From the NCBI GenBank assembly GCA_030837965.1, contig JAUTXP010000021.1, forward strand, positions 14,844-78,843: a stretch of DNA of 64,000 nt, written 5' to 3'. The position numbers and the translations under genes were made by a program. Below the pieces are notes generated by a model, which saw only the letters and a program-made list of their open reading frames with translations, was not told where the DNA came from and did no database searches. This stretch comes from Acidimicrobiaceae bacterium (lineage in GTDB: Bacteria; Actinomycetota; Acidimicrobiia; Acidimicrobiales; JAUTXP01). Positions 1 to 64,000 of this stretch are shown here, piece after piece. How positions within the stretch are numbered: the stretch's first letter is position 1; every line of letters begins with the position of its first letter.

Positions 1-2
1 TC

Positions 3-1418
3 TTCGCCTTCGGCGACGCGGGCTACTACGGCTCCCTCGGCGGACGGGCCCTGCCTGCCCCGATCGTGGGCATGGCCGTCACGCCCGGCGGGGTGGGGTA
101 CTGGCTGGTGGGGGCCAAGGGGGACGTCTACCCCTTCGGCGATGCGGGCTCGTTCGGGTCCATGGGCTCGGCCCGGCTGGCCTCTCCCATCGTGGGCATG
201 GCCTCGCCGCCAGGGGGCAAGGGCTACTGGCTGGTGGCGGCCGACGGCGGGATCTTCAACTTCGGCGACGCGCCCTATCTGGGATCGACCGGCGGCATGG
301 CCCTCAACCGACCCATCGTGGGCATGGCCTCGTCACCGCGCGGAGCCGGGTACTGGCTGGTGGCATCCGACGGCGGGATCTTCGCCTACGGCGACGCGCC
401 CTTCGCGGGCAGCGCGGGCGGCCTGCCGCTGCGGGCCCCTGTCGTCTACATGGCAGCGCCGCCTGTGCGCATCCGACCTGAGGTCAGCGTCTTCTACTAC
501 CCGTGGTACGCCAACCCCCAGGACGGCGGCGGGGTCTGGCGCCACTGGGAGCAGGGCGGCCACAACCCGCCCGCCGACGTGTCCTCCGACTACTACCCGA
601 CGCGCGGTGCATACAGCAGTGCGGACACCGCCGTGCTGGACGCCCAGATGGCCGAGATCGCGGGGGCGGGCGTGGACACGGTCGTGACCTCATGGTGGGG
701 ACCGGGCTCCTACGAGGACACCGTGCTGCCGCTGGTCCTGGCCGCGGCCCAGGCCCACGGCCTGCACGTCGCCGTGCACATCGAGCCGTATGGGGGCCGG
801 TCGCCCGGCACTGTCGAGCGCGACATCTCGCGGTTGAGCTTCAAATACGGGCTAGACGACTTTTATGTGTATGAAGCCATGATTTCGCCCGCCTCTGAGT
901 GGAATCCGGTGACGTCGCGACTCAACAACGTGCGAATACTCGGCGAGACCGGCAGCCTCTCAGCCCAACTGTCGGGGCGCTTCGCGTCCTTCGCAGCCGC
1001 TTCCGGATTCGATGGCGTCTACACCTATGACCCCGTGCGCTACGGACGCAGCGAGTTCGGCTTCGCGTGCGGTGCGGCCCGCCAGCGCCGACTGCTCTGC
1101 GGGCCGTCGGTGGCCCCCGGCCAGGTGGCCACCCGCACCCTGCCCGGACGGGCCATCGTGGACCGGGCCGGAGGGCAGCGCTACAACGCCCAATGGCTTG
1201 AAGGCACTGATGCGGGCGCCGACCTCATGACCATCACCAGCTACAACGAGTGGCACGAGGGCACGCAGATCGAGCCTGCCCAGGGCTACTGCTGGCCCCA
1301 GGGCGGATGCACGCCGGGGTATGACGGCGCCTATGGCCGGGGCGGCGGTCTGGCCACTGTGGCCTACTTGGACGCCACCCAGGCATTTGCCACTCGGTTT
1401 CGGGCCACCCGGCCGTAA
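3..1418 (+). CDS. GH99-like glycoside hydrolase (endo-alpha-mannosidase family) with N-terminal ~41-aa repeats; 5' end cut by the window edge
   Basis: The frame is open from base 3 and the first codons (FAFGDAGYYGSLGG..PIVGMA) form another repeat copy. There are at least 3.5 copies of GYWLV..DGG(I/V)F.(F/Y)GDA.(F/Y).GS...PIVGMA. The C-terminal half matches GH99 hallmarks (FYYPWY..W.HW..GGHNPP.D..S.YYP..G.YSS.D..V and ITSYNEWHEGTQIEPA). Stop TAA at 1416-1418. Confidence 0.75.
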   Translation, partial: FAFGDAGYYGSLGGRALPAPIVGMAVTPGGVGYWLVGAKGDVYPFGDAGSFGSMGSARLASPIVGMASPPGGKGYWLVAADGGIFNFGDAPYLGSTGGMALNRPIVGMASSPRGAGYWLVASDGGIFAYGDAPFAGSAGGLPLRAPVVYMAAPPVRIRPEVSVFYYPWYANPQDGGGVWRHWEQGGHNPPADVSSDYYPTRGAYSSADTAVLDAQMAEIAGAGVDTVVTSWWGPGSYEDTVLPLVLAAAQAHGLHVAVHIEPYGGRSPGTVERDISRLSFKYGLDDFYVYEAMISPASEWNPVTSRLNNVRILGETGSLSAQLSGRFASFAAASGFDGVYTYDPVRYGRSEFGFACGAARQRRLLCGPSVAPGQVATRTLPGRAIVDRAGGQRYNAQWLEGTDAGADLMTITSYNEWHEGTQIEPAQGYCWPQGGCTPGYDGAYGRGGGLATVAYLDATQAFATRFRATRP

Positions 1419-1731
1419 GAATTCTTCACAGCGCGATTCAGTCGTAATTTTCCCAAAGAAGGCGGCAGCCTCTTTGAGGATAGAAACAAGAAATTTGCGC
1501 GCCTTTTGCGCGACGAATCGCCCACTTCGCCCGTACTGGTGACACGTGGGGGCCGAAGTGCACCGGTGCCCGCGTGCAGCAGCTCGGGTCCCTCGTTGGC
1601 CAGGACCGTCTGAGCTCGCGCACGCGTGGGCCCGAGCGCGGTGAGCGATCGACGCTCCGCGCCGCACCGCTCGCCGGCCATCCGACCGGCCCGAGCGGGA
1701 ACCCGACCGGGCCCCAGTGCTGGGGGGTCAC

Positions 1732-2001
1732 ATGCGCAAGTCAGTCGTCCGTTGGGGAACGTCCGTCGCCGTGATGGCAGGCGGGCTCGTTGCAAGCCAG
1801 GTCATCGTCACCACGCCCGCCCTGCGGGCCATCCCGTGCCTGTCGATCCTGGTGGTGCCAGGGCCGTCCATCACCACTCCGCCGAGCTGCACGATGCCGC
1901 CCGCCACCGGGTGCACCGAGTTCACCCAAGACCGGCCCTCGCTGACCATCTACGTGCTGGTGTGCAAGGACGTGCTGCACGCCAGCCCTGTCGTGCGCTG
2001 A
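1732..2001 (+). CDS. Small secreted hypothetical protein (89 aa, 5 Cys)
   Basis: ATG at 1732 is preceded by a GGGGGG run. The N-terminus is signal-peptide-like (MRKSVVRWGTSVAVMAGGLVASQ). Third-position GC is very high by hand count. The gene is followed by a strong hairpin. No family recognised. Confidence 0.45.
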   Translation: MRKSVVRWGTSVAVMAGGLVASQVIVTTPALRAIPCLSILVVPGPSITTPPSCTMPPATGCTEFTQDRPSLTIYVLVCKDVLHASPVVR

Positions 2002-2018
2002 CCGCCGCCGCCTTGCCG

Positions 2019-2065
2019 GTCTGGAGGACATGGCCTGCGGAAACGCCAGGGCATGTCCTCCAGAC
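2019..2065. terminator. Hairpin, family A copy 1 (GTCTGGAGGACATG ... CATGTCCTCCAGAC); probable bidirectional terminator
   Basis: A 14-bp perfect inverted repeat spans 2019-2032 and 2052-2065. It has imperfect stem extension and a central GAAA. It lies between the stop of the + gene (2001) and the stop of the convergent sigma gene (2090). Confidence 0.55.
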
Positions 2066-2089
2066 GGATACGAGGGGGAGGGGGTGGGG

Positions 2090-3286
2090 TTAGACGTCGG
2101 GCGGGTGCACGGGCAGGGCCCGGTAGACGGCGCACCCGATCGGCTCCACCTGGCCCTTGTAGCACGTCAGGAGGGACGACCGCAGCCCGCCGCTGCCGAG
2201 GTCTTTCCCCGCGATCCGCTCGTCGTCGCCCTCTTTGAGGACGATCTCGTCGCCGGTGTCCTCGATGCCCGTCCTGGCCCCGCCGTCGGCCGGGCCGCCG
2301 GGCGCCACGTCGTTGGCCCGGCGTTCGACCGTGATGAAGGGACGCACCGTCGGGCGGGCTGCGGCCGGCCCAGGCACCGGCGCGCCTGCGCCGTGACCGG
2401 AGGTGCTCACCGCCGACAACACCGCTTGTCGGGCCGCGGCATTGGCCACCGCCGAGCGGCTGACACCGATAGGGGCACTGGTGGAGGCGATCGTCGTCGC
2501 ACTCGCCGGGGCCACGGCGCCGGACGAGCCGAAGCCGGCGGCCATGGCCACGGCCACTGCCGCGGCCTGCAAGCCCGGCATCATCCCGGCCAAGTAGCTC
2601 TCGGCCCGCAAGAGCGCGCCGGTGGCGTCGTTGCCCGCCCTGGCCATCGACTCGCGCCAACCCCGCACCATGTCCTGCACCTTGCGCCAGCCGCCGCCGC
2701 CCACGGCCACGGGCAGGGGCCACTGGCCCCGTTGACGGGCCACCTGCTCCACCCCTTCGTGCAGGGCGCGGCGGGCTCGCATCAAGGTCGTGCGCACGGA
2801 GCCCACCGACTTGTTCGAGAACCCGGCGATCTCCTCGTAGCTCCAGCCCATGTACTCCCGGAGGAACAGCGGGGTGCGGAACCGCTCGGGCAAGTCCTCC
2901 ATGGCCGAGTCGAGGATCGATGCCCGCAGTCGGCGGGAGACGTCCTCGTCGAGGTCGGGCCCGGCTGGCTCCCTGTCTTCAGAATGCTCCGTCAACCGCT
3001 CGCGGGAGCGCTGGATGTCCACGCAGATGTGGGCCGCGATGGTGGCCAGCCAGGGCCAGAGCCTGGCCCCCTCCCGGAATCGGGGGAGGGCCTTGTGGGC
3101 CTTGAGGATGGCGTCGTGGGCCGCGTCCTCGGCGTCGCCCGCGCCGCGCAGGCGGTGCTCGCAGAAGGCGATCAGGGCCGGGGCGTAACGCCGGTAGAGA
3201 AGGTCGAGCCCGTCGTCGTCGCCGCGCAGGCACGACTCGACAACCTGTCGCTCCTCGGCTTCCGCGGGTAATGCGTAGCCAGCCAT
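2090..3286 (-). CDS. ECF (sigma-70 family) sigma factor with a C-terminal transmembrane and extracytoplasmic extension
   Basis: Sigma region 2 (YRRYAPALIAFCEHRL..DAEDAAHDAILKA) and region 4 (LPERFRTPLFLREYMGWSYEEIA..SVGSVRTTLMRARRAL) are recognisable. They are followed by a hydrophobic helix (GLQAAAVAVAMAAGFG) and about 150 further residues. Confidence 0.85.
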   Translation of the reverse strand: MAGYALPAEAEERQVVESCLRGDDDGLDLLYRRYAPALIAFCEHRLRGAGDAEDAAHDAILKAHKALPRFREGARLWPWLATIAAHICVDIQRSRERLTEHSEDREPAGPDLDEDVSRRLRASILDSAMEDLPERFRTPLFLREYMGWSYEEIAGFSNKSVGSVRTTLMRARRALHEGVEQVARQRGQWPLPVAVGGGGWRKVQDMVRGWRESMARAGNDATGALLRAESYLAGMMPGLQAAAVAVAMAAGFGSSGAVAPASATTIASTSAPIGVSRSAVANAAARQAVLSAVSTSGHGAGAPVPGPAAARPTVRPFITVERRANDVAPGGPADGGARTGIEDTGDEIVLKEGDDERIAGKDLGSGGLRSSLLTCYKGQVEPIGCAVYRALPVHPPDV

Positions 3287-3411
3287 ACCAAGGCCCCTTG
3301 GTCTCGTGTCGTGTCCTCGTGCCGGCCTCTTCGAGCGGCCGACTCGTGTCGTTCTCCCATGAATTCACCGTCGATGACAAATTTTCCTTGTACTCGACAC
3401 GCCTGTCGTCA

Positions 3412-3437
3412 GGGAATTGAGACCCGGACGCGACGTT
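3412..3437 (+). promoter_or_regulatory. Candidate ECF-type promoter (GGGAAT-N16-CGTT) facing the kinase/regulator operon
   Basis: GGGAAT at 3412-3417 and CGTT at 3434-3437 with a 16-nt spacer resemble the generic ECF GGAAC-N16/17-CGT pattern. This is a pattern match only. Confidence 0.3.
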
Positions 3438-3517
3438 TTCGGGCCTCGCCCGTACTCAGGGAGGACGGCGCACTGGGCGGCTGTCCGAGCGAGGCGTTCA
3501 GCGACGTGAAAGGGACC

Positions 3518-4690
3518 ATGGACCAGCGCCAGGCCGTGGGCACCATCGCCTTCACCACAGGGTTGCGCGACACGGGGTTGCGGGACAGGGCGTTGCGCGA
3601 TGTGGGGTTGGGCGACGACGAGGCCGCGGGCCTGCGTGTCCTGGCCCAGGTGGTGGCCGAGACGGCCGACCTGGCCTTGGCCCTGCGGGAGATCAACCGG
3701 CGGGTGGCGGGCCCCCGGGGCCTGCGGGTGGCTGGGTGCTGCTTCACCGGGGCCCAGATGCGAGCCGCCACCGGGGCCCCCGTGCCGTCCGACGACGAGC
3801 TGACCGCCATCCAACGCTGGCGGGCCGCGGCCCGCAGGGACGAGCCGCTCGACATCACCCTCGGCCGGGGCGACCCGGCTGACGCCGACCTGCTCGTGCC
3901 CATCGTGCAGCGTCGGCGGGTCCACGGCGTGGTGCGGGTGCAGCGCACCGGCGACGAGGCCCCGAGCCCCATGGCCACCGGCCTGCTCTCGGCTATCGGC
4001 GTGGGCTGTGGCGAGGTGGCCAGGAAGGCAGGCCTGCGCAGGGAATTGGGGAAGGCCCGCCGACGACTGGCCATCGCCGAGGAGCAGGAGCGCATGGCGC
4101 GCGACGCCCAGGCGTCCGTGCACCGGCAACTGACCGTGCTCGGGGACCGGCTGGCCTGCCACCTGGCGGACACGCCCGACCGGGTGTGGCGCAGGCGCAT
4201 GCAGGAGCTGCTCGCCTTGGCGGGCGAGGCCGACCGCGAGGTGCGCCAGTCGCTGAACATGCTCCAGTCGCTGCCCGCCCAGGACGACGATCTGCCCTCG
4301 TCCCTGCGCCATCTGGCCAAGGGCGTGTCCCAGACCACCAACCTCGTCGTCAAGGTCTTCGTCGACGGCCGGCCCCGCAGGCTGTCGCGAGGCCGCACCG
4401 TCGCGCTGTTCCATGTCGCGGTGGAGGCCTTGTTGGCCGCCGCCCTCACGGCCCGGGCGGGCAATGCCGTGGTGGTGCTCGAATACCGGGCCGACGACGT
4501 GCACCTAGAGGTGCGCGACGACGGCGTGGGGCTGAGCCACCGCCAGGTCTTCGGGACGGCCGTCAGCGCCGGCCTCCGGGGCGCGCAAGAGCGCCTGTCG
4601 CGAGTGGACGGCAGGCTGCGGCTGTTCGGCATGCGCCCGACAGGGGCCGTGGTCCAGGCCACCGTCCCCCGACGCACGGCGGCCCGATGA
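3518..4690 (+). CDS. Cytoplasmic GAF-like / HisKA_3 / HATPase_c histidine-kinase homologue with degenerate catalytic motifs
   Basis: ATG at 3518 follows AAAGGGA. The dimerisation helix reads EQERMARDAQASVHRQL. The ATPase region has RDDGVGL and SAGLRGAQERL. No TM segment. The stop overlaps the next start (ATGA at 4687-4690). Confidence 0.75.
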   Translation: MDQRQAVGTIAFTTGLRDTGLRDRALRDVGLGDDEAAGLRVLAQVVAETADLALALREINRRVAGPRGLRVAGCCFTGAQMRAATGAPVPSDDELTAIQRWRAAARRDEPLDITLGRGDPADADLLVPIVQRRRVHGVVRVQRTGDEAPSPMATGLLSAIGVGCGEVARKAGLRRELGKARRRLAIAEEQERMARDAQASVHRQLTVLGDRLACHLADTPDRVWRRRMQELLALAGEADREVRQSLNMLQSLPAQDDDLPSSLRHLAKGVSQTTNLVVKVFVDGRPRRLSRGRTVALFHVAVEALLAAALTARAGNAVVVLEYRADDVHLEVRDDGVGLSHRQVFGTAVSAGLRGAQERLSRVDGRLRLFGMRPTGAVVQATVPRRTAAR

Positions 4691-5475
4691 CCGTCATCGA
4701 TGCCCGCCCGGCCACGCCGCCCGCCGCGGGCCGACGACGAGCCGATCGCGGTGACGGCCTCCGGGCCCGCCCCGAGGTCTCGGTGGTCGTGGTCGAGCAC
4801 GAGCCTTTGACCAGGGCGGCCATGTGCGACTTGGTCGTGCGCCACCCCCGCCTGTGTCTGGCGGGCACGGCCGTCACTGCGGCCCACGCCTTCCAACTCA
4901 TCGCCTCGGTCGCCCCCGCAGTGGTGGTGACCGACTTGTTCCTCCCGGATGGGGATGCCTGCGGCCTGGTCCTCCAGGCCGCAGGGACCCCAGCCCGACC
5001 GGGAGTCGTGGTGGTGACCGACTTCGCCACCGCGTCGGCCGCGGCCGTGTGCCGCTCGGTCGGCATCCTCACCTGCCTGTCCAAGTCGAGCAGGGCCGAG
5101 AGCGTGGTGGCCGCGGTGCTGGCCGCATCGACCCGCAAGCCGTGGCACGGGCCCGGTGCCGTGGCCGCGGGCGCGCAGCCCCTGTTGAACTTCCTCCAGA
5201 CCCAGGTGCTGGCCGAGGTGGCGTCGGGCGAGAACAACGAGGCCATCGCCCGCAGGCTGGGCTACTCGGTCAACTACGTGAAGGACCTGATCGCCTCGGC
5301 CCGGTCGCAGCTCGACGCCAGGGACCGGGCCCACGCCGCGTCGCTCGGGGTGGCCCTGCGCCTGCTGCGGCCGCTCGGCCAAGGCCGGTTCGCTCCCGCC
5401 CTGCCCGCGTTGGCCTCCCACGAGGACTTCGCCGAGCACGAGCGGCTCGTGCGCGGGGCGGCCCAGTCGGAGTAA
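4687..5475 (+). CDS. NarL/LuxR-family response regulator
   Basis: The receiver has VVVVTDLFLPDGD, VVVVTDF and LSKS. The C-terminal LuxR HTH reads LTQVLAEVASGENNEAIARRLGYSVNYVKDLI. There is a 4-nt overlap with the kinase gene. Confidence 0.85.
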   Translation: MTVIDARPATPPAAGRRRADRGDGLRARPEVSVVVVEHEPLTRAAMCDLVVRHPRLCLAGTAVTAAHAFQLIASVAPAVVVTDLFLPDGDACGLVLQAAGTPARPGVVVVTDFATASAAAVCRSVGILTCLSKSSRAESVVAAVLAASTRKPWHGPGAVAAGAQPLLNFLQTQVLAEVASGENNEAIARRLGYSVNYVKDLIASARSQLDARDRAHAASLGVALRLLRPLGQGRFAPALPALASHEDFAEHERLVRGAAQSE

Positions 5476-5533
5476 CGGGCTGCACCGGGCAGGGCGTGAC
5501 CGATCCGCGCCCGCTCTCGGATGCCGGCGCCGG

Positions 5534-6139
5534 TCATGGCCACTGGCGCTGCTCGACGTGGCACTGCTCGCCGTCAGGCGCGTCGACGGCGAGGGCGGCC
5601 ACGTAGTCGGGGCCGACGTCCAGTCGCACCAAGGCGTGGCCATCGAACGACAGGGACCGCAGCTCCCGGGTGATGCCCTCGCCCGTCGCCTTCACCACCG
5701 CCTCTTTGGCCGTCCACACCTCCAACAGGAACAGCATCGGGTCGGCCGCGCCCCGATAGCCGGCCAACTCGGCGGGCGACATGATGCGCTCGGCCACCGC
5801 GTCGGGTCGGGCCAACGGGCGCACCTGCTCCACGTCCACGCCGACCGCGGCCTGGTCGCACACAGCCAGCAAGGCCCGCTCGCCCGAATGCGAGAGGTTG
5901 AAGAAGGGCCCGTCGGCCCGCGTGGGCTTGCCGTGCCCGCCCACGTCGAACGGGGCTGGGCCCAACCGGGTGCGCAGCAGGGCGTGAGCCACCACGAACC
6001 GGCGCCGCAGGTGGTCGAAGGCGAAGCGGTCGGCCCGGACCCGCTCGTCGTCGGTGAGCAGTGACTCGAGCGACCAGGCCTGCGCGTCGCCCACGTCCAA
6101 GTCGGCCACCCAGACCTCGACGCGCCGGTCGGGGCCCAC
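5534..6139 (-). CDS. 4'-phosphopantetheinyl transferase (Sfp type)
   Basis: Motifs FNLSHSGERALLAV, GVDVEQ and WTAKEAVVKATGEGI. The GTG start at 6139 overlaps the stop of the upstream gene. Confidence 0.8.
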   Translation of the reverse strand: MGPDRRVEVWVADLDVGDAQAWSLESLLTDDERVRADRFAFDHLRRRFVVAHALLRTRLGPAPFDVGGHGKPTRADGPFFNLSHSGERALLAVCDQAAVGVDVEQVRPLARPDAVAERIMSPAELAGYRGAADPMLFLLEVWTAKEAVVKATGEGITRELRSLSFDGHALVRLDVGPDYVAALAVDAPDGEQCHVEQRQWP

Positions 6140-6510
6140 TAGGAGAAGCCGAGGGCCTCGAAGACTCCGGCGATGTCGGTCTTGTTGACCCGCTTGACCG
6201 ACGGCGGCTCCTTGCCGTCGTCCAGGCCCGAGTACACGACGACGGGCACGTCCGGGCAGACGGCGCCGATGTCGGTCAGCAGCTCCAAACCGTCGCCGTC
6301 GGGCAGGCGGCGGTCGAGGATGATCCCCCGCAGCCCGGGCCGCAGCAGCCCTCGGCCCTCGGCCAGCGACTCGGCCGACAGCACGACGGCCCCGTCGATC
6401 TCCAGGCTGAGCCTGACCATGCGGCCGACGGAAGGGTCGTCGTCCACGACCAGCACGACGGGCTTGGACGTGTCGAGCGGCTCGGCCCCGGTCAGGTCGA
6501 CGTCGCTCAT
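6139..6510 (-). CDS. Single-domain response-regulator receiver protein
   Basis: VVLVVDDDPSVGRMV..., IILDRRLPDGDG and VVVYSG form a CheY-like receiver with no output domain. It overlaps both neighbours. Confidence 0.8.
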   Translation of the reverse strand: MSDVDLTGAEPLDTSKPVVLVVDDDPSVGRMVRLSLEIDGAVVLSAESLAEGRGLLRPGLRGIILDRRLPDGDGLELLTDIGAVCPDVPVVVYSGLDDGKEPPSVKRVNKTDIAGVFEALGFS

Positions 6511-6965
6511 GCCGGCTCTTGGGCCGAGTCTTGGGCCAGTCGGCGGGCCGCCCCGCCGAGCACCAGCGTCAAGGCCCCGGCGGCCAGCAGCCAGCCGGGC
6601 GCGCCGGTCTGCGGGGTGGGGGACTGGCCCGCGGCCACTTGGCCCGTGCCCGACGTGCCCAACCCCGACGTGGAACCACGCGGCGCCTCGGTGGGGGTGG
6701 TCGTCGCGGGCGCCGGTGCTGCGGCCGCGCCCGCGGTGGTCGTTGCGGCAGGGGCCACGGTGCCCTCGGTGGTGGGCGCACTCGAAGTGGTGCCCATGTC
6801 GAGGGTGGAGGCGGGCCCGATGGTGGTGGTGGACGTGGCGATGGCCGTGTCGCCCCCGTCGCCGCCGTCGCCGCCGTCGTCATGATGCACGAGCGCGCCG
6901 ACGACGCCGCCGACCAGCAGCAGCAGGACGATCAGATACAGCCAAGTGCGGGTTCGCTCGGGCAA
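6507..6965 (-). CDS. Thr/Ala/Gly-rich membrane or cell-surface protein
   Basis: It has an N-terminal TM (WLYLIVLLLLVGGVVGALV), a low-complexity T/A-rich middle, and a C-terminal TPQTG + hydrophobic helix + RR tail. ATGA overlap with the receiver gene. Confidence 0.55.
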   Translation of the reverse strand: MPERTRTWLYLIVLLLLVGGVVGALVHHDDGGDGGDGGDTAIATSTTTIGPASTLDMGTTSSAPTTEGTVAPAATTTAGAAAAPAPATTTPTEAPRGSTSGLGTSGTGQVAAGQSPTPQTGAPGWLLAAGALTLVLGGAARRLAQDSAQEPA

Positions 6966-7059
6966 CGCGCGGCTCCTCCGGTGTGCGGAAGAAGGCTAAA
7001 CGGCCCGATTCGCGCGGAGGCGGATACCCGTGGGGTCGGGGCCGATGGGAACGGCGGTG

Positions 7060-7133
7060 TGGAGCGGGTGACGGGAATCGAACCCGCATGACCAGCTTGG
7101 AAGGCTGGGACTCTGCCATTGAGCTACACCCGC
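7060..7133 (-). tRNA. tRNA-Gly (anticodon UCC), CCA encoded
   Basis: The reverse complement is GCGGGTGTAGCTCAATGGCAGAGTCCCAGCCTTCCAAGCTGGTCATGCGGGTTCGATTCCCGTCACCCGCTCCA. It folds as a cloverleaf with anticodon loop CTTCCAA. Confidence 0.9.
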
Positions 7134-7157
7134 GTGGCCGGCGTCTTCGTCCGGCGG

Positions 7158-7229
7158 TCGGGGAGGGGGGATTCGAACCCCCGACCGCCAGCACCCAAAG
7201 CTGGTGCGCTACCACTGCGCCACTCCCCG
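7158..7229 (-). tRNA. tRNA-Pro (anticodon UGG)
   Basis: The reverse complement is CGGGGAGTGGCGCAGTGGTAGCGCACCAGCTTTGGGTGCTGGCGGTCGGGGGTTCGAATCCCCCCTCCCCGA. It folds as a cloverleaf with anticodon loop TTTGGGT. The CCA is not fully encoded (CCG follows). Confidence 0.9.
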
Positions 7230-7317
7230 GTCTTCTCCCAAAAATGGTAGTGGCGGGCCGGGGCCGCGAATACGTCCGCCGGGGTTGGGACGGGCCGCCA
7301 GTAGACTCGTCCCTCGC

Positions 7318-8637
7318 ATGAAAGCCACCGTCGAGCCCCTCGAGGGCAACAAGGTCAAGCTCTCGGTCGAGGTCGACGACAGCGAGTTCGAAAAGGCGCT
7401 GGACGCCGCCTTCCGCAAGATGGCCCACGAGGTGCGCATCCCCGGCTTCCGGCCGGGCAAGGCGCCCCGCAAGCTGCTGGAAGCCAGGCTGGGCAAGGAC
7501 ACGGCTCGGCAGGAGGCCCTGCGCGAGGCGCTGCCCGACTACTACGCGCAGGCCGTCAAGGACGCCGACCTCGACCCCATCGCCCCGCCCGAGATCGACA
7601 TCACGTCCGAGGGCGCGGAAGGCCCCATCGCCTTCGACGCCGTCGTCGAGGTCCGGCCCCTGGTCGCCATCCCCGGATACGGCGGGCTCCAGGTCACGGT
7701 CCCCAGCCCGCACGTCACCGACGAGGACGTCGACCGCCAGATCGACCGCATGCGCGAGCGCGACGCCGACCTGCGTCCGGTGGAGCGGGCCGCTCGCAGC
7801 GGCGATGTCGTCACCATCGACCTGACCGCGGGGGACAGCGACCTGGCCGACACCTCCTACGAAGTGGGGTCGGAGTCGCTGGTGCCCGGGCTGGACGAGC
7901 AACTGGCCGGGGCCAAGGTCGGCGACATCCTCCAGTTCGACGCCACCGCCCAGGGGGCGGAAGAGCCCACGAGCATCCGCGTGCTGGTCAAGGACGTGAA
8001 GGAAAAGGTGCTCCCCGAGCCCACCGACGAGTGGGCGGCCGAGGCGTCGGAGTTCGAGACGGTGGCCGAGCTGCGCGAGGACACCCGCAAGCGGCTGGCC
8101 ACGGTCAAGCGCCTGCAAGCCAGTCTGGCCATGCGCGACGAGTCGTTGAAGGCGCTCGTCCAGTTGGTCGAGGACGACGTGCCCAAGCCGCTGGTCGACC
8201 AGGAGGTCGAGCGCAGGGCCCGCGACCTGTCGCACCGCCTGGAGCACCAGGGCGCCTCGATCGTGCAGTACCTCCATGCGACGGGCACGACCGAGGAGCA
8301 GTTCGTGGGCCAGCTCACGGCCGACGCGGTGGAGGCGGTGAAGGCCGACCTGGCCTTGCGGGCCCTGGCCGAGGCCGAGCAGATCGAGCCCACCGAGGAA
8401 GACGTGGACGAAGAGGTGGCCCGGCTGGCCCAGCGCTTCGAGGTCAAGCCGGACAAGCTGCGCAAGGACCTCGAACGCCAAGAGGCCATCCCTACGGTAC
8501 GCTCGGACGTCAAGAAGGCGAAGGCCCTGGAGTGGCTCGTCCAACACGTCGAGGTCGTCGACGAGGAGGGCCACCCCATCGACAGAGCCGATCTGTCCCC
8601 CGAGGCAGAGCCGCTGGAACAGGAGCCCGCAGAGTGA
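7318..8637 (+). CDS. tig: Trigger factor
   Basis: [55 protein letters not shown] is the canonical trigger-factor N-terminus. TAGACT lies 10 nt upstream of the ATG. Confidence 0.92.
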
Positions 8638-9269
8638 TACAGCCCGCGTACAGCTATCTCGTGCCCACGGTGGTCGAGTCCTCCAACCGGGGCGAGCGGG
8701 CCTATGACCTGTACTCGCGGCTGCTCAAGGAGAACATCATCTTCTTGGGAACCCCCATCGACGACACCATCGCCAACCTGGTGTGCGCGCAACTGCTGTT
8801 CCTCGAGGCCGAGAACCCGGACAAGGAGATCAGCCTCTACATCAACTCGCCCGGCGGCGAGATCACGGCCCTGTTCGCCATCTACGACACGATGCAGTTC
8901 ATCAAGAACGACGTGTCCACGTTCTGTTACGGCCAGGCCGCGTCGGCCGCGGCCGTGCTGTTGGCGGGCGGCACCCACGGCAAGCGCTACGCCCTGCCCC
9001 ACGCCCGCATCCTGCTGCACCAGCCTTGGGGCGGCGCCGCCGGACAGGCCACCGACATCGAGCTTCAGGCCAAGGAGATCCTGCGCATGCGGGACCTCCT
9101 GAACCAGATCCTCGCCCGTCACTCCACGCAGACGATCGAGAAGATCGAGCGGGACACGGACCGGGATTTCATCATGTCCGCCGAAGAGGCCAAGGACTAC
9201 GGCATCATCGATGAGGTGATCCGAAGTCGCGAGCTGGCCGACACTCCGGTTGCGGCCGGGGTGGCCTAG
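8634..9269 (+). CDS. clpP: ATP-dependent Clp protease proteolytic subunit
   Basis: [32 protein letters not shown]...[11 protein letters not shown]...[11 protein letters not shown]...HQP. The only in-frame start upstream of YLVP is GTG at 8634, which overlaps the tig stop (GTGA). Confidence 0.92.
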
Positions 9270-9289
9270 GAAGTCGGGGGGGAACGACG

Positions 9290-10564
9290 GTGGCCAAGTT
9301 CGGGGACGGGGGCGACCTCGTCAAGTGCAGCTTCTGCGGCAAGTCGCAGAAGCAGGTCAAAAAGCTCATCGCAGGGCCTGGGGTCTACATCTGCGACGAA
9401 TGCATCGACCTGTGCAACGACATCATCGAAGAGGAGCTGGCCGAGTCGTCGGAGATGCGCTTCGACGAGCTGCCCAAGCCCCAGGAGATCTTCTCGTTCC
9501 TGAACGACTACGTCATCGGCCAGGACCGGGCCAAGAAGATCCTGTCGGTCGCCGTCTACAACCACTACAAGCGGGTGCAGTCGGGCGCGTACCACGACTC
9601 CGACGTGGAGCTGGCCAAGTCGAACATCTTGCTGTTGGGGCCGACCGGGTGCGGCAAGACGCTGCTGGCCCAGACGCTGGCCCGCATGCTCAACGTCCCA
9701 TTCGCCATTGCCGACGCCACTGCGTTGACCGAGGCCGGCTACGTGGGCGAGGACGTCGAGAACATCCTGCTGAAGCTGATCCAGGCGGCCGACTACGACG
9801 TCAAGAAGGCCGAGACGGGGATCATCTACATCGACGAGATCGACAAGATCGCCCGCAAGTCGGAGAACCCGTCGATCACGCGTGACGTGTCGGGCGAGGG
9901 CGTGCAGCAGGCCCTGTTGAAGATCCTGGAGGGGACTACGGCGTCGGTGCCGCCCCAGGGCGGGCGCAAGCATCCGCACCAGGAGTTCATCCAGATCGAC
10001 ACGACCAACATCTTGTTCATCTGCGGCGGGGCCTTCGCCGGGCTGGACAAGATCATCGAGTCGCGCATCGGGCGCAAGGGCATCGGCTTCCGGGCCGACA
10101 TCGCCAAGTCGTCCGAGAAGGACGAGGGCGCCTTGATGGCCCAGGTGCTGCCCGAGGACCTGCTCAAGTTCGGCCTCATCCCCGAGTTCGTCGGCCGCCT
10201 GCCCGTCATCGGCGCCGTGTCCGGCCTGGACCGGGGCGCGCTGGTGGAGATCCTGGTCGAGCCCAAGAACGCCTTGGTGAAGCAGTACCGCAAGGTGTTC
10301 GAGCTGGACGGCGTGGAGCTCGAGTTCTCCACCGACGCCCTCGAGGCCGTGGCCGAGCAGGCCCTGTTGCGGGGCACCGGCGCCCGCGGCCTGCGGGCCA
10401 TCTTGGAAGAGGTGCTGTTGGAGGTCATGTACGACCTGCCCAGCCGCACCGACATCGGCGGGTGCGTGATCACCCGCGAGGTGGTGCTCGAGCGGGTCAA
10501 CCCGACCCTGGTCCCGCGCGCCGAGACCGACAAGACCGACCGCCCCCGCCGGGCCGCCTCCTAA
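9290..10564 (+). CDS. clpX: ATP-dependent Clp protease ATP-binding subunit ClpX
   Basis: Zn-finger [30 protein letters not shown], Walker A GPTGCGKT, and IYIDEIDKI. Confidence 0.95.
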
Positions 10565-10643
10565 CCTCCGGCGGGCCGCGGGCCGCCGCCCGCCTTCGCG
10601 GGCCCGTCCCGCCTCTCTATCTCGTCTCTTCCCCCTCACGTTG

Positions 10644-10692
10644 AGCACGTCTTGTCGCGCTCATTGCCATATGCGGCACTGAGCGCGGACGG
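10644..10692. repeat. Hairpin, family C copy (contains AGCACGTCTTGTCGCGCT)
   Basis: The 18-nt AGCACGTCTTGTCGCGCT at 10644-10661 is identical to the reverse complement of 30003-30020. It pairs imperfectly with GAGCGCGGACG downstream. Confidence 0.4.
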
Positions 10693-10756
10693 CATGGGCA
10701 GCAAATCGCCTGTGATTCGGCGGCCAGCCCGTCGCCCAAGCCGCTCATGCACACTC

Positions 10757-10786
10757 GGCGCCGGCGCCGGCGCCGGCGCCGGCGCC
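10757..10786. repeat. (GGCGCC)x5 hexanucleotide microsatellite
   Basis: Five perfect tandem copies read directly. The unit is itself palindromic. Confidence 0.9.
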
Positions 10787-10971
10787 CTGCCCCCGGACGC
10801 CCTGCCCGAGGCCAGTTGGGTCTTGCCGATGGGCCTCGACGCCACCGGCAATCCGATGCTGGCGAAGACGCTGGCCGGGGTACCTGTTTGCGAATGGACA
10901 ACGCGCCCGGCTGGTCCTTCTCCTGTCCTTGAAGGACAGTCCAAGGTCCACCGTGCACCTTCGTCCCGCGG

Positions 10972-11349
10972 TCAGGGATGGATCAGTTCGACGTGGCGTC
11001 CGGACGCAGCCGCAAGCCGTTCGAGATCCTCGCGGTCGACCGTCACGATCTCGTCGCCGTCGGCTGCGAGCAACACGACGCCGGCATCGATGACATCAGC
11101 CAGCCCCGCGGCACCGAGGAGCAACCCAGCCGCCCGGCCAAGTGGCTCATCGAGCGCGCGGACGTCGATTCCACCGAGAGCCTGAGACAACCGGGCCTGA
11201 CGCGGGCCGCCGCGCCACACCTGTCCAAGGACCCCGGCGTGGGTCAGCGGGAGGTCTCCATCGACTTGGGCGGCCTTCAAGCGGACCCACATCTGGCGTT
11301 CATTGCGCTCCAACGCGATCAGCGCGCCGCTGTCGAGGACGAGGCTCAC
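10972..11349 (-). CDS. vapC: PIN-domain toxin (VapC-like)
   Basis: The 125-aa protein starts LVLDSGALIALER. Acidic residues are spaced as in PIN domains (D6, E13, ..DAGVVLLAADGDEIVTVDRED). 4-nt overlap with the upstream antitoxin gene. Confidence 0.75.
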   Translation of the reverse strand: MSLVLDSGALIALERNERQMWVRLKAAQVDGDLPLTHAGVLGQVWRGGPRQARLSQALGGIDVRALDEPLGRAAGLLLGAAGLADVIDAGVVLLAADGDEIVTVDREDLERLAAASGRHVELIHP

Positions 11350-11648
11350 GCCGACTTCGTCTTGCCCGCGGCCTGTCGGCGCCGACCGCGAACGACCGTC
11401 GCGTCCTGCCGATCAGCCCGCCTTTGGGCGGTAATCTCCTCGGCGCTGATCTCGCCGAACTCGTTCTCGTAATCGGCCACCGCTGCGGCCAGGAGCGCGA
11501 GCTTCCGATCACGCCGGATCTTGTCCTCCAGCGCGGCGCTGACCCAACCGCTGACGGACTCTGCTTGCCCGGACTCGACCGCCCGCTGACCAGCCTCGAC
11601 CAGGTCCGGGTCGACCGTCACGGTGAGACGATGCTTCTTCGAAGTCAT
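11346..11648 (-). CDS. vapB: Type II antitoxin (ribbon-helix-helix-like, VapB-like)
   Basis: The 100-aa protein has N-terminal KKHRLTVTVDPDLVEAGQRAV (RHH-like). Its position and overlap with the PIN gene fit an antitoxin. Confidence 0.65.
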   Translation of the reverse strand: MTSKKHRLTVTVDPDLVEAGQRAVESGQAESVSGWVSAALEDKIRRDRKLALLAAAVADYENEFGEISAEEITAQRRADRQDATVVRGRRRQAAGKTKSA

Positions 11649-11676
11649 ACTCTGATGCTAACAGAGGTATAACGGT

Positions 11677-12698
11677 ATGCATATCCCTCCGGGGAGCCCC
11701 GTTTGGGGACGCGATGCCACACTTGGAAGGTCGGGACTCTCGCCATCGACCGTGCGTAACTGGCGGGCGGCCGGGAGGCTGGTGCCGGTGCAGCCTCGGG
11801 TCGACCGGGTCGCCGGGGCGCCGGTGACCTGGGAGCAACACGTGCTGGCCGCGGTCCTCAGCGCAGGCCGGGCCGCAGCCGCGTCGCACCGGGCCGCCGG
11901 GCGCATCTGGCGCATCCACCCGGGCGACGCGCCGGTGGAGATCGTCGTGCCGCGGGGCCGTAGCGCCCGGCTCCACCACGGCGTCGTCGTCCACCACACG
12001 ACCGACGACATCCCGACCGTCCGTCGCCAGGCCATACCGACGACGACGCCGATGCGCACCACCGTCGATCTCGGCGCGGTCGAGCGACACCGGGCGGTGG
12101 AGGACGCATTGGACCGGGCCTTGGCCGACAAGCTGTGCACGTTGCCCGCCGTCGAGTGGGAGCTGGCCCGCGTGGCTCGGCCCGGGCGCAGGGGAGCGGG
12201 GGTGCTGCACCGCGTGCTCGACGCCCGGGCCCTGGGCGACCAGCGGCCCGACGGGCTGTTGGAGCCCGGTTCGCCCGGTTGGTCCGGCGGTACGGCCTGC
12301 CCGAGCCCGTGTTCCAGTATTGGATCGGCCCCTACCGGGTCGACTTCGGCATCGGCCCTGCCACGTGGACCACCACGTCGTTCACGACCCAGGTCATCGG
12401 CGTGGAGGACGGCCAGCCCGTCAACAAGTCCGGGAGCTGTTCGATGAACGGGACCACGTCGATGGCGGTGTGGGGCGGCGGCGGGATCTACTCGGGCACG
12501 TGGGTGTGCACCGGGGACTACGCGCGCACCGGCACCTTCGAGTGGTACTTCACCGGTCCCGGCGGCGGGCCATGGCTGTTCCACGACTTCGCCCCTTCGA
12601 CCCTGGTGGACCACTGCTACGGCGTGCCCGTGTACTCCTCGCCGCCCCCCATCCACCAGATCACGATCTATTGCGCGGGGGTCGCAGCCTCGCCCTGA
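11677..12698 (+). pseudogene. Frameshifted and truncated DUF559/AbiEi-N-like gene, fused to an unrelated C-terminal fragment
   Basis: Frame 1 reads GLSPSTVRNWRAAGRLVPVQPRV ... VLDARALGDQRPDGLLE. Homology continues in another frame (ARFARLVRRYGLPEPVFQYWIGPYRVDF), which implies a 1-nt deletion near 12264. After YRVDFG the sequence becomes unrelated (ATWTTTSF...YCAGVAASP). Confidence 0.65.
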
Positions 12699-12723
12699 GG
12701 CGGCTCAGGTTCCAAGGCGGGTC

Positions 12724-13329
12724 GTGCGGGGCAATACTGAGGGCATGGGAAAGGCTTTGAAGTTCGCGTTCTTGGGTGGGTTGGCGGGCGCCGGTTATGC
12801 CGGGTACCAGGCCCTCCAGCAGGACGAGACCATCGAGGAGGTGGCCCGCAAGGCGGCGACGGTGGGCGGTGAGGCGGCCGCCGCCGGGCTGGCTGTGGGC
12901 TTCATGCTCGATCGACGCACCCGGCGCAAGGTCAGGGCCGCGGCCGCGCTGGCCGCCAGCAGACGCAGCAAGCTGGCGGGTGCGGCCTTGGCCGCCAAGC
13001 CGGTCATGGAGAAGGCGCTCGAGTACGCGGGGCAGGCCGCCGACGCGGCCCGGCCCCGGGTCGAGCATGCGGCCGAGGTCACCAAGGAGCGGGCAACCCA
13101 CGCGGCGGCGGTGGCCAAGCCCGTGGTGAGCAAGGCGGCCAAGCAGGCGGCCGAGGCGACCAGGGACTACGCCGTGCACGCCGCCGAGGCAGCCCGACCC
13201 ACCATCGAGAAGGCGGCCGACGCGGCCCGGCCTCGGGTCATCGATCTGCGGGACAAGGTGGTCGAGAAGGCCTCGGCCATGACGGCCGACGTGGACGGCC
13301 CCCGCAAGCTCGTCCTCTCGATCGCCTAG
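12724..13329 (+). CDS. Ala-rich membrane-associated hypothetical protein with Pro-punctuated amphipathic repeats
   Basis: Hydrophobic N-terminal segments (FAFLGGLAGAGYAGY; AAAAGLAVGFML) are followed by repeated A(K/R)P(V/R/T)(V/I) units about 11/22 residues apart. The alternative start ATG 12745 is equally plausible. Confidence 0.5.
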   Translation: MRGNTEGMGKALKFAFLGGLAGAGYAGYQALQQDETIEEVARKAATVGGEAAAAGLAVGFMLDRRTRRKVRAAAALAASRRSKLAGAALAAKPVMEKALEYAGQAADAARPRVEHAAEVTKERATHAAAVAKPVVSKAAKQAAEATRDYAVHAAEAARPTIEKAADAARPRVIDLRDKVVEKASAMTADVDGPRKLVLSIA

Positions 13330-13472
13330 CCCAGGCGGCGCAGCCCACCGACCCGACGCCACCGGGCGCCGCCCCCAAACCCGCGCTGCGCCTCTGGCGG
13401 TCCTGACCCACCGGCTGACCCACCGGTTCGGCTCGGCAGGCGCTGGCGGCCGCCGCCTAACCTCGACCCGCC

Positions 13473-14960
13473 GTGCGCCTGCTCTCCACACCCGTTCGCC
13501 TGTCCGGCCCCTTGGTGCTGAGCCAACTGGTGCTGCTCGTCACCGCCGATCAGCGCAGGCTTGAGGACCCGTCCATCGACTGGTCGCCCTCGGTCCTCGC
13601 GGGCGACCTGGCCGGGCAGTATGCGGCCGAGCGGGAGTTGGCCAGGGAGGGCCACGACCGGGCCACCGTGGGCAGGGACGAGTTCATCGAGCGGGTTCAC
13701 GCCTTCGAGGCCGGGCGGCGCACGGCCGCGGCCCAGACGTTCGGGCGACTCGGCCTCGGCCTCGACCTCGACGCCGCCGCGGTGGACAGGGACGAGGTCA
13801 TCACCGCGGCCCGTACCGCGTTCGTGCAGCTCTACGAGGCGGGCCTGCTCCATCGGTCGGAACTGGTCGTGGACACGTGCCCACGCTGCGCCACCGTGGT
13901 CGACCCGGTGGACGCGCTGCCCGCCGAACTCGACGGCGAGCGGCTGTTGGTCGACGCGGGCGACGTCAAGGTGGCCACTCTCGCGCCCGAACTGTTGCTC
14001 GGCGTGGTCGCCGTCGTCGTCCCGCCTGAGCATCCGGCCGCGGGCGGCGAGGCCAAGGTGCCCGTCGCCCATCGCAGTGTGCCCGTCCTGGCGGACGCCG
14101 CCGCGGTCGAGCCCGCCTTCTTGGTGCCCGCCCATGACGCCACGGCGCTGGAGACGGCCAGGGCCAACGGCCTGTTCCCCATCGAGGTGCTGGACGACCT
14201 GGGCGAGGTCTCCCAACCCGGCCCCCTTCACCGTCTGGCCCGGTTCGCGGCCCGAGCCGCGGCCCGCGACCTGCTGCTCGCGGAGGGCGTGCTGATCGAT
14301 GCCGCGCCCGCGCCCGAGGCCGCGGCCCGGTGCCGCCGCTGCAGCACGGTCGTGGTGCCCCGCCTCGGCCTGCACTGGTTCCTCGACATGACCGACCTGG
14401 AAGTGGCCGCGGCCGACCAGTTGCGAGAAGGCGTGCTCGATGTGTCCCCCGCGGGCGCCAGGGACGAGCTGGTAAACCGGGCCGGTGCGGGCGGCACGTG
14501 GTGCCTCAGTCATCAGGTATGGGCGGGCTCGCCCGTCCCCGTGTCGACATGCCGTGACTGCGGCCAACTGTGCGTGGCCGTCGACATGCCCACGTCGTGC
14601 GGCAAGTGCATGGGCGAGTTGGCGGCCGACGACTCCGTGCTCGACGCCCGGTTCGTGGGCGCGGTGTGGCCGCTGGCCGCAGCCGGTTGGCCCGACGCCC
14701 GGCCCGACCCCGACGACGTGTCCGACACCGAGTTGCTCACGACCCCTGCCGGCCTCATCCGGTGGGCCCTGCCCATGGCCGCCCTCGGCCTGCGCCTGGC
14801 CGGTGCCGCCCCGTTCGCCCGAGTGACCGCAGTCGACGTGCGCACCGACCCCGACGACCCCGAGCCCCAGGTCGTGGCCGACCTCGACGCGCTGATCGAG
14901 GCCGAAGGCGCAGGCCCGGTGCGGGCCGCCCTGCTGGCGGGCTCGCTCGAACTGGCCTGA
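13473..14960 (+). CDS. ValRS-like protein: catalytic-core and CP1 homologue lacking HIGH, KMSKS and the anticodon-binding domain
   Basis: It is colinear with class Ia ValRS. Examples: LAREGHDRATVGRDEFIERV vs L.KEGKTRHDLGRE.FLERV; VVDTCPRCATVV vs VNWCPRC.T.L; LVPAHD vs TPAHD; GWPD vs GWPE. An in-frame TAA at 13458-13460 blocks upstream extension. The KMSKS position reads DDPEPQ. The stop overlaps the folC ATG. Confidence 0.75.
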   Translation: MRLLSTPVRLSGPLVLSQLVLLVTADQRRLEDPSIDWSPSVLAGDLAGQYAAERELAREGHDRATVGRDEFIERVHAFEAGRRTAAAQTFGRLGLGLDLDAAAVDRDEVITAARTAFVQLYEAGLLHRSELVVDTCPRCATVVDPVDALPAELDGERLLVDAGDVKVATLAPELLLGVVAVVVPPEHPAAGGEAKVPVAHRSVPVLADAAAVEPAFLVPAHDATALETARANGLFPIEVLDDLGEVSQPGPLHRLARFAARAAARDLLLAEGVLIDAAPAPEAAARCRRCSTVVVPRLGLHWFLDMTDLEVAAADQLREGVLDVSPAGARDELVNRAGAGGTWCLSHQVWAGSPVPVSTCRDCGQLCVAVDMPTSCGKCMGELAADDSVLDARFVGAVWPLAAAGWPDARPDPDDVSDTELLTTPAGLIRWALPMAALGLRLAGAAPFARVTAVDVRTDPDDPEPQVVADLDALIEAEGAGPVRAALLAGSLELA

Positions 14961-16258
14961 TGAACTGGACGTTCGGCGAGGCGGCCGCGTACCTCGACTC
15001 GCATGTGAACCTGGAGGCGGTGTCGGCCCGTCGGGTGCAGGCACCGACCCTCGACCGCATTCGCAGGCTCACCGAGCTCATGGCCGATCCGCAGCACCAG
15101 TACCCGGTCGTGCACGTGACAGGAACGAACGGCAAGACGTCGACCGCGGCCATTGCCACCTCGCTCCTCCAGGCCAAGGGCCTGTCGGTCGGCACCTACA
15201 CCAGCCCCCATCTCGAACGGGTGAACGAGCGCCTGTCGTGGAACGGCGAGCCCATCAGCGACGGCGCGTTGGCCGAGGTGCTCGAACAGCTCGCCCACAT
15301 CGAGCCTTTGTTGGACGAACGGCCGACCGTGTTCGAATTGTTGACCGCGGCCGCCTTCCGCTGGTTCGCGGACGTCGCCGTCGATGTGGCCGTGATCGAG
15401 GTGGGCCTGGGCGGCACGTGGGACGCGACCAACGTGGCCGACGGGCGCGTCGCCGTCGTCACCAACGTGGGCATCGACCACGTCGAGTACCTCGGCCCGA
15501 CGCGGGAGGGGATCGCCAAGGAGAAGTCGGGAATCGTCAAGCCCGGCAGCACGCTGGTTCTCGGGGAGACGGACCCGGCCTTGGCCCCGGTGTTCGACGC
15601 CGCGGGCGCCAACGAGGTGTGGCGGCGGGATCAGGACTTCGCGTGCGAGGCCAACCGCCTCGCGCTCGGCGGCAGGCTGCTCGACCTGCGCACGCCGGGT
15701 GCCCGCTACGACGACGTGTACCTGCCCCTTCACGGCGCCCATCAGGGCGACAACGCCGCATGCGCGCTGGCCGCGGCCGAGGCCTTCTTCGCCGCGCCCA
15801 TCGAGGCGGACCTGGTGGCCGAGGGCATGGCTGCGGCCCGGTCGCCCGGGCGGATGGAGGTGGTGGGCCGCCATCCGCTGTGCATCCTCGACGGGGCCCA
15901 CAACCCGGCCGGGGCACGGGCCGCAGCGGCCACGTTGGCCGAGGCCTTCCCCGAGTCGGCGTCGCGCATCTTGGTCCTCGGCCTGCTGCACGGCCGCGAC
16001 CCGGACGACATGCTCGCCGCGCTGGGCACCTCCGGGGTGCGCATGATCGTGGCCTGCCCGCCGCCATCGCCGCGCGCCCTCCCCACGTCCGAGGTGGCTG
16101 CCGCCGCGGCCCGCGCGGGCGTGCCCGTCGTGGAGGTGGACTCCGTGGCCGGCGCGGTCGACAAGGCCGTGGACATGGCCGAGCCCGAGGAGCTGGTGCT
16201 GGTCACCGGCTCGCTGTACGTCGTCGGGGCGGCCAGGTCGGCGTTGCGCAGCCGCTAA
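14960..16258 (+). CDS. folC: Bifunctional folylpolyglutamate synthase / dihydrofolate synthase
   Basis: YPVVHVTGTNGKTSTAAI, Mur-ligase-family central and C-terminal domains, and the ATG overlapping the upstream stop. Confidence 0.9.
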   Translation: MNWTFGEAAAYLDSHVNLEAVSARRVQAPTLDRIRRLTELMADPQHQYPVVHVTGTNGKTSTAAIATSLLQAKGLSVGTYTSPHLERVNERLSWNGEPISDGALAEVLEQLAHIEPLLDERPTVFELLTAAAFRWFADVAVDVAVIEVGLGGTWDATNVADGRVAVVTNVGIDHVEYLGPTREGIAKEKSGIVKPGSTLVLGETDPALAPVFDAAGANEVWRRDQDFACEANRLALGGRLLDLRTPGARYDDVYLPLHGAHQGDNAACALAAAEAFFAAPIEADLVAEGMAAARSPGRMEVVGRHPLCILDGAHNPAGARAAAATLAEAFPESASRILVLGLLHGRDPDDMLAALGTSGVRMIVACPPPSPRALPTSEVAAAAARAGVPVVEVDSVAGAVDKAVDMAEPEELVLVTGSLYVVGAARSALRSR

Positions 16259-16270
16259 CGTCCCCGCCTC

Positions 16271-16678
16271 ATGGACCGGACCCTGGTGATCTGCAAGCCC
16301 GACGCGGTCGAGCGGGGGCTGGTCGGCGAGATCGTGTCCCGGTTGGAGCGAAAGGGCCTGCGGCTGGCCGCGGCCGAGCTGCGGACCATCGACGCCGACA
16401 CCGCGGGCCGTCATTACGAGGAGCATCAAGGCAAGCCCTTCTTCGCCAGCCTGGTCGAGTTCATCACCCGCTCGCCGTCCATGCTGATGGTGGTGGAGGG
16501 CCCGCAGGACACGTGGAAGGTCGTGCGCACGATGATGGGCGTGACCAACCCGATCGAGGCCGCGCCCGGCACCATCCGCGGCGACCTGGGCCTGCTGATG
16601 ACCGAGAACCTGGTCCACGGCTCGGACGGTCCCGAGTCGGCCGAACGCGAGGTCGGCATCTTCTTCCCGAACCTCTGA
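16271..16678 (+). CDS. ndk: Nucleoside diphosphate kinase
   Basis: MDRTLVICKPDAVERGLVGEIVSRLERKGL ... NLVHGSD, full-length 135 aa. Confidence 0.95.
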   Translation: MDRTLVICKPDAVERGLVGEIVSRLERKGLRLAAAELRTIDADTAGRHYEEHQGKPFFASLVEFITRSPSMLMVVEGPQDTWKVVRTMMGVTNPIEAAPGTIRGDLGLLMTENLVHGSDGPESAEREVGIFFPNL

Positions 16679-16788
16679 CGGGCGCGATAGCGCCTGGTGG
16701 GGACGAAGTGGGGGATGCCGGGTGGCGGCGGCGGCCAATCCCTCATAGCCTGGTCGGCTGACCTCCAACCCCGAGGAGGCCCCGCCGC

Positions 16789-17826
16789 GTGTCCGACAAC
16801 TTCCTTTCCTCCGTGCTTGGCCGGGATATGGCCGTCGATCTAGGGACGGCCAACACCCTTGTGTACGTGCGCGGGCGCGGGATCGTGCTCAACGAGCCGT
16901 CCGTGGTGGCCGTCAACGTGAAGGACGGCCGCCCGTTGGCGGTGGGCGTCGAGGCCAAGCGCATGATCGGGCGCACGCCCAGCCACATCCAGGCCATCCG
17001 GCCGCTGAAGGACGGCGTCATCGCGGATTTCGAGATCTGCGAGAAGATGCTCCGCTACTTCATCCACAAGGTGCACCAGCGGCGCTTCGCCAAGCCCCGC
17101 ATGGTCATCTGCGTGCCGTCGGGCATCACCGGCGTGGAGAAGCGGGCCGTGCAGGAGGCGGCCGAGTACGCGGGGGCGCGCAAGGGCGTCTACATCATCG
17201 AAGAGCCCATGGCCGCGGCCATCGGCGCAGGGCTGCCCGTGCACGAGCCCACCGGCAACATGGTGGTCGACATCGGCGGCGGCACCACCGAGGTGGCCGT
17301 CATCTCCCTGGGCGGCATGGTCGTGAGCCAGTCGGTCAGGGTCGGCGGCGACGAACTGGATGACGCCATCATCCAGTTCATCAAGAAGGAGTACTCGCTG
17401 GCCTTGGGCGAGCGCACGGCCGAGGAGATCAAGATCGCGTTGGGCTCGGCCTGTCCGCTCGAGGAGGAGCTGCACGCGGAGATCCGCGGCCGCGACCTCA
17501 TCACCGGCCTGCCCAAGACCATCGTCACCACCACCGACGAGATCCGCGAGGCCATCGAGGAGCCCTTGTCGGCCATCGTCGACGCGGTGAAGGTCACGTT
17601 GGACAAGACCCCGCCGGAGTTGGCCGCCGACATCATGGAGCAGGGCATCGTCCTGACCGGCGGCGGCGCCCTCCTGCACGGCCTGGACGCCCGGCTGTCG
17701 GCCGAGACGGGCATGCCCATCGTCATCGCCAAGAACCCGCTCCACTGTGTGGCCATCGGCGGCGGCCTGTACCTCGAGGAGTTCGCAGCGCTGAAGGACA
17801 TGCTCCGCGGCTCGACCGACGACTAA
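16789..17826 (+). CDS. mreB: Rod-shape-determining protein MreB
   Basis: [29 protein letters not shown] ... [25 protein letters not shown] lies upstream of the GTG. Confidence 0.95.
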
Positions 17827-17838
17827 GGCCCGGCCAGC

Positions 17839-18675
17839 ATGGCCGTCTATCGCCGCACCGCCCGTCCGCGCTTCATCCTGCTGTTGCTGGTCCTCACCGC
17901 CATCACCCTGCTGACCCTGGACCAGCGCGGCACGGGGTCTGGTGTCATCAACAGCGTGCGCGGCGGCGCCCGCGACGCCTTCGCCCCCGTGGGCCGGGCC
18001 GCCGACCACGTGCTCAACCCGGTGGGCAACTTCTTCGAGGGCATGGTCCACTACGGCGACCTCAAGGCCGAGAACGCCCGCCTGCGCGACCAGAACGCCG
18101 AGCTTCGGGGCCAGGCCCTTCAGGCCAGGGACTCCGAGCGCGAGCGCAAGGCTTTGCTCGACCAGCAGGACCTGACCTTCGCGGGCGACATTCCGCGGGT
18201 GCGGGCCCGAGTGGTGTCCACCGCGGCCTCCAACTTCGAGTTGACGGTCGAGATCGACCGCGGCACCAACGCGGGTGTGGCCAAGGGCATGCCCGTCGTG
18301 GCGGGCGCGGGGCTGGTCGGCCGAGTCGTCGAGGCGAGCCGCAGCCGGGCCACCGTGGTGTTGTTGACCGACACGTCCTTCTCGGTGGGCGTGCGCCTGT
18401 CGGCCAGCGGCGACGTGGGCGTGGCCACCGGACGTGGCGCGCGGTCGCCGCTGCGCGTCGACCTCATCGACCCGGCCACCAAGGTGGACAAGGACGAAGT
18501 GGTGGTGACCAGCGGCCTGCAACAAAGCGTGTTCCCGCCCGGCATCCCGGTGGGCAAGGTGCTGTCGGCCCGCACGCCGCCGGGCGCCTTGCAGCAGGAG
18601 GTGGTCATCGCGCCCGTGGTCGACCTGCGCAGGCTGGAGTTCATCACCGTGTTGCAGTGGAGCCCCAAGGCCTAG
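17839..18675 (+). CDS. mreC: Rod-shape-determining protein MreC
   Basis: N-terminal TM, a coiled-coil segment (ENARLRDQNAELRGQALQA), C-terminal beta-rich domains, and position after mreB. Confidence 0.85.
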   Translation: MAVYRRTARPRFILLLLVLTAITLLTLDQRGTGSGVINSVRGGARDAFAPVGRAADHVLNPVGNFFEGMVHYGDLKAENARLRDQNAELRGQALQARDSERERKALLDQQDLTFAGDIPRVRARVVSTAASNFELTVEIDRGTNAGVAKGMPVVAGAGLVGRVVEASRSRATVVLLTDTSFSVGVRLSASGDVGVATGRGARSPLRVDLIDPATKVDKDEVVVTSGLQQSVFPPGIPVGKVLSARTPPGALQQEVVIAPVVDLRRLEFITVLQWSPKA

Positions 18676-18678
18676 GTC

Positions 18679-19179
18679 ATGGCTGCCCGACTCCGCCTCC
18701 CGCTGGTGCTGCTGCTCGTGCTGACCGTGCAGAAGTCGCTGCTGTCCGACATCGACGTGCGCGACGTGCGGCCCGACGCGCTGCTGCTGTTGGCCGTGTG
18801 CGCAGGCCTGGTCGGCGGGTCCGAGGTGGGCGCGTTGGTCGGGTTCGCGGCCGGGCTCATCGCGGACCTGTTCGTGCAGGCGCCCCTGGGCCTGTCGGCC
18901 CTGGTCTTCAGCCTGGTCGGGTTCGCGGTGGGGTCGTTCCGCTCGACGCTGTTGCGCGAGATCTGGTGGATCCCGCCCGCCACCGCGTTCGTGGCCAGCG
19001 CGGGCGGCGTCCTGCTGTATGGCGTGCTGGGCGCGGTGGTCGGCCAGTCGCAGTACGTGCGCCCCCACCTGGTGACGACGGCGTTGGTGGTGGCCTCCAT
19101 GAACGCGCTGCTGAGCCTCGTCCTGGTGCGGGTCACCGGGTGGGCGCTGGTGCGGACCACGGAGCGCTACGCCCGATGA
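18679..19179 (+). CDS. mreD: Rod-shape-determining protein MreD
   Basis: Polytopic 166-aa membrane protein between mreC and the PBP2 gene. Its stop overlaps the next ATG. Confidence 0.75.
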   Translation: MAARLRLPLVLLLVLTVQKSLLSDIDVRDVRPDALLLLAVCAGLVGGSEVGALVGFAAGLIADLFVQAPLGLSALVFSLVGFAVGSFRSTLLREIWWIPPATAFVASAGGVLLYGVLGAVVGQSQYVRPHLVTTALVVASMNALLSLVLVRVTGWALVRTTERYAR

Positions 19180-21080
19180 CGGCACCGGTCAGGGCGGGCG
19201 ACAACGCCCGGCTGCGCATGGGCGTGCTGGGCATGGTCGTGCTGTCCCTGTTCGCGGCGCTGTATGCCCGGCTCTGGTTCCTGCAAGTGGTGGCCAATCC
19301 GGAGTCGACGCGCGCCGTGATCATCAACCAGGTGCGCGTCGTGCCGGAGGAGGCGCCGAGGGGCCGCATCCTCGACCGCCAAGGCCGCATCGTGGTGGAC
19401 AACCGGGTGTCCGAGGCGGTGACCATCAACCGGGTCAAGTTCAAGAACGACGTGGACACCGTGACCCGCTTGGCTGCGTTGTTGCAGCTTCCGCCCGCAG
19501 TGCTGGTCAACCGCATGAACGACCAGCGCTTCAGCCCGTACAAGCCGGTGCCGGTGGCCGAGGACGTGCCCGAGTCGGTGGTGGTGTACCTGGCCGAGCA
19601 CCGTGACGAGTTCCCCGGTGTGGAGGCCCAGCAGCTCACGGAGCGGGCCTATCCCAACGGCAACCTGGCCGCCCATCTGCTGGGGTACGTGGGCGAGATC
19701 AACGACAAGGAGTTGAAGGGGCGCAAGGGCGAGGGCTACCGGCTGGGCGACGAGATCGGCAAGGCCGGGGTGGAGAAGAGCTACGAGGAGTTCCTGCGGG
19801 GCGCGCCCGGGCTGACCAAGCTGGAGGTGGACAGCAGGGGCAAGGTGTTGCAGACGCTCGACTCGCAGCCGCCTGAACAGGGCAAGGACGTCCAGCTCAC
19901 CATGGACCTCGACGTGCAGCGGCTGACCGAGGAGTCGTTGGCCCAAGGCATCGAGGCGGCCCGTCACGCCACCGACAAGGAGGCCAAGAAGAACTTCCTC
20001 GCCCCTGCGGGCGCGGCGGTCGTGATCGACCCACGGGACGGCTCGGTGCTGGCCATGGCGTCGTTCCCCACGTTCACGCCCGGCGACTTCGTCAACGGCA
20101 TCAAGCCCGATGTGTTCGCGGCGCTGAACGAGCCCGCCAGCCACTACCCCTTGAACAACCGGGCCCTCTCGGGTCAGTACGCGCCGGGCTCGACGTTCAA
20201 GCTCATCACCGCGCTGGCCGGTTTGAAGGACGGGCTGCTCCAGCCCACCACCACGGTCGACGATCACGGCTCGCTTAAGGTGGGCAACCGCCTGTTCAGG
20301 AACGCGGGCAACCGGTCCTACGGGCGGGTGAACCTGCCGCAGGCCATCACCGTGTCGAGCGACGTGTACTTCTACCAACTGGGCGCCAACTTCTGGTACC
20401 GGCGGGGCCAGGTGGGCGACGGCATCCAGAACACGGCGAGGGAGATGGGCCTGGGCCAGCCCACCGGTGTGGCCCTCGACGCCGAGGCCAGAGGCCGGGT
20501 GCCCGACCCCGACACCCGCAAGCGGCTGCACGACCGCAGCCCCAAGGCGTTCCCGGAGGGCAAGTGGTTCGCGGGCGACAACGTCAACCTGGCCATCGGC
20601 CAGGGCGAGACGGTGGTGACCCCGATGCAACTGGCCAACGCCTACGCCACCTTCGCCAACGGCGGCACGCTCTACACCCCCCGCGTCGCGGCCCGCGTGG
20701 TGGAGCAGGACGGGCGCCCGGTCAAGGACTTGGGCGCGGACGTGGTGCGCAAGGTCGACCTCAGCGCGGGCCGGGGCGCCATCCTCGCCGGCCTGCGGGG
20801 CGCGGTGGCCGATCCCAAGGGCACGGCCCACGGCGCCTTCCTCGGCTTCAACGGCTTTCCGGTGGCGGGCAAGACGGGCACGGCCCAGGTGTCGGGCAAG
20901 CAGGACACGGCGTTGTTCGTGGCCATGGCCCCGGCTGACGATCCGCAGTTCGTGGTGGCCGTGGTCATGGAGGAGGCGGGCTTCGGCGGGTCGTCGGCCG
21001 CGCCGGTGGCCAGGCGCATCCTCGAAGGCCTGGCGGGCAAGCCGCCCGGTCCCGTGCAGTTGGCCGGCGGGGTGGACTGA
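19176..21080 (+). CDS. mrdA: Penicillin-binding protein 2 (elongation transpeptidase)
   Basis: N-terminal TM, GRILDRQGRIVVDN, active-site SGQYAPGSTFK, SSD, and KTGTAQ. Confidence 0.9.
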   Translation: MTAPVRAGDNARLRMGVLGMVVLSLFAALYARLWFLQVVANPESTRAVIINQVRVVPEEAPRGRILDRQGRIVVDNRVSEAVTINRVKFKNDVDTVTRLAALLQLPPAVLVNRMNDQRFSPYKPVPVAEDVPESVVVYLAEHRDEFPGVEAQQLTERAYPNGNLAAHLLGYVGEINDKELKGRKGEGYRLGDEIGKAGVEKSYEEFLRGAPGLTKLEVDSRGKVLQTLDSQPPEQGKDVQLTMDLDVQRLTEESLAQGIEAARHATDKEAKKNFLAPAGAAVVIDPRDGSVLAMASFPTFTPGDFVNGIKPDVFAALNEPASHYPLNNRALSGQYAPGSTFKLITALAGLKDGLLQPTTTVDDHGSLKVGNRLFRNAGNRSYGRVNLPQAITVSSDVYFYQLGANFWYRRGQVGDGIQNTAREMGLGQPTGVALDAEARGRVPDPDTRKRLHDRSPKAFPEGKWFAGDNVNLAIGQGETVVTPMQLANAYATFANGGTLYTPRVAARVVEQDGRPVKDLGADVVRKVDLSAGRGAILAGLRGAVADPKGTAHGAFLGFNGFPVAGKTGTAQVSGKQDTALFVAMAPADDPQFVVAVVMEEAGFGGSSAAPVARRILEGLAGKPPGPVQLAGGVD

Positions 21081-22214
21081 GTGTCGACCATCTCCTTGAG
21101 CCGCTCTCGCACCAGCTCGAGCCCGTCGCCCCTGCGGCACCTCGACATGTCGCTCGTCTTCGCCGCCCTGTTCGTGGCCGGGCTGGGCGTGTTGATGGTC
21201 TACAGCGCGACCCAGCACCGCTTCGAGGCGTCGCCCTCGTTCTTCATGGAGCGCCAGTTGCTGTACGTGCTGCTGGGTCTGGGCGCCATGGCCGCGGCCG
21301 CGTCGATCGACTACCGCATCTACAGGGACCACGCCCACCTCGTCTACGGGGCCACGGTGCTGCTGCTGGTGCTCGTGGTGTCGCCGCTGGGGTCGAACCG
21401 CAAGGGGGCCCAGGCCTGGTTCCAGTTGGGGTCGTTCCAGTTGCAGCCGTCCGAATGGGCCAAGGTGGCGCTGATCGTGTGCATCGCGGCCTATGGCGCG
21501 GCCCACAGGGGCGACTTGGACGGGCGCAGGCTGATCGTGCTGCTCGGGCTGGCGGCCGTGCCCATGGGGCTGATCGAGTTGCAGCCCGACTTGGGCACCG
21601 ACCTCGTGTTCGGGGCCATCCTGCTGGGCACGCTGCTGGTCGCCGGGGCCCGGCCCAGGCACATGGCCGCGCTGGGCCTGCTGGCTGTGCTGGCCGTGGT
21701 GGCGGTGTTCCACTTCGGCTTGCTGAAGGACTACCAGCGGGACCGGCTGACCGCCTTCCTCGACCCCAAGGGCGACACCCAGCGCTCGGCCTACAACCTC
21801 AACCAGTCCAAGCTGGCCATCTCGCACGGCGGGGTGACGGGCCAGGGGCTGTTCAAGGGGACGCAGACCAACTTGTCGTACGTGCCCGAACAGCACACCG
21901 ACTTCATCTTCACCGTGGTGGGCGAGGAGCTGGGGCTGGTCGGCTCGGGGACGCTGCTGGCCCTGTTCGCGTTCTTGGTCTGGCGCATCTGGCGGGCCGC
22001 GGCCTTGGCCAAGGACTTGACGGGCACGCTCATCTGCATCGGCGTGCTGGCCATGTTCGTGTTCCAGATCTTCGAGAACGTCGGGATGACCATGGGCATC
22101 ATGCCCATCACCGGCATCCCGCTGCCGTTCATGAGCTACGGCGGTTCGGCCACCCTGGCCGAGTTCGCGGCCATCGGCCTGGTCCTCAACGTCCACATGC
22201 GCCGCTTCTCCTGA
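21081..22214 (+). CDS. rodA: SEDS-family peptidoglycan polymerase RodA
   Basis: FtsW/RodA/SpoVE family (QPSEWAKVALIV, PEQHTDFIF, GIPLPFMSYGGS). It starts immediately after the mrdA stop. Confidence 0.9.
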   Translation: MSTISLSRSRTSSSPSPLRHLDMSLVFAALFVAGLGVLMVYSATQHRFEASPSFFMERQLLYVLLGLGAMAAAASIDYRIYRDHAHLVYGATVLLLVLVVSPLGSNRKGAQAWFQLGSFQLQPSEWAKVALIVCIAAYGAAHRGDLDGRRLIVLLGLAAVPMGLIELQPDLGTDLVFGAILLGTLLVAGARPRHMAALGLLAVLAVVAVFHFGLLKDYQRDRLTAFLDPKGDTQRSAYNLNQSKLAISHGGVTGQGLFKGTQTNLSYVPEQHTDFIFTVVGEELGLVGSGTLLALFAFLVWRIWRAAALAKDLTGTLICIGVLAMFVFQIFENVGMTMGIMPITGIPLPFMSYGGSATLAEFAAIGLVLNVHMRRFS

Positions 22215-22245
22215 CTTTTCCACAGCAGCAGGTGCTGTGGAAAAG
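22215..22245. repeat. 31-bp perfect palindrome, family B copy 1 (CTTTTCCACAGCA-GCAGG-TGCTGTGGAAAAG)
   Basis: It has 13-bp perfect arms and a 5-nt spacer. It is identical to 40665-40695, and both copies are followed by T(T)CGGGG.GGGGGCGG. It begins 1 nt after the rodA stop. Confidence 0.9.
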
Positions 22246-22282
22246 TTCGGGGCGGGGGCGGGAGTACACTCGCGGACCGGAC

Positions 22283-24202
22283 ATGACTTCTCTCTGGCCC
22301 AGGATCGAGCCCCTCCTGGCCAAGGTGCAGAAGCCCGCCCGCTACATCGGGTGCGAGGACGGCGCGCAGATGCCCGTCCACGCCCCCCACAAGGTCGGCT
22401 GGCTCCTCGTCTACCCCGACGCCTACGAGGTCGGGTTGCCCAACCAGGGGCTCCAAATCCTCTACGAGATCCTCAACGAGCGGCCGGACGCGGCGGCCGA
22501 GCGGTCGTACGCGCCATGGACCGACATGGAGCGCGAGATGCGGGCCCGGGGCCTGCCGCTGTTCAGTGTCGACAGCCACCGGCCCGCGGCCGACTTCGAC
22601 CTGCTGGCCTTCAACCTCAGCGCCGAGCTCGTCTACACGAACCTGTTGAACTGCATCGACCTGGCGGGCGTCCCTGTACGCGCGGCCGAGCGGGGGCCGG
22701 ACGACCCGCTGGTGTGCGCGGGCGGCCACTGCACGTTCAATCCCGAGCCGCTGGCCGACTTCGTCGACTTCTTCGTCATCGGTGACGGCGAGGAGGCGGT
22801 CAGCGAGATCACCGAGGTGGTGGGGGACTGGAAGCGCGGCGGGCGCACCGAGGGGTCGCGCCAAAACGTCTTGGCCGCGCTGGCCCAAGTGCCTGGCGTC
22901 TACGTGCCGTCCATGTACGACGTCGAGTACGACGGCGAGCGGCTGGTCAGCGTCACGCCCCGGCATGCGGGCATCCCCGAGCGGGTCGAGAAGCGCACCA
23001 TCGCCGACCTGAACGACTGGCCGTATCCAAAGCAGCAACTGGTCCCGCTGACCGAGGTGGTGCACGACCGGCTCAACGTCGAGATCTTCCGGGGCTGCAC
23101 GCGGGGCTGTCGCTTCTGCCAGGCGGGCATGATCACCCGGCCCGTGCGCGAGCGCAGCAACGAGCAGGTTCGCAGCATGGTGAGCAACGGCCTCAAGCGC
23201 ACCGGGTACGACGAGGTCAGCCTCACGTCGCTCAGCAGCGCGGACTACTCCGGCATCGAGGACGTGGTCGGCGGCATCATCAACGACCCCATGTGCCAAG
23301 GGTCGGTGGGCGTCAGCCTCCCGAGCCTGCGGGTGGACGCCTACACGGTCGGCATCGCCAGCGAGATCGCCAAGGTTCGACGCACCGGGCTCACGTTCGC
23401 CCCCGAGGGCGGTACCTGGCGAATGCGTCAGGTCATCAACAAGCTCATCCGCGAAGAGGACCTGTACGGCGCGGTGGAGTCGGCCTTCAGCCAAGGCTGG
23501 AACCGGGTCAAGCTGTACTTCCTGATCGGCCTGCCCACCGAGACGGACGAGGACACGCTCGGCATCGCCGAGCTGGCCCGCAAGTGCGTGGCCGTGGGCA
23601 AGCAGCACACCAACCGGGTCACGGTCAGCGCGTCGGTGGGCGGGTTCGTGCCCAAGCCACAGACGCCGTTCCAATGGTTCGGCCAGAACACGGTGGCCGA
23701 GCTGCAGCGCAAGGTCGGGCTCCTGCGGGACGCGACCAAAAAGGACAGGGGCGTGCAGTTGAAGTGGCACGACCCCAAGGCCACGCTGGCCGAGGGCATC
23801 GCCTCCAGGGGCGACCGCAGGCTGGGCCCGGTCATCGAGGACGTGTGGCGCCACGGCGGCGTCTTCCAGGAGTGGTCCGAGCACTTCGACCTCTCCCTGT
23901 GGGAGGACGCCATGGCCCGACACGGCCTCAGCATCGACTGGTACGTCTACCGCCACCGCGGCGAGGACGAGGTCCTGCCCTGGGACCACGTCTCGGCCGG
24001 GCTCCACAAGGACTTCCTCTGGCAGGACTGGCAGGACGCGCTCGCTGCGTCCGGCGTCGAGGACTGCCGCTGGACCCCGTGTTACGACTGCGGGGCCTGC
24101 ACCGGCTACGGCATCGAGCACGTGGTGGCCTCCACCCTGCCGCCCGCGGGCGGCAGCCAGGGGACGTTCGTCCCCGTGCAGCTCTCGGCGGCTCGGACCT
24201 GA
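22283..24202 (+). CDS. B12-binding-domain radical SAM protein (TIGR03960-like)
   Basis: The N-terminus WPRIEPLLAKVQKPARYIGCE and the radical SAM cluster motif CTRGCRFCQAG are typical of this family. Confidence 0.85.
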   Translation: MTSLWPRIEPLLAKVQKPARYIGCEDGAQMPVHAPHKVGWLLVYPDAYEVGLPNQGLQILYEILNERPDAAAERSYAPWTDMEREMRARGLPLFSVDSHRPAADFDLLAFNLSAELVYTNLLNCIDLAGVPVRAAERGPDDPLVCAGGHCTFNPEPLADFVDFFVIGDGEEAVSEITEVVGDWKRGGRTEGSRQNVLAALAQVPGVYVPSMYDVEYDGERLVSVTPRHAGIPERVEKRTIADLNDWPYPKQQLVPLTEVVHDRLNVEIFRGCTRGCRFCQAGMITRPVRERSNEQVRSMVSNGLKRTGYDEVSLTSLSSADYSGIEDVVGGIINDPMCQGSVGVSLPSLRVDAYTVGIASEIAKVRRTGLTFAPEGGTWRMRQVINKLIREEDLYGAVESAFSQGWNRVKLYFLIGLPTETDEDTLGIAELARKCVAVGKQHTNRVTVSASVGGFVPKPQTPFQWFGQNTVAELQRKVGLLRDATKKDRGVQLKWHDPKATLAEGIASRGDRRLGPVIEDVWRHGGVFQEWSEHFDLSLWEDAMARHGLSIDWYVYRHRGEDEVLPWDHVSAGLHKDFLWQDWQDALAASGVEDCRWTPCYDCGACTGYGIEHVVASTLPPAGGSQGTFVPVQLSAART

Positions 24203-24900
24203 TGCGGGTCCGACTCCGCTTCAGCAAGCTGGGCAAGGTCCGCTGGACCTCGCACAGGGACGTGGCCCGCATGTGGGAGCGGGCGTTCCGCCGGGTCGAC
24301 CTGCGCCTCGCCTACACCGAGGGCTTCTCGCCTCGGCCCAAGGTGAGCTTCGGGCTGGCCCTTCCCACTGGCGGCGAGTCCGTCGCCGAATACCTGGACA
24401 TCGAGCTGGCCCACGGCGAGCAGCCCGATGTCGCCGCCCTACCCGGCCGGTTGAGCCCGGCCCTCCCGGTCGGGATCGATGTCCTGGCCGCCGCCGTCGT
24501 GCACGAGAAGGGCTCCCTCCAGGAGATCGTCACCTCCTGCCGCTGGGAGCTGTCCGCGGCTGGAGCCGACGCCGACCTGCTGGAGGAGCGGGTCGCCCAG
24601 GCCCTGGCCGCCGACTCGCTCGTCATCACCAGGGAGCGCAAAGGTCAGTCGGCTGCCGACGACGTGCGCTCCGCCATCCTGTCGCTTGCCGTCCTCGACG
24701 ACGGGCTGTTGGAGTGCGAGCTGGCCACGTTGACGCGCGGCCTTCGCCCCAACGAGCTGCTGCGGGCCATCGACCCGCAGCTCGAGCCCGGCACAGTGCA
24801 CAGGACGCACCAATGGATTCAGCGCGACGGCGCGAAGTGTGAGCCCATACCGCTCCCCCTTCCCGCGACGGCCGCGCCGCACGCGAGGCGTGCGTCATGA
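24202..24900 (+). CDS. Radical-SAM-associated protein (TIGR03936 / DUF2344-like)
   Basis: MRVRLRFSKLGKVRWTSHRDVARMWERAFRRVDLRLAYTEGFSPRPKVSFGLALPTG. The ATG overlaps the upstream TGA. Confidence 0.75.
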   Translation: MRVRLRFSKLGKVRWTSHRDVARMWERAFRRVDLRLAYTEGFSPRPKVSFGLALPTGGESVAEYLDIELAHGEQPDVAALPGRLSPALPVGIDVLAAAVVHEKGSLQEIVTSCRWELSAAGADADLLEERVAQALAADSLVITRERKGQSAADDVRSAILSLAVLDDGLLECELATLTRGLRPNELLRAIDPQLEPGTVHRTHQWIQRDGAKCEPIPLPLPATAAPHARRAS

Positions 24901-24915
24901 GGAAGGACCTGTTCG

Positions 24916-26892
24916 ATGTCCGATGCCACCCCGGAGCCCCGCCCGGCCCCTGCCCCCCGTCTGGAAGAGACCGGCCCGCCACCCGGGCCTGAAGGCGCCT
25001 CCGGGCCTGGCGGCCCTGATCCCATGGAGGGGCCTGGCGGGCAGGCGCGCAAGCGTCGACGCCGCGGGTCGCGCGGCGGCCGAGGCCGCTCCGGCTCGGG
25101 CGGTGGCGGCGGTGTCGTCAATGGGGCCACGGCCAACGGGTCGCAGGACCGAGCGCCGGACGACCGACGGCCCGACGACCTCCCCGACCGTCCCATCGAA
25201 GGCGTGCCCCGCAGCGCGGAGGCGGCAGCCCGGGCCGAGGTCAGGCCCGAACCCAGACCGGAGATCAGGCCCGACACCAGGCCCGAGATGAGGCCCAAGA
25301 TCGGTGACTCCCGGCCGGGCGCACCGACGCCGCTGACGCCCAAGGCCCCGGCTGCTCGTCCGCCGTCCAGCGAGCCCGCGGCGTCCTCGACGCAATCGGC
25401 GAGCGGCGAAGGCGGGGCCAAGCGCAAACGCCGTCGCGGCGGTCGAGGTCGAGGCAGCGGCAGCGGCAGTGGCAGTGGCAGCGGGTCCGGCTCGGTCGGT
25501 GGCAACGCGACCGGCGGTCGTCGGCCCGACGTGGTCACCGCCGCGTCGCCCGCGGACGACGACCCGTTCGAGCTCGACGCCGAGACGCTCGAGCGGCGGC
25601 GCGGGCGCGAGCGCAAGGGTCGGCCCGTCGGCCGGTACCTCATGTGCGTGCACGTGCAGCCCCAGGCCACCCAGATCGCGGTGATGGAGGGACGGGCCCT
25701 GATCGAGCACTACGTGTCGCGCCCGCAGGACGACGCCAACCAGATCGACGGCAACGTCTACCTCGGCCGGGTGCAGAACGTGCTGCCCGGCATGGAGGCC
25801 GCCTTCATCGACATCGGCACCCCGAAGAACGCAGTGTTGTACCGAGGCGACGTCCGCTACGACAAGGACGACATCGAGGGCAAGAAGGGCGACGTGCGCA
25901 TCGAGCAGGTGCTCAAGTCGGCCCAAACGATCCTGTGCCAGGTGACCAAGAACCCCATCGGGACCAAGGGGGCGCGCCTCACGCAGGAGGTGAGCCTCCC
26001 AGGGCGCTTCGGCGTGCTCATCCCGAACAGCGACACGTACGGCATCTCCAAGCGGCTCTCCGACGACGAGCGCAAGCGGCTGCGGCGGGTGCTGGACGAG
26101 GTCAAGCCCGCGGAGCACGGGATCATCGTGCGCACCGCGGCCGAGGGGGCCACGGCCGACGAGTTGCGCAGGGACGTGCAGCGCCTGGTGCGTCAGTGGG
26201 AGGACATCGACGCCTTGGCCAAGCGGTCGAAGGCTCCTGCCCTTCTGTACCAAGAGCCGGACATGGCCGTGCGCGTCATCAGGGAGGAGTTCAACAAGGA
26301 GTACCGGGGTGTGGTCATCGACGACCGCGCTTTGTACGAGCAGGTCCGCGACTACGTCGCCGGCATCAGCCCCGAGTTGGCCGACCGGGTGGAGCACTAC
26401 GACCCGGGCGAGGAGGCGCTCCCGATCTTCGAGCGCTTCCACGTGCACGAGCAGTTGCACAAGGCGCTGGACCGCAAGGTGTGGCTGCCGTCGGGCGGGT
26501 CGCTCATCATCGAGCGCACGGAGGCCCTCACGGTCATCGACGTGAACACGGGCAAGAACGTGGGCAAGTCGAACTTGGAGGAGACCGTCTACCGCAACAA
26601 CCTGGAGGCGGCCCAGGAGATCGCGCGCCAACTGCGGCTGCGCGACATCGGCGGGATCATCGTCATCGACTTCATCGACATGGAGGTGGCGTCGAACCGC
26701 AACGACGTCATCCGGGCCTTCAGGGACGCGCTGGCCAGGGACAAGACGCGCACGCAGGTGTTCGACATCTCCGAGTTGGGCCTGGTCGAGATGACGCGCA
26801 AGCGCATCAGCGAGGGGCTGGTGGAGTCGTTGTCGGAGATGTGTCCGACGTGCAACGGCCGCGGCCTGGTGTTCGACGAGTCGCTGCTCTAA
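24916..26892 (+). CDS. rne: Rne/Rng-family ribonuclease (RNase E/G) with a disordered Arg/Pro/Gly-rich N-terminus
   Basis: S1 domain (GNVYLGRVQNVLPGMEAAFIDIG) and catalytic core (GGSLIIERTEALTVIDVNTGK, GGIIVIDFIDM, CPTCNGRG). Confidence 0.88.
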   Translation: MSDATPEPRPAPAPRLEETGPPPGPEGASGPGGPDPMEGPGGQARKRRRRGSRGGRGRSGSGGGGGVVNGATANGSQDRAPDDRRPDDLPDRPIEGVPRSAEAAARAEVRPEPRPEIRPDTRPEMRPKIGDSRPGAPTPLTPKAPAARPPSSEPAASSTQSASGEGGAKRKRRRGGRGRGSGSGSGSGSGSGSVGGNATGGRRPDVVTAASPADDDPFELDAETLERRRGRERKGRPVGRYLMCVHVQPQATQIAVMEGRALIEHYVSRPQDDANQIDGNVYLGRVQNVLPGMEAAFIDIGTPKNAVLYRGDVRYDKDDIEGKKGDVRIEQVLKSAQTILCQVTKNPIGTKGARLTQEVSLPGRFGVLIPNSDTYGISKRLSDDERKRLRRVLDEVKPAEHGIIVRTAAEGATADELRRDVQRLVRQWEDIDALAKRSKAPALLYQEPDMAVRVIREEFNKEYRGVVIDDRALYEQVRDYVAGISPELADRVEHYDPGEEALPIFERFHVHEQLHKALDRKVWLPSGGSLIIERTEALTVIDVNTGKNVGKSNLEETVYRNNLEAAQEIARQLRLRDIGGIIVIDFIDMEVASNRNDVIRAFRDALARDKTRTQVFDISELGLVEMTRKRISEGLVESLSEMCPTCNGRGLVFDESLL

Positions 26893-26912
26893 GGGTGGTT
26901 CTCGCCGGGCCA

Positions 26913-26953
26913 GGGGGCGGGTGGGGTGGTCGGGTGGGGTGGTCGGGTGGGGG
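26913..26953 (+). repeat. G-run tract: about 2.8 tandem copies of GGGTGGGGTGGTC; G-quadruplex-type motif
   Basis: Seven runs of three or more G within 41 nt, separated by 1-5 nt, read directly. It lies in the rne-rplU intergenic region on the sense strand. Confidence 0.8.
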
Positions 26954-27019
26954 TCGAGCGGGCTGGTCGGCTACGATGGTCGGCCGTTGTCTGTTCCGAC
27001 AGGGCAGCCCGGAGGGGCC

Positions 27020-27331
27020 ATGTACGCAGTCATCAAGACCGGTGGGAAGCAAGAGCGCGTGGCCGAGGGCCAGCGCCTCAACGTCGAGCGCCTGAGCGCG
27101 GACGGCGAAGCCGCTGAACTGACCTTCACGCCTCTCATGCTGGTCGACGGGGACGACGTGCTGGCCGGTTCGTCGGTCGGCGGCGCCACCGTCACCGCCC
27201 GCATCGTGGGCGAGGCCAAAGGCCCCAAGATCAGGGGCTTCACGTACAAGAACAAGACCAACCAGCGCAAGCGCTGGGGGCATCGTCAGAAGTACACGAC
27301 GATCGAGATCACCGGCATCAGCCGGGGCTAG
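27020..27331 (+). CDS. rplU: 50S ribosomal protein L21
   Basis: [25 protein letters not shown]... Confidence 0.95.
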
Positions 27332-27344
27332 CGGAGGGCCAGCG

Positions 27345-27596
27345 ATGTCAAAGACCAAAGGCGGCGGCTCCACTCGCAACGGCCGGGACTCGGCCGCGCA
27401 ACGGCTGGGTGTGAAGGTGTTCGACGGCACCGAGGTGACCGCGGGCTCCATCATCGTGCGCCAGCGGGGGACCAAGTTCCACCCGGGCGTCAACGTGGGC
27501 CGGGGCGGCGACGACACGCTGTTCGCGCTGGCCGACGGCAAGGTGAAGTTCGGGTCCCGCAAGGGACGCAAGCTCGTCGACATCCTCCCCTCCTAG
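27345..27596 (+). CDS. rpmA: 50S ribosomal protein L27
   Basis: [45 protein letters not shown]. Confidence 0.95.
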
Positions 27597-27618
27597 CGAG
27601 TCCGGGGCCGCGTCCCCG

Positions 27619-28851
27619 ATGGCCGGGTTCGTCGACGAGGCGCAGCTTCATGTGAAGGCGGGCGACGGCGGCGCGGGATCGGTGTCGTTCCGGCGAGAGG
27701 CGCACGTCCCCCGGGGTGGCCCCGATGGCGGCGACGGCGGCAAGGGCGGCGACGTGTGGCTGGTGGCCAGCCGAGACGTGGCCTCGCTGCTGTCGTTTCG
27801 CGACCACCCCCATCGCAAGGCGGGCAGCGGCACCCACGGGGCCGGTCGCGCGAGGCACGGCCGCAACGGGGCCGACATGGTGGTGAAGGTCCCTGAGGGG
27901 ACGGTCGTGAAGGACCTGCAAGGCACGGTGGTGGCCGACCTGGTGTTGGAAGGCGACCGGTGGCTGGCCGCCGAGGGGGGCAGGGGCGGCAAGGGCAACG
28001 CCCGCTTCCTGTCCAATCGGAGGCGGGCACCGTCATTCGCGGAGCAGGGCGAGGCGGGCGAGGAGCACTGGTTCAACCTGGAGCTCAAGCTCATGGCCGA
28101 CGTGGCCTTGGTCGGCTTCCCGAACGCGGGCAAGTCCACCCTCATCTCGCGCATCTCGGCGGCCAAGCCCAAGATCGCCGACTACCCCTTCACCACGTTG
28201 GAGCCCCACCTGGGCGTGGTGCGCTACGACGACGCCGAGTTCGTGGTGGCCGACGTGCCCGGGCTGATCGAGGGGGCGAGCGAGGGCAAGGGCTTGGGCC
28301 ATCGGTTCCTGCGCCATGTCGAACGGGCGCGCGTGCTGGTGGTGCTGCTCGATCTGACCGGCGACGTGGCCGAGCAGGAGCGTGTGTTGTTGCACGAGCT
28401 CGGGAACTACCGGCCGGAACTGTTGGAGCGGCCCCGCATCCGGGTCGGGTCCAAGGCCGACGCCGCGCCCGATCCCGCGGCGTTGGCCGCTTTCGGCGGG
28501 CTGTGCATCTCGGCCGTGGTGGGCGAGGGGCTGACCGAGCTTTTGCAGCGGCTCACCGAGCTGGTGGCCACGGCGCGCGCCGTGCTGCCCGCGCCGGAGC
28601 AGTACGTGGTGCACCGGCCCGAGCCGGAAGGCGTCTTGGTCGAGCGGGGGCCGGACGGGGCCTTCGTGGTCAAGGGCAGGCCCGCCGAGCGGGCCGTGGC
28701 CGTGTCCGACATCACCAACGCCCAAGCGTTGGCCTACGTGCAGGGCAGGCTCAAGCGTCTGGGCGTGGACCGGGCCTTGGCCCGGGCCGGGGCGCGGGAG
28801 GGCGACACCGTGCACATCGCCGGGTTCACCTTCGAGTACGAGCCCGACTGA
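27619..28851 (+). CDS. obg: GTPase Obg/CgtA
   Basis: FVDEAQLHVKAGDGGAGSVSFRREA..PRGGPDGGDGGKGG, G-domain GFPNAGKST, and a C-terminal OCT-like domain. Confidence 0.95.
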   Translation: MAGFVDEAQLHVKAGDGGAGSVSFRREAHVPRGGPDGGDGGKGGDVWLVASRDVASLLSFRDHPHRKAGSGTHGAGRARHGRNGADMVVKVPEGTVVKDLQGTVVADLVLEGDRWLAAEGGRGGKGNARFLSNRRRAPSFAEQGEAGEEHWFNLELKLMADVALVGFPNAGKSTLISRISAAKPKIADYPFTTLEPHLGVVRYDDAEFVVADVPGLIEGASEGKGLGHRFLRHVERARVLVVLLDLTGDVAEQERVLLHELGNYRPELLERPRIRVGSKADAAPDPAALAAFGGLCISAVVGEGLTELLQRLTELVATARAVLPAPEQYVVHRPEPEGVLVERGPDGAFVVKGRPAERAVAVSDITNAQALAYVQGRLKRLGVDRALARAGAREGDTVHIAGFTFEYEPD

Positions 28852-28853
28852 GC

Positions 28854-29951
28854 ATGCTGATCGTCGCCAAGATCGGCACGTCGTCCATCACGGACGGGTC
28901 GGGCCACGTGGACGCGGGCGCGGTCGAGCGCCTGTGCGCAGACGTGGCCGCGGTGCGCGGCGCGGGCCATCAGGTGCTGGTGGTCACCTCCGGCGCCATC
29001 ACCGCAGGCCTGCCCGCCATCGGGCTCGATGGGGCCCGACCCACCGACCCGCTCACCTTGCAGGCCGTGTCGGCCATCGGCCAGAGCAGGCTCATGCGGG
29101 TGTACGACCGCATCCTGGGCGACCTCGGGCTGGTGAGCGCGCAGGTGCTGCTGGCGCCGCTCGACTTCGTGCACCGCAGCCAGTACCTCCACGCCCGCCA
29201 GACGTTGGAGCGCCTGTTGGAGTTGGGCGCGGTACCGGTCATTAACGAGAACGACGCCATCGCCGACGACGAGATCCGCTTCGGTGACAACGACCGGCTG
29301 GCCGCGCTGGTGGCCCACTTGGTGCGGGCCGATCTGCTGGTGCTGCTGACCGACACGCCCGGCCTCTTCACCGCTGACCCGCGGCTGGACGAGTCGGCGT
29401 CGCTGATCGAGGAGATCGTCGAGGTCGACGCCGAGCTGGAGCAGGCCGCGGGGCGCAGCGCGGGAGAGCGGGGGAGCGGCGGCATGGCGTCCAAGCTCGC
29501 CGCGGCCAAGATCGCGGCGTGGTCCGGCGTGCGGGCCGTCATCGCCGGCGCGGCCCGGCCTGACGTCCTGCTCGACGCGGTGAACGGGGTGGCGGGCGTG
29601 GGTACGGTGGTCAAGCCCCGTGACGGCAGGCGGCTGTCGGCCCGCAAGCTGTGGATCGCCTTCGCCATCGGATCGTCCGGGCGGGTGGTGGTGGACGATG
29701 GGGCCCGGCGGGCCTTGGTCGAGCGCAACTCGTCGCTTCTGCCCGCGGGCGTGGTGGACGTGTCGGGCGGGTTCGGCGCCGACGACGCCGTCGAGATCGC
29801 GTTGCCCGACGGGACCGTGTTCGCCAAGGGCCTGGCCCGGCACTCGGCCGCGTGGGTCAAGCAGTGGCGGGGCAGGCGCACGTCGGACCTTCCCGCGGAC
29901 GAGCCGCCCGAGGTGGTCCACCGCGACGACCTCGTCGTCCTCCCCGGCTGA
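28854..29951 (+). CDS. proB: Glutamate 5-kinase (with PUA domain)
   Basis: IVAKIGTSSITD, VVTSGAI, INENDAIADDEIRFGDNDRLAA, and a C-terminal PUA-like segment. Confidence 0.92.
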   Translation: MLIVAKIGTSSITDGSGHVDAGAVERLCADVAAVRGAGHQVLVVTSGAITAGLPAIGLDGARPTDPLTLQAVSAIGQSRLMRVYDRILGDLGLVSAQVLLAPLDFVHRSQYLHARQTLERLLELGAVPVINENDAIADDEIRFGDNDRLAALVAHLVRADLLVLLTDTPGLFTADPRLDESASLIEEIVEVDAELEQAAGRSAGERGSGGMASKLAAAKIAAWSGVRAVIAGAARPDVLLDAVNGVAGVGTVVKPRDGRRLSARKLWIAFAIGSSGRVVVDDGARRALVERNSSLLPAGVVDVSGGFGADDAVEIALPDGTVFAKGLARHSAAWVKQWRGRRTSDLPADEPPEVVHRDDLVVLPG

Positions 29952-29966
29952 CCCCGCAACGCAGCC

Positions 29967-30016
29967 CGTCTTGTCGCGCCGGCTCCCGGGATTTCGGCAA
30001 ACAGCGCGACAAGACG
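29967..30016. terminator. Hairpin, family C copy; probable bidirectional terminator between proB and pspA
   Basis: A 13-bp perfect inverted repeat, CGTCTTGTCGCGC (29967-29979) and GCGCGACAAGACG (30004-30016), with a 24-nt loop. It sits between convergent stops at 29951 and 30030. Confidence 0.6.
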
Positions 30017-30029
30017 TGCTAGGTGTCGG

Positions 30030-30815
30030 CTAGGTGGTGGTGGTGCCGGGATCGGCTTGGGGGGAGGGGGCGGCTGCGGCCTCGCCCTCCGGCGCGGCGA
30101 TGCCGAGCTGGGCCCGGATCTGGGACAGCCGGGCCTGGGCCTCGGTGTCCATCTGGGCCTGCTCGACTTCGAGCATCCGGCTCTCCACCGTGGCCCCCTG
30201 CAACTCGGACGAGCCCAGGGCCTTGGCGTAACGGGCCTCGATCTTGTCCCGCACCTCTTCGAGCGTGGGCACGTCCTGGCCCACCGTCTCGGACAGCGAC
30301 TGCATGGCCCTGTTCATCTGCTCTTGCATCTTGGCCTGGTCGAGCTGGGACATGAGCTTTTGACGTTCGCCCAGCTTCTTCTGGAGCACCATCGAGTTCT
30401 GGTTCACCGCGGCCTTGGCCTGGTCGGCGGCCTGGGTGGACTGCATGGCCAGGGTCTTGAGCGACTCGACCTGGTGCTCGATGGAGATGAGCTGGTTGGC
30501 GAACGTCTCCGCGGCGCGGGTGAACTCGGTGGCCCGGGCCGCGTCGCCCTTCTTGGTCGCCTCGTCGGCCATCAGCACGGCCTGACGGGCCTTGCCGTTG
30601 AGCGACTCCAACTGCTCCATGGCCCGGTTCAACTGCATCTCGGTCTGCTTCTGGTTGGCGATGACGTTGGCCGCCTGCTCCTTCAGCCGCCGGTGCTGGT
30701 CCTGGGCCTCGGCGATGGCCTGCTCCAACTGGATCTTGGGGTCGGCCGCCTCGTCGAACTTCGAGGTCGACGCCGCCGTGAGGTACCGCCACATCCGGCG
30801 GAGGAGCTTGAACAT
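30030..30815 (-). CDS. pspA: PspA/IM30 (Vipp1)-family membrane-stress protein
   Basis: MFKLLRRMWRYLTA...KFDEAADPKIQLEQAIAEAQDQHRRLKEQAANVIANQKQ. It is coiled-coil throughout, as is typical of PspA. Confidence 0.88.
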   Translation of the reverse strand: MFKLLRRMWRYLTAASTSKFDEAADPKIQLEQAIAEAQDQHRRLKEQAANVIANQKQTEMQLNRAMEQLESLNGKARQAVLMADEATKKGDAARATEFTRAAETFANQLISIEHQVESLKTLAMQSTQAADQAKAAVNQNSMVLQKKLGERQKLMSQLDQAKMQEQMNRAMQSLSETVGQDVPTLEEVRDKIEARYAKALGSSELQGATVESRMLEVEQAQMDTEAQARLSQIRAQLGIAAPEGEAAAAPSPQADPGTTTT

Positions 30816-30824
30816 GGCGTGAGG

Positions 30825-31616
30825 TTAGGCGGACCCGCCCCCGGACGTCATCGGCGTGCCGCCTGCCTCGCCACCCGCCTCGCCGCCGGCTCGCTCGCCC
30901 GTGTCCTCCAGCGCCTCACGCAACGACTCCATCTCGCCGACCAGCGAGTCGACCTGGTTCGACACGCCCAGCAGATCCTCGTCGCCCATGGTGCCCACCG
31001 ACAGCTCCACGGCCCGGGCCACGGCCTCGTCCAGCCTGGCGTTGAGCACACGAAGGCGGTCGCGCGCGTCGCCCGCCACTCGCTCGATGCGCGCCGCCGC
31101 GGCCAACTGGGCCTGCAACGCCTTCATGGCCGCGTCCCGAGACGGCGAGGCCGCCTCGTCGCCCAACGAGGCCAGCTCCTGTTGTACGTCGCCCACGTCC
31201 AACTCGCTGTACGCCGACTGGAGGGCGTCGCCTTGTCGGGCGATGCGCCACGTCTCGTCCACCGCGCTGTCGAGCCTTCGACCCAACTCGGTGAGCCGGT
31301 CCCGCAAAGGCCCGGGGCGGGTCCGATGCGACGCCTGCTCGAAGCGCCTGCGGGCGTCGATGGCGTCGACCACGAAACGCCGCCACGGCTCGCGCACCTT
31401 GCCCGGCTCGACGCGCTGCTCGCCCCGCTTGCGGGGCACGGCCCACGCCACCCGGCCCACCCAGCACAGCGCGCCCACCGCGGCCGCGGCCAACACCGGC
31501 GCGCCCGCCAACACGGCCACCGACACGCCCGCCCCGGCCAGCAACGTGGCCGACGGCGAGAACATGGCCTTGGCCACCGGGCGGGACCGGACCCGCTCGG
31601 GCAGGCGCTCGAGCAC
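30825..31616 (-). CDS. Membrane protein with a cytoplasmic coiled-coil domain (PspA-adjacent)
   Basis: Two N-terminal hydrophobic helices (LLAGAGVSVAVLAGAPVLAAAAVGALCWVG) are followed by helical heptad-like sequence. It ends 9 nt upstream of pspA. The GTG start at 31616 is uncertain. Confidence 0.6.
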   Translation of the reverse strand: MLERLPERVRSRPVAKAMFSPSATLLAGAGVSVAVLAGAPVLAAAAVGALCWVGRVAWAVPRKRGEQRVEPGKVREPWRRFVVDAIDARRRFEQASHRTRPGPLRDRLTELGRRLDSAVDETWRIARQGDALQSAYSELDVGDVQQELASLGDEAASPSRDAAMKALQAQLAAAARIERVAGDARDRLRVLNARLDEAVARAVELSVGTMGDEDLLGVSNQVDSLVGEMESLREALEDTGERAGGEAGGEAGGTPMTSGGGSA

Positions 31617-31647
31617 TAGGACCGCTCCAGCACTAGGACCGCTCCAG
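31614..31647 (-). repeat. Tandem 17-nt repeat (2 perfect copies plus a degenerate third) at the 5' end of the membrane-protein gene
   Basis: CACTAGGACCGCTCCAG x2 on the + strand. On the coding strand this duplicates the gene start as ATG/GTG-CTG-GAG-CGG-TCC-TAG mini-ORFs. Confidence 0.9.
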
Positions 31648-31666
31648 CATTACGACCGACCCGACA

Positions 31667-33469
31667 TCAGAAGTTGCTGACCACCGCGGTGAAGACCTGG
31701 TTGATGGTGGTCGGGTCGTGGGCGTCGTACGACGCGCCGTTGGTGGCCTCGGCCATGCGCTTGAGCACGGCCAGGTCGGCGTCGCGCCCGTAGGCGATGG
31801 TGAAGAGGCGCACGGTGTTGCCGCCGCTCGACGCGCCCTCGCTGCCCGAGCGCAGCCTGCGCACCAGCCCGTCCAAGTCCTCGTTGCGCGGGTCCTCGTT
31901 CTGCCCGTCGGTCAACAGCAGCACGGCGTTGATGCGGGCCGGGTCGAAGGCCTGCTTCATGTCGTCGAAGGCGGCCGACGCGGCCGTGTACAACGGCGTC
32001 CCGTTGGTCGGGGCCAAGGCGTCGATGGAGTGCACCAACTGCTCACGGTCGGCCGAGATGGGCCCGACCGGGACGAGGTCGATGTAGTCCTTGGGCTCCT
32101 GGGCTCGGATCTGCGTGCTGAAGATGCGCAGGCCGACGAGGTCGTCGGACTTGAACTGGTCGAGGGCGGTGATGGCGGCCCGCTTGGCCAGTTCCAGCTT
32201 GGTGTCGCCGTTGCCCGCGTCGTCGCCCATGGAGCCGGACACGTCCATGACGAGCAGCACCCTGGCCCCCTTGCGCAGCTCGCCCCATTTCTCCACCAGG
32301 CGCACCAGCACTTGCGGCGTGGGCAGCCCGAGGGTGGTCTGGGGCTGGCCGGGGTCCACCCCGTTGGCCGCGTTGATGGGCGCGGCCACCGGCACCGAGG
32401 GGTTGCCGGGACGAAAGCCGAAGCGCAGCACCTTGCGCTGGTTCTCGGGGCGCTGCACGAACGCCTCGAAGGCCTGGGCCGCCTTGCGCTGCACGGGCGA
32501 GACCCACGGCGCGTTGAGGATGAACAGCGGGTTGTCCGAGAAGAGCGTGCCCTCCTTCGGATAGATCGCCACCAGCGGGATGCGGGGCGGACGGGGCCGC
32601 TCGCCCGGATCGAGGATGCCGTCCGGGTTGCCGGTGTTGTAGTCGATGACCGACTTCTCCTCGACGGCCACGGCGCTCACATACGTCAGGCCCACGCCGC
32701 GCGAATCGGCCCGGTACAGGTTGTTGAGGAACGTCAGGGTGGTGTCGCCGTAGTGGACCACGGCCGACTCCACGCCCCGTTGGGCCGACTCGACCTGCGG
32801 GTTGTTCACGTCCTCGAGGCTCAGGTCGCGCACCTTACCGACCGCGGCGTAGTACTGGGCGATGGTGGCCGACAGGGCGCTGGTCGAGAAGTTGGGGTTG
32901 GTCTTGCCGAGCTTGAACGGGCCCCATTCGGGATGGCCCTTGCCCGCCCAGCCCTTGGGATCGTTGGCCAAGGCCAACAGGTCGCTGTAGCCGATGGGCG
33001 TGTTGGGCCAGCCCAGGGCCTGGGCCATGGGGCGGGGCATGGCGATGGTGAGCGGGGTGAGCATGAAGGGCTTGGCGTCGGTGGGGACGATGGCGGCCTG
33101 GCCCTTGTCCGACAGCCGCTGGTTCACCACTGCGCCCCACGACGAAGCGGCGGGCGACCACACCACCGGCTTGGGACCGTTGGCGGGCTCGTCGGGCCAG
33201 CCCTCGGTCAGCAGGGTGGCCCCGGCGCCGGACGACGTCTTGGCCACGCGCACGTCGACGCACTTGCCGTCGATCTTGTCCTTGTTGAACGTGGCCGCCA
33301 ACTCGGTGAGCAGGGCCAGCTTCTCGGGCGACACGGCCATGGTCACCGTGGTGCAGTTGCGCTTGCCCCCGAACGCGGTCCCGCCGCCGGTCGTCGTGCA
33401 GCCCGCCAGCACCAGCGCGGCGACCACCAACACCCCGAGGCATCCGCGCCCCTTCAACGTGCGCCGCAT
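31667..33469 (-). CDS. Lipoprotein with a periplasmic substrate-binding-like domain fused to a von Willebrand factor A domain
   Basis: Signal peptide and lipobox MRRTLKGRGCLGVLVVAALVLAGC, an SBP-like N-terminal half, and a VWA MIDAS motif (VLLVMDVSGSM ... LLLTDGQNED). The ATG at 33469 overlaps the upstream stop by 1 nt. Confidence 0.8.
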   Translation of the reverse strand: MRRTLKGRGCLGVLVVAALVLAGCTTTGGGTAFGGKRNCTTVTMAVSPEKLALLTELAATFNKDKIDGKCVDVRVAKTSSGAGATLLTEGWPDEPANGPKPVVWSPAASSWGAVVNQRLSDKGQAAIVPTDAKPFMLTPLTIAMPRPMAQALGWPNTPIGYSDLLALANDPKGWAGKGHPEWGPFKLGKTNPNFSTSALSATIAQYYAAVGKVRDLSLEDVNNPQVESAQRGVESAVVHYGDTTLTFLNNLYRADSRGVGLTYVSAVAVEEKSVIDYNTGNPDGILDPGERPRPPRIPLVAIYPKEGTLFSDNPLFILNAPWVSPVQRKAAQAFEAFVQRPENQRKVLRFGFRPGNPSVPVAAPINAANGVDPGQPQTTLGLPTPQVLVRLVEKWGELRKGARVLLVMDVSGSMGDDAGNGDTKLELAKRAAITALDQFKSDDLVGLRIFSTQIRAQEPKDYIDLVPVGPISADREQLVHSIDALAPTNGTPLYTAASAAFDDMKQAFDPARINAVLLLTDGQNEDPRNEDLDGLVRRLRSGSEGASSGGNTVRLFTIAYGRDADLAVLKRMAEATNGASYDAHDPTTINQVFTAVVSNF

Positions 33470-34527
33470 CACGCGGCCTCCTTCCACACCAGTCGCAGCG
33501 CGTCGAGCACGCCCGGATCGGGCACTCCGCCCCCGGCGCCGAGCGCCGGAAGGGCGGGCTGGCGGCCGGGGCCACCCGTCAGCCGCCACCCCAGATCGGC
33601 CAAGTGGTCCTTCACGGCCGACGCCACCAGGACCCGCACCCGCTGGCCTGCCCGACCGGGCAGCACGGCGAGCACGAGGTCGACGGTGGTCATGGGCGCA
33701 GGGTAGAGGAGGACCGGCTTGTCGGCCCTGGCGTACTGCGCCAACGCGGGCTGCACATCGGCCTCCAGGCCCGCGTACACGTCCTCCAGCGACTTGCCGG
33801 TGGCCAGCACCTCGCTGAAGGTGGGCTCGCGGGTCGGCGTGGTCGACTTGAGCCCGCTGACCCAGTCCCGGAAGGCGTCGTCCTCGAAGTCGGCCGCGGC
33901 CACGTCGGGCCTGCCGAAGTAGTCGACCGCCGCCGCGCCCAGAACGGTGACGCCCGCGGCGTCGTTGCCGGGGTCGGGGAGGGCGATCTTCACCGGGCCC
34001 CAGATGGGGTTGCCGCCGGGCACGTCCTTCCACTGCCGCTTGCCCGCCACCGAGCCGAGGCACTTCCAGCCGATCTGCTGATTGGGGCAGTTCTGGCGCA
34101 GGGCCGCGGCCCGGTCGGGCCACACGGCCAGCACCACCGGGGTGCGGGCCAGCACCGGTGGCGACGTCGTCGTGAACATGCGGGGCAGGCCCTTGGCCTG
34201 TCGGCCTGCCTCCGCCATCGACGGCCACGGACCCGTGGTCAGCCACCCGTCGATGCCGAGCGCCCCGTTCAACGCAACCACCCGCCCCGACGTCTGCGAT
34301 GCGGGCTCCACGGTCACGTTGATGTCGGTGCGCTGGCCGATGATCTGGCACAAGGCGGTGAGGTCCGGCACGCAGATGAGGTTGAGGGGGTGGGCCTTGT
34401 CCTCCTTGCGCTGGTCGAGCAGGTGGCGCATGCCGAAGGCGCCGGCCACCATGGCCACGGCGGCGAGCAGCGCGAACAGGCGGCGGGGCACGGGCCAGCA
34501 GCGTAGGGCCGAGTCCCAATGGCCCAC
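33469..34527 (-). CDS. N-terminally anchored substrate-binding-like protein (paralogous to the SBP half of the downstream gene)
   Basis: TM helix RRLFALLAAVAMVAGAFGM followed by an SBP-like fold. The sequence is loosely similar to the neighbour (W..GPxK(I/L)..(T/P)(N/D)P). Confidence 0.6.
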   Translation of the reverse strand: MGHWDSALRCWPVPRRLFALLAAVAMVAGAFGMRHLLDQRKEDKAHPLNLICVPDLTALCQIIGQRTDINVTVEPASQTSGRVVALNGALGIDGWLTTGPWPSMAEAGRQAKGLPRMFTTTSPPVLARTPVVLAVWPDRAAALRQNCPNQQIGWKCLGSVAGKRQWKDVPGGNPIWGPVKIALPDPGNDAAGVTVLGAAAVDYFGRPDVAAADFEDDAFRDWVSGLKSTTPTREPTFSEVLATGKSLEDVYAGLEADVQPALAQYARADKPVLLYPAPMTTVDLVLAVLPGRAGQRVRVLVASAVKDHLADLGWRLTGGPGRQPALPALGAGGGVPDPGVLDALRLVWKEAA

Positions 34528-34550
34528 GTGGCGCGTGACAGGATGCCCCG

Positions 34551-35234
34551 GTGCGCCCCGGGACCCAGGCCCGCTTCACCGGCTTTCTGGCCGAGTTGGG
34601 ACAGCCCCACCTCGACGCCCTGCGCTCGCGCGGTTGGCGCAGGCGCTTCGCACGGGGGGCCATGCTGTTCGAAGAGGGGGCCAGCTCGGACCAGGTGATG
34701 ATCGTGCTCACCGGCCGGGTGAAGATCTCCCACTTCACCAACGACGGGCGCGAGATCATCCTGGCCGTGCGGGGGCCGGGCGAGTTGCTGGGCGAGCTGT
34801 CGGCCATCGACCAGGAGCCCCGGTCGGCCACCGCGCTGGCGGCCGAGCCGGTCGAGGCCCTGGTGCTCAGCGTGGAGGATTTCCAGCAGTTCGTGTCGAC
34901 GACGCCTCGCGCCGCCATGGTCCTGCTCACCGGCTTGGTCCGGCGCCTGCGCGAGGCCGACCGCAAGCGCATCGAGTTCGCCGCCTTCGACACCGTTGGG
35001 CGCGTCGCGTTGCGGCTGCTCGATTTGGCCGACCAGTTCGGCGAGCCCGCGGCCAAAGGCGTGCGCATCACGCTGCCCTTGTCGCAACAGGAGCTGGCCG
35101 GTCTCATCGGCGCGTCGCGCGAGGCGGTGAGCAAGGCCTTGCAGCAGTTGCGCAAGCGGGGCTGGATCGAGACGCAGCGCCGGGGCATCTCCATCCTCGA
35201 CCCGGACGGCTTGCGCCGACGCGCCCTTCTCTAG
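34551..35234 (+). CDS. Crp/Fnr-family transcriptional regulator
   Basis: A cNMP-binding domain (MLFEEGASSDQVMIVLTGRVKI..DGREIILAVRGPGELLGELSAI) plus a C-terminal HTH (LSQQELAGLIGASREAVSKALQQLRKRGWI). Confidence 0.85.
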   Translation: MRPGTQARFTGFLAELGQPHLDALRSRGWRRRFARGAMLFEEGASSDQVMIVLTGRVKISHFTNDGREIILAVRGPGELLGELSAIDQEPRSATALAAEPVEALVLSVEDFQQFVSTTPRAAMVLLTGLVRRLREADRKRIEFAAFDTVGRVALRLLDLADQFGEPAAKGVRITLPLSQQELAGLIGASREAVSKALQQLRKRGWIETQRRGISILDPDGLRRRALL

Positions 35235-35267
35235 CGCCCTTCTCTGAACCTGCCCAGCCTCAGGCCG

Positions 35268-36707
35268 TCAGGCGGTGAGGTCGTCGGGCAGCAAGGTCAT
35301 GAGCTGCTCGTCGGTGGGCTCGGCGGGCTCGCCGACTGCTTCGCCGACTGCCTCGCCGACCGTGCCGCGCCCGCCTGCGCTGGGCGCCACCAGCCTGCCC
35401 GCCTGCCGGGCGCACGCGGCCTCGAACAGGTTGCGCACCAGCCGGGCGTTGCCGAACCCCTTGTCCCGCGGCTGGCCGTCGAGCGTGGCCCGCAACGCCT
35501 GTTCGGCTTCGGCCGTGAGCTTGTACGACGACGCCTCGCACATGGACTGGAAGATGCGGACCAGCTCGTCGGTGCTGTAGTCGGGGAAGTTGATGGTCTT
35601 GGGGAACCGGGACCGCAGGCCAGGGTTGGAGTTCACGAACTCGTCCATCTCGTCGGTGTAGCCCGCGGCGATGACCACGAAGTCGTCCCTGTGGTCCTCC
35701 ATCAGCTTGACCAGGGTGTCGATGGCCTCCTGGCCGAAGTCGCGCTCGTCGCCGCGCGCCAACGCATAGGCCTCGTCCACCAGCAGCACGCCCCCCAGGG
35801 CGCGGTCCACCACCTGACGGACTTGGATGGCGGTCTGGCCCACGTAGCCCGCGACCAGTTGCGACCGGTCGGTCTCGACCAACTGGCCCTTCTCCACCAC
35901 TTCGAGGGTCCGGTAGATCTGGGCCAGCAGGCGGGCCACCGTCGTCTTGCCCGTGCCCGGGTTGCCGGTGAACACCAAGTGCCTGCTCGACTCGACGACG
36001 GGCAGTTTGCGCTTCTTGCGAAGCCGTTGCACCTGCAACAGCGCGGTGACGAGCTTGACCTCGTTCTTTACGCCTTCCAGCCCGACCAGCTTGTCCAGCT
36101 CGGCCAGCAGTTCCGCGATGGGGCGGGCGGGCGCCAGCGGTTCGTCGGCTGGTGCTGCCGCTGCCGGCGCGGCCGCCGGCGTGGGCGCGGCGGTGACCGT
36201 CCCCGGCTTGGGGATGCCCCAGTTCTCCATGCGCCCAAGCAACAGGGCCCGGTAGCGCTCGATCGTGTCCAACTCCGAGGCCGACGGATGCAGGTCGAGC
36301 GAGGCGATGGTGTGGGCGATGTCGACGGCCGCGTCGTAGTAGGTCCACGAGTTGGTGGTGCCGCCGCGGTGGTCGTCGCCGACAAGGATCTCGAACAGTA
36401 CCGACGGCGTGTCCAGCCAAGCCCTGTGCCCGACCACGAGTCGAGCCGTGCGCACGTCGGCGGGCGTGGCCATGCCCAGCATGGTCTCGAAGCGAGGGCC
36501 GAAGGTCTCGATGAGGGCCCACAGCTCTTCGTCGGTGTGCAGCCCGTCCGCGTCGATGAAGGCGGTGGCCAGGTTGTAGGCCTCGAGGGTCACGTCCTGT
36601 CCGCCCGGGTGGCTGGACTGCATGCGGGCGTCGGCCGCGATGCGGTCAAGGACGGGGCCCAGCTCGCGCACGAACCGCTCGACAGGCTCGGTCAGAGGTG
36701 AGGCCAT
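35268..36707 (-). CDS. AAA+ ATPase of the CbxX/CfxQ/SpoVK type with an extra N-terminal domain
   Basis: LVGLEGVKNEVKLVTALLQVQRLRKK, Walker A GNPGTGKTTVARLLA, Walker B GVLLVDEAYAL, and RSRFPKTINFPDYS. The ATG at 36707 (MASPLTEPV) was chosen because upstream ORF sequence overlaps the next gene. Confidence 0.85.
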   Translation of the reverse strand: MASPLTEPVERFVRELGPVLDRIAADARMQSSHPGGQDVTLEAYNLATAFIDADGLHTDEELWALIETFGPRFETMLGMATPADVRTARLVVGHRAWLDTPSVLFEILVGDDHRGGTTNSWTYYDAAVDIAHTIASLDLHPSASELDTIERYRALLLGRMENWGIPKPGTVTAAPTPAAAPAAAAPADEPLAPARPIAELLAELDKLVGLEGVKNEVKLVTALLQVQRLRKKRKLPVVESSRHLVFTGNPGTGKTTVARLLAQIYRTLEVVEKGQLVETDRSQLVAGYVGQTAIQVRQVVDRALGGVLLVDEAYALARGDERDFGQEAIDTLVKLMEDHRDDFVVIAAGYTDEMDEFVNSNPGLRSRFPKTINFPDYSTDELVRIFQSMCEASSYKLTAEAEQALRATLDGQPRDKGFGNARLVRNLFEAACARQAGRLVAPSAGGRGTVGEAVGEAVGEPAEPTDEQLMTLLPDDLTA

Positions 36708-36717
36708 GTCGACCCGT

Positions 36718-37326
36718 TCAGCCCTTCGGCTCGCGCCACATGAGCCAGAGCGGCGGCCCGCCCCCGGGCAGGGCCAGCTCCTCGGTGACGGCGAAGCCGT
36801 GGCGCGCGTAGAACGGGACGTTGCGCTCCTTGGACGACTCCAGATACGCGGGCAGGCCCTCGCGGTCGCAGCGGTCGAGCACCGGCTGCAACAACGCACT
36901 GCCCACGCCTTGGCCCTGGTGGCTCGGGTGAGTCCCGAGGGTGGCCAGGTAGTAGTGAGGGGCGCGGGGGTGGCGGCGCTCGATGTGCAAGACGGTGCGC
37001 AGGGCGAACGCAAGGCGCGGGCCCAGGGCCCGCACGGTGGCGGGCAGCGTGCGCAGGATGTCCCGCGGGGTCAGCTCCCATGCGCCCGGTGGCAGCCAGA
37101 TGGCCCCGCCCCGATTGCCCTCCGTCGTGTAGGTCAGGTCGTGGCGCATGGCGATCTTGTCGAGGTGCATGACGAAGTACCGGCGCAGCCGGTCGTGGTA
37201 CGACGCGGAGGGGAAGATCCACGTGGTCACCGGGTCGTCGGCAAAGGCGCGGGCCAGCGTGTCGCTCAGCGCGGCCACGTCTGCGGACGTGGCCGTGCGC
37301 ACGTTTGGGCTCGACGGGGCGGCCAT
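36718..37326 (-). CDS. GNAT-family N-acetyltransferase
   Basis: VRTATSADVAALSDTLARAFADDP ... the acetyl-CoA motif QGQGVGSALL ... ERNVPFYARHGF. Confidence 0.8.
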   Translation of the reverse strand: MAAPSSPNVRTATSADVAALSDTLARAFADDPVTTWIFPSASYHDRLRRYFVMHLDKIAMRHDLTYTTEGNRGGAIWLPPGAWELTPRDILRTLPATVRALGPRLAFALRTVLHIERRHPRAPHYYLATLGTHPSHQGQGVGSALLQPVLDRCDREGLPAYLESSKERNVPFYARHGFAVTEELALPGGGPPLWLMWREPKG

Positions 37327-37380
37327 CGCCGACAGTCTGCTCGTTGGCGGGCGGCCGGGGCTGCGAACCAGGACCGCCGG

Positions 37381-37395
37381 TAGACTTTCCGGGTG
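37381..37395 (+). promoter_or_regulatory. Candidate -10 element for a leaderless proA transcript (TAGACT-N6-GTG)
   Basis: TAGACT at 37381-37386 ends 6 nt before the GTG start at 37393, and there is no SD sequence. Confidence 0.35.
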
Positions 37396-38646
37396 GCTTC
37401 CCCCGCTCTCGCCGATCTCGGCCGCCGGGCCAAGGCCGCTTCGCGCCTGTTGGCCAACGCGTCGACCGCGGCCAAGAACGACGCCCTGCGGGCCGCGGCC
37501 GACCTGCTGGTCGACCGGTCGGAGGATGTCCTGGCCGCCAACGCGGTCGATGTGGAACGGGCCGTCGACGCAGGCACCAGCTCGGCCGTGGTCGACCGTC
37601 TGCGGCTGAATCCGAGCCGGGTGGAGGGGATGGCGAGTGGGCTCCGACAAGTCGCGTCGCTGCCCGACCCTGTGGGCGAGGTGGTGGATGGATGGGTCCG
37701 GCCCAACGGCCTGCGCATCCGCCGCGTGCGCGTGCCCCTCGGCGTTGTGGGGATCATCTACGAGAACCGGCCCAACGTCACCAGTGATGCCGCGGGTCTG
37801 TGCATCAAGTCCGGCAACGCCGCCTTCTTGCGGGGTTCGTCGGCGGCCATCACCTCCAACCAAGCCGTGGCCGCGGTGGTGCGCGAGGGGTTGGCCAAGG
37901 CGGGGCTGCCCGAGGACGGGCTCGTCCTCGTCGAGGACGTGAGCAGGGAGTCGGCCGTCGAGTTCATGCGCCTGCGCGGCCTGATCGACTGCCTCATCCC
38001 GCGCGGCGGCCAGTCACTCATCCAGGCCATCCTCGACAACGCCACCGTCCCGTATGTCATCGACGGCGACGGCAACTGCCACGTCTACGTGGATGCCGAC
38101 GCCGACTTGGACATGGCCGTGTCCATCATCGTCAACGCCAAGACGCAGCGGCCCTCCGTGTGCAACGCGGCCGAGTCGCTGCTGGTGCACGAGTCGGTGG
38201 CGGCCGAGTTCCTGCCTCGCGCCGCGGCCGCGCTGGACGGGGTGGAACTGGTGGGCGACGCGGCCTCGATTGGCATCGTGGGCGGGTCGCGAATGCAAGC
38301 CGCGACCGAGGACGACTTCGGGCGCGAGTTCCTCGATCTCAAGCTGTCGGTGGCCGTGGTGCCGTCGCTCGACGCGGCCGTGGAGCACATCGCCCGGTAC
38401 GGCTCGGGGCACACCGAGGCCATCGTCACCCGCTCGCTCATTGCCGCTCAGCGCTTCGTGCGAGAAGTGGACGCCGCGGCCGTGGTCGTCAACGCCTCGA
38501 CCCGCTTCACCGACGGCGAGGAGTTCGGCTTCGGCGCCGAGATCGGCATCAGCACCCAGAAGCTGCACGCCCGCGGCCCCATGGGTCTGCGCGAGCTGAC
38601 CACGGCCAAGTACGTGGTCGAGGGCGAAGGCCACATCCGGGGCTGA
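37393..38646 (+). CDS. proA: Gamma-glutamyl phosphate reductase
   Basis: [42 protein letters not shown], and [18 protein letters not shown]. Confidence 0.92.
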
Positions 38647-38670
38647 CATTCCCCTCAAGTCGGCCGCATC

Positions 38671-38704
38671 CCCGCCGATTGTCGAGAGAGGGTATTTCGG
38701 CGGG
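38671..38704 (+). terminator. Hairpin downstream of proA
   Basis: An 8-bp stem, CCCGCCGA and TCGGCGGG, with an 18-nt loop and no U-tract. Confidence 0.35.
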
Positions 38705-38714
38705 AGGGGCGGCA

Positions 38715-40655
38715 ATGGCGACATCGGACGAGGACGACCTGGCGTCGCTGTTCTCGATGCTTTCAGCATTGGACGACGAGCCCGTCGCGTCTGTCGCGCC
38801 CGTCGCGCCCGCTGTGCCCGCTGTGCCTGTCGCAACGGTCGCGCCCGCCGTCCCCGTCACGGCCGCGCCGCCCGCCGGGCCCGGCGAGGCCGACGTTGCC
38901 CTGCCTCCGTCCGTCCCTGCCACCGAGGGCTGGCACTCCGACCCCGGCGTGCCGGGCCAGTTGCGCTGGTTCGACGGCGTGCGCTGGACCGCGTCAGTGC
39001 GCCCTTCGGTCATGGCCGTGTCCTCATTCGCCGATCCCGGCCCCGCCCCAGTTGGGCTTCAGCCTGCGTCGTACCAGGCGCCGCCGCCGACGGAGCTGCC
39101 GCCGCAGCCGCCGTTCCCGCGCCAGCCCGGGCCCATCATCCGCACGGGCGACGACTTCGTGTTCGGCCACGCGGCCCCGGCCCGTTCGTGGCGGCTTCCC
39201 GTCCTCGGCGACTTGGACCGCAAGACCATCGTCCGCGTCGCCGTTGTGCTGGCCGTGCTGGTGGTGGCCGCCTACTCCACCGTGATCCGAGACGGTGGCC
39301 CCCACTATCCGAGTCGATGGGACGCACGGGTGGCCGACATCGCCCACTTCGTGGAGTCCGAGCGGGGCAGCACCTTCGAGCATCCGGTAGCCGTCGAGTT
39401 CTTGTCGGTGCCCGACTTCAAGAAGCACGTCGGCGGCGAGGCCGATGCGCTGTCGGCCGAAGACCGCAAGTCCCTCGACGACACCGCCGCGGCCATGCGC
39501 GCCCTCGGCCTGCTGTCCGGCCCCGTCGATCTGCACTCGCTGGAGAAGAAGCTCACCGAGGAGTCGATCATCGGGCTGTACGACCCGATGGCCAAGAAGG
39601 TCTGGGTGCGCGGGTCGCAGCTCACCCCCGACGTGCGCGTGACGCTGGCCCACGAACTCACCCACGCGTTGCAGGACCAGCGATTCGGCCTACTGCATCT
39701 TCAGCGCGACCCCAACTCCCAATCCGCAGTGCGGGCCTTGATCGAGGCCGACGCCCGCCGGGTCGAGGAGGTCTACCGGGGCCAGATGAGCGAGGCCGAC
39801 CAGAAGCTGTACGACGCGGCCCAGAAGACGGTCCAGTCGGAGAGCGACACGTCCGGGATTCCCGACGTGCTCACCCACTCGCTGGCCTTCCCCTATGTGT
39901 TCGGGCCGACGTTCGAGCAGGCCTTGATCGCCGAGGGCGGGCTGCCCGCGGTGGACCGCGCCTTTCGGTCGCCGCCGCACTCCGAGGCCGAGATCCTCGA
40001 TCCCGGCCTGTTCTTGAAGGGCTTCCGCGTGTCGACGCCGCCCGCCCCTCCGGTCGAGAAGGGTCGCCACCCCGTCGTTCGGCCCTCGCCGTTCGGCCAG
40101 GAGTCGATGGTCGAGGTGCTGGCCGGCCAGGTCGGGTTCGACGGGGCCTGGAAGGCGGTGCAGGGCTGGCGGGGCGACGTGGTGAGCATCGACGGGCCCA
40201 AGGCAGCCAAGGCCGGGAAGGCCGGCAAGCCCGGGAGCGCGGGCGACATCTGCGTGGCCGTCAACACCCGCTTCGACACCGACGAGCACGCCGCCGCGTT
40301 CAAGCAGGCCGCGTCCACGTGGGCCACCGCGGCCCACGGCACCGTCGTCGGCCGCGGCCGCACGGTCGGCATGCGGGCCTGTGACCCAGGCCCGTCGGCC
40401 GCCGCCCTGCCCAAGGCCGACCCCGACCCGTTCGCGGTCCTGTCCGTGCGGGCCGCGATCATGCAGGGGATGCTCGGTACCGATGGGGCAACGTTGGACT
40501 TGGTGACCTGCACGGTCGACACCCTGCTGGGCCAACTGGGCGCCAAGGCCTTCGCGGGCCTCAACGAGATCGCCGAGGGCGATCCGCGGATCGAGCAGGT
40601 CAAGCAGCAGGCCGGGTCGGCCGCGGCCGCCTGCCGCCAAGCCCCCCACGCCTGA
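38715..40655 (+). CDS. DUF2510-like N-terminal domain / single TM / extracytoplasmic HExxH metalloprotease-like protein
   Basis: GWHSDPGVPGQLRWFDGVRWT (DUF2510-type motif), TM IVRVAVVLAVLVVAAY, and VTLAHELTHALQDQ (HExxH). Confidence 0.7.
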   Translation: MATSDEDDLASLFSMLSALDDEPVASVAPVAPAVPAVPVATVAPAVPVTAAPPAGPGEADVALPPSVPATEGWHSDPGVPGQLRWFDGVRWTASVRPSVMAVSSFADPGPAPVGLQPASYQAPPPTELPPQPPFPRQPGPIIRTGDDFVFGHAAPARSWRLPVLGDLDRKTIVRVAVVLAVLVVAAYSTVIRDGGPHYPSRWDARVADIAHFVESERGSTFEHPVAVEFLSVPDFKKHVGGEADALSAEDRKSLDDTAAAMRALGLLSGPVDLHSLEKKLTEESIIGLYDPMAKKVWVRGSQLTPDVRVTLAHELTHALQDQRFGLLHLQRDPNSQSAVRALIEADARRVEEVYRGQMSEADQKLYDAAQKTVQSESDTSGIPDVLTHSLAFPYVFGPTFEQALIAEGGLPAVDRAFRSPPHSEAEILDPGLFLKGFRVSTPPAPPVEKGRHPVVRPSPFGQESMVEVLAGQVGFDGAWKAVQGWRGDVVSIDGPKAAKAGKAGKPGSAGDICVAVNTRFDTDEHAAAFKQAASTWATAAHGTVVGRGRTVGMRACDPGPSAAALPKADPDPFAVLSVRAAIMQGMLGTDGATLDLVTCTVDTLLGQLGAKAFAGLNEIAEGDPRIEQVKQQAGSAAAACRQAPHA

Positions 40656-40664
40656 CCCCCAAAT

Positions 40665-40695
40665 CTTTTCCACAGCAGCAGGTGCTGTGGAAAAG
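40665..40695. repeat. 31-bp perfect palindrome, family B copy 2
   Basis: Identical to 22215-22245. It starts 10 nt after the TGA at 40655 and is followed by TCGGGGGTGGGGGCGG. Confidence 0.9.
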
Positions 40696-40761
40696 TCGGG
40701 GGTGGGGGCGGTGCAGGGGTGAACTAGACCGAGCGGTCAAGTGGCGGGGTAATCTCCCCGG

Positions 40762-41628
40762 ATGGCTGAGCCTCGCTTTGAGACCGTCCCCGCCGTGCGC
40801 GAGAGCCTGCGCGACGTCGGCTATCTGGCCGACGAGGGCATCGCGGGCGTGGTGTACCTGGCCGATCGGCTGGGCAAGCCGGTGCTGGTCGAGGGGCCCG
40901 CGGGCACGGGCAAGACCCAGTTGGCCAAGTCGGTGGCCGAGATGACCGGGGCCCGCCTCATCCGCCTCCAGTGCTACGAGGGGCTGGACGAGTCCAAGGC
41001 CCTGTACGAGTGGAACTATAAGAAGCAGCTCCTGCGCATCCAGGTCGAGCGCGAGTCGTCCACGTGGCAGGAGATCGAGGACGACATCTTCACCGAGGAC
41101 TTCCTCCTCACCCGCCCGCTGTTGGAGGCCATCAGGGCCGACGACCCCGTGGTCCTCTTGATCGACGAGGTGGACCGCGTCGAGGTGGAGACCGAGGCCT
41201 TGCTGCTCGAGATCCTGTCCGACTACCAGGTGTCCATCCCCGAGTTGGGCACGGTGGTGGCCAAGCAGATCCCGCTCGTCTTCCTGACCTCCAACAACAC
41301 CCGCGAGCTCTCGGAGGCGTTGAAGCGGCGCTGCCTCTACCTCCACGTCGACTACCCCACGTTGGAGCGGGAGAAGGAGATCGTCACCACCCGCGTGCCC
41401 GACATCTCCGAGCACTTGGCCGACCAGGTCGTGCGCATCGTGCGCTCCATCCGCCAGTTGGAGTTGAAGAAGGCGCCGTCGGTTTCGGAAACGCTCGACT
41501 GGGCCCGCACGCTGGTCCTCCTCGGCATTCAGAACGTGGACGCCGACCAGGCCAAGGAGACCTTGCACATCTTGTTGAAGTACCAGTCCGACATCGCCAA
41601 GGCGACCAAGGAGCTGACCGTCTCCTAG
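40762..41628 (+). CDS. MoxR-family AAA+ ATPase (CoxD-like)
   Basis: VLVEGPAGTGKTQLAKSVA, RLQCYEGLDESKALYEWNY, and LLIDEVDR. TAATCT-N6-ATG suggests a leaderless start. Confidence 0.88.
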   Translation: MAEPRFETVPAVRESLRDVGYLADEGIAGVVYLADRLGKPVLVEGPAGTGKTQLAKSVAEMTGARLIRLQCYEGLDESKALYEWNYKKQLLRIQVERESSTWQEIEDDIFTEDFLLTRPLLEAIRADDPVVLLIDEVDRVEVETEALLLEILSDYQVSIPELGTVVAKQIPLVFLTSNNTRELSEALKRRCLYLHVDYPTLEREKEIVTTRVPDISEHLADQVVRIVRSIRQLELKKAPSVSETLDWARTLVLLGIQNVDADQAKETLHILLKYQSDIAKATKELTVS

Positions 41629-41642
41629 CGGGACGGCCCGTC

Positions 41643-43091
41643 ATGCTCGACTTGCTCGCCGGCTTCATCCAAGAGCTGCGCACCGCGGGGCTGCCGGTCA
41701 GCCTGACCGAGAACCTCGACGCCATGGAGGCGGTCAAGCACATCCCCCTCGAGGACCGCGAGGCCTTCAAGTACGCGCTGGCCGCAACCCTGGTGAAGTC
41801 CAACGCCCACTGGAAGGCGTTCGAGACCGTGTTCGAGGTCTACTTCTCGATGCGCGGTCCCGAGTACGACATCAAGCAGGACGGTGAGGGCGAGGGCCTG
41901 GACGACGCCGAGCTGCAGGCCCTGCTCCAGGCCATGCAGGGCGACCGCCCCGCGGGCCAGGGCGGGGGCATGGACGGGCTGACGCCGGAAGAGCTGGCCG
42001 AGATGCTCTACAAGGCGCTGATGAACGCGGACGAGGCCATGATCCGCGCCTTGGCCCGACAGGCCGTGACCCGCTACTCGGGCATGGAGCCGGGCAGGCC
42101 GGTGGGGGGCACGTACTACCTCTACCGAACCCTCCGACAGCTCGACTTGGAGGGGATGCTCCAGCGCATGATGGACGCCGAGCGCCAGTCGGCCCAGGAC
42201 GGCGGCGGGCTGACGCCGTTGGAGGAGCGGCTGGCGCGCGACGAGTACGAGGTCAGGCTGGACAAGCTGCGCAAGGAGATCGAGGCCGAGATCCGCAGGC
42301 GGCTCGTGGCCGACCGCGGCACCGAGGCCATGGCCAAGACGTTGCGCAAGCCGCTGCCCGAGGACATCGACTTCATGCACGCAACCCGCGAGGAGCTGAC
42401 CGCACTGCGCCGGGCCTTGCAGCCGCTCACCCGCAAGCTGGCCGTGCGGCTGGCCCGCAAGCGCAGGCATGGTCGCAAGGGGCCGCTCGACTTCCGCAAC
42501 ACCGTGCGCCACTCGCTGTCCTACGGCGGCGTGCCTGCCGAGCCCAAGTTCCGCTACCCCCGCCCGTCCAAGCCCGAGATCATGGTCATCGCCGACATCT
42601 CGGGATCGGTGGCCGCCTTCGCCCGCTTCACCCTGCAACTCGTCTACGCCATCTCGTCGCAGTTCTCCAAGGTCCGCGCCTTTGTGTTCATCGACGGGAT
42701 CGACGAGGTCACTCGCTACTTCGAGGGCGTGGAGGACATCACCGACGCCGTGCACCGCGTGAACACCGAGGCCGACGTCATCTGGGTCGACGGCCACTCC
42801 GACTACGGGCACGCCTTCGAGGTCTTCTGGGAGCGGTGGGGCAAGGAGATCACCACCAAGACAACCGTGCTGCTGCTCGGCGACGCCCGCAACAACTACC
42901 ACGCCTCGCAGGCCTGGGTCGTGCAGGAGCTGCGCAAGCGGGCCCGCCACGTCTACTGGCTCAACCCCGAGCCGCGGTCCTACTGGGACACGGGCGACTC
43001 GATCGTGTCCGAGTACGCCACCTTCTGCGACGGGGCCTTCGAGTGCAGGAACCTCAAGCAGTTGGAGCGCTTCGTGGAGCACTTGGGCTAG
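41643..43091 (+). CDS. VWA-domain protein of the CoxE type
   Basis: The N-terminus MLDLLAGFIQELRTAGLPVSLTENLDAMEAV is typical of CoxE-like proteins. The C-terminal VWA region reads IMVIADISGSV ... LLLGDARNN. Confidence 0.8.
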   Translation: MLDLLAGFIQELRTAGLPVSLTENLDAMEAVKHIPLEDREAFKYALAATLVKSNAHWKAFETVFEVYFSMRGPEYDIKQDGEGEGLDDAELQALLQAMQGDRPAGQGGGMDGLTPEELAEMLYKALMNADEAMIRALARQAVTRYSGMEPGRPVGGTYYLYRTLRQLDLEGMLQRMMDAERQSAQDGGGLTPLEERLARDEYEVRLDKLRKEIEAEIRRRLVADRGTEAMAKTLRKPLPEDIDFMHATREELTALRRALQPLTRKLAVRLARKRRHGRKGPLDFRNTVRHSLSYGGVPAEPKFRYPRPSKPEIMVIADISGSVAAFARFTLQLVYAISSQFSKVRAFVFIDGIDEVTRYFEGVEDITDAVHRVNTEADVIWVDGHSDYGHAFEVFWERWGKEITTKTTVLLLGDARNNYHASQAWVVQELRKRARHVYWLNPEPRSYWDTGDSIVSEYATFCDGAFECRNLKQLERFVEHLG

Positions 43092-43735
43092 TGGCCGAGA
43101 AGGCGCACGGCACCAGGCTCCTCCTCATCCGCCATGGCGAGAGCCAAGTGACGGTGGACCAGGTCGTGGGCGGCCACCGCGGCTGCACCGGGCTTTCGCC
43201 GCTCGGGCGCAAGCAGGCCGAGCTGTTGCGAGAGCGGCTGGCCCGCACGGGCGAGGTGCCGGACCCCGCGGCCCTCTACGCCAGCGTGCTGCCCCGCGCC
43301 ATCGAGACGGCCGAGATCATCGCCCCCGCGTTGGGCGACTTGCCTGTGCAGCAGGACTGCGGCGTGTGCGAGGTCCACCCCGGCGAGGCGGACGGCTTGA
43401 CGTGGCAGGAGTTCAGCGACCGCTTCGGCGTGCCCGCGCCGGGCGAGCACTACCGGCCGTGGGCGCCGGGCGCCGAGAGCTGGTCGTCGTTCGTGGCGCG
43501 CGTGGGTGTCACCATCCTCGACCTGGTCGAGCGCCACGCCGGTCAGACCGTGGTCGTGGCGTGCCACGGCGGTGTGATCGACGCCGCCTTCGTCGTGCTG
43601 GGCGGGTTGCCGGTGCGCAGGCCCTTCGACACCTTTGTGACCAACACGGCCATCACCGAGTGGGCCGAGGCGCCGTCTGGCCGCTGGGCCTTGCTGCGCT
43701 ACAACGACGCCGCCCATCTGGCCGGCCTGTCGTGA
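43091..43735 (+). CDS. Histidine phosphatase family protein (phosphoglycerate-mutase-like)
   Basis: RLLLIRHGES motif, later CHGGVI. The GTG overlaps the upstream TAG. Confidence 0.8.
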   Translation: MAEKAHGTRLLLIRHGESQVTVDQVVGGHRGCTGLSPLGRKQAELLRERLARTGEVPDPAALYASVLPRAIETAEIIAPALGDLPVQQDCGVCEVHPGEADGLTWQEFSDRFGVPAPGEHYRPWAPGAESWSSFVARVGVTILDLVERHAGQTVVVACHGGVIDAAFVVLGGLPVRRPFDTFVTNTAITEWAEAPSGRWALLRYNDAAHLAGLS

Positions 43736-44544
43736 GCGACGCGGCCATGACCGACGTCGACGCGCTCTTCACGACCGAGGGCGCCGACGTGTTCATGCCT
43801 GGCCCGCGCGCCCGAGGGCCATGGGACGCGAATGCGCTGCACGGCGGTCCAGTGGCCGCGTTGCTGACCAGGCTGGTCGAACAGCTTCCCGCCGACGGGC
43901 CCATGCAGGTGGCGCGGGTGACGGTCGAGTTGCTGCGCCCCGCGCCGGTGGCGCTCCTGCGAGCCACGTCGAGCGTGCTGCGGCCCGGTCGCAAGCTGCA
44001 ACTGCTGGGCGCGTCGTTGTGGGCGGGCGAGACCGAGGTGGCCAGGGCGGTGGCCGTGCGCATCCGCTCGCTCGACCTGTCCATCCCCACCCTTCCCGCC
44101 GATGCCGCGGGCGAGCCCGCGCCCGCGCTCCCCGCGGTGCAGGCCAAGCAGCGGCGCACGGGGGACTGGGACGCGTTCCACAACGAAGGCGTGGAGATGC
44201 GCTTCGTCAAGGGCTACTTCCAAGACAGCGGGCCGGCCACGGTGTGGATGCGACTGTGCCAGCCGGTGGTGGCGGGCGAGGCGCCCACGCAGACCCAGCG
44301 GGCCATGGCCGTGGCCGACTTCGGCAACGGGGTCAGCTCCATCATCTCCTGGGACGACCACGTCTTCATCAACCCCGAGCTGACCGTCCATCTGGTTCGG
44401 CCGCCGACGGGCGAGTGGGTGTGTCTCGACGCGCACACGTACATCCCGCCGAACTCCGGCGTGGGCCTGGCCGAGAGCGCGTTGTACGACGAGCACGGGC
44501 GAATCGGGCGAGCGGTGCAGGCCCTTCTGGTTGACCGCCGCTGA
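43732..44544 (+). CDS. Thioesterase-superfamily (acyl-CoA thioesterase-like) protein
   Basis: Double hot-dog-like layout (GPWDANALHGGPVAALL ... AVADFGNGVS ... ESALYDEHGRIGRAVQALLV). The start could be GTG 43732 or ATG 43747. Confidence 0.65.
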   Translation: MSDAAMTDVDALFTTEGADVFMPGPRARGPWDANALHGGPVAALLTRLVEQLPADGPMQVARVTVELLRPAPVALLRATSSVLRPGRKLQLLGASLWAGETEVARAVAVRIRSLDLSIPTLPADAAGEPAPALPAVQAKQRRTGDWDAFHNEGVEMRFVKGYFQDSGPATVWMRLCQPVVAGEAPTQTQRAMAVADFGNGVSSIISWDDHVFINPELTVHLVRPPTGEWVCLDAHTYIPPNSGVGLAESALYDEHGRIGRAVQALLVDRR

Positions 44545-44554
44545 GCATTTCTCC

Positions 44555-44603
44555 CGTCTGGAGGACATACCCTGCGGTTTGCGCGTGTTCTGTCCTCCAG
44601 ACG
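44555..44603. terminator. Hairpin, family A copy 2 (CGTCTGGAGGACA ... TGTCCTCCAGACG)
   Basis: A 13-bp perfect inverted repeat at 44555-44567 and 44591-44603. The loop contains CCTGCGGTTTGCG, similar to the copy 1 loop. It lies 10 nt after the stop at 44544. Confidence 0.55.
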
Positions 44604-44633
44604 TGTGTGTGTTGGGGAGGGGAGGGCCTGGTG

Positions 44634-45119
44634 ATGGCCAAGCTGTCGGGTCTGGTGTCGTTTCCGAATCCAGTGAACGAGGTGTCGGCGCGGGTCGTGG
44701 CCGGCGGCGTGGTGCTCATGGCCTTGGCCGGACTGCTGCTGCGTCAGCCCCTGGTGTTGGTGCCGCTGGCCTACGGGTTCTGGGCCCGGGTGCTGACCGG
44801 CCCCAAGCTCAGCCCGCTGGGCCAGTTGGCCACGCGGGTGGTCACCCCGGCCTTGCCTGCCGAGCCCAAGCCGGTGCCCGGTCCGCCCAAGCGATTCGCC
44901 CAGGGCATTGGCGCGGCGCTGACCACGGTGGGGCTGGTGTTGGCCTTGGCCGGGGTCGCGGCGGGCGCCTACGTGGTGTTGGGCGTGATGGTCGTGTTCG
45001 CCACGCTCGAGTCGGTGTTCGGGCTGTGCGTGGGCTGCAAGGTCTTCGCCCTGTTGATGCGCCTCGGCCTCATCCCTGAAGACGTGTGCGAGGCCTGCAA
45101 CAACCTGTCACTGCGCTGA
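44634..45119 (+). CDS. DUF4395-like membrane protein
   Basis: FPNPVNEVSAR, several TM helices, and C-terminal ...ESVFGLCVGCKVF...CEACNN. GGGGAGGGGAGGG lies upstream of ATG 44634. Confidence 0.7.
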   Translation: MAKLSGLVSFPNPVNEVSARVVAGGVVLMALAGLLLRQPLVLVPLAYGFWARVLTGPKLSPLGQLATRVVTPALPAEPKPVPGPPKRFAQGIGAALTTVGLVLALAGVAAGAYVVLGVMVVFATLESVFGLCVGCKVFALLMRLGLIPEDVCEACNNLSLR

Positions 45120-45150
45120 GCGGGCCGACTGCGCCGACCGCGCCGCGGCC

Positions 45151-46416
45151 TCAGCCGCCCGCGGGACCGAGGATCATGCCCGCGCCGGCAGTGGCATCGG
45201 TGGCCTCGTCGATGAGGATGAACGAGCCCGTGGCCCGGTTGCGGCGGTAGGGGTCGAACAGCAACGGCGACGTGGTCTTGATCACCACCCGCCCGATCTC
45301 GTTCATGGCCAGCGAGTCGGCCGCCACCTCTTCGTGGGTGTTGATGTCGAGCCGGTGCTCGAGTGAACGGATCACGCCCCGCACGGCGCGCGTCGTGTGC
45401 TTGATCCCGTACTTGGCCCCGACGGCCATGGGCCGATCGGCGAACCAGCACACCACCGCGTCCACCTCTTGCGACACCGTCGGCTCGTCGCCCACCAGGC
45501 AGAGCATGTCGCCCCTGCTGATGTCGATCTCGTCCGTGAGCCGCACGGTGATCGACATAGGCGCAAAGGCTTGGGTCACCGGGCCTTCGAACGTGTCGAT
45601 GGACAGGATCTGCGAGCGCTGCCCGCCGGGCAGGGCCACCACCTCGTCGCCCGGATGGAGCACCCCGCCCGCGACCTGGCCCGCATACCCGCGGTAGTCG
45701 GTGTCGTGGTCGCGAATCACGTACTGCACGGGAAAACGCGATTCAGTGTGGTTGTGGCTCGACGCCACGTCGACATGCTCCAAGTGGTGCAGCAGCGTGG
45801 GCCCGTCGTACCAGGGCATGTTGGCCGACGGGTCGACCACGTTGTCGCCGAGCAGCGCGGAGATGGGGATGGGCGTGACCTCGGCGATGTCGAGGCCTTC
45901 GGCGAAGGCCAGGAACTCGTCCACGATCTCCTTGAACACCACCTCGTCCCAGCCGACCAGGTCCATCTTGTTGACGGCCAGGACCACGTGCGGGATGCCG
46001 AGCAGCGAGGCGATGAAGGCGTGGCGGCGGGACTGCTCCAATACGCCCTTGCGGGCGTCGACCAGAACGACGGCCAAGTCCGCCGTCGACGCGCCCGTCA
46101 CCATGTTGCGCGTGTACTGAAGATGGCCCGGCGTGTCGGCGATGATGAACTTGCGGCGGGGGGTGGCGAAGTAGCGATAGGCCACGTCGATGGTGATGCC
46201 CTGCTCGCGCTCGGCCCGCAGCCCGTCGGTGAGCAGGGCCAGGTTCACGTCCTCGTGGCCGCGGAACTGGGACCACTGCTCGACGGCCGCGAGCTGGTCC
46301 TCGAAGATGGCCTTGGAGTCGTGGAGCAGCCGGCCGATGAGGGTCGACTTGCCGTCGTCTACGGAGCCGGCGGTGGCGAATCTGAGGAGTTCCAATAGGG
46401 AATTGCCTTTCAGCAT
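45151..46416 (-). CDS. cysN: Sulfate adenylyltransferase subunit 1 (GTPase)
   Basis: LLRFATAGSVDDGKSTLIGRLL, DTPGH, and NKMD. No APS-kinase domain. Confidence 0.92.
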   Translation of the reverse strand: MLKGNSLLELLRFATAGSVDDGKSTLIGRLLHDSKAIFEDQLAAVEQWSQFRGHEDVNLALLTDGLRAEREQGITIDVAYRYFATPRRKFIIADTPGHLQYTRNMVTGASTADLAVVLVDARKGVLEQSRRHAFIASLLGIPHVVLAVNKMDLVGWDEVVFKEIVDEFLAFAEGLDIAEVTPIPISALLGDNVVDPSANMPWYDGPTLLHHLEHVDVASSHNHTESRFPVQYVIRDHDTDYRGYAGQVAGGVLHPGDEVVALPGGQRSQILSIDTFEGPVTQAFAPMSITVRLTDEIDISRGDMLCLVGDEPTVSQEVDAVVCWFADRPMAVGAKYGIKHTTRAVRGVIRSLEHRLDINTHEEVAADSLAMNEIGRVVIKTTSPLLFDPYRRNRATGSFILIDEATDATAGAGMILGPAGG

Positions 46417-46487
46417 CGACGGCGGCCGGCTCTGCCGGTCGGCGGCGATTCGTCATGTCTCGCTTCGCAACCCTGGTTGCGAAGCGA

Positions 46488-47426
46488 CTAGAAGTAGCCC
46501 TCGCGCTTGCGGTCTTCCATGGCCGCTTCCGAGAACTTGTCGTCGGCGCGGGTGGCGCCTCGCTCGGTGATGCGGGTGGCGGCCACCTCGGCCAGGATCT
46601 CCTCGATGGTGGTGGCGGCCGAGCGCACCGCGCCCGTGCAGCTCATGTCGCCCACCGTGCGGTAGCGCACCTGCTCGACGAAGGTGGGCTCGTCGGCCTG
46701 GGCCGGGGTGACGGCGCTCACCGACAGCAGCATGCCGTCGCGCTCGAAGACCTCGCGCTTGTGGGAGAAGTAGATGGACGGGACTTCGAGATCCTCGCGG
46801 GCGATGTACTGCCACACGTCCAGCTCGGTCCAGTTGGAGATGGGGAAGGCCCGAATGTGCTCGCCCTTGCGGATGCGCCCGTTGTAGAGCGACCACAGCT
46901 CGGGGCGCTGGTTCTTCGGGTCCCACTGGCCGAAGTCGTCTCGGAACGAGAACACCCGCTCCTTGGCCCTGGCCTTCTCCTCGTCCCGACGGGCGCCGCC
47001 GAAGCAGGCGTCGAACTGGTGCTCCTCGATGGCCCGCAACAGCGTGGTGGTCTGGAGCCGGTTGCGCGATGCCCGGGGCCCGGTCTCCTCGGCCACCCGG
47101 CCCGCGTCGATGTCGTCCTGCACCGACGCGACGATCAGCCGCTCGCCCAACTCGGCCACCCGGCGGTCCCGGAACTCCAACGCCTCAGGGAAGTTGTGGC
47201 CGGTGTCGACGTGCATGATCGGGAACGGGAACTTGCCAGGCCGGAAGGCCTTCTCGGCCAGGCGCAGCAGCACGATCGAGTCCTTGCCCCCGCTGAACAG
47301 CAGCACGGGCCGCTCGAACTCGGCCGCCACCTCCCGCATGATGAAGATGGCCTCGGCCTCCAAGGAGTCGAGATGGGACAGCTCGTAGGCATGGTCCCTG
47401 GTGATCGGGGGCGCAGTCAGCGTCAT
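46488..47426 (-). CDS. cysD: Sulfate adenylyltransferase subunit 2
   Basis: LSHLDSLEAEAIFIMREVAAEFERPVLLFSGGKDS..., and the C-terminal MEDRKREGYF. Confidence 0.92.
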   Translation of the reverse strand: MTLTAPPITRDHAYELSHLDSLEAEAIFIMREVAAEFERPVLLFSGGKDSIVLLRLAEKAFRPGKFPFPIMHVDTGHNFPEALEFRDRRVAELGERLIVASVQDDIDAGRVAEETGPRASRNRLQTTTLLRAIEEHQFDACFGGARRDEEKARAKERVFSFRDDFGQWDPKNQRPELWSLYNGRIRKGEHIRAFPISNWTELDVWQYIAREDLEVPSIYFSHKREVFERDGMLLSVSAVTPAQADEPTFVEQVRYRTVGDMSCTGAVRSAATTIEEILAEVAATRITERGATRADDKFSEAAMEDRKREGYF

Positions 47427-48076
47427 ACGTGGAGTCCACATTCGGTCTTGTCGGTACCGGCCCAGCGGCCCGAACGGGGATGTTGGCCAGGCGCGACCGG
47501 CACCGTGCACGGTGCGCACCCGATGGACAGATAGCCCTTGGCCACCAAGGGGTTGACGGGCACGTCGTGGTCGGCCGCGTAGCCGTACACGTCGTCGTCC
47601 GTCCATGCGGCCAAGGGGTTCAGCTTCACCAGGCCGCGCCTGTCGCGGCCCACGACCGGCACTTGGACGCGGGTGACGGCGTCGACCCGCTTCAGCGCGG
47701 TGATCCAGCCCTGGCGCCCGACGAGGGCGTCGTCCAGGCCCGCCACCTTGGCGGCCTCGCAGCAGTGCTCGGGGTCGAGCTCCTTCCAGTTCTGCTCGTC
47801 CTTCTTCACCACGCGCACCTTGATGCCGTACTTGTCCTCCACCGCCCGCAGGGTGTCCCAGGTCTCGGTGAAGTGCAGGCCGGTGTCGATGAAGAACACG
47901 TCGATGTTGGGATCGACCTGATGAGCGATGTCGATGAGAACGGCGTCCTGCATGGACGACGCCACCGTCAACGACGACCCGAACTGCTCGACGGCCCAAG
48001 CCACCACCTTGGAGACAGGGGCGCGCTCGAACTCCTCGTTGAGGGCGGCCAGGTCGGTGTCGGTGATGGTGCTCAC
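47423..48076 (-). CDS. cysH: Phosphoadenosine/adenosine phosphosulfate reductase
   Basis: DTGLHFTETW, C-terminal KTECGLH, and a CC...CAPC cluster. Overlaps both neighbours. Confidence 0.88.
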   Translation of the reverse strand: MSTITDTDLAALNEEFERAPVSKVVAWAVEQFGSSLTVASSMQDAVLIDIAHQVDPNIDVFFIDTGLHFTETWDTLRAVEDKYGIKVRVVKKDEQNWKELDPEHCCEAAKVAGLDDALVGRQGWITALKRVDAVTRVQVPVVGRDRRGLVKLNPLAAWTDDDVYGYAADHDVPVNPLVAKGYLSIGCAPCTVPVAPGQHPRSGRWAGTDKTECGLHV

Positions 48077-49893
48077 GTGCCCGCGCACTCCCCGACGCCG
48101 ACCTCGCCGGTGAAGGGCCCCTGCTCGTCGAAGTCGACGTAGTAGTCGGGGCGCTCGTCCGGCGTGGGGAACTCGTCCAAGTCCTTCAGCAGTTCGGCGA
48201 CGGCCTTGGGGCCTCCGCTGCGATCGAGCCAGGACCGGAACGACTCGCCGCCCGAGCGCTCGTCGGCGAAGCGGCCGATCACCCGCACTGCGGCCTGGCC
48301 CGCGGCCTTGGCGGGCAGGCGCATGGCCTTCTCGCCGAACTCGATCTGGGTCTGGCCCACGTAGCCGCCGAGCATGAGCTGATAGCCCGGGGCGGACTGG
48401 CCGTGCGCCCGTCGCTCGACACCGAGGAAGCCGAGGTCCGAGATGTGGTGCTGGCCGCACGAGTTGGTGCAGCCCGAGATGTTGATGCGGATGCCGCCCA
48501 CCTCGGCCAGCCCCGCGTCCTCCAAGGCCTGTCCGATGTCCGAGGCCAGGCCCCGGCTCTGGGTGACGGCCAGGTTGCAGGTGTCCGCGCCCGGGCACGA
48601 GACCACGTCCCTGGCCAATTCGGCGCCTGCCTCGGCCATGCCGATGGCCGCCAGGCGGGCGTGCAGTTCGGGAAGCTGGGCCTCGGTCAGGCCGCGGAAC
48701 ACGACGTTCTGCCGGTTGGTGACGCGCACCTCGACGTCGAACTCGCGTTGGATCTGGGCCAGGCCTCGGAATTGGTCCGACGTGACGTCGCCCAGCCTGG
48801 CGTAGGCGTAGGCCGACACCGTCCCCTTGGCCACGCCGCGAACCACGTTGGCCGTCTCCCACTTCTGGTACGGCGACTCGCCGTTGAGGCGGAGCTTCAC
48901 CGGCACGCCGACCGGCGTGGGCGCCACCGCGGTGGACACGCCCGCAGGCGCGTCGCCCACCTCCTGCACGTACGGCGGGATGCCGCCCGGCCACGACGAC
49001 GAGCCCACGAGGAACCGCCGCTCCTTGAACACCCGCTCGCGCAGCTCGTCCACGCCCATGGTGTCGACCAGCCACTTCATGCGGGCACGCAGCTTGTTGT
49101 CGCGGTTGCCGTAGTGGTCGAAGACGCGCAGGACGGCCTCGATGGTTTGGAGCAAGTCCTCGCGGGGCGTGAACTCCTCGAGGGCCTGAGCCGGGTGCGG
49201 GTTGGCGCCCAAGCCGCCTGCGAAGAAGACGCGAAAGCCTGGTTCCAGCGTGCCGTCCGGGCGGGGGCGGGCCACCGCCATCACGCCCACGTCGTTGAAC
49301 ATGGCCTGTCCGCAGTCCGTGGTGCAGCCCGAGAAGTTGATCTTGAACTTGCGGGGCATGCGCTGGGCGATGGGGTTGCGTAGGAAGTGCCGGAACGTGG
49401 CCTCGGCCCATGGGCTGATGTCGAGCACCTCGAACGGGCAGGCCCCGGCCAGGTGGCAGCCGGTCACGTTGCGCACGGTGTCGCCGCACGCCTCGCGCGT
49501 GGTCAGCCCGACCGACGCCATGTCCCGCATGACGGCGGGCACCTGCTCCAACTGCACGAAGTGGAACTGGATGTTCTGGCGGGTGGTGATGTGGCCCCAG
49601 CCCCGCGAGTACGTGTCCGCGATGGAGCCCATCGTCTCGAGCTGCTCGGGGGTCAGCGAGCCGTACGGGACCTTGACCCGCAGCATCTGGTTGTGGCCGC
49701 CTTGGCGCTGGCCGTACACGCCGTTGTTCAGACGGAAGATGCGGAAGCGGTCCTCGTCCATGTCGCCGCGCAGGTAGGCGTCGAGCATGTGCTCGAACTT
49801 CACGATGTCGGCCAGCGCCGCGGGGTCGATCTCGCGGGCGACGGGTTCTTGGGTGACGGGTTCTTGCGTGACGGGTTCTTGCGTGACGGACAT
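48073..49893 (-). CDS. sir: Ferredoxin-dependent sulfite reductase (NirA/Sir family)
   Basis: Two nitrite/sulfite reductase repeats with the siroheme/4Fe-4S Cys cluster (SCPGADTC...GCTNSC). ATG 49893 follows GAGGAGG. The N-terminus has VTQEP x3. Confidence 0.9.
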   Translation of the reverse strand: MSVTQEPVTQEPVTQEPVAREIDPAALADIVKFEHMLDAYLRGDMDEDRFRIFRLNNGVYGQRQGGHNQMLRVKVPYGSLTPEQLETMGSIADTYSRGWGHITTRQNIQFHFVQLEQVPAVMRDMASVGLTTREACGDTVRNVTGCHLAGACPFEVLDISPWAEATFRHFLRNPIAQRMPRKFKINFSGCTTDCGQAMFNDVGVMAVARPRPDGTLEPGFRVFFAGGLGANPHPAQALEEFTPREDLLQTIEAVLRVFDHYGNRDNKLRARMKWLVDTMGVDELRERVFKERRFLVGSSSWPGGIPPYVQEVGDAPAGVSTAVAPTPVGVPVKLRLNGESPYQKWETANVVRGVAKGTVSAYAYARLGDVTSDQFRGLAQIQREFDVEVRVTNRQNVVFRGLTEAQLPELHARLAAIGMAEAGAELARDVVSCPGADTCNLAVTQSRGLASDIGQALEDAGLAEVGGIRINISGCTNSCGQHHISDLGFLGVERRAHGQSAPGYQLMLGGYVGQTQIEFGEKAMRLPAKAAGQAAVRVIGRFADERSGGESFRSWLDRSGGPKAVAELLKDLDEFPTPDERPDYYVDFDEQGPFTGEVGVGECAGT

Positions 49894-49904
49894 GGGCAAC
49901 CTCC

Positions 49905-50000
49905 TCAGACGAGGACCAGCGTGAGCCCGCTCGCCACCGGCAGGGCGAACAGGGTGGCACGGACGAGGCCGGCAACAGCGATCAGCGGGTCGAGATGCAA
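49905..50000 (-). CDS. Possible 31-aa hydrophobic leader peptide upstream of sir
   Basis: The TTG start lies 9 nt after GGAG. The product is (M)HLDPLIAVAGLVRATLFALPVASGLTLVLV. GC3 is high by hand count. The stop TGA is embedded in the sir SD (TGAGGAGG). It is below the size shown in the ORF track and is speculative. Confidence 0.25.
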   Translation of the reverse strand: MHLDPLIAVAGLVRATLFALPVASGLTLVLV

Positions 50001-50258
50001 AGGACGGTGCTCCAGGCTCCGGAGGGACGACGACGGGACGGGTGGGTCAGTCGGTCGGGTCAGCGGATGCCGCGACAGATGGTGTCGTGCACCATGTGGG
50101 GGGTGGCGCCCATGGCGACCGAGGGCGCGCCGAGGAGGCGTCGCACGTCGGTGGCATTCGGAACCCGTTCCACCGGCCCAGGGTACCGAATGCTGAGTAA
50201 TCCGATCAAGTTTTCAGATTTTCCCAATTTTGCTGCCCCCGTGGGCGCAGGCCAGGCG

Positions 50259-51605
50259 TCAGGCCCGGAGGAGCTCGGCCACCAAGAAGGCGAGGTCGAG
50301 CGACTGGCGGGCGTTGAGGCGGGGGTCGCACGTCGTCGTATAGCGCACGTGCAACTGGTCCTCGAGGATCTCCTCGGCCCCGCCCAGGCACTCGGTCACA
50401 TCGTCGCCGGTCAGCTCGATGTGCACGCCGCCCGGCCACACGCCCGCGGCCCGGCACACGGCGAAGAAGCCCTGGATCTCGGCCAGCACGTCGTCGAAGT
50501 GGCGGGTCTTGCGCCCGGTGGCGCTGGTGACGGTGTTGCCGTGCATGGGGTCGCAGGCCCACACCACTGGGTGGCCCGCCTCGGTCACGGCGGCGATGAC
50601 GGGAGGCAGCCCGGCCGCCACCTTGCCCGCGCCCATGCGCGAGATCAGCGTGATGCGGCCCGGCACCCGGTCCGGGTTGAGGGCCTCGCACAGGGCGACG
50701 GCCTCGTCGGGGGACGCCGTCGGGCCGAGTTTCACGCCCAGCGGATTGCCGACGCCCGCCAAAAACTGGACGTGGGCCGCGTCCAACTGCCGGGTCCGCT
50801 CGCCGATCCACAGCATGTGGGCCGAGCAGTCGTACCAGTCGCCTGTCAGCGAGTCCCGCCGGGTGAGCGACTCCTCGTAGCCCAGCAGCAGGGCCTCGTG
50901 CGAGGTGTAGAAGTCGACCTGATGCAAGCGGGCCTCGGCCTGGAGGTCGATGCCGCACGCCTTCATGAAGCGCATGGCCCGCTCGATCTCGGAGGCGATG
51001 GCCTCGTACCGCCTGCCCTCGCTGCTCGACGCCACGAACTGCTGGTTCCACACGTGCACCTGCGACAGGTCGGCGAAACCGCCCTTGGTGAAGGCCCGGA
51101 CCAGGTTCAGGGTCGACGCCGACTGGTGGTAGGCGGCCACCAGCCGGGCCGGGTCGGGGATGCGGGCCTCGGCCGTGGGGGCGTCGTCGTTGACGATGTG
51201 GCCCCGGAACGACGGCAGCTCGACGCCGCCGACCAGCTCGGTAGGGGACGACCGGGGCTTGGCGAACTGCCCGGCGATGCGGCCCACCTTGAGCACGGGA
51301 ACCCCAGCCCCGTAGGTCAGCACCACCGCCATCTGGAGGATGACCTTGAGCTTGTCCCTGATGGCGTCGGCCGAGAACTCGTCGAACGACTCGGCGCAGT
51401 CGCCCGCCTGAAGCAGGAACGCCCGGCCCGCGGCCACGTCGGCCAGCGAGGCCTCCAGGTTGCGGGCCTCGCCCGCGAAGACCAGCGGCGGCAGCGCGGC
51501 CAACTGCTTGAGCGAGCGTTCGAGGGCGGCGGGGTCGGGCCACTCCGGCTGCTGGGCCACGGGGAAGTCACGCCACGCCGTCGGTGTCCACGCCCCCGGT
51601 TTCAC
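50259..51605 (-). CDS. aroG: 3-deoxy-7-phosphoheptulonate (DAHP) synthase, class II
   Basis: W.DFPVAQQPEWPD, LLQAGDCAESF, KVGRIAGQFAKPRS, and WIGERTRQLD. GTG 51605 gives 448 aa. The longer track ORF is an upstream run-on. Confidence 0.9.
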   Translation of the reverse strand: MKPGAWTPTAWRDFPVAQQPEWPDPAALERSLKQLAALPPLVFAGEARNLEASLADVAAGRAFLLQAGDCAESFDEFSADAIRDKLKVILQMAVVLTYGAGVPVLKVGRIAGQFAKPRSSPTELVGGVELPSFRGHIVNDDAPTAEARIPDPARLVAAYHQSASTLNLVRAFTKGGFADLSQVHVWNQQFVASSSEGRRYEAIASEIERAMRFMKACGIDLQAEARLHQVDFYTSHEALLLGYEESLTRRDSLTGDWYDCSAHMLWIGERTRQLDAAHVQFLAGVGNPLGVKLGPTASPDEAVALCEALNPDRVPGRITLISRMGAGKVAAGLPPVIAAVTEAGHPVVWACDPMHGNTVTSATGRKTRHFDDVLAEIQGFFAVCRAAGVWPGGVHIELTGDDVTECLGGAEEILEDQLHVRYTTTCDPRLNARQSLDLAFLVAELLRA

Positions 51606-51689
51606 GCCGTCAAGGTTGGCACACGGCGGGCTGTTTCCTCGCAGCCGTTGTCGGGGCTCGGTCGGTTGGGCTGACGGTTCCGAGCGGGC

Positions 51690-53015
51690 GTGGACGCCGT
51701 ACCCTGGCTCACGATGGTAGTGGTGACGCGCGACGGCGGGCAGTCCGGCCCGGGCTGTGAGTGGCCTTCGGGCGCGGGCGCGGCTTTGTCTGGGGCGGAC
51801 CCGGCGGGTGGGGCGGGTGCGCCGGGTGCGGCGAGGCATGGCCGGGACACGACGTCGCCGGGGCTGGTGCTGGCCGCCGTGCTGTCGCTGGCCGCGGGCG
51901 CCATCCACTTCGCCTTTGCGCCCGAGCACTTCGCCGAGCACGCGTCGCACGGCGCCTTCTTTCTCGGTCTCGGGTTGTTCCAAGTGGGCTGGGCTGTCTG
52001 GGCCTTGCTGCGACCCGGCCGGCTCGTCGCCGCCGTGGGCCTCCTGAACCTGGCGGTGGTCGGGGTGTGGCTGGTGTCGCGCACGGCCGGGCTCCCCGGC
52101 GAGCCGGTTGAGGCGGTTGGGTTCCCGGACGCGCTGGCGTCGGCTGTGGAGGTGGGTGTGGCCGGGCTCGGGCTGGTGGCGTTGGTCCGGGGCGTGGGCA
52201 GGCCCCGCCTGCGGGCGCCGGTCGTCGCCGTGGTGGCCACGGTGGCCACGGCCTTGACCCTGGTGTCTCTCACGCCTGCGGCTGCAGGCGGGCATCACCA
52301 CCACGAAGCCGCGTCCGCGTCCGCGCCCGTGCCCGCGCACGACGGGGCCGGCCATGTCGCCACCCCCGCGTCCGGTTCCGCGGCGGGCACGAGTCCGTGC
52401 GAGCGGGCCGGTCCTCCCGCCTCGCCCGCCCAGGTCACGGACAGCGAGGGACACTTCCACCGGGGCAGCGTCCCGCAGCAGCCCATCGACGCAGGCACCC
52501 GGCTGGTCCTCGCTGGCCAGCAGGCCCTGGCCCGGGCCGCCGCAGCCCGGTATCCGACCGTGGCCGACGCCACGCGGTCGGGCTATCGCCTTTCCACCGG
52601 CTACACGCCGTGCATCGGCGCCCACTTCACCAACATCGGCCTGGTCGCCAGGTTCGACCCGGCCGCGCCCTCGGAGCTGCTGTTCGACGGGACGACGCCG
52701 TCGGCCAAGCTGGTGGGGCTGAGCTATCTCGTGTACCACCCCGGCGGTGCGCCCGTGGGCTTCGCGGGCCCCAACGACGTCTGGCACCAGCACAACGCCA
52801 ATGGCGGGCTGTGCTTCAGCGCCGACGGTGTCGTCATCGCGGGCGAGCAAGCGAGCGCGCGGGAGTGTGCCGCGCTGGGCGGGGCCAAGCGCGAGCTGAC
52901 TGACGTATGGATGCTGCACGACTGGGTCGTGCCCGGTTGGGAGTGCTCCTGGGGCGTGTTCGCCCCCGAGTGCCCGGAGCTGGGCGGCCGGGTAGGCCGG
53001 TCAGCCTGGGACTGA
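51690..53015 (+). CDS. Hypothetical membrane protein: 4-TM N-terminal domain, His-rich linker, Cys-containing C-terminal domain
   Basis: TM helices with AIHFAFAPEHFAEHASHGAFF, an HHHHE linker, and a C-terminal domain with 6 Cys. No family recognised. The start is uncertain (ATG 51714 is possible). Confidence 0.55.
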   Translation: MDAVPWLTMVVVTRDGGQSGPGCEWPSGAGAALSGADPAGGAGAPGAARHGRDTTSPGLVLAAVLSLAAGAIHFAFAPEHFAEHASHGAFFLGLGLFQVGWAVWALLRPGRLVAAVGLLNLAVVGVWLVSRTAGLPGEPVEAVGFPDALASAVEVGVAGLGLVALVRGVGRPRLRAPVVAVVATVATALTLVSLTPAAAGGHHHHEAASASAPVPAHDGAGHVATPASGSAAGTSPCERAGPPASPAQVTDSEGHFHRGSVPQQPIDAGTRLVLAGQQALARAAAARYPTVADATRSGYRLSTGYTPCIGAHFTNIGLVARFDPAAPSELLFDGTTPSAKLVGLSYLVYHPGGAPVGFAGPNDVWHQHNANGGLCFSADGVVIAGEQASARECAALGGAKRELTDVWMLHDWVVPGWECSWGVFAPECPELGGRVGRSAWD

Positions 53016-53858
53016 CCGGGCCGGCGTCGAGCCTGCCGACCCGGCGGCCGTGCGCGTCCGGGTGACGCGGCGGTCGCCGGCAACCGCCGCGTCCTCCGAG
53101 ACTGACGTGAGGGCGCGTGAGGGCGAACTGGCACCAGGCCAGTGGTCGTGGTCTATGTATGGGCTGGCTGCGTGCCAGCGAAGGAAGGCCAGCCGCCGGG
53201 CCAGGTCGGCGTCGCTGGCGACGTAGGCGGACAGGTCCGCCGGGTCGAGGTCGTGGATACGGGCGCGGTCGACCTCGACCGGGTCCAGGCCGAAGAAGCG
53301 GGCCATCGTCTTGAGCGAGCAGCTCAACAGCAGCGCCCGCCCGATGTCACGGAACAACTGGTACGCGTCGAGATGGGTATGGGAGCCCCAACGGGCCCGA
53401 TAGGCGCCGGCGTGGCCCGCGAGCGGCCGGCGGATGTGGATGGCGTGGTCGAGCCGAAGCTCGAGGCCGAGGCGCAGGCCCGCGGTGCCCGCCCGGTCGG
53501 CGATAAAGGGCAGGTCGAACCCGGCGCCGTGCCACGTGACCACGACGCCGGGGGTCAACCCGGCCAAGACCTCGTCGAGCGCGACGAGCAAACCGTCCTC
53601 GGCACCGGTGAGAACCACTGCGCCCGAAGCCGTGCTCACTGCGGCAGCCACGATCCCGCCCTCACGAGGGTCGAGGCCGTCGCACGACGTGTCCGTCTCT
53701 ATGTCGAGGCCATACAGGGGAAGCGAAGGGCCCACCGCCGAGGAGGGTACGCCGAGGGTGTAACAAGAACGCGGACCGAGTGGGCCAGCGCCCCGTTCGC
53801 GCGCAGGCGCACCCGATCGGCCTCCGCTTCTGGGCACCAAAACTTCGCTCAGGGGCAA
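53001..53858 (-). CDS. DEDD-type 3'-5' exonuclease domain protein (RNase H-like fold)
   Basis: Exo motifs YGLDIETD, WHGAGFDLPF and YVASDADLA. The TTG start is uncertain. The 3' end overlaps the convergent gene by 15 nt. Confidence 0.6.
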   Translation of the reverse strand: MPLSEVLVPRSGGRSGAPARERGAGPLGPRSCYTLGVPSSAVGPSLPLYGLDIETDTSCDGLDPREGGIVAAAVSTASGAVVLTGAEDGLLVALDEVLAGLTPGVVVTWHGAGFDLPFIADRAGTAGLRLGLELRLDHAIHIRRPLAGHAGAYRARWGSHTHLDAYQLFRDIGRALLLSCSLKTMARFFGLDPVEVDRARIHDLDPADLSAYVASDADLARRLAFLRWHAASPYIDHDHWPGASSPSRALTSVSEDAAVAGDRRVTRTRTAAGSAGSTPARSVPG

Positions 53859-53919
53859 GAAAAGGTGCCCAGAACGGGGGAGGCGGGGGAAGCCGGGGGC
53901 GCAAACCCGGCCGGGGGGG

Positions 53920-55368
53920 TTAGAAGTCGAGGGCGCTGAGTTCGGGGACGGTGTGGACGGCCCGGGCCACGGCCTGGCGCCAGCGGTCCCGGTCGGGGCG
54001 GCCGGCAGGCTCGATCACGGCCCGGGGCTTCCACGACGCCGCGATCTCGGCCTCGTCGGACCACACGCCCACGGCCATCCCGGCCAGATAGGCGGCGCCC
54101 AGCGTGGTGGCCTCCAACACGGGCGAGACCTCGACGGGCCTGCCCGCGGCGTCGGCCAAGGCTTGGAGGAACACGCCGTTGGCCGTCATGCCGCCGTCGA
54201 CCCGCAGGGCCGCGATCTGCACCGAGCCGTCGGCCTCGGCCGCCTCGACCAGGTCGGCGCCCCGATGGGCCACCCCTTCCAGCACGGCCCGCACGACCTC
54301 GGCCCGGCCCGTGCCCCGGGTGAGTCCGAGCAGGGTCCCGCGGGCCCCGAAGTCCCACGCGGGCGTGCCCATGCCGAGCAGGGCGGGCACGAACCAGACG
54401 TCGCCCGTGCCCGCAGGCCCGCACTGGGCGGCCAATGACTCGGACTCGGCCGCCGATGCGATCAGGCCCATGTCGTCGCGCAGCCACTCGACACACGTGC
54501 CCGCCGACAACATCACCGCCTCGATCCCCCACATGTCCACGCCGCCCTTGCGCCAGGCCACGATGGGGAAGCACCCGCCCGGTCCACGCGTGTCGAACGC
54601 GGGCCGCTCGGGACCGACGCACAGGTCGAGCATCCCACCGGTGCCGAAGGTGATCTTGGCCAGTCCGGGCTGGGTGCAGCCTTGCCCGACCAGCGAGGCC
54701 TGCTGGTCGCCCGCCATGCCCGCGATGAGCGGCGCGCCGGGGAGGGCGGAGGCCGAGCCCACCACGCCGGTGGAGTCGACGATGCGGGGCAGCACGTCCG
54801 CAGGGATGCGCAGCGCCTCCAGGATGTGGGCGGCCCAGCCCGACGCGTCGCCGTGGACCAGGCCGGTGACGGCCGCGTTGGTGGCGTCGGTGACGTGCAC
54901 GGACCCGCCGGACAGCACCCATGCGACCCACGTGTCCACCGTGCCGAAGCACAGGTCCTGCTCGCGGTTCGGGTCGTAGATGTCGAGCAGGGCGGCCAGC
55001 TTGGTGGCCGACGCGTTGGGCGCCAGCCGGATGCCCTGGGCCTGGAGCATGAGGCACATGCCCACCGTGCGCAGGTCCTGCCACCCGATGCCGGGAGCGA
55101 TGGGCGTGCCGGTGGCCCGGTCCCACACCAGCGTCGAGGCCCGCTGGTTGGCGATGCCCACGGCCTGCACCGGGCCCCCCTCGGCCAGCGCCGCGCCGGC
55201 CACGTCGAGCACGGCGGACGCCATCTGGGCACCGTCGAACTCCACGAAGTTGGGCGCAGGCGACGAGGGCAGCACCTGGCGGTAGTGGACGTGCTCGACA
55301 GTGGCGTCCGGCCTGACCACCGCGGCCCGCACGCCGCTGGTCCCGACGTCGACGACGAGGATGCTCAC
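53920..55368 (-). CDS. glpK: FGGY-family carbohydrate kinase, glycerol-kinase-like
   Basis: ILVVDVGTSGVRA, GIANQRASTLVWD..TG.P....I.WQD.RT, FGTVDTWVAWVLSGG..HVTDATNAA, and DGGMTAN. Confidence 0.75.
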   Translation of the reverse strand: MSILVVDVGTSGVRAAVVRPDATVEHVHYRQVLPSSPAPNFVEFDGAQMASAVLDVAGAALAEGGPVQAVGIANQRASTLVWDRATGTPIAPGIGWQDLRTVGMCLMLQAQGIRLAPNASATKLAALLDIYDPNREQDLCFGTVDTWVAWVLSGGSVHVTDATNAAVTGLVHGDASGWAAHILEALRIPADVLPRIVDSTGVVGSASALPGAPLIAGMAGDQQASLVGQGCTQPGLAKITFGTGGMLDLCVGPERPAFDTRGPGGCFPIVAWRKGGVDMWGIEAVMLSAGTCVEWLRDDMGLIASAAESESLAAQCGPAGTGDVWFVPALLGMGTPAWDFGARGTLLGLTRGTGRAEVVRAVLEGVAHRGADLVEAAEADGSVQIAALRVDGGMTANGVFLQALADAAGRPVEVSPVLEATTLGAAYLAGMAVGVWSDEAEIAASWKPRAVIEPAGRPDRDRWRQAVARAVHTVPELSALDF

Positions 55369-55820
55369 GCCGACTGCCGGATGGCGACGTACCCGCCCAG
55401 CACCCCGAAGGACACGACGATGGTGCCGAGCAGCAGCAACTGGATCACCAGCGAAACCGATATGGGGTCGCCGGACACCGCATGGCGCACCAATGAATAG
55501 AGGGCGAGCCCGACAAAGGCCAGCGCGGTGGCCGCCGCCGCGTGGGCCAGGCCTGCCCGCGGCCTGCGCCTGCCGGCCAGGTGCCCGCCCAGCGCAGCCC
55601 CAGCGAAGACGGCCAGTGGCACCACGACCCACAGGTTGGACTCCTGGCCGTCCATGTCGCCGCCTCGCAGGATGCGCACGAACAACGAGGGCGGGATGGC
55701 CACGGCCAGGGCCAGGCCCGCGCCCGCCAGCACCGTGGGCCAGTGCAGCCGCCGTGTTCCCCCGGCCCCGCCCGAACCCTCGGCAGTCGAACCCGCCCCG
55801 CCCGCCGGCTCCTCGCTCAC
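55365..55820 (-). CDS. Small polytopic membrane protein (hypothetical)
   Basis: 151 aa with four hydrophobic helices. GTGA overlaps at both ends place it inside the operon. Confidence 0.5.
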   Translation of the reverse strand: MSEEPAGGAGSTAEGSGGAGGTRRLHWPTVLAGAGLALAVAIPPSLFVRILRGGDMDGQESNLWVVVPLAVFAGAALGGHLAGRRRPRAGLAHAAAATALAFVGLALYSLVRHAVSGDPISVSLVIQLLLLGTIVVSFGVLGGYVAIRQSA

Positions 55821-57286
55821 GGCCACGGGACCGGGCCGAAGGGCGAGGGCAGCCCGAGCTTGCCCGGGTTCAGCACCCCGGCGGGGTCGAGGGCGTGCTT
55901 CAACCCGACCAGCACGTCGAACCCGTCGCCCAGCGCGGCCTGCATGAACCGGCCTCGGTTCAGGCCGATCCCGTGGTGGTGGCTCAGCGCCCCGCCCGCA
56001 TCGAGCGTGACTCGAGTGACCGCGTCCCACACGTCTCGGTAGAAGGCATCGCCGTCCTCGCGCTGGCCCGCGAACGTGAAGTACAGGCAGGCCCCGTCCG
56101 TGTACGCGTGGGACTGATGGGCCGACACGACCCATGCGCCGTCCACCGCCTTGACCGCCTCGATGGCGCCTGCGTAGATGCGCGGCAGCGCCGACCACGA
56201 GGCCGCGATCTCGCACGTGTCGACCACGATGCCCTGGGTGATGGCCGTCTCCAGGCCCGACACGTCGTTGCGATGCGACAGCCATCTGTCGACCAGGCCG
56301 TCGTCCTCGCGATGACCGGCCCTGCACTCCTCGGCCACCACGGCCAGCGTGGCCTCCACGATGGACGGGTCGCCCTCGTCCAGCACGATCAGGGCGTGGA
56401 CGTCGTCCAGGTCGAAGTTCCGCTTCGACTCCCTGTCGTCATAGAGGCGGAGCACGGCGGGCGTGGCCCCTCTGCGCAGGACTCGACGACATGCGTCCAA
56501 ACCGGCCTCGAACGAGGGGAACGACCACGCCCCCCGCTGTTCGGCCGCGGGCGCGGGATGCACCCGCAGCCGGGCCTCGGTGATGACGCCCAACGTGCCC
56601 TCGCTGCCGACGAAGAGCTGGAGAAGGTCCGGCCCTGACGCGGCTCGCGGCGCCCTCCCGCCCAACCGCACCAGGCGGCCGTCGGCGAGGGCCACCTCCA
56701 TGCCGACCACCATGTCCTCGATCTTCCCGTAGCGCGTGGAGAACTGCCCGGCCGACCGGCAGGCCAGCCACCCGCCGACCGTGGAAAGGGCCATGGACTG
56801 CGGCCAGTGCCCAAGGGTGACGCCGTGGTCGGCCCGCAGCGAGTCCTCGAGCACGTCGCCGAACATGCCCGCCCGCACATCGAGCAGCAGCGACTCGTCG
56901 TCCACCCCGACGATCCCGTCCAGCCCGCACAGGTCCAGGGCCACGCCGCCGAAAGCGGGCACCGAGCCGCCGCACACGCCGCTGCGGCCCGCCATGGCCG
57001 TGACCGGCACGCGCGCCTCCGAGCACACGCGCAGCACGGCGGCCACTTCGCCGGCCGCCTCGGGCTTGGCCACCAGCGCGGGAAGGGCGGGGACCTCGCC
57101 GCCCGCGGCCCACGTCATGGCCAGCGGCCACCAGTCCCGCCCGTGCTCGGCGTCGCCCTCGGCCACCGCCGCGCACGCCGAGCGCAGCCGGTCGTCGAAC
57201 CCGTCGGGCATGACCACGGCCGCTGATCCGAAGCGTCCGCGCACCGAATCGGGCAGGCCGATGGGCGGGGTCGGCTGGCCCCTCAT
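55817..57286 (-). CDS. FAD-linked oxidase (GlcD / alkyl-DHAP-synthase-like)
   Basis: An FAD_binding_4-type N-terminal half (VTAMAGRSGVCGGSVP) and a C-terminal FAD-oxidase domain (SHHHGIGLNRG). Confidence 0.85.
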   Translation of the reverse strand: MRGQPTPPIGLPDSVRGRFGSAAVVMPDGFDDRLRSACAAVAEGDAEHGRDWWPLAMTWAAGGEVPALPALVAKPEAAGEVAAVLRVCSEARVPVTAMAGRSGVCGGSVPAFGGVALDLCGLDGIVGVDDESLLLDVRAGMFGDVLEDSLRADHGVTLGHWPQSMALSTVGGWLACRSAGQFSTRYGKIEDMVVGMEVALADGRLVRLGGRAPRAASGPDLLQLFVGSEGTLGVITEARLRVHPAPAAEQRGAWSFPSFEAGLDACRRVLRRGATPAVLRLYDDRESKRNFDLDDVHALIVLDEGDPSIVEATLAVVAEECRAGHREDDGLVDRWLSHRNDVSGLETAITQGIVVDTCEIAASWSALPRIYAGAIEAVKAVDGAWVVSAHQSHAYTDGACLYFTFAGQREDGDAFYRDVWDAVTRVTLDAGGALSHHHGIGLNRGRFMQAALGDGFDVLVGLKHALDPAGVLNPGKLGLPSPFGPVPWP

Positions 57287-58929
57287 GCCCGCGCCCCGAC
57301 CGGCGGCAGGCCGGACGCGGCCCGCTCCCGCTCGGCCAATGCCGTGAATGCCGCCACCTGCCTGGCCTGTTCGGCCTCGTCCCATCCGAGTTCGGCCCCG
57401 ACCAACGCGGCCACGGACGGAGCGGCGGCCACCGCCGCGTCCCGCGCCAACAGCAGCGCCCGCGTGCGCCGGGACAACACGTCCTCCAGGGTGTGGGCCA
57501 TCTCATAGCGGGCCGCGTACACGGCCTCGGCCTTCATGTACGGGAGCCCTTCCAGGAGCGGCGCCCCCAGGTCCGGCGACCCGGCGACCATGGCCTCGAT
57601 CACCCGCGACTCGCCGCCGAACCGGGACCGCAGGTGCTCGTCGGTCACCCGGTCGCACCCGTCGGCGCCACGAAGGCGAAGCCGCTTGGTGGGGGAGCGG
57701 CGGATGGCGCTGGGCCCACGGCCGACCCCCTTGAGCACCTCGTCGACCGTGTCCGCCGCCATCTTGCGATAGGTGGTGAGCTTGCCGCCGGTCACGCTGA
57801 CCACGCCGCTATCCGACGTGGACACCGCGTGCCTGCGAGACAGGTCGGCGGTGCGCTCGGAGGAGGCGCCCGCGACCAGGGGGCGCAGCCCGGCCCATGT
57901 GCCCAACACGTCCGCCTCGGTGATGGGCTCGGAGACAGACGCGTTGACCGCGCCCAGGATGTAGGCCACGTCGTCGCCCGTGCACTCGGGCTGGTCGAGC
58001 GAGCCCTGATAGTCGGTGTCGGTGGTGCCCAGGTAGACCCGGTCGCCCCACGGCACCACGAAGATCGAGCGCCGGTCCTTGGGCACCGGCAGCACGGCGG
58101 CGATGTCGCAGCGCACCTTGTCCCATGCGACCGTGAGGTGCACGCCCTTGGCGGGCCGCAAGGTGTGCGGATGGGTGCCCTGGTCCAAGGCCCGCACGTC
58201 GTCCGACCACACGCCCGCCGCATTCACCACCACCGACGCCCGCACCTCGGTCCCGTCGGCCAGCCGGGCCCCTCGCACCTTGCCGCCGGCCTCCCCCTCG
58301 CCACCCTCGCCCTCGCCCTTCAGCAACCCCACGACGGGCGAGTAGTTGGCGGCCACCGCCCCGTGGTCGAGCACCGCGGTGCGCAGGATGGCAAGGGTCA
58401 ACCGGGCGTCGTCGGCCCGGGCGTCGTAATAGAGGAAACCGGCGACCAGCTTGTCCTTGCGCAGGGTGGGCATGTGGGCCACGGCCTCGTCGATCGAGAT
58501 GCGCTTGTGGCGCTTGCCGATGCGCAGGCCGCCGGTGAGGTCGTACAGCCACAGGGCCGTCGAGTAGGCCTTGGCCATCGTCTTGTTGACGGCCCTGTCC
58601 TTGCCGAACAGCGGGATGAGGAAGGGGAGCACCTGCACCAGATGCGGTGCGTTGTCGAGCAGGCGTTGGCGCTCGGCCAGGTTCTCGTAGACCAGAGCGA
58701 ACTCCTTCTGCTGGAGATAGCGCAGGCCGCCGTGCACCAGCTTGGAGGACTTGGACGACGTGCCGGAGGCGAAGTCGGCCCGCTCGACCAGCGCGGTGCG
58801 CAGGCCGCGCGCGGCGGCGTCGAGGGCCACGCCCGCGCCGGTGATGCCGCCGCCGATGACGAGCACGTCGAACTCCTCGTCGGCCAGGCGGGCCAGGGCC
58901 GCGGCCCGGTCGAAGGCGGCCGCGGTCAC
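57283..58929 (-). CDS. glpD: Glycerol-3-phosphate dehydrogenase (FAD-dependent)
   Basis: FDVLVIGGGITGAGVALDAAARGL, TSSKSSKLVHGGLRYL, and a C-terminal GlpD-type domain. Confidence 0.9.
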   Translation of the reverse strand: MTAAAFDRAAALARLADEEFDVLVIGGGITGAGVALDAAARGLRTALVERADFASGTSSKSSKLVHGGLRYLQQKEFALVYENLAERQRLLDNAPHLVQVLPFLIPLFGKDRAVNKTMAKAYSTALWLYDLTGGLRIGKRHKRISIDEAVAHMPTLRKDKLVAGFLYYDARADDARLTLAILRTAVLDHGAVAANYSPVVGLLKGEGEGGEGEAGGKVRGARLADGTEVRASVVVNAAGVWSDDVRALDQGTHPHTLRPAKGVHLTVAWDKVRCDIAAVLPVPKDRRSIFVVPWGDRVYLGTTDTDYQGSLDQPECTGDDVAYILGAVNASVSEPITEADVLGTWAGLRPLVAGASSERTADLSRRHAVSTSDSGVVSVTGGKLTTYRKMAADTVDEVLKGVGRGPSAIRRSPTKRLRLRGADGCDRVTDEHLRSRFGGESRVIEAMVAGSPDLGAPLLEGLPYMKAEAVYAARYEMAHTLEDVLSRRTRALLLARDAAVAAAPSVAALVGAELGWDEAEQARQVAAFTALAERERAASGLPPVGARA

Positions 58930-60254
58930 AACGGGTCGTCCAGTTCGGCGTAGGGCGTGCGGAACCCGTCGTGCAGCAGCCTGCGGGCCGGCCCCCAGTC
59001 CTTCACCAGGATGGACACGCCGAGCACCAGATACGTGATCGACACCACGACCCGCTCGATGCCGTGCAGGTGCTCGGGCACCACCGCCCCGATGAGGAAC
59101 TGGGCCCAGAACAACCCGAACAGCATGAGCGCCTCGCGGTTGGACATGGACAGGTTGATGAGGATGGCCACCGCGAAGACGGACTGGGCCGCGGTCAACA
59201 ACAACTCCTCGCGCTGCTGGGCGATGATGGGCAGCCCGTGCAGCGAGCCCGACGACAGGGCGAAGGCGATGGGCAGGGTGCCGACCAGCAGCGTCCACTG
59301 GTTGACCTTGGACGACACCAGCGTGCCCAGCCCGGCGTTGGTGTTGAGGCGCCACGCGAACAGCCCGGCCACGAGCAGCTCCGGCGACTCCGACGCCAAG
59401 GGCGCGAGCCACTGCACCAACAAGAACTCGGATATGTGGAACATCTTGCCCGTGTTGACCAAGGCCTCGGCGAAGTGCTCGGCGCACAGCAGGATGACCC
59501 CCGCGGCGACCACGAACAACAGCACCACCGCCGCTCTTCGCCTGTTCACCCGCAGCGTGGCCAGCAGCGTGGCCGGGCCCACCAGATGGGGCTCTTCGGC
59601 AGGCGCCCGCGAGATGCGGATGGTGTAGGCCACGAAGATGGTGACGAGCACGGCCGCGTCGAACAGGGTGATGGAGCCCTTGAGCGGCAGCGTGAGTGAA
59701 TAGGCGGTGGCCAGGACGAGGTAGGAGAGCTCCACCGAATGCGACCGCTCCAGCTCGATGCCCCTGTGCGCGGTGCCCTGCTTGCGAAAGCGCCACCACG
59801 CGATGAATGCGACCATGCTCCAGCCCACGCCGATCAGCAGTCGGTTGGCGCCCGTCATGTTGGCCAGGGCCAGCGAGCATGGGGCCTCGACCTTGGCCGC
59901 GATGTCGGCCGCCGACCGGCACGCGGGCCCGAAGCGCTCCACCGCGTTGCCGCCCTTGCGGGCGAAGACAAGGTCGACCGCGTACTCGGGCAGCACGGCG
60001 ATGAAGGCCAGCACGGCGATGGCCAGGCCCGCCGAGATGTCGAGCTGGGCCACCTCTGCGGCCCACGACAGCAAGAAGGCAGAGCCCACGATGGCCAGGC
60101 CGAACAAGAGCGCGTCGGCCGGATCGCTCACGTGCGAGCCGGTCACGCGCAGGAAGATCCCAGGCACGGTGGCGGCCACGGCGACAGCCATGGAAACGGC
60201 GTTGCGCCCGTGGTGGCGAGCGCCCGCGGCGAGGTCTTGGCCGGTGGTCGTCAT
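58926..60254 (-). CDS. CaCA-family cation antiporter-like membrane protein
   Basis: Polytopic, with two alpha-repeat-like motifs (FIAVLPEYAV and LASESPELLVA). Confidence 0.7.
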   Translation of the reverse strand: MTTTGQDLAAGARHHGRNAVSMAVAVAATVPGIFLRVTGSHVSDPADALLFGLAIVGSAFLLSWAAEVAQLDISAGLAIAVLAFIAVLPEYAVDLVFARKGGNAVERFGPACRSAADIAAKVEAPCSLALANMTGANRLLIGVGWSMVAFIAWWRFRKQGTAHRGIELERSHSVELSYLVLATAYSLTLPLKGSITLFDAAVLVTIFVAYTIRISRAPAEEPHLVGPATLLATLRVNRRRAAVVLLFVVAAGVILLCAEHFAEALVNTGKMFHISEFLLVQWLAPLASESPELLVAGLFAWRLNTNAGLGTLVSSKVNQWTLLVGTLPIAFALSSGSLHGLPIIAQQREELLLTAAQSVFAVAILINLSMSNREALMLFGLFWAQFLIGAVVPEHLHGIERVVVSITYLVLGVSILVKDWGPARRLLHDGFRTPYAELDDPL

Positions 60255-60307
60255 CGTCGGGGCATCCTAGAAGGGCGGTGTAACAGCAACGCCGGCGCTC
60301 CGACGGC

Positions 60308-60330
60308 TTATCAACAATCGTTGTTGATTA
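60308..60330. promoter_or_regulatory. AT-rich palindromic operator candidate (TTATCAACAA-TCG-TTGTTGATTA), Fur-family box-like
   Basis: The 8-3-8 core is perfect (60310-60328). A second palindrome AGCACG-TG-CGTGCT lies at 60333-60346. Both sit in the 107-bp divergent region between the antiporter operon and the Fur-family gene. Confidence 0.5.
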
Positions 60331-60361
60331 GCAGCACGTGCGTGCTAGGGTCGCTCTCGCC

Positions 60362-60785
60362 GTGAAGACCCCCGCCGAGCTGACCGAGCTGTTCCGCACC
60401 CGAGGCTTCAAGGTCACCCCGCAGCGCCAGATGCTGTTCCGGCTGCTCCACGGCAATGACGTGCACCCCACGGCCGAGTCGCTCTATGCCGCGGCCAGCG
60501 CGGAGATGCCCACCATCTCGTTGCGCACCGTGTACCAGACGTTGAGCGACCTGGAGTCGATGGGTGAGATCCAGCAGCTCGACATGGGCACTGGGTCGAG
60601 CCGCTTCGACCCCAACACCGACGTACATCACCACTTGGTGTGCGAGCGGTGCGGCAAGGTCCGCGACCTGTACGCCGACTTCGCCATCTCGGTGCCGCGG
60701 GGCCGGGCCCAGGGATTCACCGTGAAGAACGCCGAGGTCGTGTTCCGCGGCCTCTGTGACACCTGCAAGCAAGGAGACGAACACC

Positions 60786-60793
<8 letters not shown>
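60362..60793 (+). CDS. Fur-family metalloregulator (PerR/Fur-like)
   Basis: [26 protein letters not shown], and the second CxxC in LCDTC. GTG 60362 is preferred because it lies 10 nt after TAGGGT. GTG 60338 is also possible. Confidence 0.85.
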
Positions 60794-61205
<412 letters not shown>

Positions 61206-61224
61206 GTCCCCCGATATCCGGCGT

Positions 61225-61269
61225 CTGGAGGACATGGTGGCCGCGCGCCACCGCCACCATGTCCTCCAG
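61225..61269. terminator. Hairpin, family A copy 3 (CTGGAGGACATGGTGG ... CCACCATGTCCTCCAG)
   Basis: A 16-bp perfect inverted repeat with a 13-nt loop, 20 nt after the rubrerythrin stop. Confidence 0.6.
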
Positions 61270-61287
61270 TGCGCGCAAGGAGCGCAT

Positions 61288-62625
61288 GTGACCACGACGT
61301 ACGACCACCGCCATCCCGCGTACTACGACGAGGCCGACCTGCGGGGCGAGCTCAACCGGGTCTTCGACCTGTGCCACGGGTGTCGCATGTGCTTCAACCT
61401 GTGCCCGTCGTTCCCGACCCTGTTCGACTACGCCGACTCCTACGACGGCGACGTCCACCAGATGACGACGGCCGAGCAGGACCACGTGGTGGACGAGTGC
61501 TACCAGTGCAAGATCTGTTATGTGAAGTGCCCGTACATCCCGCCTCACGAGTGGGAGCTGGACTTCCCCCGGATGATCATGCGGGCCGAGGCCGTGCGGA
61601 TGAAGAAGGGCGACGACACCGTGGCCCAGAAGGCGGCCAAGCATGCGCTGGGCAGGCCGGACCTGTTGGGCCGCCTGGCCACTGGCCCCCAAAGCGTCGT
61701 GGTGAACAAGTCGCTCGACGTGAAGCCGGTGCGCAGACTGGTCGAGAAGGCGGCCGGCATCGCGTCCGAGCGGGTCCTGCCGCCGTACGCCAGACAGCGC
61801 TTCACCACCTGGTTCAAGAAGCGCAAGGCGTCGTCGTCCGACAGCACGCAACGCGCCGAGCGCACTCAAGCCCGGGCCGCCGTCTTCCCCACCTGCTTCG
61901 TGGAGTACATGCAGCCTGACATCGGCCAGGACCTGGTCAAGGTCTACGAGCGCAACGGCGTTGCATGCAGCCTGGCCTCGACCACCACGTGCTGCGCGGC
62001 GCCGCTGCTGCACGCAGGCGACGTCGACGGCTTCTTGAAGGTGGCCGAGAAGAACGTGAAGGCGTTGGCCGAGGACGTGCGCGCGGGCAGGGACGTCGTC
62101 GTGCCCCAGCCCACGTGCGGCTACGTGCTGAAGAAGGACTACGTGCAGTACGTGGGTGGTGACGACGCCGAGCTGGTGGCCAGGCACACGTACGACGCGG
62201 CCGAGTACCTGATGAAGCTGCACAAGGACGCCGACACCACGTTCGACACCGACTTCGCGGGCGATGTCCCCGAGGCCGTCACCTACCACGTGCCCTGCCA
62301 CCTCCAGGCCCAGAACATCGGGCTCAAGAGCAGGGACCTGATGAAGCTCACCGGCACCAAGATCACGTTGGTCAACAAGTGCTCGGGGATCGACGGCACC
62401 TGGGGCTACCGGGCCGAGAACTACGAGCTGGCCCGCAAGGTGGCCCAGCCCCTGGCCCAGGCCGTGGAGGCGGCGGGCAACGACGTGGTGACGGGGGACT
62501 GCCACTTGGCCAACGGGGCCATCGTGCAGGAGACGGGCAAGCGCCCCGTCCACCCGATCCAGTTCGTGGCCCGGGCCTACGGCATTGCCGAGGAAGGGGA
62601 GGGGAGCGGATGGGGCAGAAGCTGA
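61288..62625 (+). CDS. (Fe-S)-binding protein with 4Fe-4S dicluster and CCG domains (HdrD/GlpC-like)
   Basis: [24 protein letters not shown], two Cys-rich CCG-type regions (VFPTCF..., YHVPCHL...), and AAGGAG 5 nt upstream of GTG 61288. Confidence 0.85.
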
Positions 62626-63197
62626 GTCTCGGCGACATCGCCGACCTGCGCGCCTATGAGCGCGAGCGCGACGAGTTCCGTGACCGCATCATCGCCTTGA
62701 AGCGCGTGCGACGGGTTGGCATCGGACCGCTCGTCACCTTGCTGTTCGAGAACCGCGACACCATCCGGTTCCAGGTGCAGGAGATGGCCAGGGCCGAGCG
62801 CATGCTGTCCGACGACCAGATCCAGACCGAGTTGGACGTCTACAACCCGCTGATCCCTGATGTGGGCGAGCTGTCGGCGACCTTGTTCGTCGAGCTGACG
62901 TCCAAGGAGCAGTTGGTCGAGTGGCTGCCCAAGCTGGTCGGGGTCGAGCGGTCGGTGGAGCTGATCATCGGCCGCGAGGTGGTGCGCTGCGAGGTGGAAG
63001 AGGCCCACGCCGACCAGTTGACCCGCCAGGACGTGACCGCCTCCGTGCACTACGTGCGGTTCCGGCTGAGCCCCGAGCAGGTCGGCCGCTTCGCATCCGA
63101 GCCGGTGGTGCTGGCTGTGAATCATCCGAACTATGCCGAGGGCACCCATCTCTCGGACGACACCAAGCGCGCCCTGCTGGAGGATCTCCGGGGCTAG
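62610..63197 (+). CDS. DUF3501-like protein
   Basis: [55 protein letters not shown]. It overlaps the end of the Fe-S gene. The family call is from memory of this motif and context. Confidence 0.65.
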   Translation: MGQKLSLGDIADLRAYERERDEFRDRIIALKRVRRVGIGPLVTLLFENRDTIRFQVQEMARAERMLSDDQIQTELDVYNPLIPDVGELSATLFVELTSKEQLVEWLPKLVGVERSVELIIGREVVRCEVEEAHADQLTRQDVTASVHYVRFRLSPEQVGRFASEPVVLAVNHPNYAEGTHLSDDTKRALLEDLRG

Positions 63198-63207
63198 GTT
63201 CGCCTGC

Positions 63208-63966
63208 ATGCATCGACGGGCGCAGACTTCCATCGGGGCTGCGGCCCTGGCCGTGTTCGTCCTGGCCGCGGGCGCGTGCGGCGGGAGCGACAAGAGCGGT
63301 AGCGGCGACAAGGCCACCACCACCTCGACCACCGCCTCGACCTCGACCACGTCGACCACCGTGTTGCTGACGACCGACTCGAAGGTGGCCGCCGCATTGG
63401 ACGGCACCATCCTGACCGCGGCCGAGGTCCAGTCCGCCCTGGCGTTGCCGGCCCCGCCCCAGCCCTTCACCGGGACGGGTGCAGCGCCGCCGCCGCCCCA
63501 AGGCCCGCTGTCGCTCGACGGCGTGGCCAAGGTCTTCCCCGACCCCGCGTACAAGGGCTTGTTGGAGCAGGGGGAGGCGTCCGTGGGGGCCAACAAGACG
63601 TATGCCGCGGCCATCGGCGCGGGGGCCGTGATCAACGTGCTGGCCGTGAAGTTCAAGGACGCCACGACGGGCGGCACCTTCGTCCAGTCGGCCACCCAGG
63701 TGGCCACCACCTTCGGCGGGGCCAAGACCAACGCCCACCCCGAGGTGAAGATCGGCGTCGTCCCCGCGGCGGTCCTGGTCGTGCCGCCCGCGCCAGGTGC
63801 TCAGGCCGAGACCGTGGTGATCGCCACCCTCTATCAGGACGGCGTCTACTACCAAGTGTCGTCATCGGCGGCGCCTGGCAGCGTCAAAGATGAGGTGGTC
63901 CTGAAGCTGCTGGCGGCCCAGGACGCCAAGTACCAGCGCACCAAGGCCTCGATCCCGGCTTCGTAG
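63208..63966 (+). CDS. Lipoprotein, hypothetical
   Basis: Signal peptide and lipobox (AAALAVFVLAAGAC), then an S/T-rich linker. No family recognised. Confidence 0.6.
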   Translation: MHRRAQTSIGAAALAVFVLAAGACGGSDKSGSGDKATTTSTTASTSTTSTTVLLTTDSKVAAALDGTILTAAEVQSALALPAPPQPFTGTGAAPPPPQGPLSLDGVAKVFPDPAYKGLLEQGEASVGANKTYAAAIGAGAVINVLAVKFKDATTGGTFVQSATQVATTFGGAKTNAHPEVKIGVVPAAVLVVPPAPGAQAETVVIATLYQDGVYYQVSSSAAPGSVKDEVVLKLLAAQDAKYQRTKASIPAS

Positions 63967-64000
63967 CCCGGGCCAGGCCGAGTGCGGCCCCCTCAAGTTG

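What the first reader, a model, noticed from the sequence alone, without database searches (positions are those of the whole stretch)
13473..14960. Intact but motif-less ValRS homologue in the valS slot, overlapping folC
In the conserved actinobacterial order clpX ... valS-folC-ndk-mreB, the valS position here holds only a 495-aa ORF.

- It aligns colinearly with the ValRS Rossmann core and CP1 editing domain.
- An in-frame TAA at 13458-13460 removes the N-terminus, including the HIGH region.
- The TDHAGI segment reads VLAGDL.
- The editing-site TTRPET reads TLAPEL, although PAHD is kept.
- The KMSKS position reads DDPEPQ.
- The protein ends right after the ALRF-equivalent segment, so the anticodon-binding and C-terminal coiled-coil domains are absent.
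- The frame stays open for 1.5 kb with strong GC3 bias, and its TGA overlaps the folC ATG.

This could be a retained pseudo-aminoacyl-tRNA synthetase with a new, possibly non-catalytic role. It could also be a very young pseudogene kept open because folC translation depends on it.
Basis: partly seen in the sequence, partly recalled or inferred. Interest (0 to 1): 0.7.

Follow-up and report, generated by a model that had tools for sequence, protein, structure and literature searches.

The report
Conserved dead ValRS relic beside folC
The gene sitting where the valine-tRNA synthetase gene normally lies encodes a shortened copy of that enzyme with both active sites gone, yet it has stayed intact and under selection across a whole group of uncultured soil actinobacteria, so it is a "zombie enzyme" with an unknown new job and not a decaying pseudogene.

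Summary
The 495-aa ORF at 13473-14960(+) is real and is a ValRS homologue (valS model E 2e-55; predicted fold TM 0.83 to T. thermophilus ValRS). It keeps the Rossmann core, the CP1 domain and both zinc knuckles. It lacks the anticodon-binding and coiled-coil domains.

The HIGH region is not cut off by the upstream TAA. It lies inside the ORF (residues 15-18, VLSQ), and every family member starts at the same point.

The gene is not a young pseudogene. It belongs to a family of at least 250 sequence clusters, about 47 of them distinct at 50% identity. All are from uncultured Acidimicrobiales/Actinomycetota, and all sit in clpX-[gene]-folC-ndk-mreB. About 45 orthologues have no internal stop. dN/dS is 0.17-0.41, similar to folC. 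All 8 zinc cysteines are invariant.

Aminoacylation and editing residues are replaced, many by new conserved residues (N44→R, D81→L, W456→R, I491→G). That looks like a rebuilt pocket, not random decay.

Best reading: a non-catalytic pseudo-ValRS, the positional orthologue of valS, co-translated with folC. Its function is unknown. A true valS elsewhere in these genomes is inferred; I could not show it.

The parts
13473..14960 (+). ValRS-like pseudo-synthetase gene (495 aa): Rossmann core, CP1 domain and two zinc knuckles; no anticodon-binding domain or coiled coil
   Evidence: an identical protein, P0001, is annotated in an Acidimicrobiaceae MAG
13458..13460 (+). In-frame TAA 12 nt upstream of the GTG start. 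It bounds the ORF but does not remove the HIGH region.
13515..13526 (+). HIGH-equivalent codons (residues 15-18, V-L-S-Q). In the family: H/R/S/V, L, A/S/G, H/Q.
13596..13619 (+). LAGDLAGQ (residues 42-49), replacing GTDHAGIATQ. The valine alpha-amino ligand Asp81 (Tth numbering) is Leu in 82 of 86 members.
13878..13889 (+). CPRC (C136, C139), first half of zinc knuckle 1 (Tth C176/C179). Invariant in 86 of 86.
13977..13994 (+). TLAPEL (residues 169-174), replacing the editing motif TTRPET. R216→A and T219→L.
14127..14138 (+). PAHD (residues 219-222) is retained. Around it the GTG loop is deleted, K270→F, T272→V and D279→A.
14331..14342 (+). CRRC (C287, C290), second half of zinc knuckle 1 (Tth C344/C347). 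Invariant.
14550..14609 (+). Zinc knuckle 2: C360-x-x-C363 and C376-x-x-C379 (Tth C417/C420/C438/C441). Invariant.
14640..14654 (+). LDARF (residues 390-394), replacing LDTWF. The valine-pocket Trp456 is Arg in 86 of 86 members.
14853..14870 (+). DDPEPQ (residues 461-466) at the KMSKS position. The family consensus is DDPDP.
14958..14962 (+). TGATG: the stop of the ValRS-like gene overlaps the folC ATG by one base
   Evidence: the tight junction is family-wide
14960..16258 (+). folC (Mur_ligase_M and Mur_ligase_C), the translationally coupled downstream gene
9290..10564 (+). clpX, the upstream anchor of the conserved block
16271..17826 (+). ndk and mreB, the downstream anchors of the conserved block

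Best explanation
The ORF encodes a catalytically dead derivative of valyl-tRNA synthetase, a pseudo-ValRS. It is the positional orthologue of the ancestral valS gene in the clpX...valS-folC-ndk-mreB block.

In one clade of uncultured Acidimicrobiales this gene lost the anticodon-binding and coiled-coil domains, both class-I signature motifs, the valine-binding residues and the editing residues. It kept the Rossmann/CP1 scaffold and both zinc knuckles. It is still translated as the gene directly coupled to folC.

Shown here: the homology and fold, the loss of catalytic residues, the family-wide conservation, the intact ORFs, the purifying selection and the fixed gene order.

Inferred: (i) it cannot charge or proofread tRNA-Val, so a functional ValRS must be encoded elsewhere in these genomes; (ii) it acts non-catalytically. 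The likeliest way is by binding a ligand or partner through the rebuilt former active-site pocket and the zinc-knuckle region, which are the most conserved parts. The pocket now carries invariant Arg9, Leu42, His301, Arg393 and Gly427. (iii) The window's 495-aa form is a further-shortened version of the roughly 578-aa long form, which keeps a 4-helix remnant of the anticodon-binding domain.
For: - Homology: valS model E 1.9e-55 but 188 bits against a 704-bit cutoff; family profile against 1GAX E 1.6e-83.
- Fold: AlphaFold2 pLDDT 94.7, pTM 0.91; Foldseek top hit 1GAX_A, TM 0.83, E 3e-37.
- Family size: 250 hits down to 47% identity, all named ones from Acidimicrobiales/Actinomycetota MAGs. About 47 representatives at the 50% level are followed by a score gap, then canonical ValRS at 30-35% identity. 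The family is monophyletic on a long branch.
- Gene order: (tig)-clpX-gene-folC-ndk-mreB in all of about 50 loci. Every complete orthologous ORF is intact and stops within about -10 to +12 nt of the folC start in most loci.
- Selection: dN/dS is 0.17-0.41 in the least saturated pairs, against 0.12-0.29 for folC and 0.02-0.15 for clpX and mreB.
- Catalytic loss: of 141 columns conserved at 85% or more in canonical ValRS, 67 are kept and every catalytic one is lost.
- Residue map to 1GAX: N44→R (83/86), D81→L (82/86), Q358→H (85/86), W456→R (86/86), I491→G (82/86). KMSKS becomes DP-x-L/V with a gap. R216→A, T219→L, the GTG loop is deleted, K270→L/F, T272→V. All 8 zinc cysteines are 86/86.
- The most conserved blocks surround the former synthetic site and the zinc knuckles. 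The editing body and the KMSKS loop are the least conserved.
- Long-form members have no Anticodon_1 or Val_tRNA-synt_C hit.
- A canonical valS-folC pair with an 11-nt overlap lies downstream of clpX in Carboxydothermus. This supports the view that this is the ancestral valS position.
Against: - No expression data of any kind were available.
- A full-length valS in the same genomes was not demonstrated. All three homology searches and both collection scans failed to reach an Acidimicrobiales ValRS.
- dN is 1-3 times that of folC and far above clpX and mreB, so constraint is only moderate.
- About half the family, though not the window protein, keeps His at both HIGH positions (HLAH). Residual nucleotide binding in those members cannot be excluded.
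- In 70% GC genomes long ORFs stay open easily, as the 572-aa antisense shadow ORF shows. ORF intactness alone is therefore weak evidence. The argument rests on amino-acid conservation and the third-position bias of substitutions.
- The molecular function is not identified.
Confidence: 0.72

Rival explanations
1. It is a young or ordinary decaying pseudogene of valS. Its reading frame is kept open only because ribosomes must read through it to initiate at the overlapping folC start.
For: The stop/start overlap TGATG, tight junctions to folC in nearly all loci, the loss of all catalytic motifs, and the ease with which high-GC genomes keep ORFs open.
Against: - The family spans about 47 clusters at 50% identity, yet 38 columns are invariant in 86 sequences, including all 8 cysteines.
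- dN/dS is 0.17-0.41, with substitutions concentrated at third codon positions.
- The family alignment gives an AlphaFold2 model with pLDDT 94.7.
- Lost catalytic residues are replaced by new conserved residues, not by random ones.
- A spacer needed only for translation would not conserve its amino-acid sequence.
Confidence: 0.03
2. It is still an enzyme with a new chemistry. The rebuilt Rossmann-fold pocket (two Arg and two His that are invariant or nearly so) would bind and transform a new, probably anionic, substrate. This would resemble aaRS paralogues that became ligases or transferases.
For: New residues are conserved in the old active site: R9, H301, H347 and R393, with D391, Q49, W343 and W431 retained. 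The highest conservation surrounds this site. About half the family keeps H-x-A-H at the HIGH position.
Against: The window protein has VLSQ at HIGH. The KMSKS loop is replaced and is among the least conserved parts. The ribose/ATP ligand D490 is variable (T/S/A). No co-localised biosynthetic genes are present; the neighbourhood is pure housekeeping.
Confidence: 0.12
3. It is a free-standing trans-editing factor. It would use the retained CP1 domain to hydrolyse Thr-tRNA-Val or other mischarged tRNAs.
For: The CP1 fold is retained with PAHD (H275 and D276 conserved).
Against: - Editing-site residues are gone: R216→A, T219→L, D223→V/A, the GTG loop is deleted, K270→L/F and T272→V.
- The universally required Asp279 is Ala in the window protein and is Asp in only 37 of 86 members.
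- The editing-domain body is the least conserved large region.
- The protein is strongly acidic (net charge -32, pI 4.6) and lacks the tRNA-binding C-terminal domains.
Confidence: 0.04
4. It is the organism's working ValRS, or the N-terminal piece of a split ValRS whose C-terminal half is encoded elsewhere.
For: It occupies the valS slot. No other valS was seen in the 64-kb window or in about 450 kb of orthologous flanks.
Against: HIGH, KMSKS, Asp81, Trp456, Asp490 and Ile491 are all replaced. The score is 188 bits against a 704-bit cutoff. A split enzyme would still need these motifs in the N-terminal piece. The flanks examined are only a small fraction of each genome.
Confidence: 0.02

Closest known systems
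Canonical bacterial valine-tRNA ligase (NCBIfam PRK05729 / TIGR00422; structure 1GAX, T. thermophilus)
   Same: The Rossmann catalytic-core fold, the CP1 insertion, both Cys4 zinc knuckles, and many structural Gly, Pro and Trp residues are shared (67 of 141 conserved columns). The genomic position upstream of folC is the same.
   Different: It has no HIGH, no KMSKS, no valine or adenylate ligands and no editing residues. It also has no anticodon-binding helix bundle, no C-terminal coiled coil and no N-terminal ~37 residues. Identity is 30-35%, and the score is about a quarter of the family cutoff.
HisZ, the HisRS paralogue that is the regulatory subunit of short-form ATP phosphoribosyltransferase (from general knowledge, not tested here)
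   Same: Both are aaRS catalytic-domain homologues without aminoacylation activity that are kept under selection for a non-catalytic role. HisZ is the best-known precedent for the kind of thing proposed here.
   Different: HisZ is class II and lies next to or near hisG. Its partner and allosteric ligand are known. Here the parent enzyme is class Ia ValRS, the partner (if any) is unknown, and the gene is the positional orthologue of valS, not an extra copy.
Free-standing aaRS editing-domain homologues (AlaX, YbaK/ProX, ThrRS-ed; from general knowledge)
   Same: Each is a truncated aaRS-derived protein that retains an editing-domain fold.
   Different: Those proteins keep their hydrolytic residues and consist of the editing domain alone. 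This protein keeps the whole Rossmann core as well as CP1, and it has lost the CP1 hydrolytic residues.
Other sub-threshold ValRS paralogues in high-GC bacteria, e.g. 'class I tRNA ligase family protein' of Solwaraspora sp. (P0225, 852 aa) and P0243 (851 aa)
   Same: These are ValRS homologues that score below the valS equivalog cutoff, some with partly degenerate motifs.
   Different: They are near full length, with the anticodon-binding region present. They score 619-632 bits against 188 here and fall among canonical ValRS, not inside this family.

Membership tests
Valine-tRNA ligase (functional ValRS; NCBIfam PRK05729 / TIGR00422) | Whole-protein score at or above the curated equivalog cutoff | tested here: not met
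   188.5 bits against 704 (PRK05729) and 180.3 against 612 (TIGR00422)
Valine-tRNA ligase (functional ValRS; NCBIfam PRK05729 / TIGR00422) | Class I HIGH signature (H-x-G-H) | tested here: not met
   V15-L16-S17-Q18 in the window protein; the positions are variable across the family
Valine-tRNA ligase (functional ValRS; NCBIfam PRK05729 / TIGR00422) | KMSKS loop | tested here: not met
   Replaced by DDPEPQ in the window protein and DDPDP in the family, with a one-residue gap
Valine-tRNA ligase (functional ValRS; NCBIfam PRK05729 / TIGR00422) | Valine and adenylate pocket residues (Tth P41, N44, D81, W456, D490, I491) | tested here: not met
   They read T, R, L, R, A and G in the window protein; only P42 and W495 are kept
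Valine-tRNA ligase (functional ValRS; NCBIfam PRK05729 / TIGR00422) | CP1 post-transfer editing residues (R216, T219, K270, T272, D279) | tested here: not met
   They read A, L, F, V and A, and the GTG loop is deleted; H275 and D276 are kept
Valine-tRNA ligase (functional ValRS; NCBIfam PRK05729 / TIGR00422) | Anticodon-binding domain (PF08264) and C-terminal coiled coil (PF10458) | tested here: not met
   The protein ends at the model position equivalent to about 504 of 860. No Pfam hit appears even in long-form members. Canonical ValRSs show both domains.
Valine-tRNA ligase (functional ValRS; NCBIfam PRK05729 / TIGR00422) | Rossmann core plus CP1 fold with zinc knuckles | tested here: met
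   TM 0.83 to 1GAX_A; 8 of 8 zinc cysteines are invariant
Class I aaRS catalytic-domain superfamily (Pfam PF00133 tRNA-synt_1) | Score above the Pfam gathering threshold | tested here: met
   80.2 bits against 22.7
aaRS-derived pseudoenzyme (non-catalytic paralogue of the HisZ kind) | Homologous fold with the catalytic residues lost | tested here: met
aaRS-derived pseudoenzyme (non-catalytic paralogue of the HisZ kind) | Maintained by purifying selection across lineages | tested here: met
   Intact ORF in about 45 loci; dN/dS 0.17-0.41; 38 invariant columns in 86 sequences
aaRS-derived pseudoenzyme (non-catalytic paralogue of the HisZ kind) | An active enzyme for the original reaction is encoded elsewhere in the same genome | not testable with these tools
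   Only 10 kb or less of flank per locus can be read. Searches with the nearest canonical ValRSs landed in Sericytochromatia and Limnocylindrales, not Acidimicrobiales.
aaRS-derived pseudoenzyme (non-catalytic paralogue of the HisZ kind) | An identified partner or ligand through which it acts | not tested
   There are only circumstantial links to folC: universal coupling and one in-frame fusion in L021
Free-standing trans-editing factor | Intact hydrolytic site in the editing domain | tested here: not met

The most novel reading that the evidence does not exclude
The dead ValRS has become a dedicated partner of FolC, a HisZ-like regulatory or assembly subunit. It may sense a metabolite through the rebuilt, Arg/His-lined former valyl-adenylate pocket.

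This would explain three things. The gene is always translationally coupled to folC. One lineage (L021) has the two fused in frame. The Rossmann core and zinc knuckles, not the tRNA-handling parts, are the most conserved.

It would be the first class-I synthetase relic recruited to folate metabolism. It would also be a documented case of the original valS orthologue being displaced and repurposed in place.
Probability: 0.12. Interest if true: 0.8.

Novelty: new variant of a known kind. Interest (0 to 1): 0.6.

Why it matters
A survey of more than 2500 prokaryotic genomes lists ValRS among the most evolutionarily stable aaRS families, those with few paralogues (PMC5388404). A full-text search found no paper describing a truncated or dead ValRS paralogue.

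Here the gene at the ancestral valS position has lost every catalytic and tRNA-anticodon-binding feature. It has nevertheless been kept for a long evolutionary time, with its old active site rebuilt from new invariant residues.

If confirmed, this gives a clean natural example of orthologue displacement followed by repurposing of an essential translation enzyme. It also provides a new pseudoenzyme scaffold (Rossmann core, CP1 and two zinc knuckles) whose ligand or partner can be looked for directly.

There is a practical consequence for annotation. Sources label these proteins "valyl-tRNA synthetase", which can make a genome bin that lacks the real enzyme appear to have valS.

Tried and rejected
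Finding the true ValRS of the same genomes:
- tblastn of canonical ValRS, full length and C-terminal half, against the window and all 56 fetched loci (about 450 kb) found only family members and archaeal Halosimplex ValRS.
- Large ORFs of the window scanned with NCBIfam contained no valS.
P0163 proved to be from Sericytochromatia and P0177 from Candidatus Limnocylindrales. Cluster look-ups gave Thermaerobacter, Solwaraspora, Thermoplasmata, Myxococcales, Terriglobales and one unspecific 'Actinomycetes bacterium'. The question stays open.
- Looking up the window protein returned only a 3.5-kb Logan contig, so the 90-kb source contig could not be extended.

Other dead ends:
- A neighbour-joining tree to find a canonical sister group was unresolved: the family sits on a long branch with the midpoint root on its stem.
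- The shorter hits among the canonical ValRS matches in the representative search looked like possible intermediates. They turned out to be fragments of canonical ValRS with TTRPET and KMSKS intact.
- Rfam found no riboswitch, T-box or other RNA near the gene. The promoter and terminator scan of 12600-15200 found nothing.
- The AFDB Foldseek library was unavailable.
- I considered an AlphaFold test of a ValRS-like/FolC complex on concatenated paired sequences.
- The antisense 572-aa ORF (13326-15044, minus strand) and the +2-frame ORF were rejected as genes: no Pfam hit and the wrong codon-position GC pattern.
Full report
**The observation.** ORF 13473..14960(+) exists as described. It has 495 codons and a GTG start, with an in-frame TAA 12 nt upstream. 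GC by codon position is 0.80/0.51/0.91, the signature of a real gene in this 70% GC window. The fully overlapping antisense 572-aa ORF has the wrong signature (0.89/0.56/0.78) and no Pfam hit.

The protein matches valine-tRNA ligase models strongly but far below their cutoffs. PRK05729 gives E 1.9e-55 and 188 bits against 704, covering model positions 64-504 of 860. Pfam tRNA-synt_1 gives 80 bits.

The neighbours are tig, clpX, three or four unannotatable ORFs, this gene, folC, ndk, mreB, mreC and PBP2. The stop overlaps the folC ATG by one base (TGATG).

**One correction.** The upstream TAA does not remove the HIGH region. A profile of the family aligns to T. thermophilus ValRS (1GAX) from residue 38, the beta-strand that leads into HIGH. 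The window protein's PVRLSGPLVLSQL corresponds to PPNVTGSLHMGHA, so HMGH has become V15-L16-S17-Q18. All 86 aligned relatives start at the same point. This is the native N-terminus of a family, about 37 residues shorter than canonical ValRS.

**It is a family, not an accident.**
- A word-indexed search found 250 relatives. An identical protein is annotated in an Acidimicrobiaceae MAG on a 90-kb contig. The others run down to 47% identity and are 480-630 aa long. Every named one comes from an Acidimicrobiales or Actinomycetota MAG.
- The exhaustive HMMER search of 1.84 billion 50%-identity representatives shows about 47 family representatives. After a score gap come canonical 860-945-aa ValRSs at only 30-35% identity.
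- A neighbour-joining tree puts the family on one long branch. Its internal diversity (mean distance 0.64) exceeds that among canonical ValRSs of different phyla (0.54).
- Pattern scans recovered the gene in 23 GTDB species-representative genomes, all uncultured, and in 25 JGI metagenome contigs.

**Position and integrity.** In all of about 50 loci the order is (tig)-clpX-gene-folC-ndk-mreB. Every orthologous ORF that is complete on its contig is free of internal stops. In most loci it ends within about -10 to +12 nt of the folC start.

Canonical valS occupies the same place elsewhere. In Carboxydothermus hydrogenoformans an 878-aa valS downstream of clpX overlaps folC by 11 nt. From my own knowledge, M. 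tuberculosis (Rv2448c-Rv2447c-Rv2445c) and Streptomyces coelicolor (SCO2617...SCO2615-SCO2614-SCO2612-SCO2611) have the same order. The gene is therefore best read as the positional orthologue of valS, not as an inserted extra copy.

**Selection.** Nei-Gojobori estimates for the least saturated pairs give dN/dS of 0.17-0.41, with differences concentrated at third codon positions. In the same genome pairs folC gives 0.12-0.29, mreC 0.11-0.33, and clpX and mreB 0.02-0.15. The protein is constrained about as much as folC and much less than a core housekeeping enzyme. GC3 bias probably deflates dS, so these ratios are likely upper bounds.

**Structure.** AlphaFold2 on the 86-sequence family alignment gives pLDDT 94.7 and pTM 0.91. 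Foldseek's best PDB match is ValRS 1GAX_A (TM 0.83 normalised to the query, E 3e-37), followed by IleRSs.

The common long form (about 578 aa) is also confidently modelled (pLDDT 92.3). It adds four C-terminal helices that extend the structural alignment to 1GAX from 530 to 661 columns. These helices have no Anticodon_1 signal. They look like a stump of the anticodon-binding bundle.

The window's subclade and several other lineages (for example L015, L034 and L045) lack even this stump. In the window no spare DNA is left between the stop and folC, so the tail was deleted cleanly.

**What is lost and what is kept.** Of 141 alignment columns conserved at 85% or more in 71 canonical ValRSs and lying within the ORF, the family majority keeps 67. 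None of the kept ones is catalytic. The mapping to 1GAX numbering shows:

| Site | Canonical residue (Tth) | In the family |
|---|---|---|
| Synthetic | P41 | S/T |
| Synthetic | P43 | V |
| Synthetic | N44 | R (83/86) |
| Synthetic | H50-M-G-H53 | H/R/S/V, L, A/S, H/Q |
| Synthetic | D81 | L (82/86) |
| Synthetic | H82 | A |
| Synthetic | Q358 | H (85/86) |
| Synthetic | R404 | H (76/86) |
| Synthetic | W408 | A |
| Synthetic | W456 | R (86/86) |
| Synthetic | S458, S459 | V, G |
| Synthetic | D490 | T/S/A |
| Synthetic | I491 | G (82/86) |
| Synthetic | R498 | P |
| Synthetic | KMSKS | D-P-x-L/V plus a gap |
| Editing | R216 | A |
| Editing | T219 | L |
| Editing | D223 | V/A |
| Editing | GTG loop | deleted |
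| Editing | K270 | L/F |
| Editing | T272 | V |
| Editing | D279 | D in 37/86, A in the window |
| Editing | H275, D276 | kept |

All eight zinc-ligand cysteines (C176, C179, C344, C347, C417, C420, C438, C441) are invariant in 86 of 86. That is stricter than in canonical ValRS.

The lost catalytic residues are mostly replaced by new residues that are themselves conserved. This argues for a selected new state of the pocket and against neutral decay.

Conservation is highest in the blocks WCLSHQVWAGxPVPV, AARTAFVxLYEAGLL, CxxVxPRLGxHWFL, VLDARFVGAVWPLA and TCPRC, which lie around the old synthetic site and the zinc knuckles. It is lowest in the editing-domain body and the KMSKS-equivalent loop.

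The proteins are strongly acidic (net charge -23 to -42, pI 4.4-5.0). They have fewer than half the tryptophans of the equivalent canonical core.

**Interpretation.** The protein cannot activate valine, bind ATP in the class-I manner, proofread, or read the anticodon. It is not a ValRS, not half of a split ValRS, and not a trans-editing factor. It is also not a pseudogene. The best-supported description is a pseudoenzyme: the displaced original valS, retained for a non-catalytic role carried by its zinc-stabilised Rossmann/CP1 scaffold and rebuilt pocket.

What it binds is unknown. Three facts hint at a link to FolC: the universal tight coupling to folC, a single in-frame ValRS-like–FolC fusion in one MAG contig (L021), and the purely housekeeping neighbourhood. 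The adjacency is ancestral, however, so it is weak evidence, and the fusion is a single unverified case. I rate a FolC-partner role at about 0.12.

**The main gap.** Only 10 kb or less around each locus is readable. The nearest canonical ValRSs retrievable belong to other phyla. No canonical ValRS C-terminal domain occurs in any fetched flank. The existence of a true ValRS is therefore an inference from the essentiality of the reaction and the complete loss of the catalytic apparatus here.

**Novelty.** A survey of more than 2500 genomes lists ValRS among the aaRS families with the fewest paralogues (PMC5388404). A full-text search found no description of a ValRS-like truncated paralogue. Databases label these proteins 'valyl-tRNA synthetase' or 'class I tRNA ligase family protein'. 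Dead aaRS paralogues are a known kind, HisZ being the classic case. This one has a different parent enzyme, a different architecture and an unusual origin as the positional orthologue, so I rate it a new variant of a known kind.

Noticed in passing
window 10652-13329: Between clpX and the ValRS-like gene lie three or four high-GC3 ORFs with no Pfam or NCBIfam match: 10978-11472 (164 aa), 11677-12447 (256 aa), an ~84-aa ORF and 12724-13329 (201 aa). Three of them (256, 84 and 201 aa) are called on an independent Logan contig. A distant relative (L001) has a single 136-aa ORF there. This is a variable insert inside an otherwise rigid gene block.
   Followed up: partly
L021 (JBQTJJ010000048.1) 1255-3720: The ValRS-like ORF is fused in frame to folC in an 821-codon ORF, with the junction ...PFERVTAL|MGWTYAEALGWLDGH... 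The whole C-terminal part of the ValRS-like protein after the PFxRV strand is missing. This is either a real deletion and fusion or an assembly artefact. It is the only such case among about 50 loci.
   Followed up: partly
window 13326-15044 (minus strand): A 572-aa antisense ORF covers the whole gene. It has no Pfam hit, and its GC by codon position is 0.89/0.56/0.78. It is a typical high-GC shadow ORF, not a gene.
   Followed up: yes
window 7063-7229 (minus strand): Two tRNA genes (7063-7133 and 7158-7229) lie at the 5' edge of the stop-to-stop frame that contains tig (7123-8637). They overlap the start of that frame, but the Trigger_N match begins only at its residue 66. They are the only Rfam matches in the 64-kb window.
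   Followed up: no
L010 and L012 (both from MAG JAFATL01, isolate CP_BM_ER_R9_11): One MAG carries two different copies of the ValRS-like locus, 53% and 57% identical to the window protein. L012 has folC, ndk and mreB beside its copy. L010 has tig and clpX but no folC hit in the stretch fetched. Either two strains were binned together or the block is duplicated.
   Followed up: no
proteins P0225 (Solwaraspora sp., 852 aa), P0243 (851 aa), P0219 (796 aa): Other near-full-length ValRS paralogues in high-GC bacteria score below the valS equivalog cutoff (619-658 bits against 704). At least P0243 has visibly degenerate motifs (GIDQAAIG, KMLAS). So there are ValRS paralogue lineages outside this family.
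   Followed up: partly
protein P0196 (835 aa, on a 1.33-Mb contig): This canonical ValRS has a garbled Arg/Pro/Gly-rich C-terminus and a missing N-terminus. It looks like frameshift errors in a long-read assembly. Truncated 'ValRS' calls in such MAGs need checking before they are interpreted.
   Followed up: no
window 50259-53000 (minus strand): In a 913-codon stop-to-stop frame, only the C-terminal half (residues 471-912) matches class II DAHP synthase. The upstream half is probably just open high-GC sequence and not an N-terminal extension.
   Followed up: no

What the first reader, a model, noticed from the sequence alone, without database searches (positions are those of the whole stretch)
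22215..22262. 31-bp perfect palindrome present twice in the window, with arms that fit the DnaA-box consensus
CTTTTCCACAGCA-GCAGG-TGCTGTGGAAAAG has 13-bp arms and a 5-nt spacer. It occurs at 22215-22245 and, base-for-base identical, at 40665-40695.

- Both copies continue into a similar G-run tail (T(T)CGGGG.GGGGGCGG), giving about 48 nt of shared sequence.
- The element is strikingly AT-rich for this genome.
- Each arm contains TTTTCCACA, which fits the classical DnaA-box consensus TTWTNCACA, so each copy presents two convergent boxes.
- Both copies start 1-10 nt after a TGA stop (rodA; the metalloprotease-like gene) and precede a new transcription unit (the radical SAM gene; moxR).

Two alternative readings are a U-tail-less intrinsic terminator or RNA element family, and a REP-like dispersed repeat. 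Perfect identity over 18 kb of separation suggests either strong constraint (a protein-binding site) or recent spread.
Basis: partly seen in the sequence, partly recalled or inferred. Interest (0 to 1): 0.6.

Follow-up and report, generated by a model that had tools for sequence, protein, structure and literature searches.

The report
Dispersed hairpin repeat after stop codons
The twice-occurring 31-bp palindrome is real, but it is one copy type of a high-copy hairpin repeat that sits just after stop codons in a group of soil Acidimicrobiaceae, comparable to REP elements of E. coli or the TRIT hairpins of mycobacteria. Its match to the DnaA box is most likely a coincidence.

Summary
CTTTTCCACAGCA-GCAGG-TGCTGTGGAAAAG occurs identically at 22215-22245 and 40665-40695, with 0 matches expected by chance. 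Each copy has a similar G-run tail and lies 0 and 9 nt after a TGA stop.

The DnaA reading is not supported.
- The window comes from an Acidimicrobiaceae MAG.
- One related soil metagenome (RodA 85% identical) holds more than 70 copies of the same element on about 50 contigs.
- 34 of the 78 aligned members share an identical 37-mer, CGCG-TTTTCCCCAGCA-GCAGG-TGCTGGGGAAAA-CGCG, in which the DnaA box is broken.
- Only 13 of 78 members fit TTWTNCACA on both arms.

What is conserved is base pairing: 98% of stem cells pair, and 7 of 16 pairs show changes on both sides.
- The core sits a median of about 14 nt after a stop codon, with the loop in either orientation.
- C-rich left and G-rich right arms extend the hairpin.
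- Some copies form tandem arrays with a period of about 53 nt.
- Orthologous sites in close relatives are empty, filled, or filled by a different subfamily.
- There is no U-tract and no Rfam match.

Best reading: a new REP/TRIT-like dispersed palindromic family that gives transcripts a long 3'-end hairpin. That function is inferred, not shown. Interest is modest.

The parts
22214..22246 (+). Copy 1 hairpin: 14-bp stem (ACTTTTCCACAGCA / TGCTGTGGAAAAGT) with loop GCAGG. The first stem base is the last base of the rodA TGA stop.
   Evidence: The 31-nt RNA fold gives -19.9 kcal/mol, z = -5.9. It matches covariance model R1 at 58.6 bits.
22246..22262 (+). G-rich right arm of copy 1 (TTCGGGGCGGGGGCGGG). 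In the predicted RNA fold it pairs with the last codons of rodA.
   Evidence: the 71-nt fold gives -43.8 kcal/mol on the + strand and -32.3 on the - strand. The family-wide right flank is 44-51% G.
22265..22285 (+). Conserved -10-like TACACT (22265-22270) followed by a short leader to the radical SAM ATG (22283). It belongs to the context, not to the repeat.
   Evidence: GGTACACT / GAGTACACT / GAGTACAAT ... CCGGACATG is conserved in 5 relatives whether or not the hairpin is present. Its reading as a promoter is inferred.
40641..40664 (+). C-rich left arm of copy 2 (CCCCCCACGCCTGACCCCCAAAT). It contains the TGA stop (40653-40655) of the upstream DUF2510/DUF6782 gene.
   Evidence: the 90-nt fold gives -51.9 kcal/mol. 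The family-wide left flank is 47-55% C.
40665..40695 (+). Copy 2 hairpin: 13-bp stem with loop GCAGG, identical to copy 1.
   Evidence: It matches R1 at 55.8 bits. It is absent at the orthologous site in 5 of 5 relatives.
40696..40719 (+). G-rich right arm of copy 2 (TCGGGGGTGGGGGCGGTGCAGGGG).
   Evidence: It is part of the roughly 66 nt present in the window but not in relatives L158 and L160-L162.
40722..40764 (+). Conserved block AACTAGACCGAGCGGTCAAGT ... TAATCT ... ATG upstream of the AAA/MoxR-like gene. It belongs to the context: a promoter- or operator-like region that the element was inserted in front of.
   Evidence: It is nearly identical in L158-L162, all of which lack the hairpin. 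Its function is inferred.

Best explanation
The two 31-mers are copies of a dispersed, structure-constrained palindromic repeat family found in a clade of soil Acidimicrobiaceae.

Anatomy. A full element is about 70-85 nt:
- a C-rich left arm;
- a short outer clamp (CGCG or CGCC in relatives, reduced to a single C:G pair in this genome);
- a 12-bp stem TTTTCC(A/C)CAGCA, a 5-nt loop, and the complementary arm;
- a G-rich right arm.

Behaviour. Copies lie in intergenic DNA, typically 5-20 nt after a stop codon, with the loop in either orientation. They are gained, lost and swapped between subfamilies at orthologous sites. They are nearly identical within a genome but differ between genomes. That is the behaviour of REP/BIME elements and of the mycobacterial TRIT motif.

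Inferred function. When the upstream gene is transcribed, the element folds into a long hairpin, predicted at -44 to -53 kcal/mol, at the 3' end of the message. This hairpin probably defines or protects the transcript end. It may also help insulate the next promoter, with Rho or another factor rather than by classical intrinsic termination, because there is no U-tract.

The TTTTCCACA match to the DnaA box is a by-product of one subfamily's stem sequence.

Shown: family membership, copy number, position, pairing constraint and turnover. Inferred: the RNA-level role and the mode of spread.
For: Family and copy number:
- A metagenome scan found 58 loci, 53 of them from one metagenome, Ga0190267.
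- That organism is a close relative: the RodA on Ga0190267_10000008 is 85% identical to the window's.
- Model R1 and a relaxed scan raise the total to 78 members in four or more subfamilies.
- By-catch density is about 1 per 28 kb, against 1 per 32 kb in the window.

Pairing constraint:
- 98.2% of stem cells pair.
- 7 of 16 pairs have changes on both sides.
- 0 of 500 shuffles reach the observed covariation score.

Position:
- 38 of 60 distances to a 3'-facing stop codon are at most 21 nt.
- In tandem gene contexts the core is nearer the upstream stop than the downstream start in 24 of 30 cases, p = 0.0014.
- Loop orientation relative to transcription is 13 to 11.

Flanks:
- The left flank is 47-55% C and the right flank 44-51% G in every gene context. 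The 30 nt after element-free stop codons (coding strand) are 41% C and 30% G.
- The flanks add about -18 kcal/mol.

Turnover at orthologous sites:
- The rodA 3' site carries three different subfamilies in three genomes, a different inverted repeat in a fourth, and is empty in L157.
- The AAA-upstream site is empty in 5 of 5 relatives.
- A crp/AAA convergent site is empty in the window but filled in L159 and L162.

Other points:
- Direct tandem arrays with a period of 52-54 nt occur in relatives.
- TRIT precedent: 147 conserved bidirectional palindromic hairpins tightly placed at stop codons (PMC3152330).
Against: - No transcript data exist, so the RNA-level role is inference only.
- In mycobacteria, hairpins without U-tracts did not terminate purified RNA polymerase (PMC3993855). 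TRITs overlapped few mapped 3' ends (10.1101/2022.06.01.494293). The closest analogue therefore has no proven terminator function.
- No transposase or other mobilising gene was found, and no target-site duplication is visible in three filled-versus-empty comparisons.
- Covariation counts sequences, not independent events. It may reflect only 3-5 subfamily founders.
- A symmetric DNA site bound by a dimer would show the same two-sided changes.
- The genome-wide copy number in the window's own genome is unknown; only 2 copies in 64 kb were seen.
Confidence: 0.6

Rival explanations
1. Purely selfish or neutral palindromic DNA. The element spreads by an unknown trans-acting enzyme, or by template switching or gene conversion. 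It has no role for the host. Its place just after stop codons only reflects where insertions are tolerated in a compact genome.
For: - Presence/absence polymorphism occurs at three orthologous sites between close relatives. L157 manages with a 27-nt rodA/radical SAM spacer and no hairpin at all.
- 34 identical 37-mers suggest recent amplification.
- Decayed copies exist, at L097 and at L161:8646.
- Tandem duplications occur.
Against: - The rodA 3' site holds a hairpin of this superfamily in three of six genomes examined, each with a different subfamily, and another inverted repeat in a fourth. That hints that a hairpin is favoured there.
- The strong bias to the stop-codon side rather than the start side (24 of 30) fits a use at 3' ends, although it also fits avoidance of promoters.
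Confidence: 0.25
2. DnaA-binding sites. Each copy presents two convergent DnaA boxes that titrate DnaA or let it regulate the downstream genes.
For: - TTTTCCACA fits TTWTNCACA. The four matches in the window are all in these palindromes, against 0.24 expected.
- TTTTCCACAG...CTGTGGAAAA pairs occur inside multi-box clusters that look like origins of replication in many phyla. TTTTCCACA-type boxes are used by cyanobacterial DnaA (PMC4674748, listed).
Against: - Only 13 of 78 family members fit the box on both arms. The dominant type is TTTTCCCCA and a third type is CAATCCACA. Changes are compensated across the stem rather than preserving the box.
- The family has on the order of a hundred copies per genome, placed by stop codons rather than near an origin.
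- The window has no dnaA or dnaN gene and no GC-skew turning point.
- The copy-2 site is empty in 5 of 5 relatives that keep the same downstream gene and promoter block.
Confidence: 0.04
3. Operator for a dimeric DNA-binding protein, either a global regulator or a nucleoid-associated protein, that recognises the conserved inner palindrome CC(A/C)CAGCA-N5-TGCTG(G/T)GG as double-stranded DNA.
For: - The inner 8+8 bp are invariant in 78 copies while the outer stem varies.
- Both window copies lie 35-100 nt upstream of a start codon with a -10-like motif.
- Symmetric two-sided changes are also what a dimer site would show.
Against: - 13 of 49 classified copies lie between convergent genes with no promoter nearby. 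Copies sit next to stops, not starts.
- The non-palindromic loop is conserved in both orientations, which points to common descent rather than selection on a spacer.
- The long C-rich and G-rich arms and the tandem arrays are not operator features.
Confidence: 0.05
4. Classical intrinsic (Rho-independent) terminator family.
For: A stable hairpin sits directly after stop codons and ahead of a new transcription unit.
Against: - The stem is followed by T or TT and then G-runs, or by CGCG plus G-runs in relatives, so there is no U-tract on either strand.
- The terminator scan finds nothing at either site.
- Actinobacterial RNA polymerase needed a U-tract in vitro (PMC3993855).
Confidence: 0.05

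Closest known systems
TRIT (Tuberculosis Rho-independent terminator motif; Gardner et al. 2011, PMC3152330)
   Same: Both are high-copy, sequence-conserved palindromic hairpins in a high-GC actinobacterium. TRIT has 147 copies in M. tuberculosis. Both are mostly bidirectional, lack a canonical U-tract, and have a very narrow distribution around the stop codon of the nearest gene. Both are restricted to one clade.
   Different: The sequence and the host lineage differ: Acidimicrobiaceae here, Mycobacterium for TRIT. TRIT starts inside the coding sequence at about -8, whereas here the conserved core starts about 5-20 nt after the stop. This family also has C-rich and G-rich extension arms, several compensated subfamilies and tandem arrays. 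The TRIT model was not available, so no direct comparison was made.
REP / BIME elements of Enterobacteria and Pseudomonas (including REPINs mobilised by RAYT transposases)
   Same: Both are 20-40 bp imperfect palindromes that are extragenic and present in tens to hundreds of copies. Both occur in either orientation, concentrate at gene 3' ends, sometimes cluster, and have genome-specific sequence types. From prior knowledge, REPs are known to stabilise upstream mRNA and to attenuate transcription.
   Different: No GTAG or CGTC tag was seen at the ends (defined in PMC3733652; checked in alignments A1 and A2). No RAYT gene was identified. Clusters here are direct tandem repeats with a period of about 53 nt, not inverted REPIN doublets. 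The host is a Gram-positive high-GC lineage in which REPs are little described.
DUS/USS inverted pairs acting as terminators in Neisseria and Haemophilus (from prior knowledge)
   Same: In both, a short conserved sequence occurs as an inverted repeat downstream of genes and forms hairpins.
   Different: Those motifs are selected as single 10-12-mers for DNA uptake and also occur unpaired. Here half-sites alone are rare and the stem sequence itself varies with compensation. Natural competence is not known for this clade.
DnaA box clusters (oriC, datA, DARS)
   Same: The 9-mer TTTTCCACA fits the DnaA box consensus, and the boxes are arranged convergently.
   Different: The box is not conserved among homologous copies. 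There are only two boxes per site. The sites lie at gene 3' ends throughout the genome.

Membership tests
DnaA box / DnaA-binding cluster | Sequence fits TTWTNCACA | tested here: met
   There are four matches in the window, all in the two palindromes, against 0.24 expected.
DnaA box / DnaA-binding cluster | The box is conserved among homologous copies, so that selection acts on the box | tested here: not met
   13 of 78 members fit on both arms. The modal 37-mer (34 copies) carries TTTTCCCCA.
DnaA box / DnaA-binding cluster | Location at or near an origin or the dnaA gene, or a multi-box cluster | tested here: not met
   No dnaA or dnaN gene appears in the gene map and there is no GC-skew inflection. 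There are two boxes per site. Copies are scattered on about 50 contigs in the relative.
DnaA box / DnaA-binding cluster | Binding by DnaA | not testable with these tools
   This needs EMSA or ChIP.
Intrinsic terminator | Stable hairpin just downstream of a gene | tested here: met
   The core folds at -19.9 kcal/mol and the extended hairpins at -43.8 and -51.9 kcal/mol. They lie 0 and 9 nt after stop codons.
Intrinsic terminator | U-tract immediately 3' of the stem | tested here: not met
   The stem is followed by TTCGGGG or TCGGGGG, and the scan finds no terminator-like site. In relatives it is followed by CGCG plus G-runs.
REP / BIME | Short imperfect palindrome, extragenic, many dispersed copies, both orientations | tested here: met
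   78 members were found in the fetched DNA of relatives and the window. Loop orientations are GCAGG 24 and CCTGC 23. 55 of 61 strict copies lie outside called genes.
REP / BIME | Conserved GTAG or CGTC tetranucleotide at one end | tested here: not met
   The ends are CGCG, CGCC or CCGA in relatives and GAC or ATC in the window (alignments A1 and A2).
REP / BIME | Cognate RAYT (Y1/HUH) transposase gene flanked by the repeats | tested here: inconclusive
   Genes lying between nearby copy pairs were inspected by their N-terminal sequences only. They are ordinary genes, such as a small heat-shock protein and TetR-, DedA- and YajQ-like proteins. No whole genome could be scanned.
TRIT | Conserved bidirectional palindromic hairpin tightly positioned at stop codons | tested here: met
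   compared with the description in PMC3152330.
TRIT | Match to the TRIT covariance model, and restriction to Mycobacterium | not testable with these tools
   The TRIT model is not in Rfam (no hit). The host here is Acidimicrobiaceae, so at most this is an analogue.
MITE | Terminal inverted repeats with a target-site duplication | tested here: not met
   Three filled-versus-empty site comparisons show no duplicated flank. The whole element is a single palindrome.
CRISPR repeat | Regularly spaced repeats separated by unique spacers | tested here: not met
   The window copies are 18 kb apart. The match to CRISPR-DR41 scores 20 bits against a gathering score of 36.

The most novel reading that the evidence does not exclude
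The invariant inner palindrome, CC(A/C)CAGCA-N5-TGCTG(G/T)GG, is the recognition element for a dedicated factor. That factor could be a hairpin- or dsRNA-binding protein that ends or processes transcripts in U-tract-poor, high-GC actinobacteria. It could instead be a non-RAYT enzyme that copies the hairpin to new stop-codon-proximal sites. In either case the family would mark a factor-dependent, sequence-specific 3'-end system of a kind suspected for TRIT but never demonstrated.
Probability: 0.12. Interest if true: 0.7.

Novelty: new member of a known kind. Interest (0 to 1): 0.33.

Why it matters
It would add a clear, well-delimited palindromic repeat family in Acidimicrobiia, a common but poorly studied soil lineage. 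That helps annotation: these hairpins mark gene 3' ends, and they should not be called DnaA boxes, small RNAs or CRISPR fragments.

It also gives a second actinobacterial case beside TRIT of sequence-conserved, U-tract-less hairpins tightly placed at stop codons. A second case strengthens the question of how such lineages define transcript ends.

The many near-identical copies, compensated subfamilies and filled or empty orthologous sites make it a usable system for studying how such repeats spread.

Tried and rejected
- Genome-collection scan. The pattern TTTTCCACAG-N5-13-CTGTGGAAAA was too loose.
- Exact-protein look-ups of the window's own RodA and AAA proteins found no record, so the source contig could not be extended beyond the window.
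- First gene-context pass. It used stop-to-stop ORFs, which placed many copies 'inside' genes. I replaced it with a GC3-trimmed gene caller. Six copies are still scored 'inside' and are probably caller errors.
- Idea that the conserved core inserts into pre-existing, copy-specific terminator hairpins: rejected. A copy's own flanks stabilise the fold no more than flanks swapped between copies (-18.5 versus -18.4 kcal/mol, p = 0.36).
- RAYT-like gene flanked by copies. The genes between close copy pairs are ordinary ones. This remains inconclusive.
- Rfam at gathering and at E-value thresholds returned only generic hairpin noise.
- Viral contigs held no copies.
- Synteny between the window and the 53 Ga0190267 loci fetched by the pattern scan: none shared. 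Orthologous-site comparisons had to come from RodA and AAA homologues instead.
- Literature searches for this sequence or for Acidimicrobiia palindromic repeats found nothing specific.

Full report
**1. The observation**

The 31-mer CTTTTCCACAGCAGCAGGTGCTGTGGAAAAG occurs at 22215-22245 and again, base for base, at 40665-40695. Shuffles give no matches.

- In copy 1 the stem is 14 bp (22214-22246) and its first base is the A of the rodA stop codon.
- The G-run tails, TTCGGGGCGGGGGCGG and TCGGGGGTGGGGGCGG, differ by one indel and one substitution.
- The window is about 70% GC and the 31-mer is 52% GC.
- TTWTNCACA occurs four times in the window, only in these two palindromes, against 0.24 expected.
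- Pfam confirms the gene context. FtsW/RodA ends at 22214 and a radical SAM protein starts at 22283. A DUF2510/DUF6782 protein ends at 40655 and an AAA/MoxR-like ATPase, followed by a VWA-CoxE protein, starts at 40762.

The description is therefore accurate.

**2. Source and relatives**

The RodA and AAA proteins match, at 100% identity, entries named 'MAG: Acidimicrobiaceae bacterium' on a 90,410-bp contig. Relatives with RodA 83-87% identical and the AAA protein 94-96% identical come from soil metagenomes: JGI Ga0190267, Ga0467045 and Ga0467046, and ENA ERZ1760229 'FX_forest'.

**3. The element is one copy type of a high-copy family**

A metagenome scan with TTTTCCMCAGCA-N3-9-TGCTGKGGAAAA returned 58 loci. 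Of these, 53 came from the single metagenome Ga0190267, on about 50 different contigs of about 71% GC. That metagenome also holds the contig Ga0190267_10000008, whose RodA is 85% identical to the window's. The many copies therefore belong to a close relative.

A covariance model (R1) built from 61 copies, together with a relaxed scan, brought the total to 78 members. The types are:

| Type | Sequence | Stem-arm count |
|---|---|---|
| Modal | CGCG-TTTTCCCCAGCA-loop-TGCTGGGGAAAA-CGCG | 41 (34 identical over 37 nt) |
| Second | CGCC-TTTTCCACAGCA...TGCTGTGGAAAA-GGCG | 10 |
| Third | CCGACAATCCACAGCA...TGCTGTGGATTGTCGG | about 13 |
| Single variants | CCGCATTTCCACAGCA, and in one genome CACAAC/GTTGTG | few |
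| Window type | outer clamp reduced to one C:G pair | 2 |

Copies that were not the reason a locus was fetched occur about once per 28 kb of the relative's DNA. The window has one per 32 kb. R1 finds no further copy in the window.

**4. What is conserved**

Over the 16-bp stem of the 78-member alignment, 98.2% of cells form standard pairs. Seven pairs carry changes on both sides. No shuffle reaches the observed covariation, and sliding the partner by 1-3 columns drops pairing to 40-58%.

The caveat is that the changes come in blocks that define subfamilies, so they represent a few events, not 120.

The 5-nt loop is GCAGG in 24 copies and its reverse complement CCTGC in 23. Relative to the direction of the flanking gene the split is 13 to 11. 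Orientation therefore does not matter.

Only 13 of 78 members fit TTWTNCACA on both arms. The DnaA box is not the conserved feature. It is a property of one stem variant.

**5. Anatomy beyond the core**

The 25-30 nt to the left are 47-55% C and about 19% G. The same span to the right is 44-51% G and 18-27% C. This holds in tandem, convergent and divergent gene contexts. The 30 nt after element-free stop codons, read on the coding strand, are 41% C and 30% G.

Motifs such as CCCCACCCCC and GGGGTGGGGG recur. These arms add about -18 kcal/mol to the fold, but a copy's own right arm is no better than another copy's. The arms are therefore a generic part of the family, not older local hairpins.

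In the window:
- Copy 2 has both arms; the left one contains the stop codon.
- Copy 1 has only the right arm, which is predicted to pair with the last rodA codons through G-U pairs (-43.8 kcal/mol on the + strand, -32.3 on the - strand).

Five loci of the relative carry direct tandem arrays with a period of 52-54 nt.

**6. Position**

Gene calls came from my own GC3-based caller, in which stop codons are exact and starts approximate.

- 38 of 60 distances from the core to a facing stop codon are at most 21 nt, with a median of about 14.
- Distances to facing starts have a median of about 50.
- In tandem contexts the core is closer to the upstream stop in 24 of 30 cases (p = 0.0014).
- Convergent spacers hold 13 of 49 classified copies, against 41 of 254 background spacers. 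Divergent spacers hold 6 of 49, against 48 of 254.

**7. Turnover at orthologous sites**

*rodA 3' end, six genomes:*
- window: TTTT-A type;
- L096: TTTT-C type, loop in the other orientation, with long complementary flanks;
- L156: ACAAT type;
- L095: an unrelated inverted repeat (TTCTTTGAACGC ... GCGTTCAAAGAA);
- L097: a degenerate remnant;
- L157: nothing. Its spacer reads TGA-CCCCCC-GGTACACT...ATG and is 27 nt long.

*Upstream of the AAA gene:* all five relatives lack the element. They keep the block AACTAGACCGANCGGTCAAGT...TAATCT...ATG. The window therefore gained about 66 nt here.

*Convergent crp-like/AAA spacer:* it is empty in the window (35235-35267), but filled in L159 and in L162, by different variants.

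This gain, loss and replacement, together with near identity within a genome and genome-specific variants, is how REP-type repeats behave. No target-site duplication is visible.

**8. What it is not**

- Not a known RNA family. Rfam gives no family at gathering score and only generic hairpin hits below threshold.
- Not a canonical intrinsic terminator. There is no U-tract and the scan returns no terminator-like site.
- Not viral.
- Not a CRISPR array.
- No RAYT-like gene was found between close copy pairs, but no full genome was available to search.

**9. Likely mechanism**

Shown: a dispersed palindromic family constrained to pair, placed at gene 3' ends, and turning over between close relatives.

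Inferred: transcription of the upstream gene yields C-rich arm, hairpin, then G-rich arm, which fold into a hairpin of roughly 30 bp. A structure like that at a 3' end blocks 3'-exonucleases. It can also pause RNA polymerase. The C-rich, G-poor leader followed by a hairpin is the arrangement that Rho-terminator predictors look for (method description).

In both window sites the hairpin separates a gene end from a conserved -10-like motif of the next gene. A role as a transcript-end or insulator element is therefore plausible.

Against over-reading:
- Mycobacterial RNA polymerase did not terminate at U-less hairpins in vitro.
- TRITs barely overlap mapped 3' ends.
- One relative has no hairpin at the rodA site.

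A purely selfish element remains a serious rival, at about 0.25.

**10. Comparison with known families, and novelty**

The nearest analogues are TRIT and REP/BIME.
- TRIT is a set of 147 conserved bidirectional hairpins at stop codons in M. tuberculosis, restricted to Mycobacterium.
- The REP tag (GTAG or CGTC) is absent here and the RAYT link is untested. I therefore call this REP/TRIT-like, not a member of either family.

Searches of the held literature found no description of this sequence or of such repeats in Acidimicrobiia. A survey tool paper lists Acidimicrobium ferrooxidans only in a table of genomes.

My verdict is a new member of a known kind. It is useful for annotation and as a second actinobacterial example beside TRIT, but it is not surprising in kind.

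Noticed in passing
window 2019-2067, 44554-44602, 61225-61269; also L101:722, L102:12002, L104:4534, L106:7457, L113:7917, L114:5790, L121:8091, L128:1479, L131:7764, L139:1845, L155:4420, L158 about 4200: A second, unrelated dispersed hairpin family. It has conserved outer arms CTGGAGGACAT(A/G)... / ...(C/T)ATGTCCTCCAG and a variable but self-complementary inner part. In the window each of the three copies lies just after a gene end. In the relative it again sits between C-rich and G-rich flanks.
   Followed up: partly
window 60306-60332: An AT-rich near-perfect palindrome, GCTTATCAACAATCGTTGTTGATTAGC, lies about 30 nt upstream of a Fur-family regulator gene (60362-60793). That gene is followed by a rubrerythrin gene (60822-61205). 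It looks like an autoregulated PerR/Fur-type operator.
   Followed up: partly
window 40722-40756 and L158-L162 just upstream of position 10001: The block AACTAGACCGANCGGTCAAGT, containing the inverted repeat GACCG-N-CGGTC, is followed by GGGGTAATCT and then the ATG 6 nt later. It is nearly invariant in six genomes upstream of the AAA/MoxR-like and VWA-CoxE gene pair. It is a candidate operator plus promoter of a leaderless mRNA.
   Followed up: partly
window 22263-22285 and the orthologous spacers in L095, L097, L156, L157: G(A/G)GTACA(C/A)T followed by about 12 nt and then ATGACTTCTCTCTGG is conserved in front of the radical SAM gene, whatever lies upstream. It is a likely -10 element with a very short leader.
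   Followed up: partly
window 1-430: Three to four tandem 126-nt coding repeats, 65-76% identical and encoding (F/Y)xFGDAG-type units, lie at the start of an ORF whose C-terminal part matches glycosyl hydrolase family 99.
   Followed up: no
loci L001-L094: Convergent TTTTCCACAG ... CTGTGGAAAA pairs are common in many phyla. They often have a third box between them, for example TTTTCCACAGGGTTTTCCACACCTGTGGAAAA in several Acidobacteriota and Aminicenantes MAGs. These are presumably origin or dnaA-promoter box clusters. L046 (Spongiisociaceae MAG) has TTTTCCACAGCAGCTGCTGCTGTGGAAAA, which resembles the element studied here.
   Followed up: no
L096 11180-20083: In one relative the radical SAM/RNase E synteny downstream of rodA is interrupted by a convergent small gene and a 2563-aa RHS/YD-repeat protein gene.
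   Followed up: no
window 46460-46487: A perfect 12-bp-stem palindrome, TCGCTTCGCAACC-CTGG-TTGCGAAGCGA, fills the spacer between the start of one minus-strand gene and the stop of the next. It is a single copy in the window.
   Followed up: no
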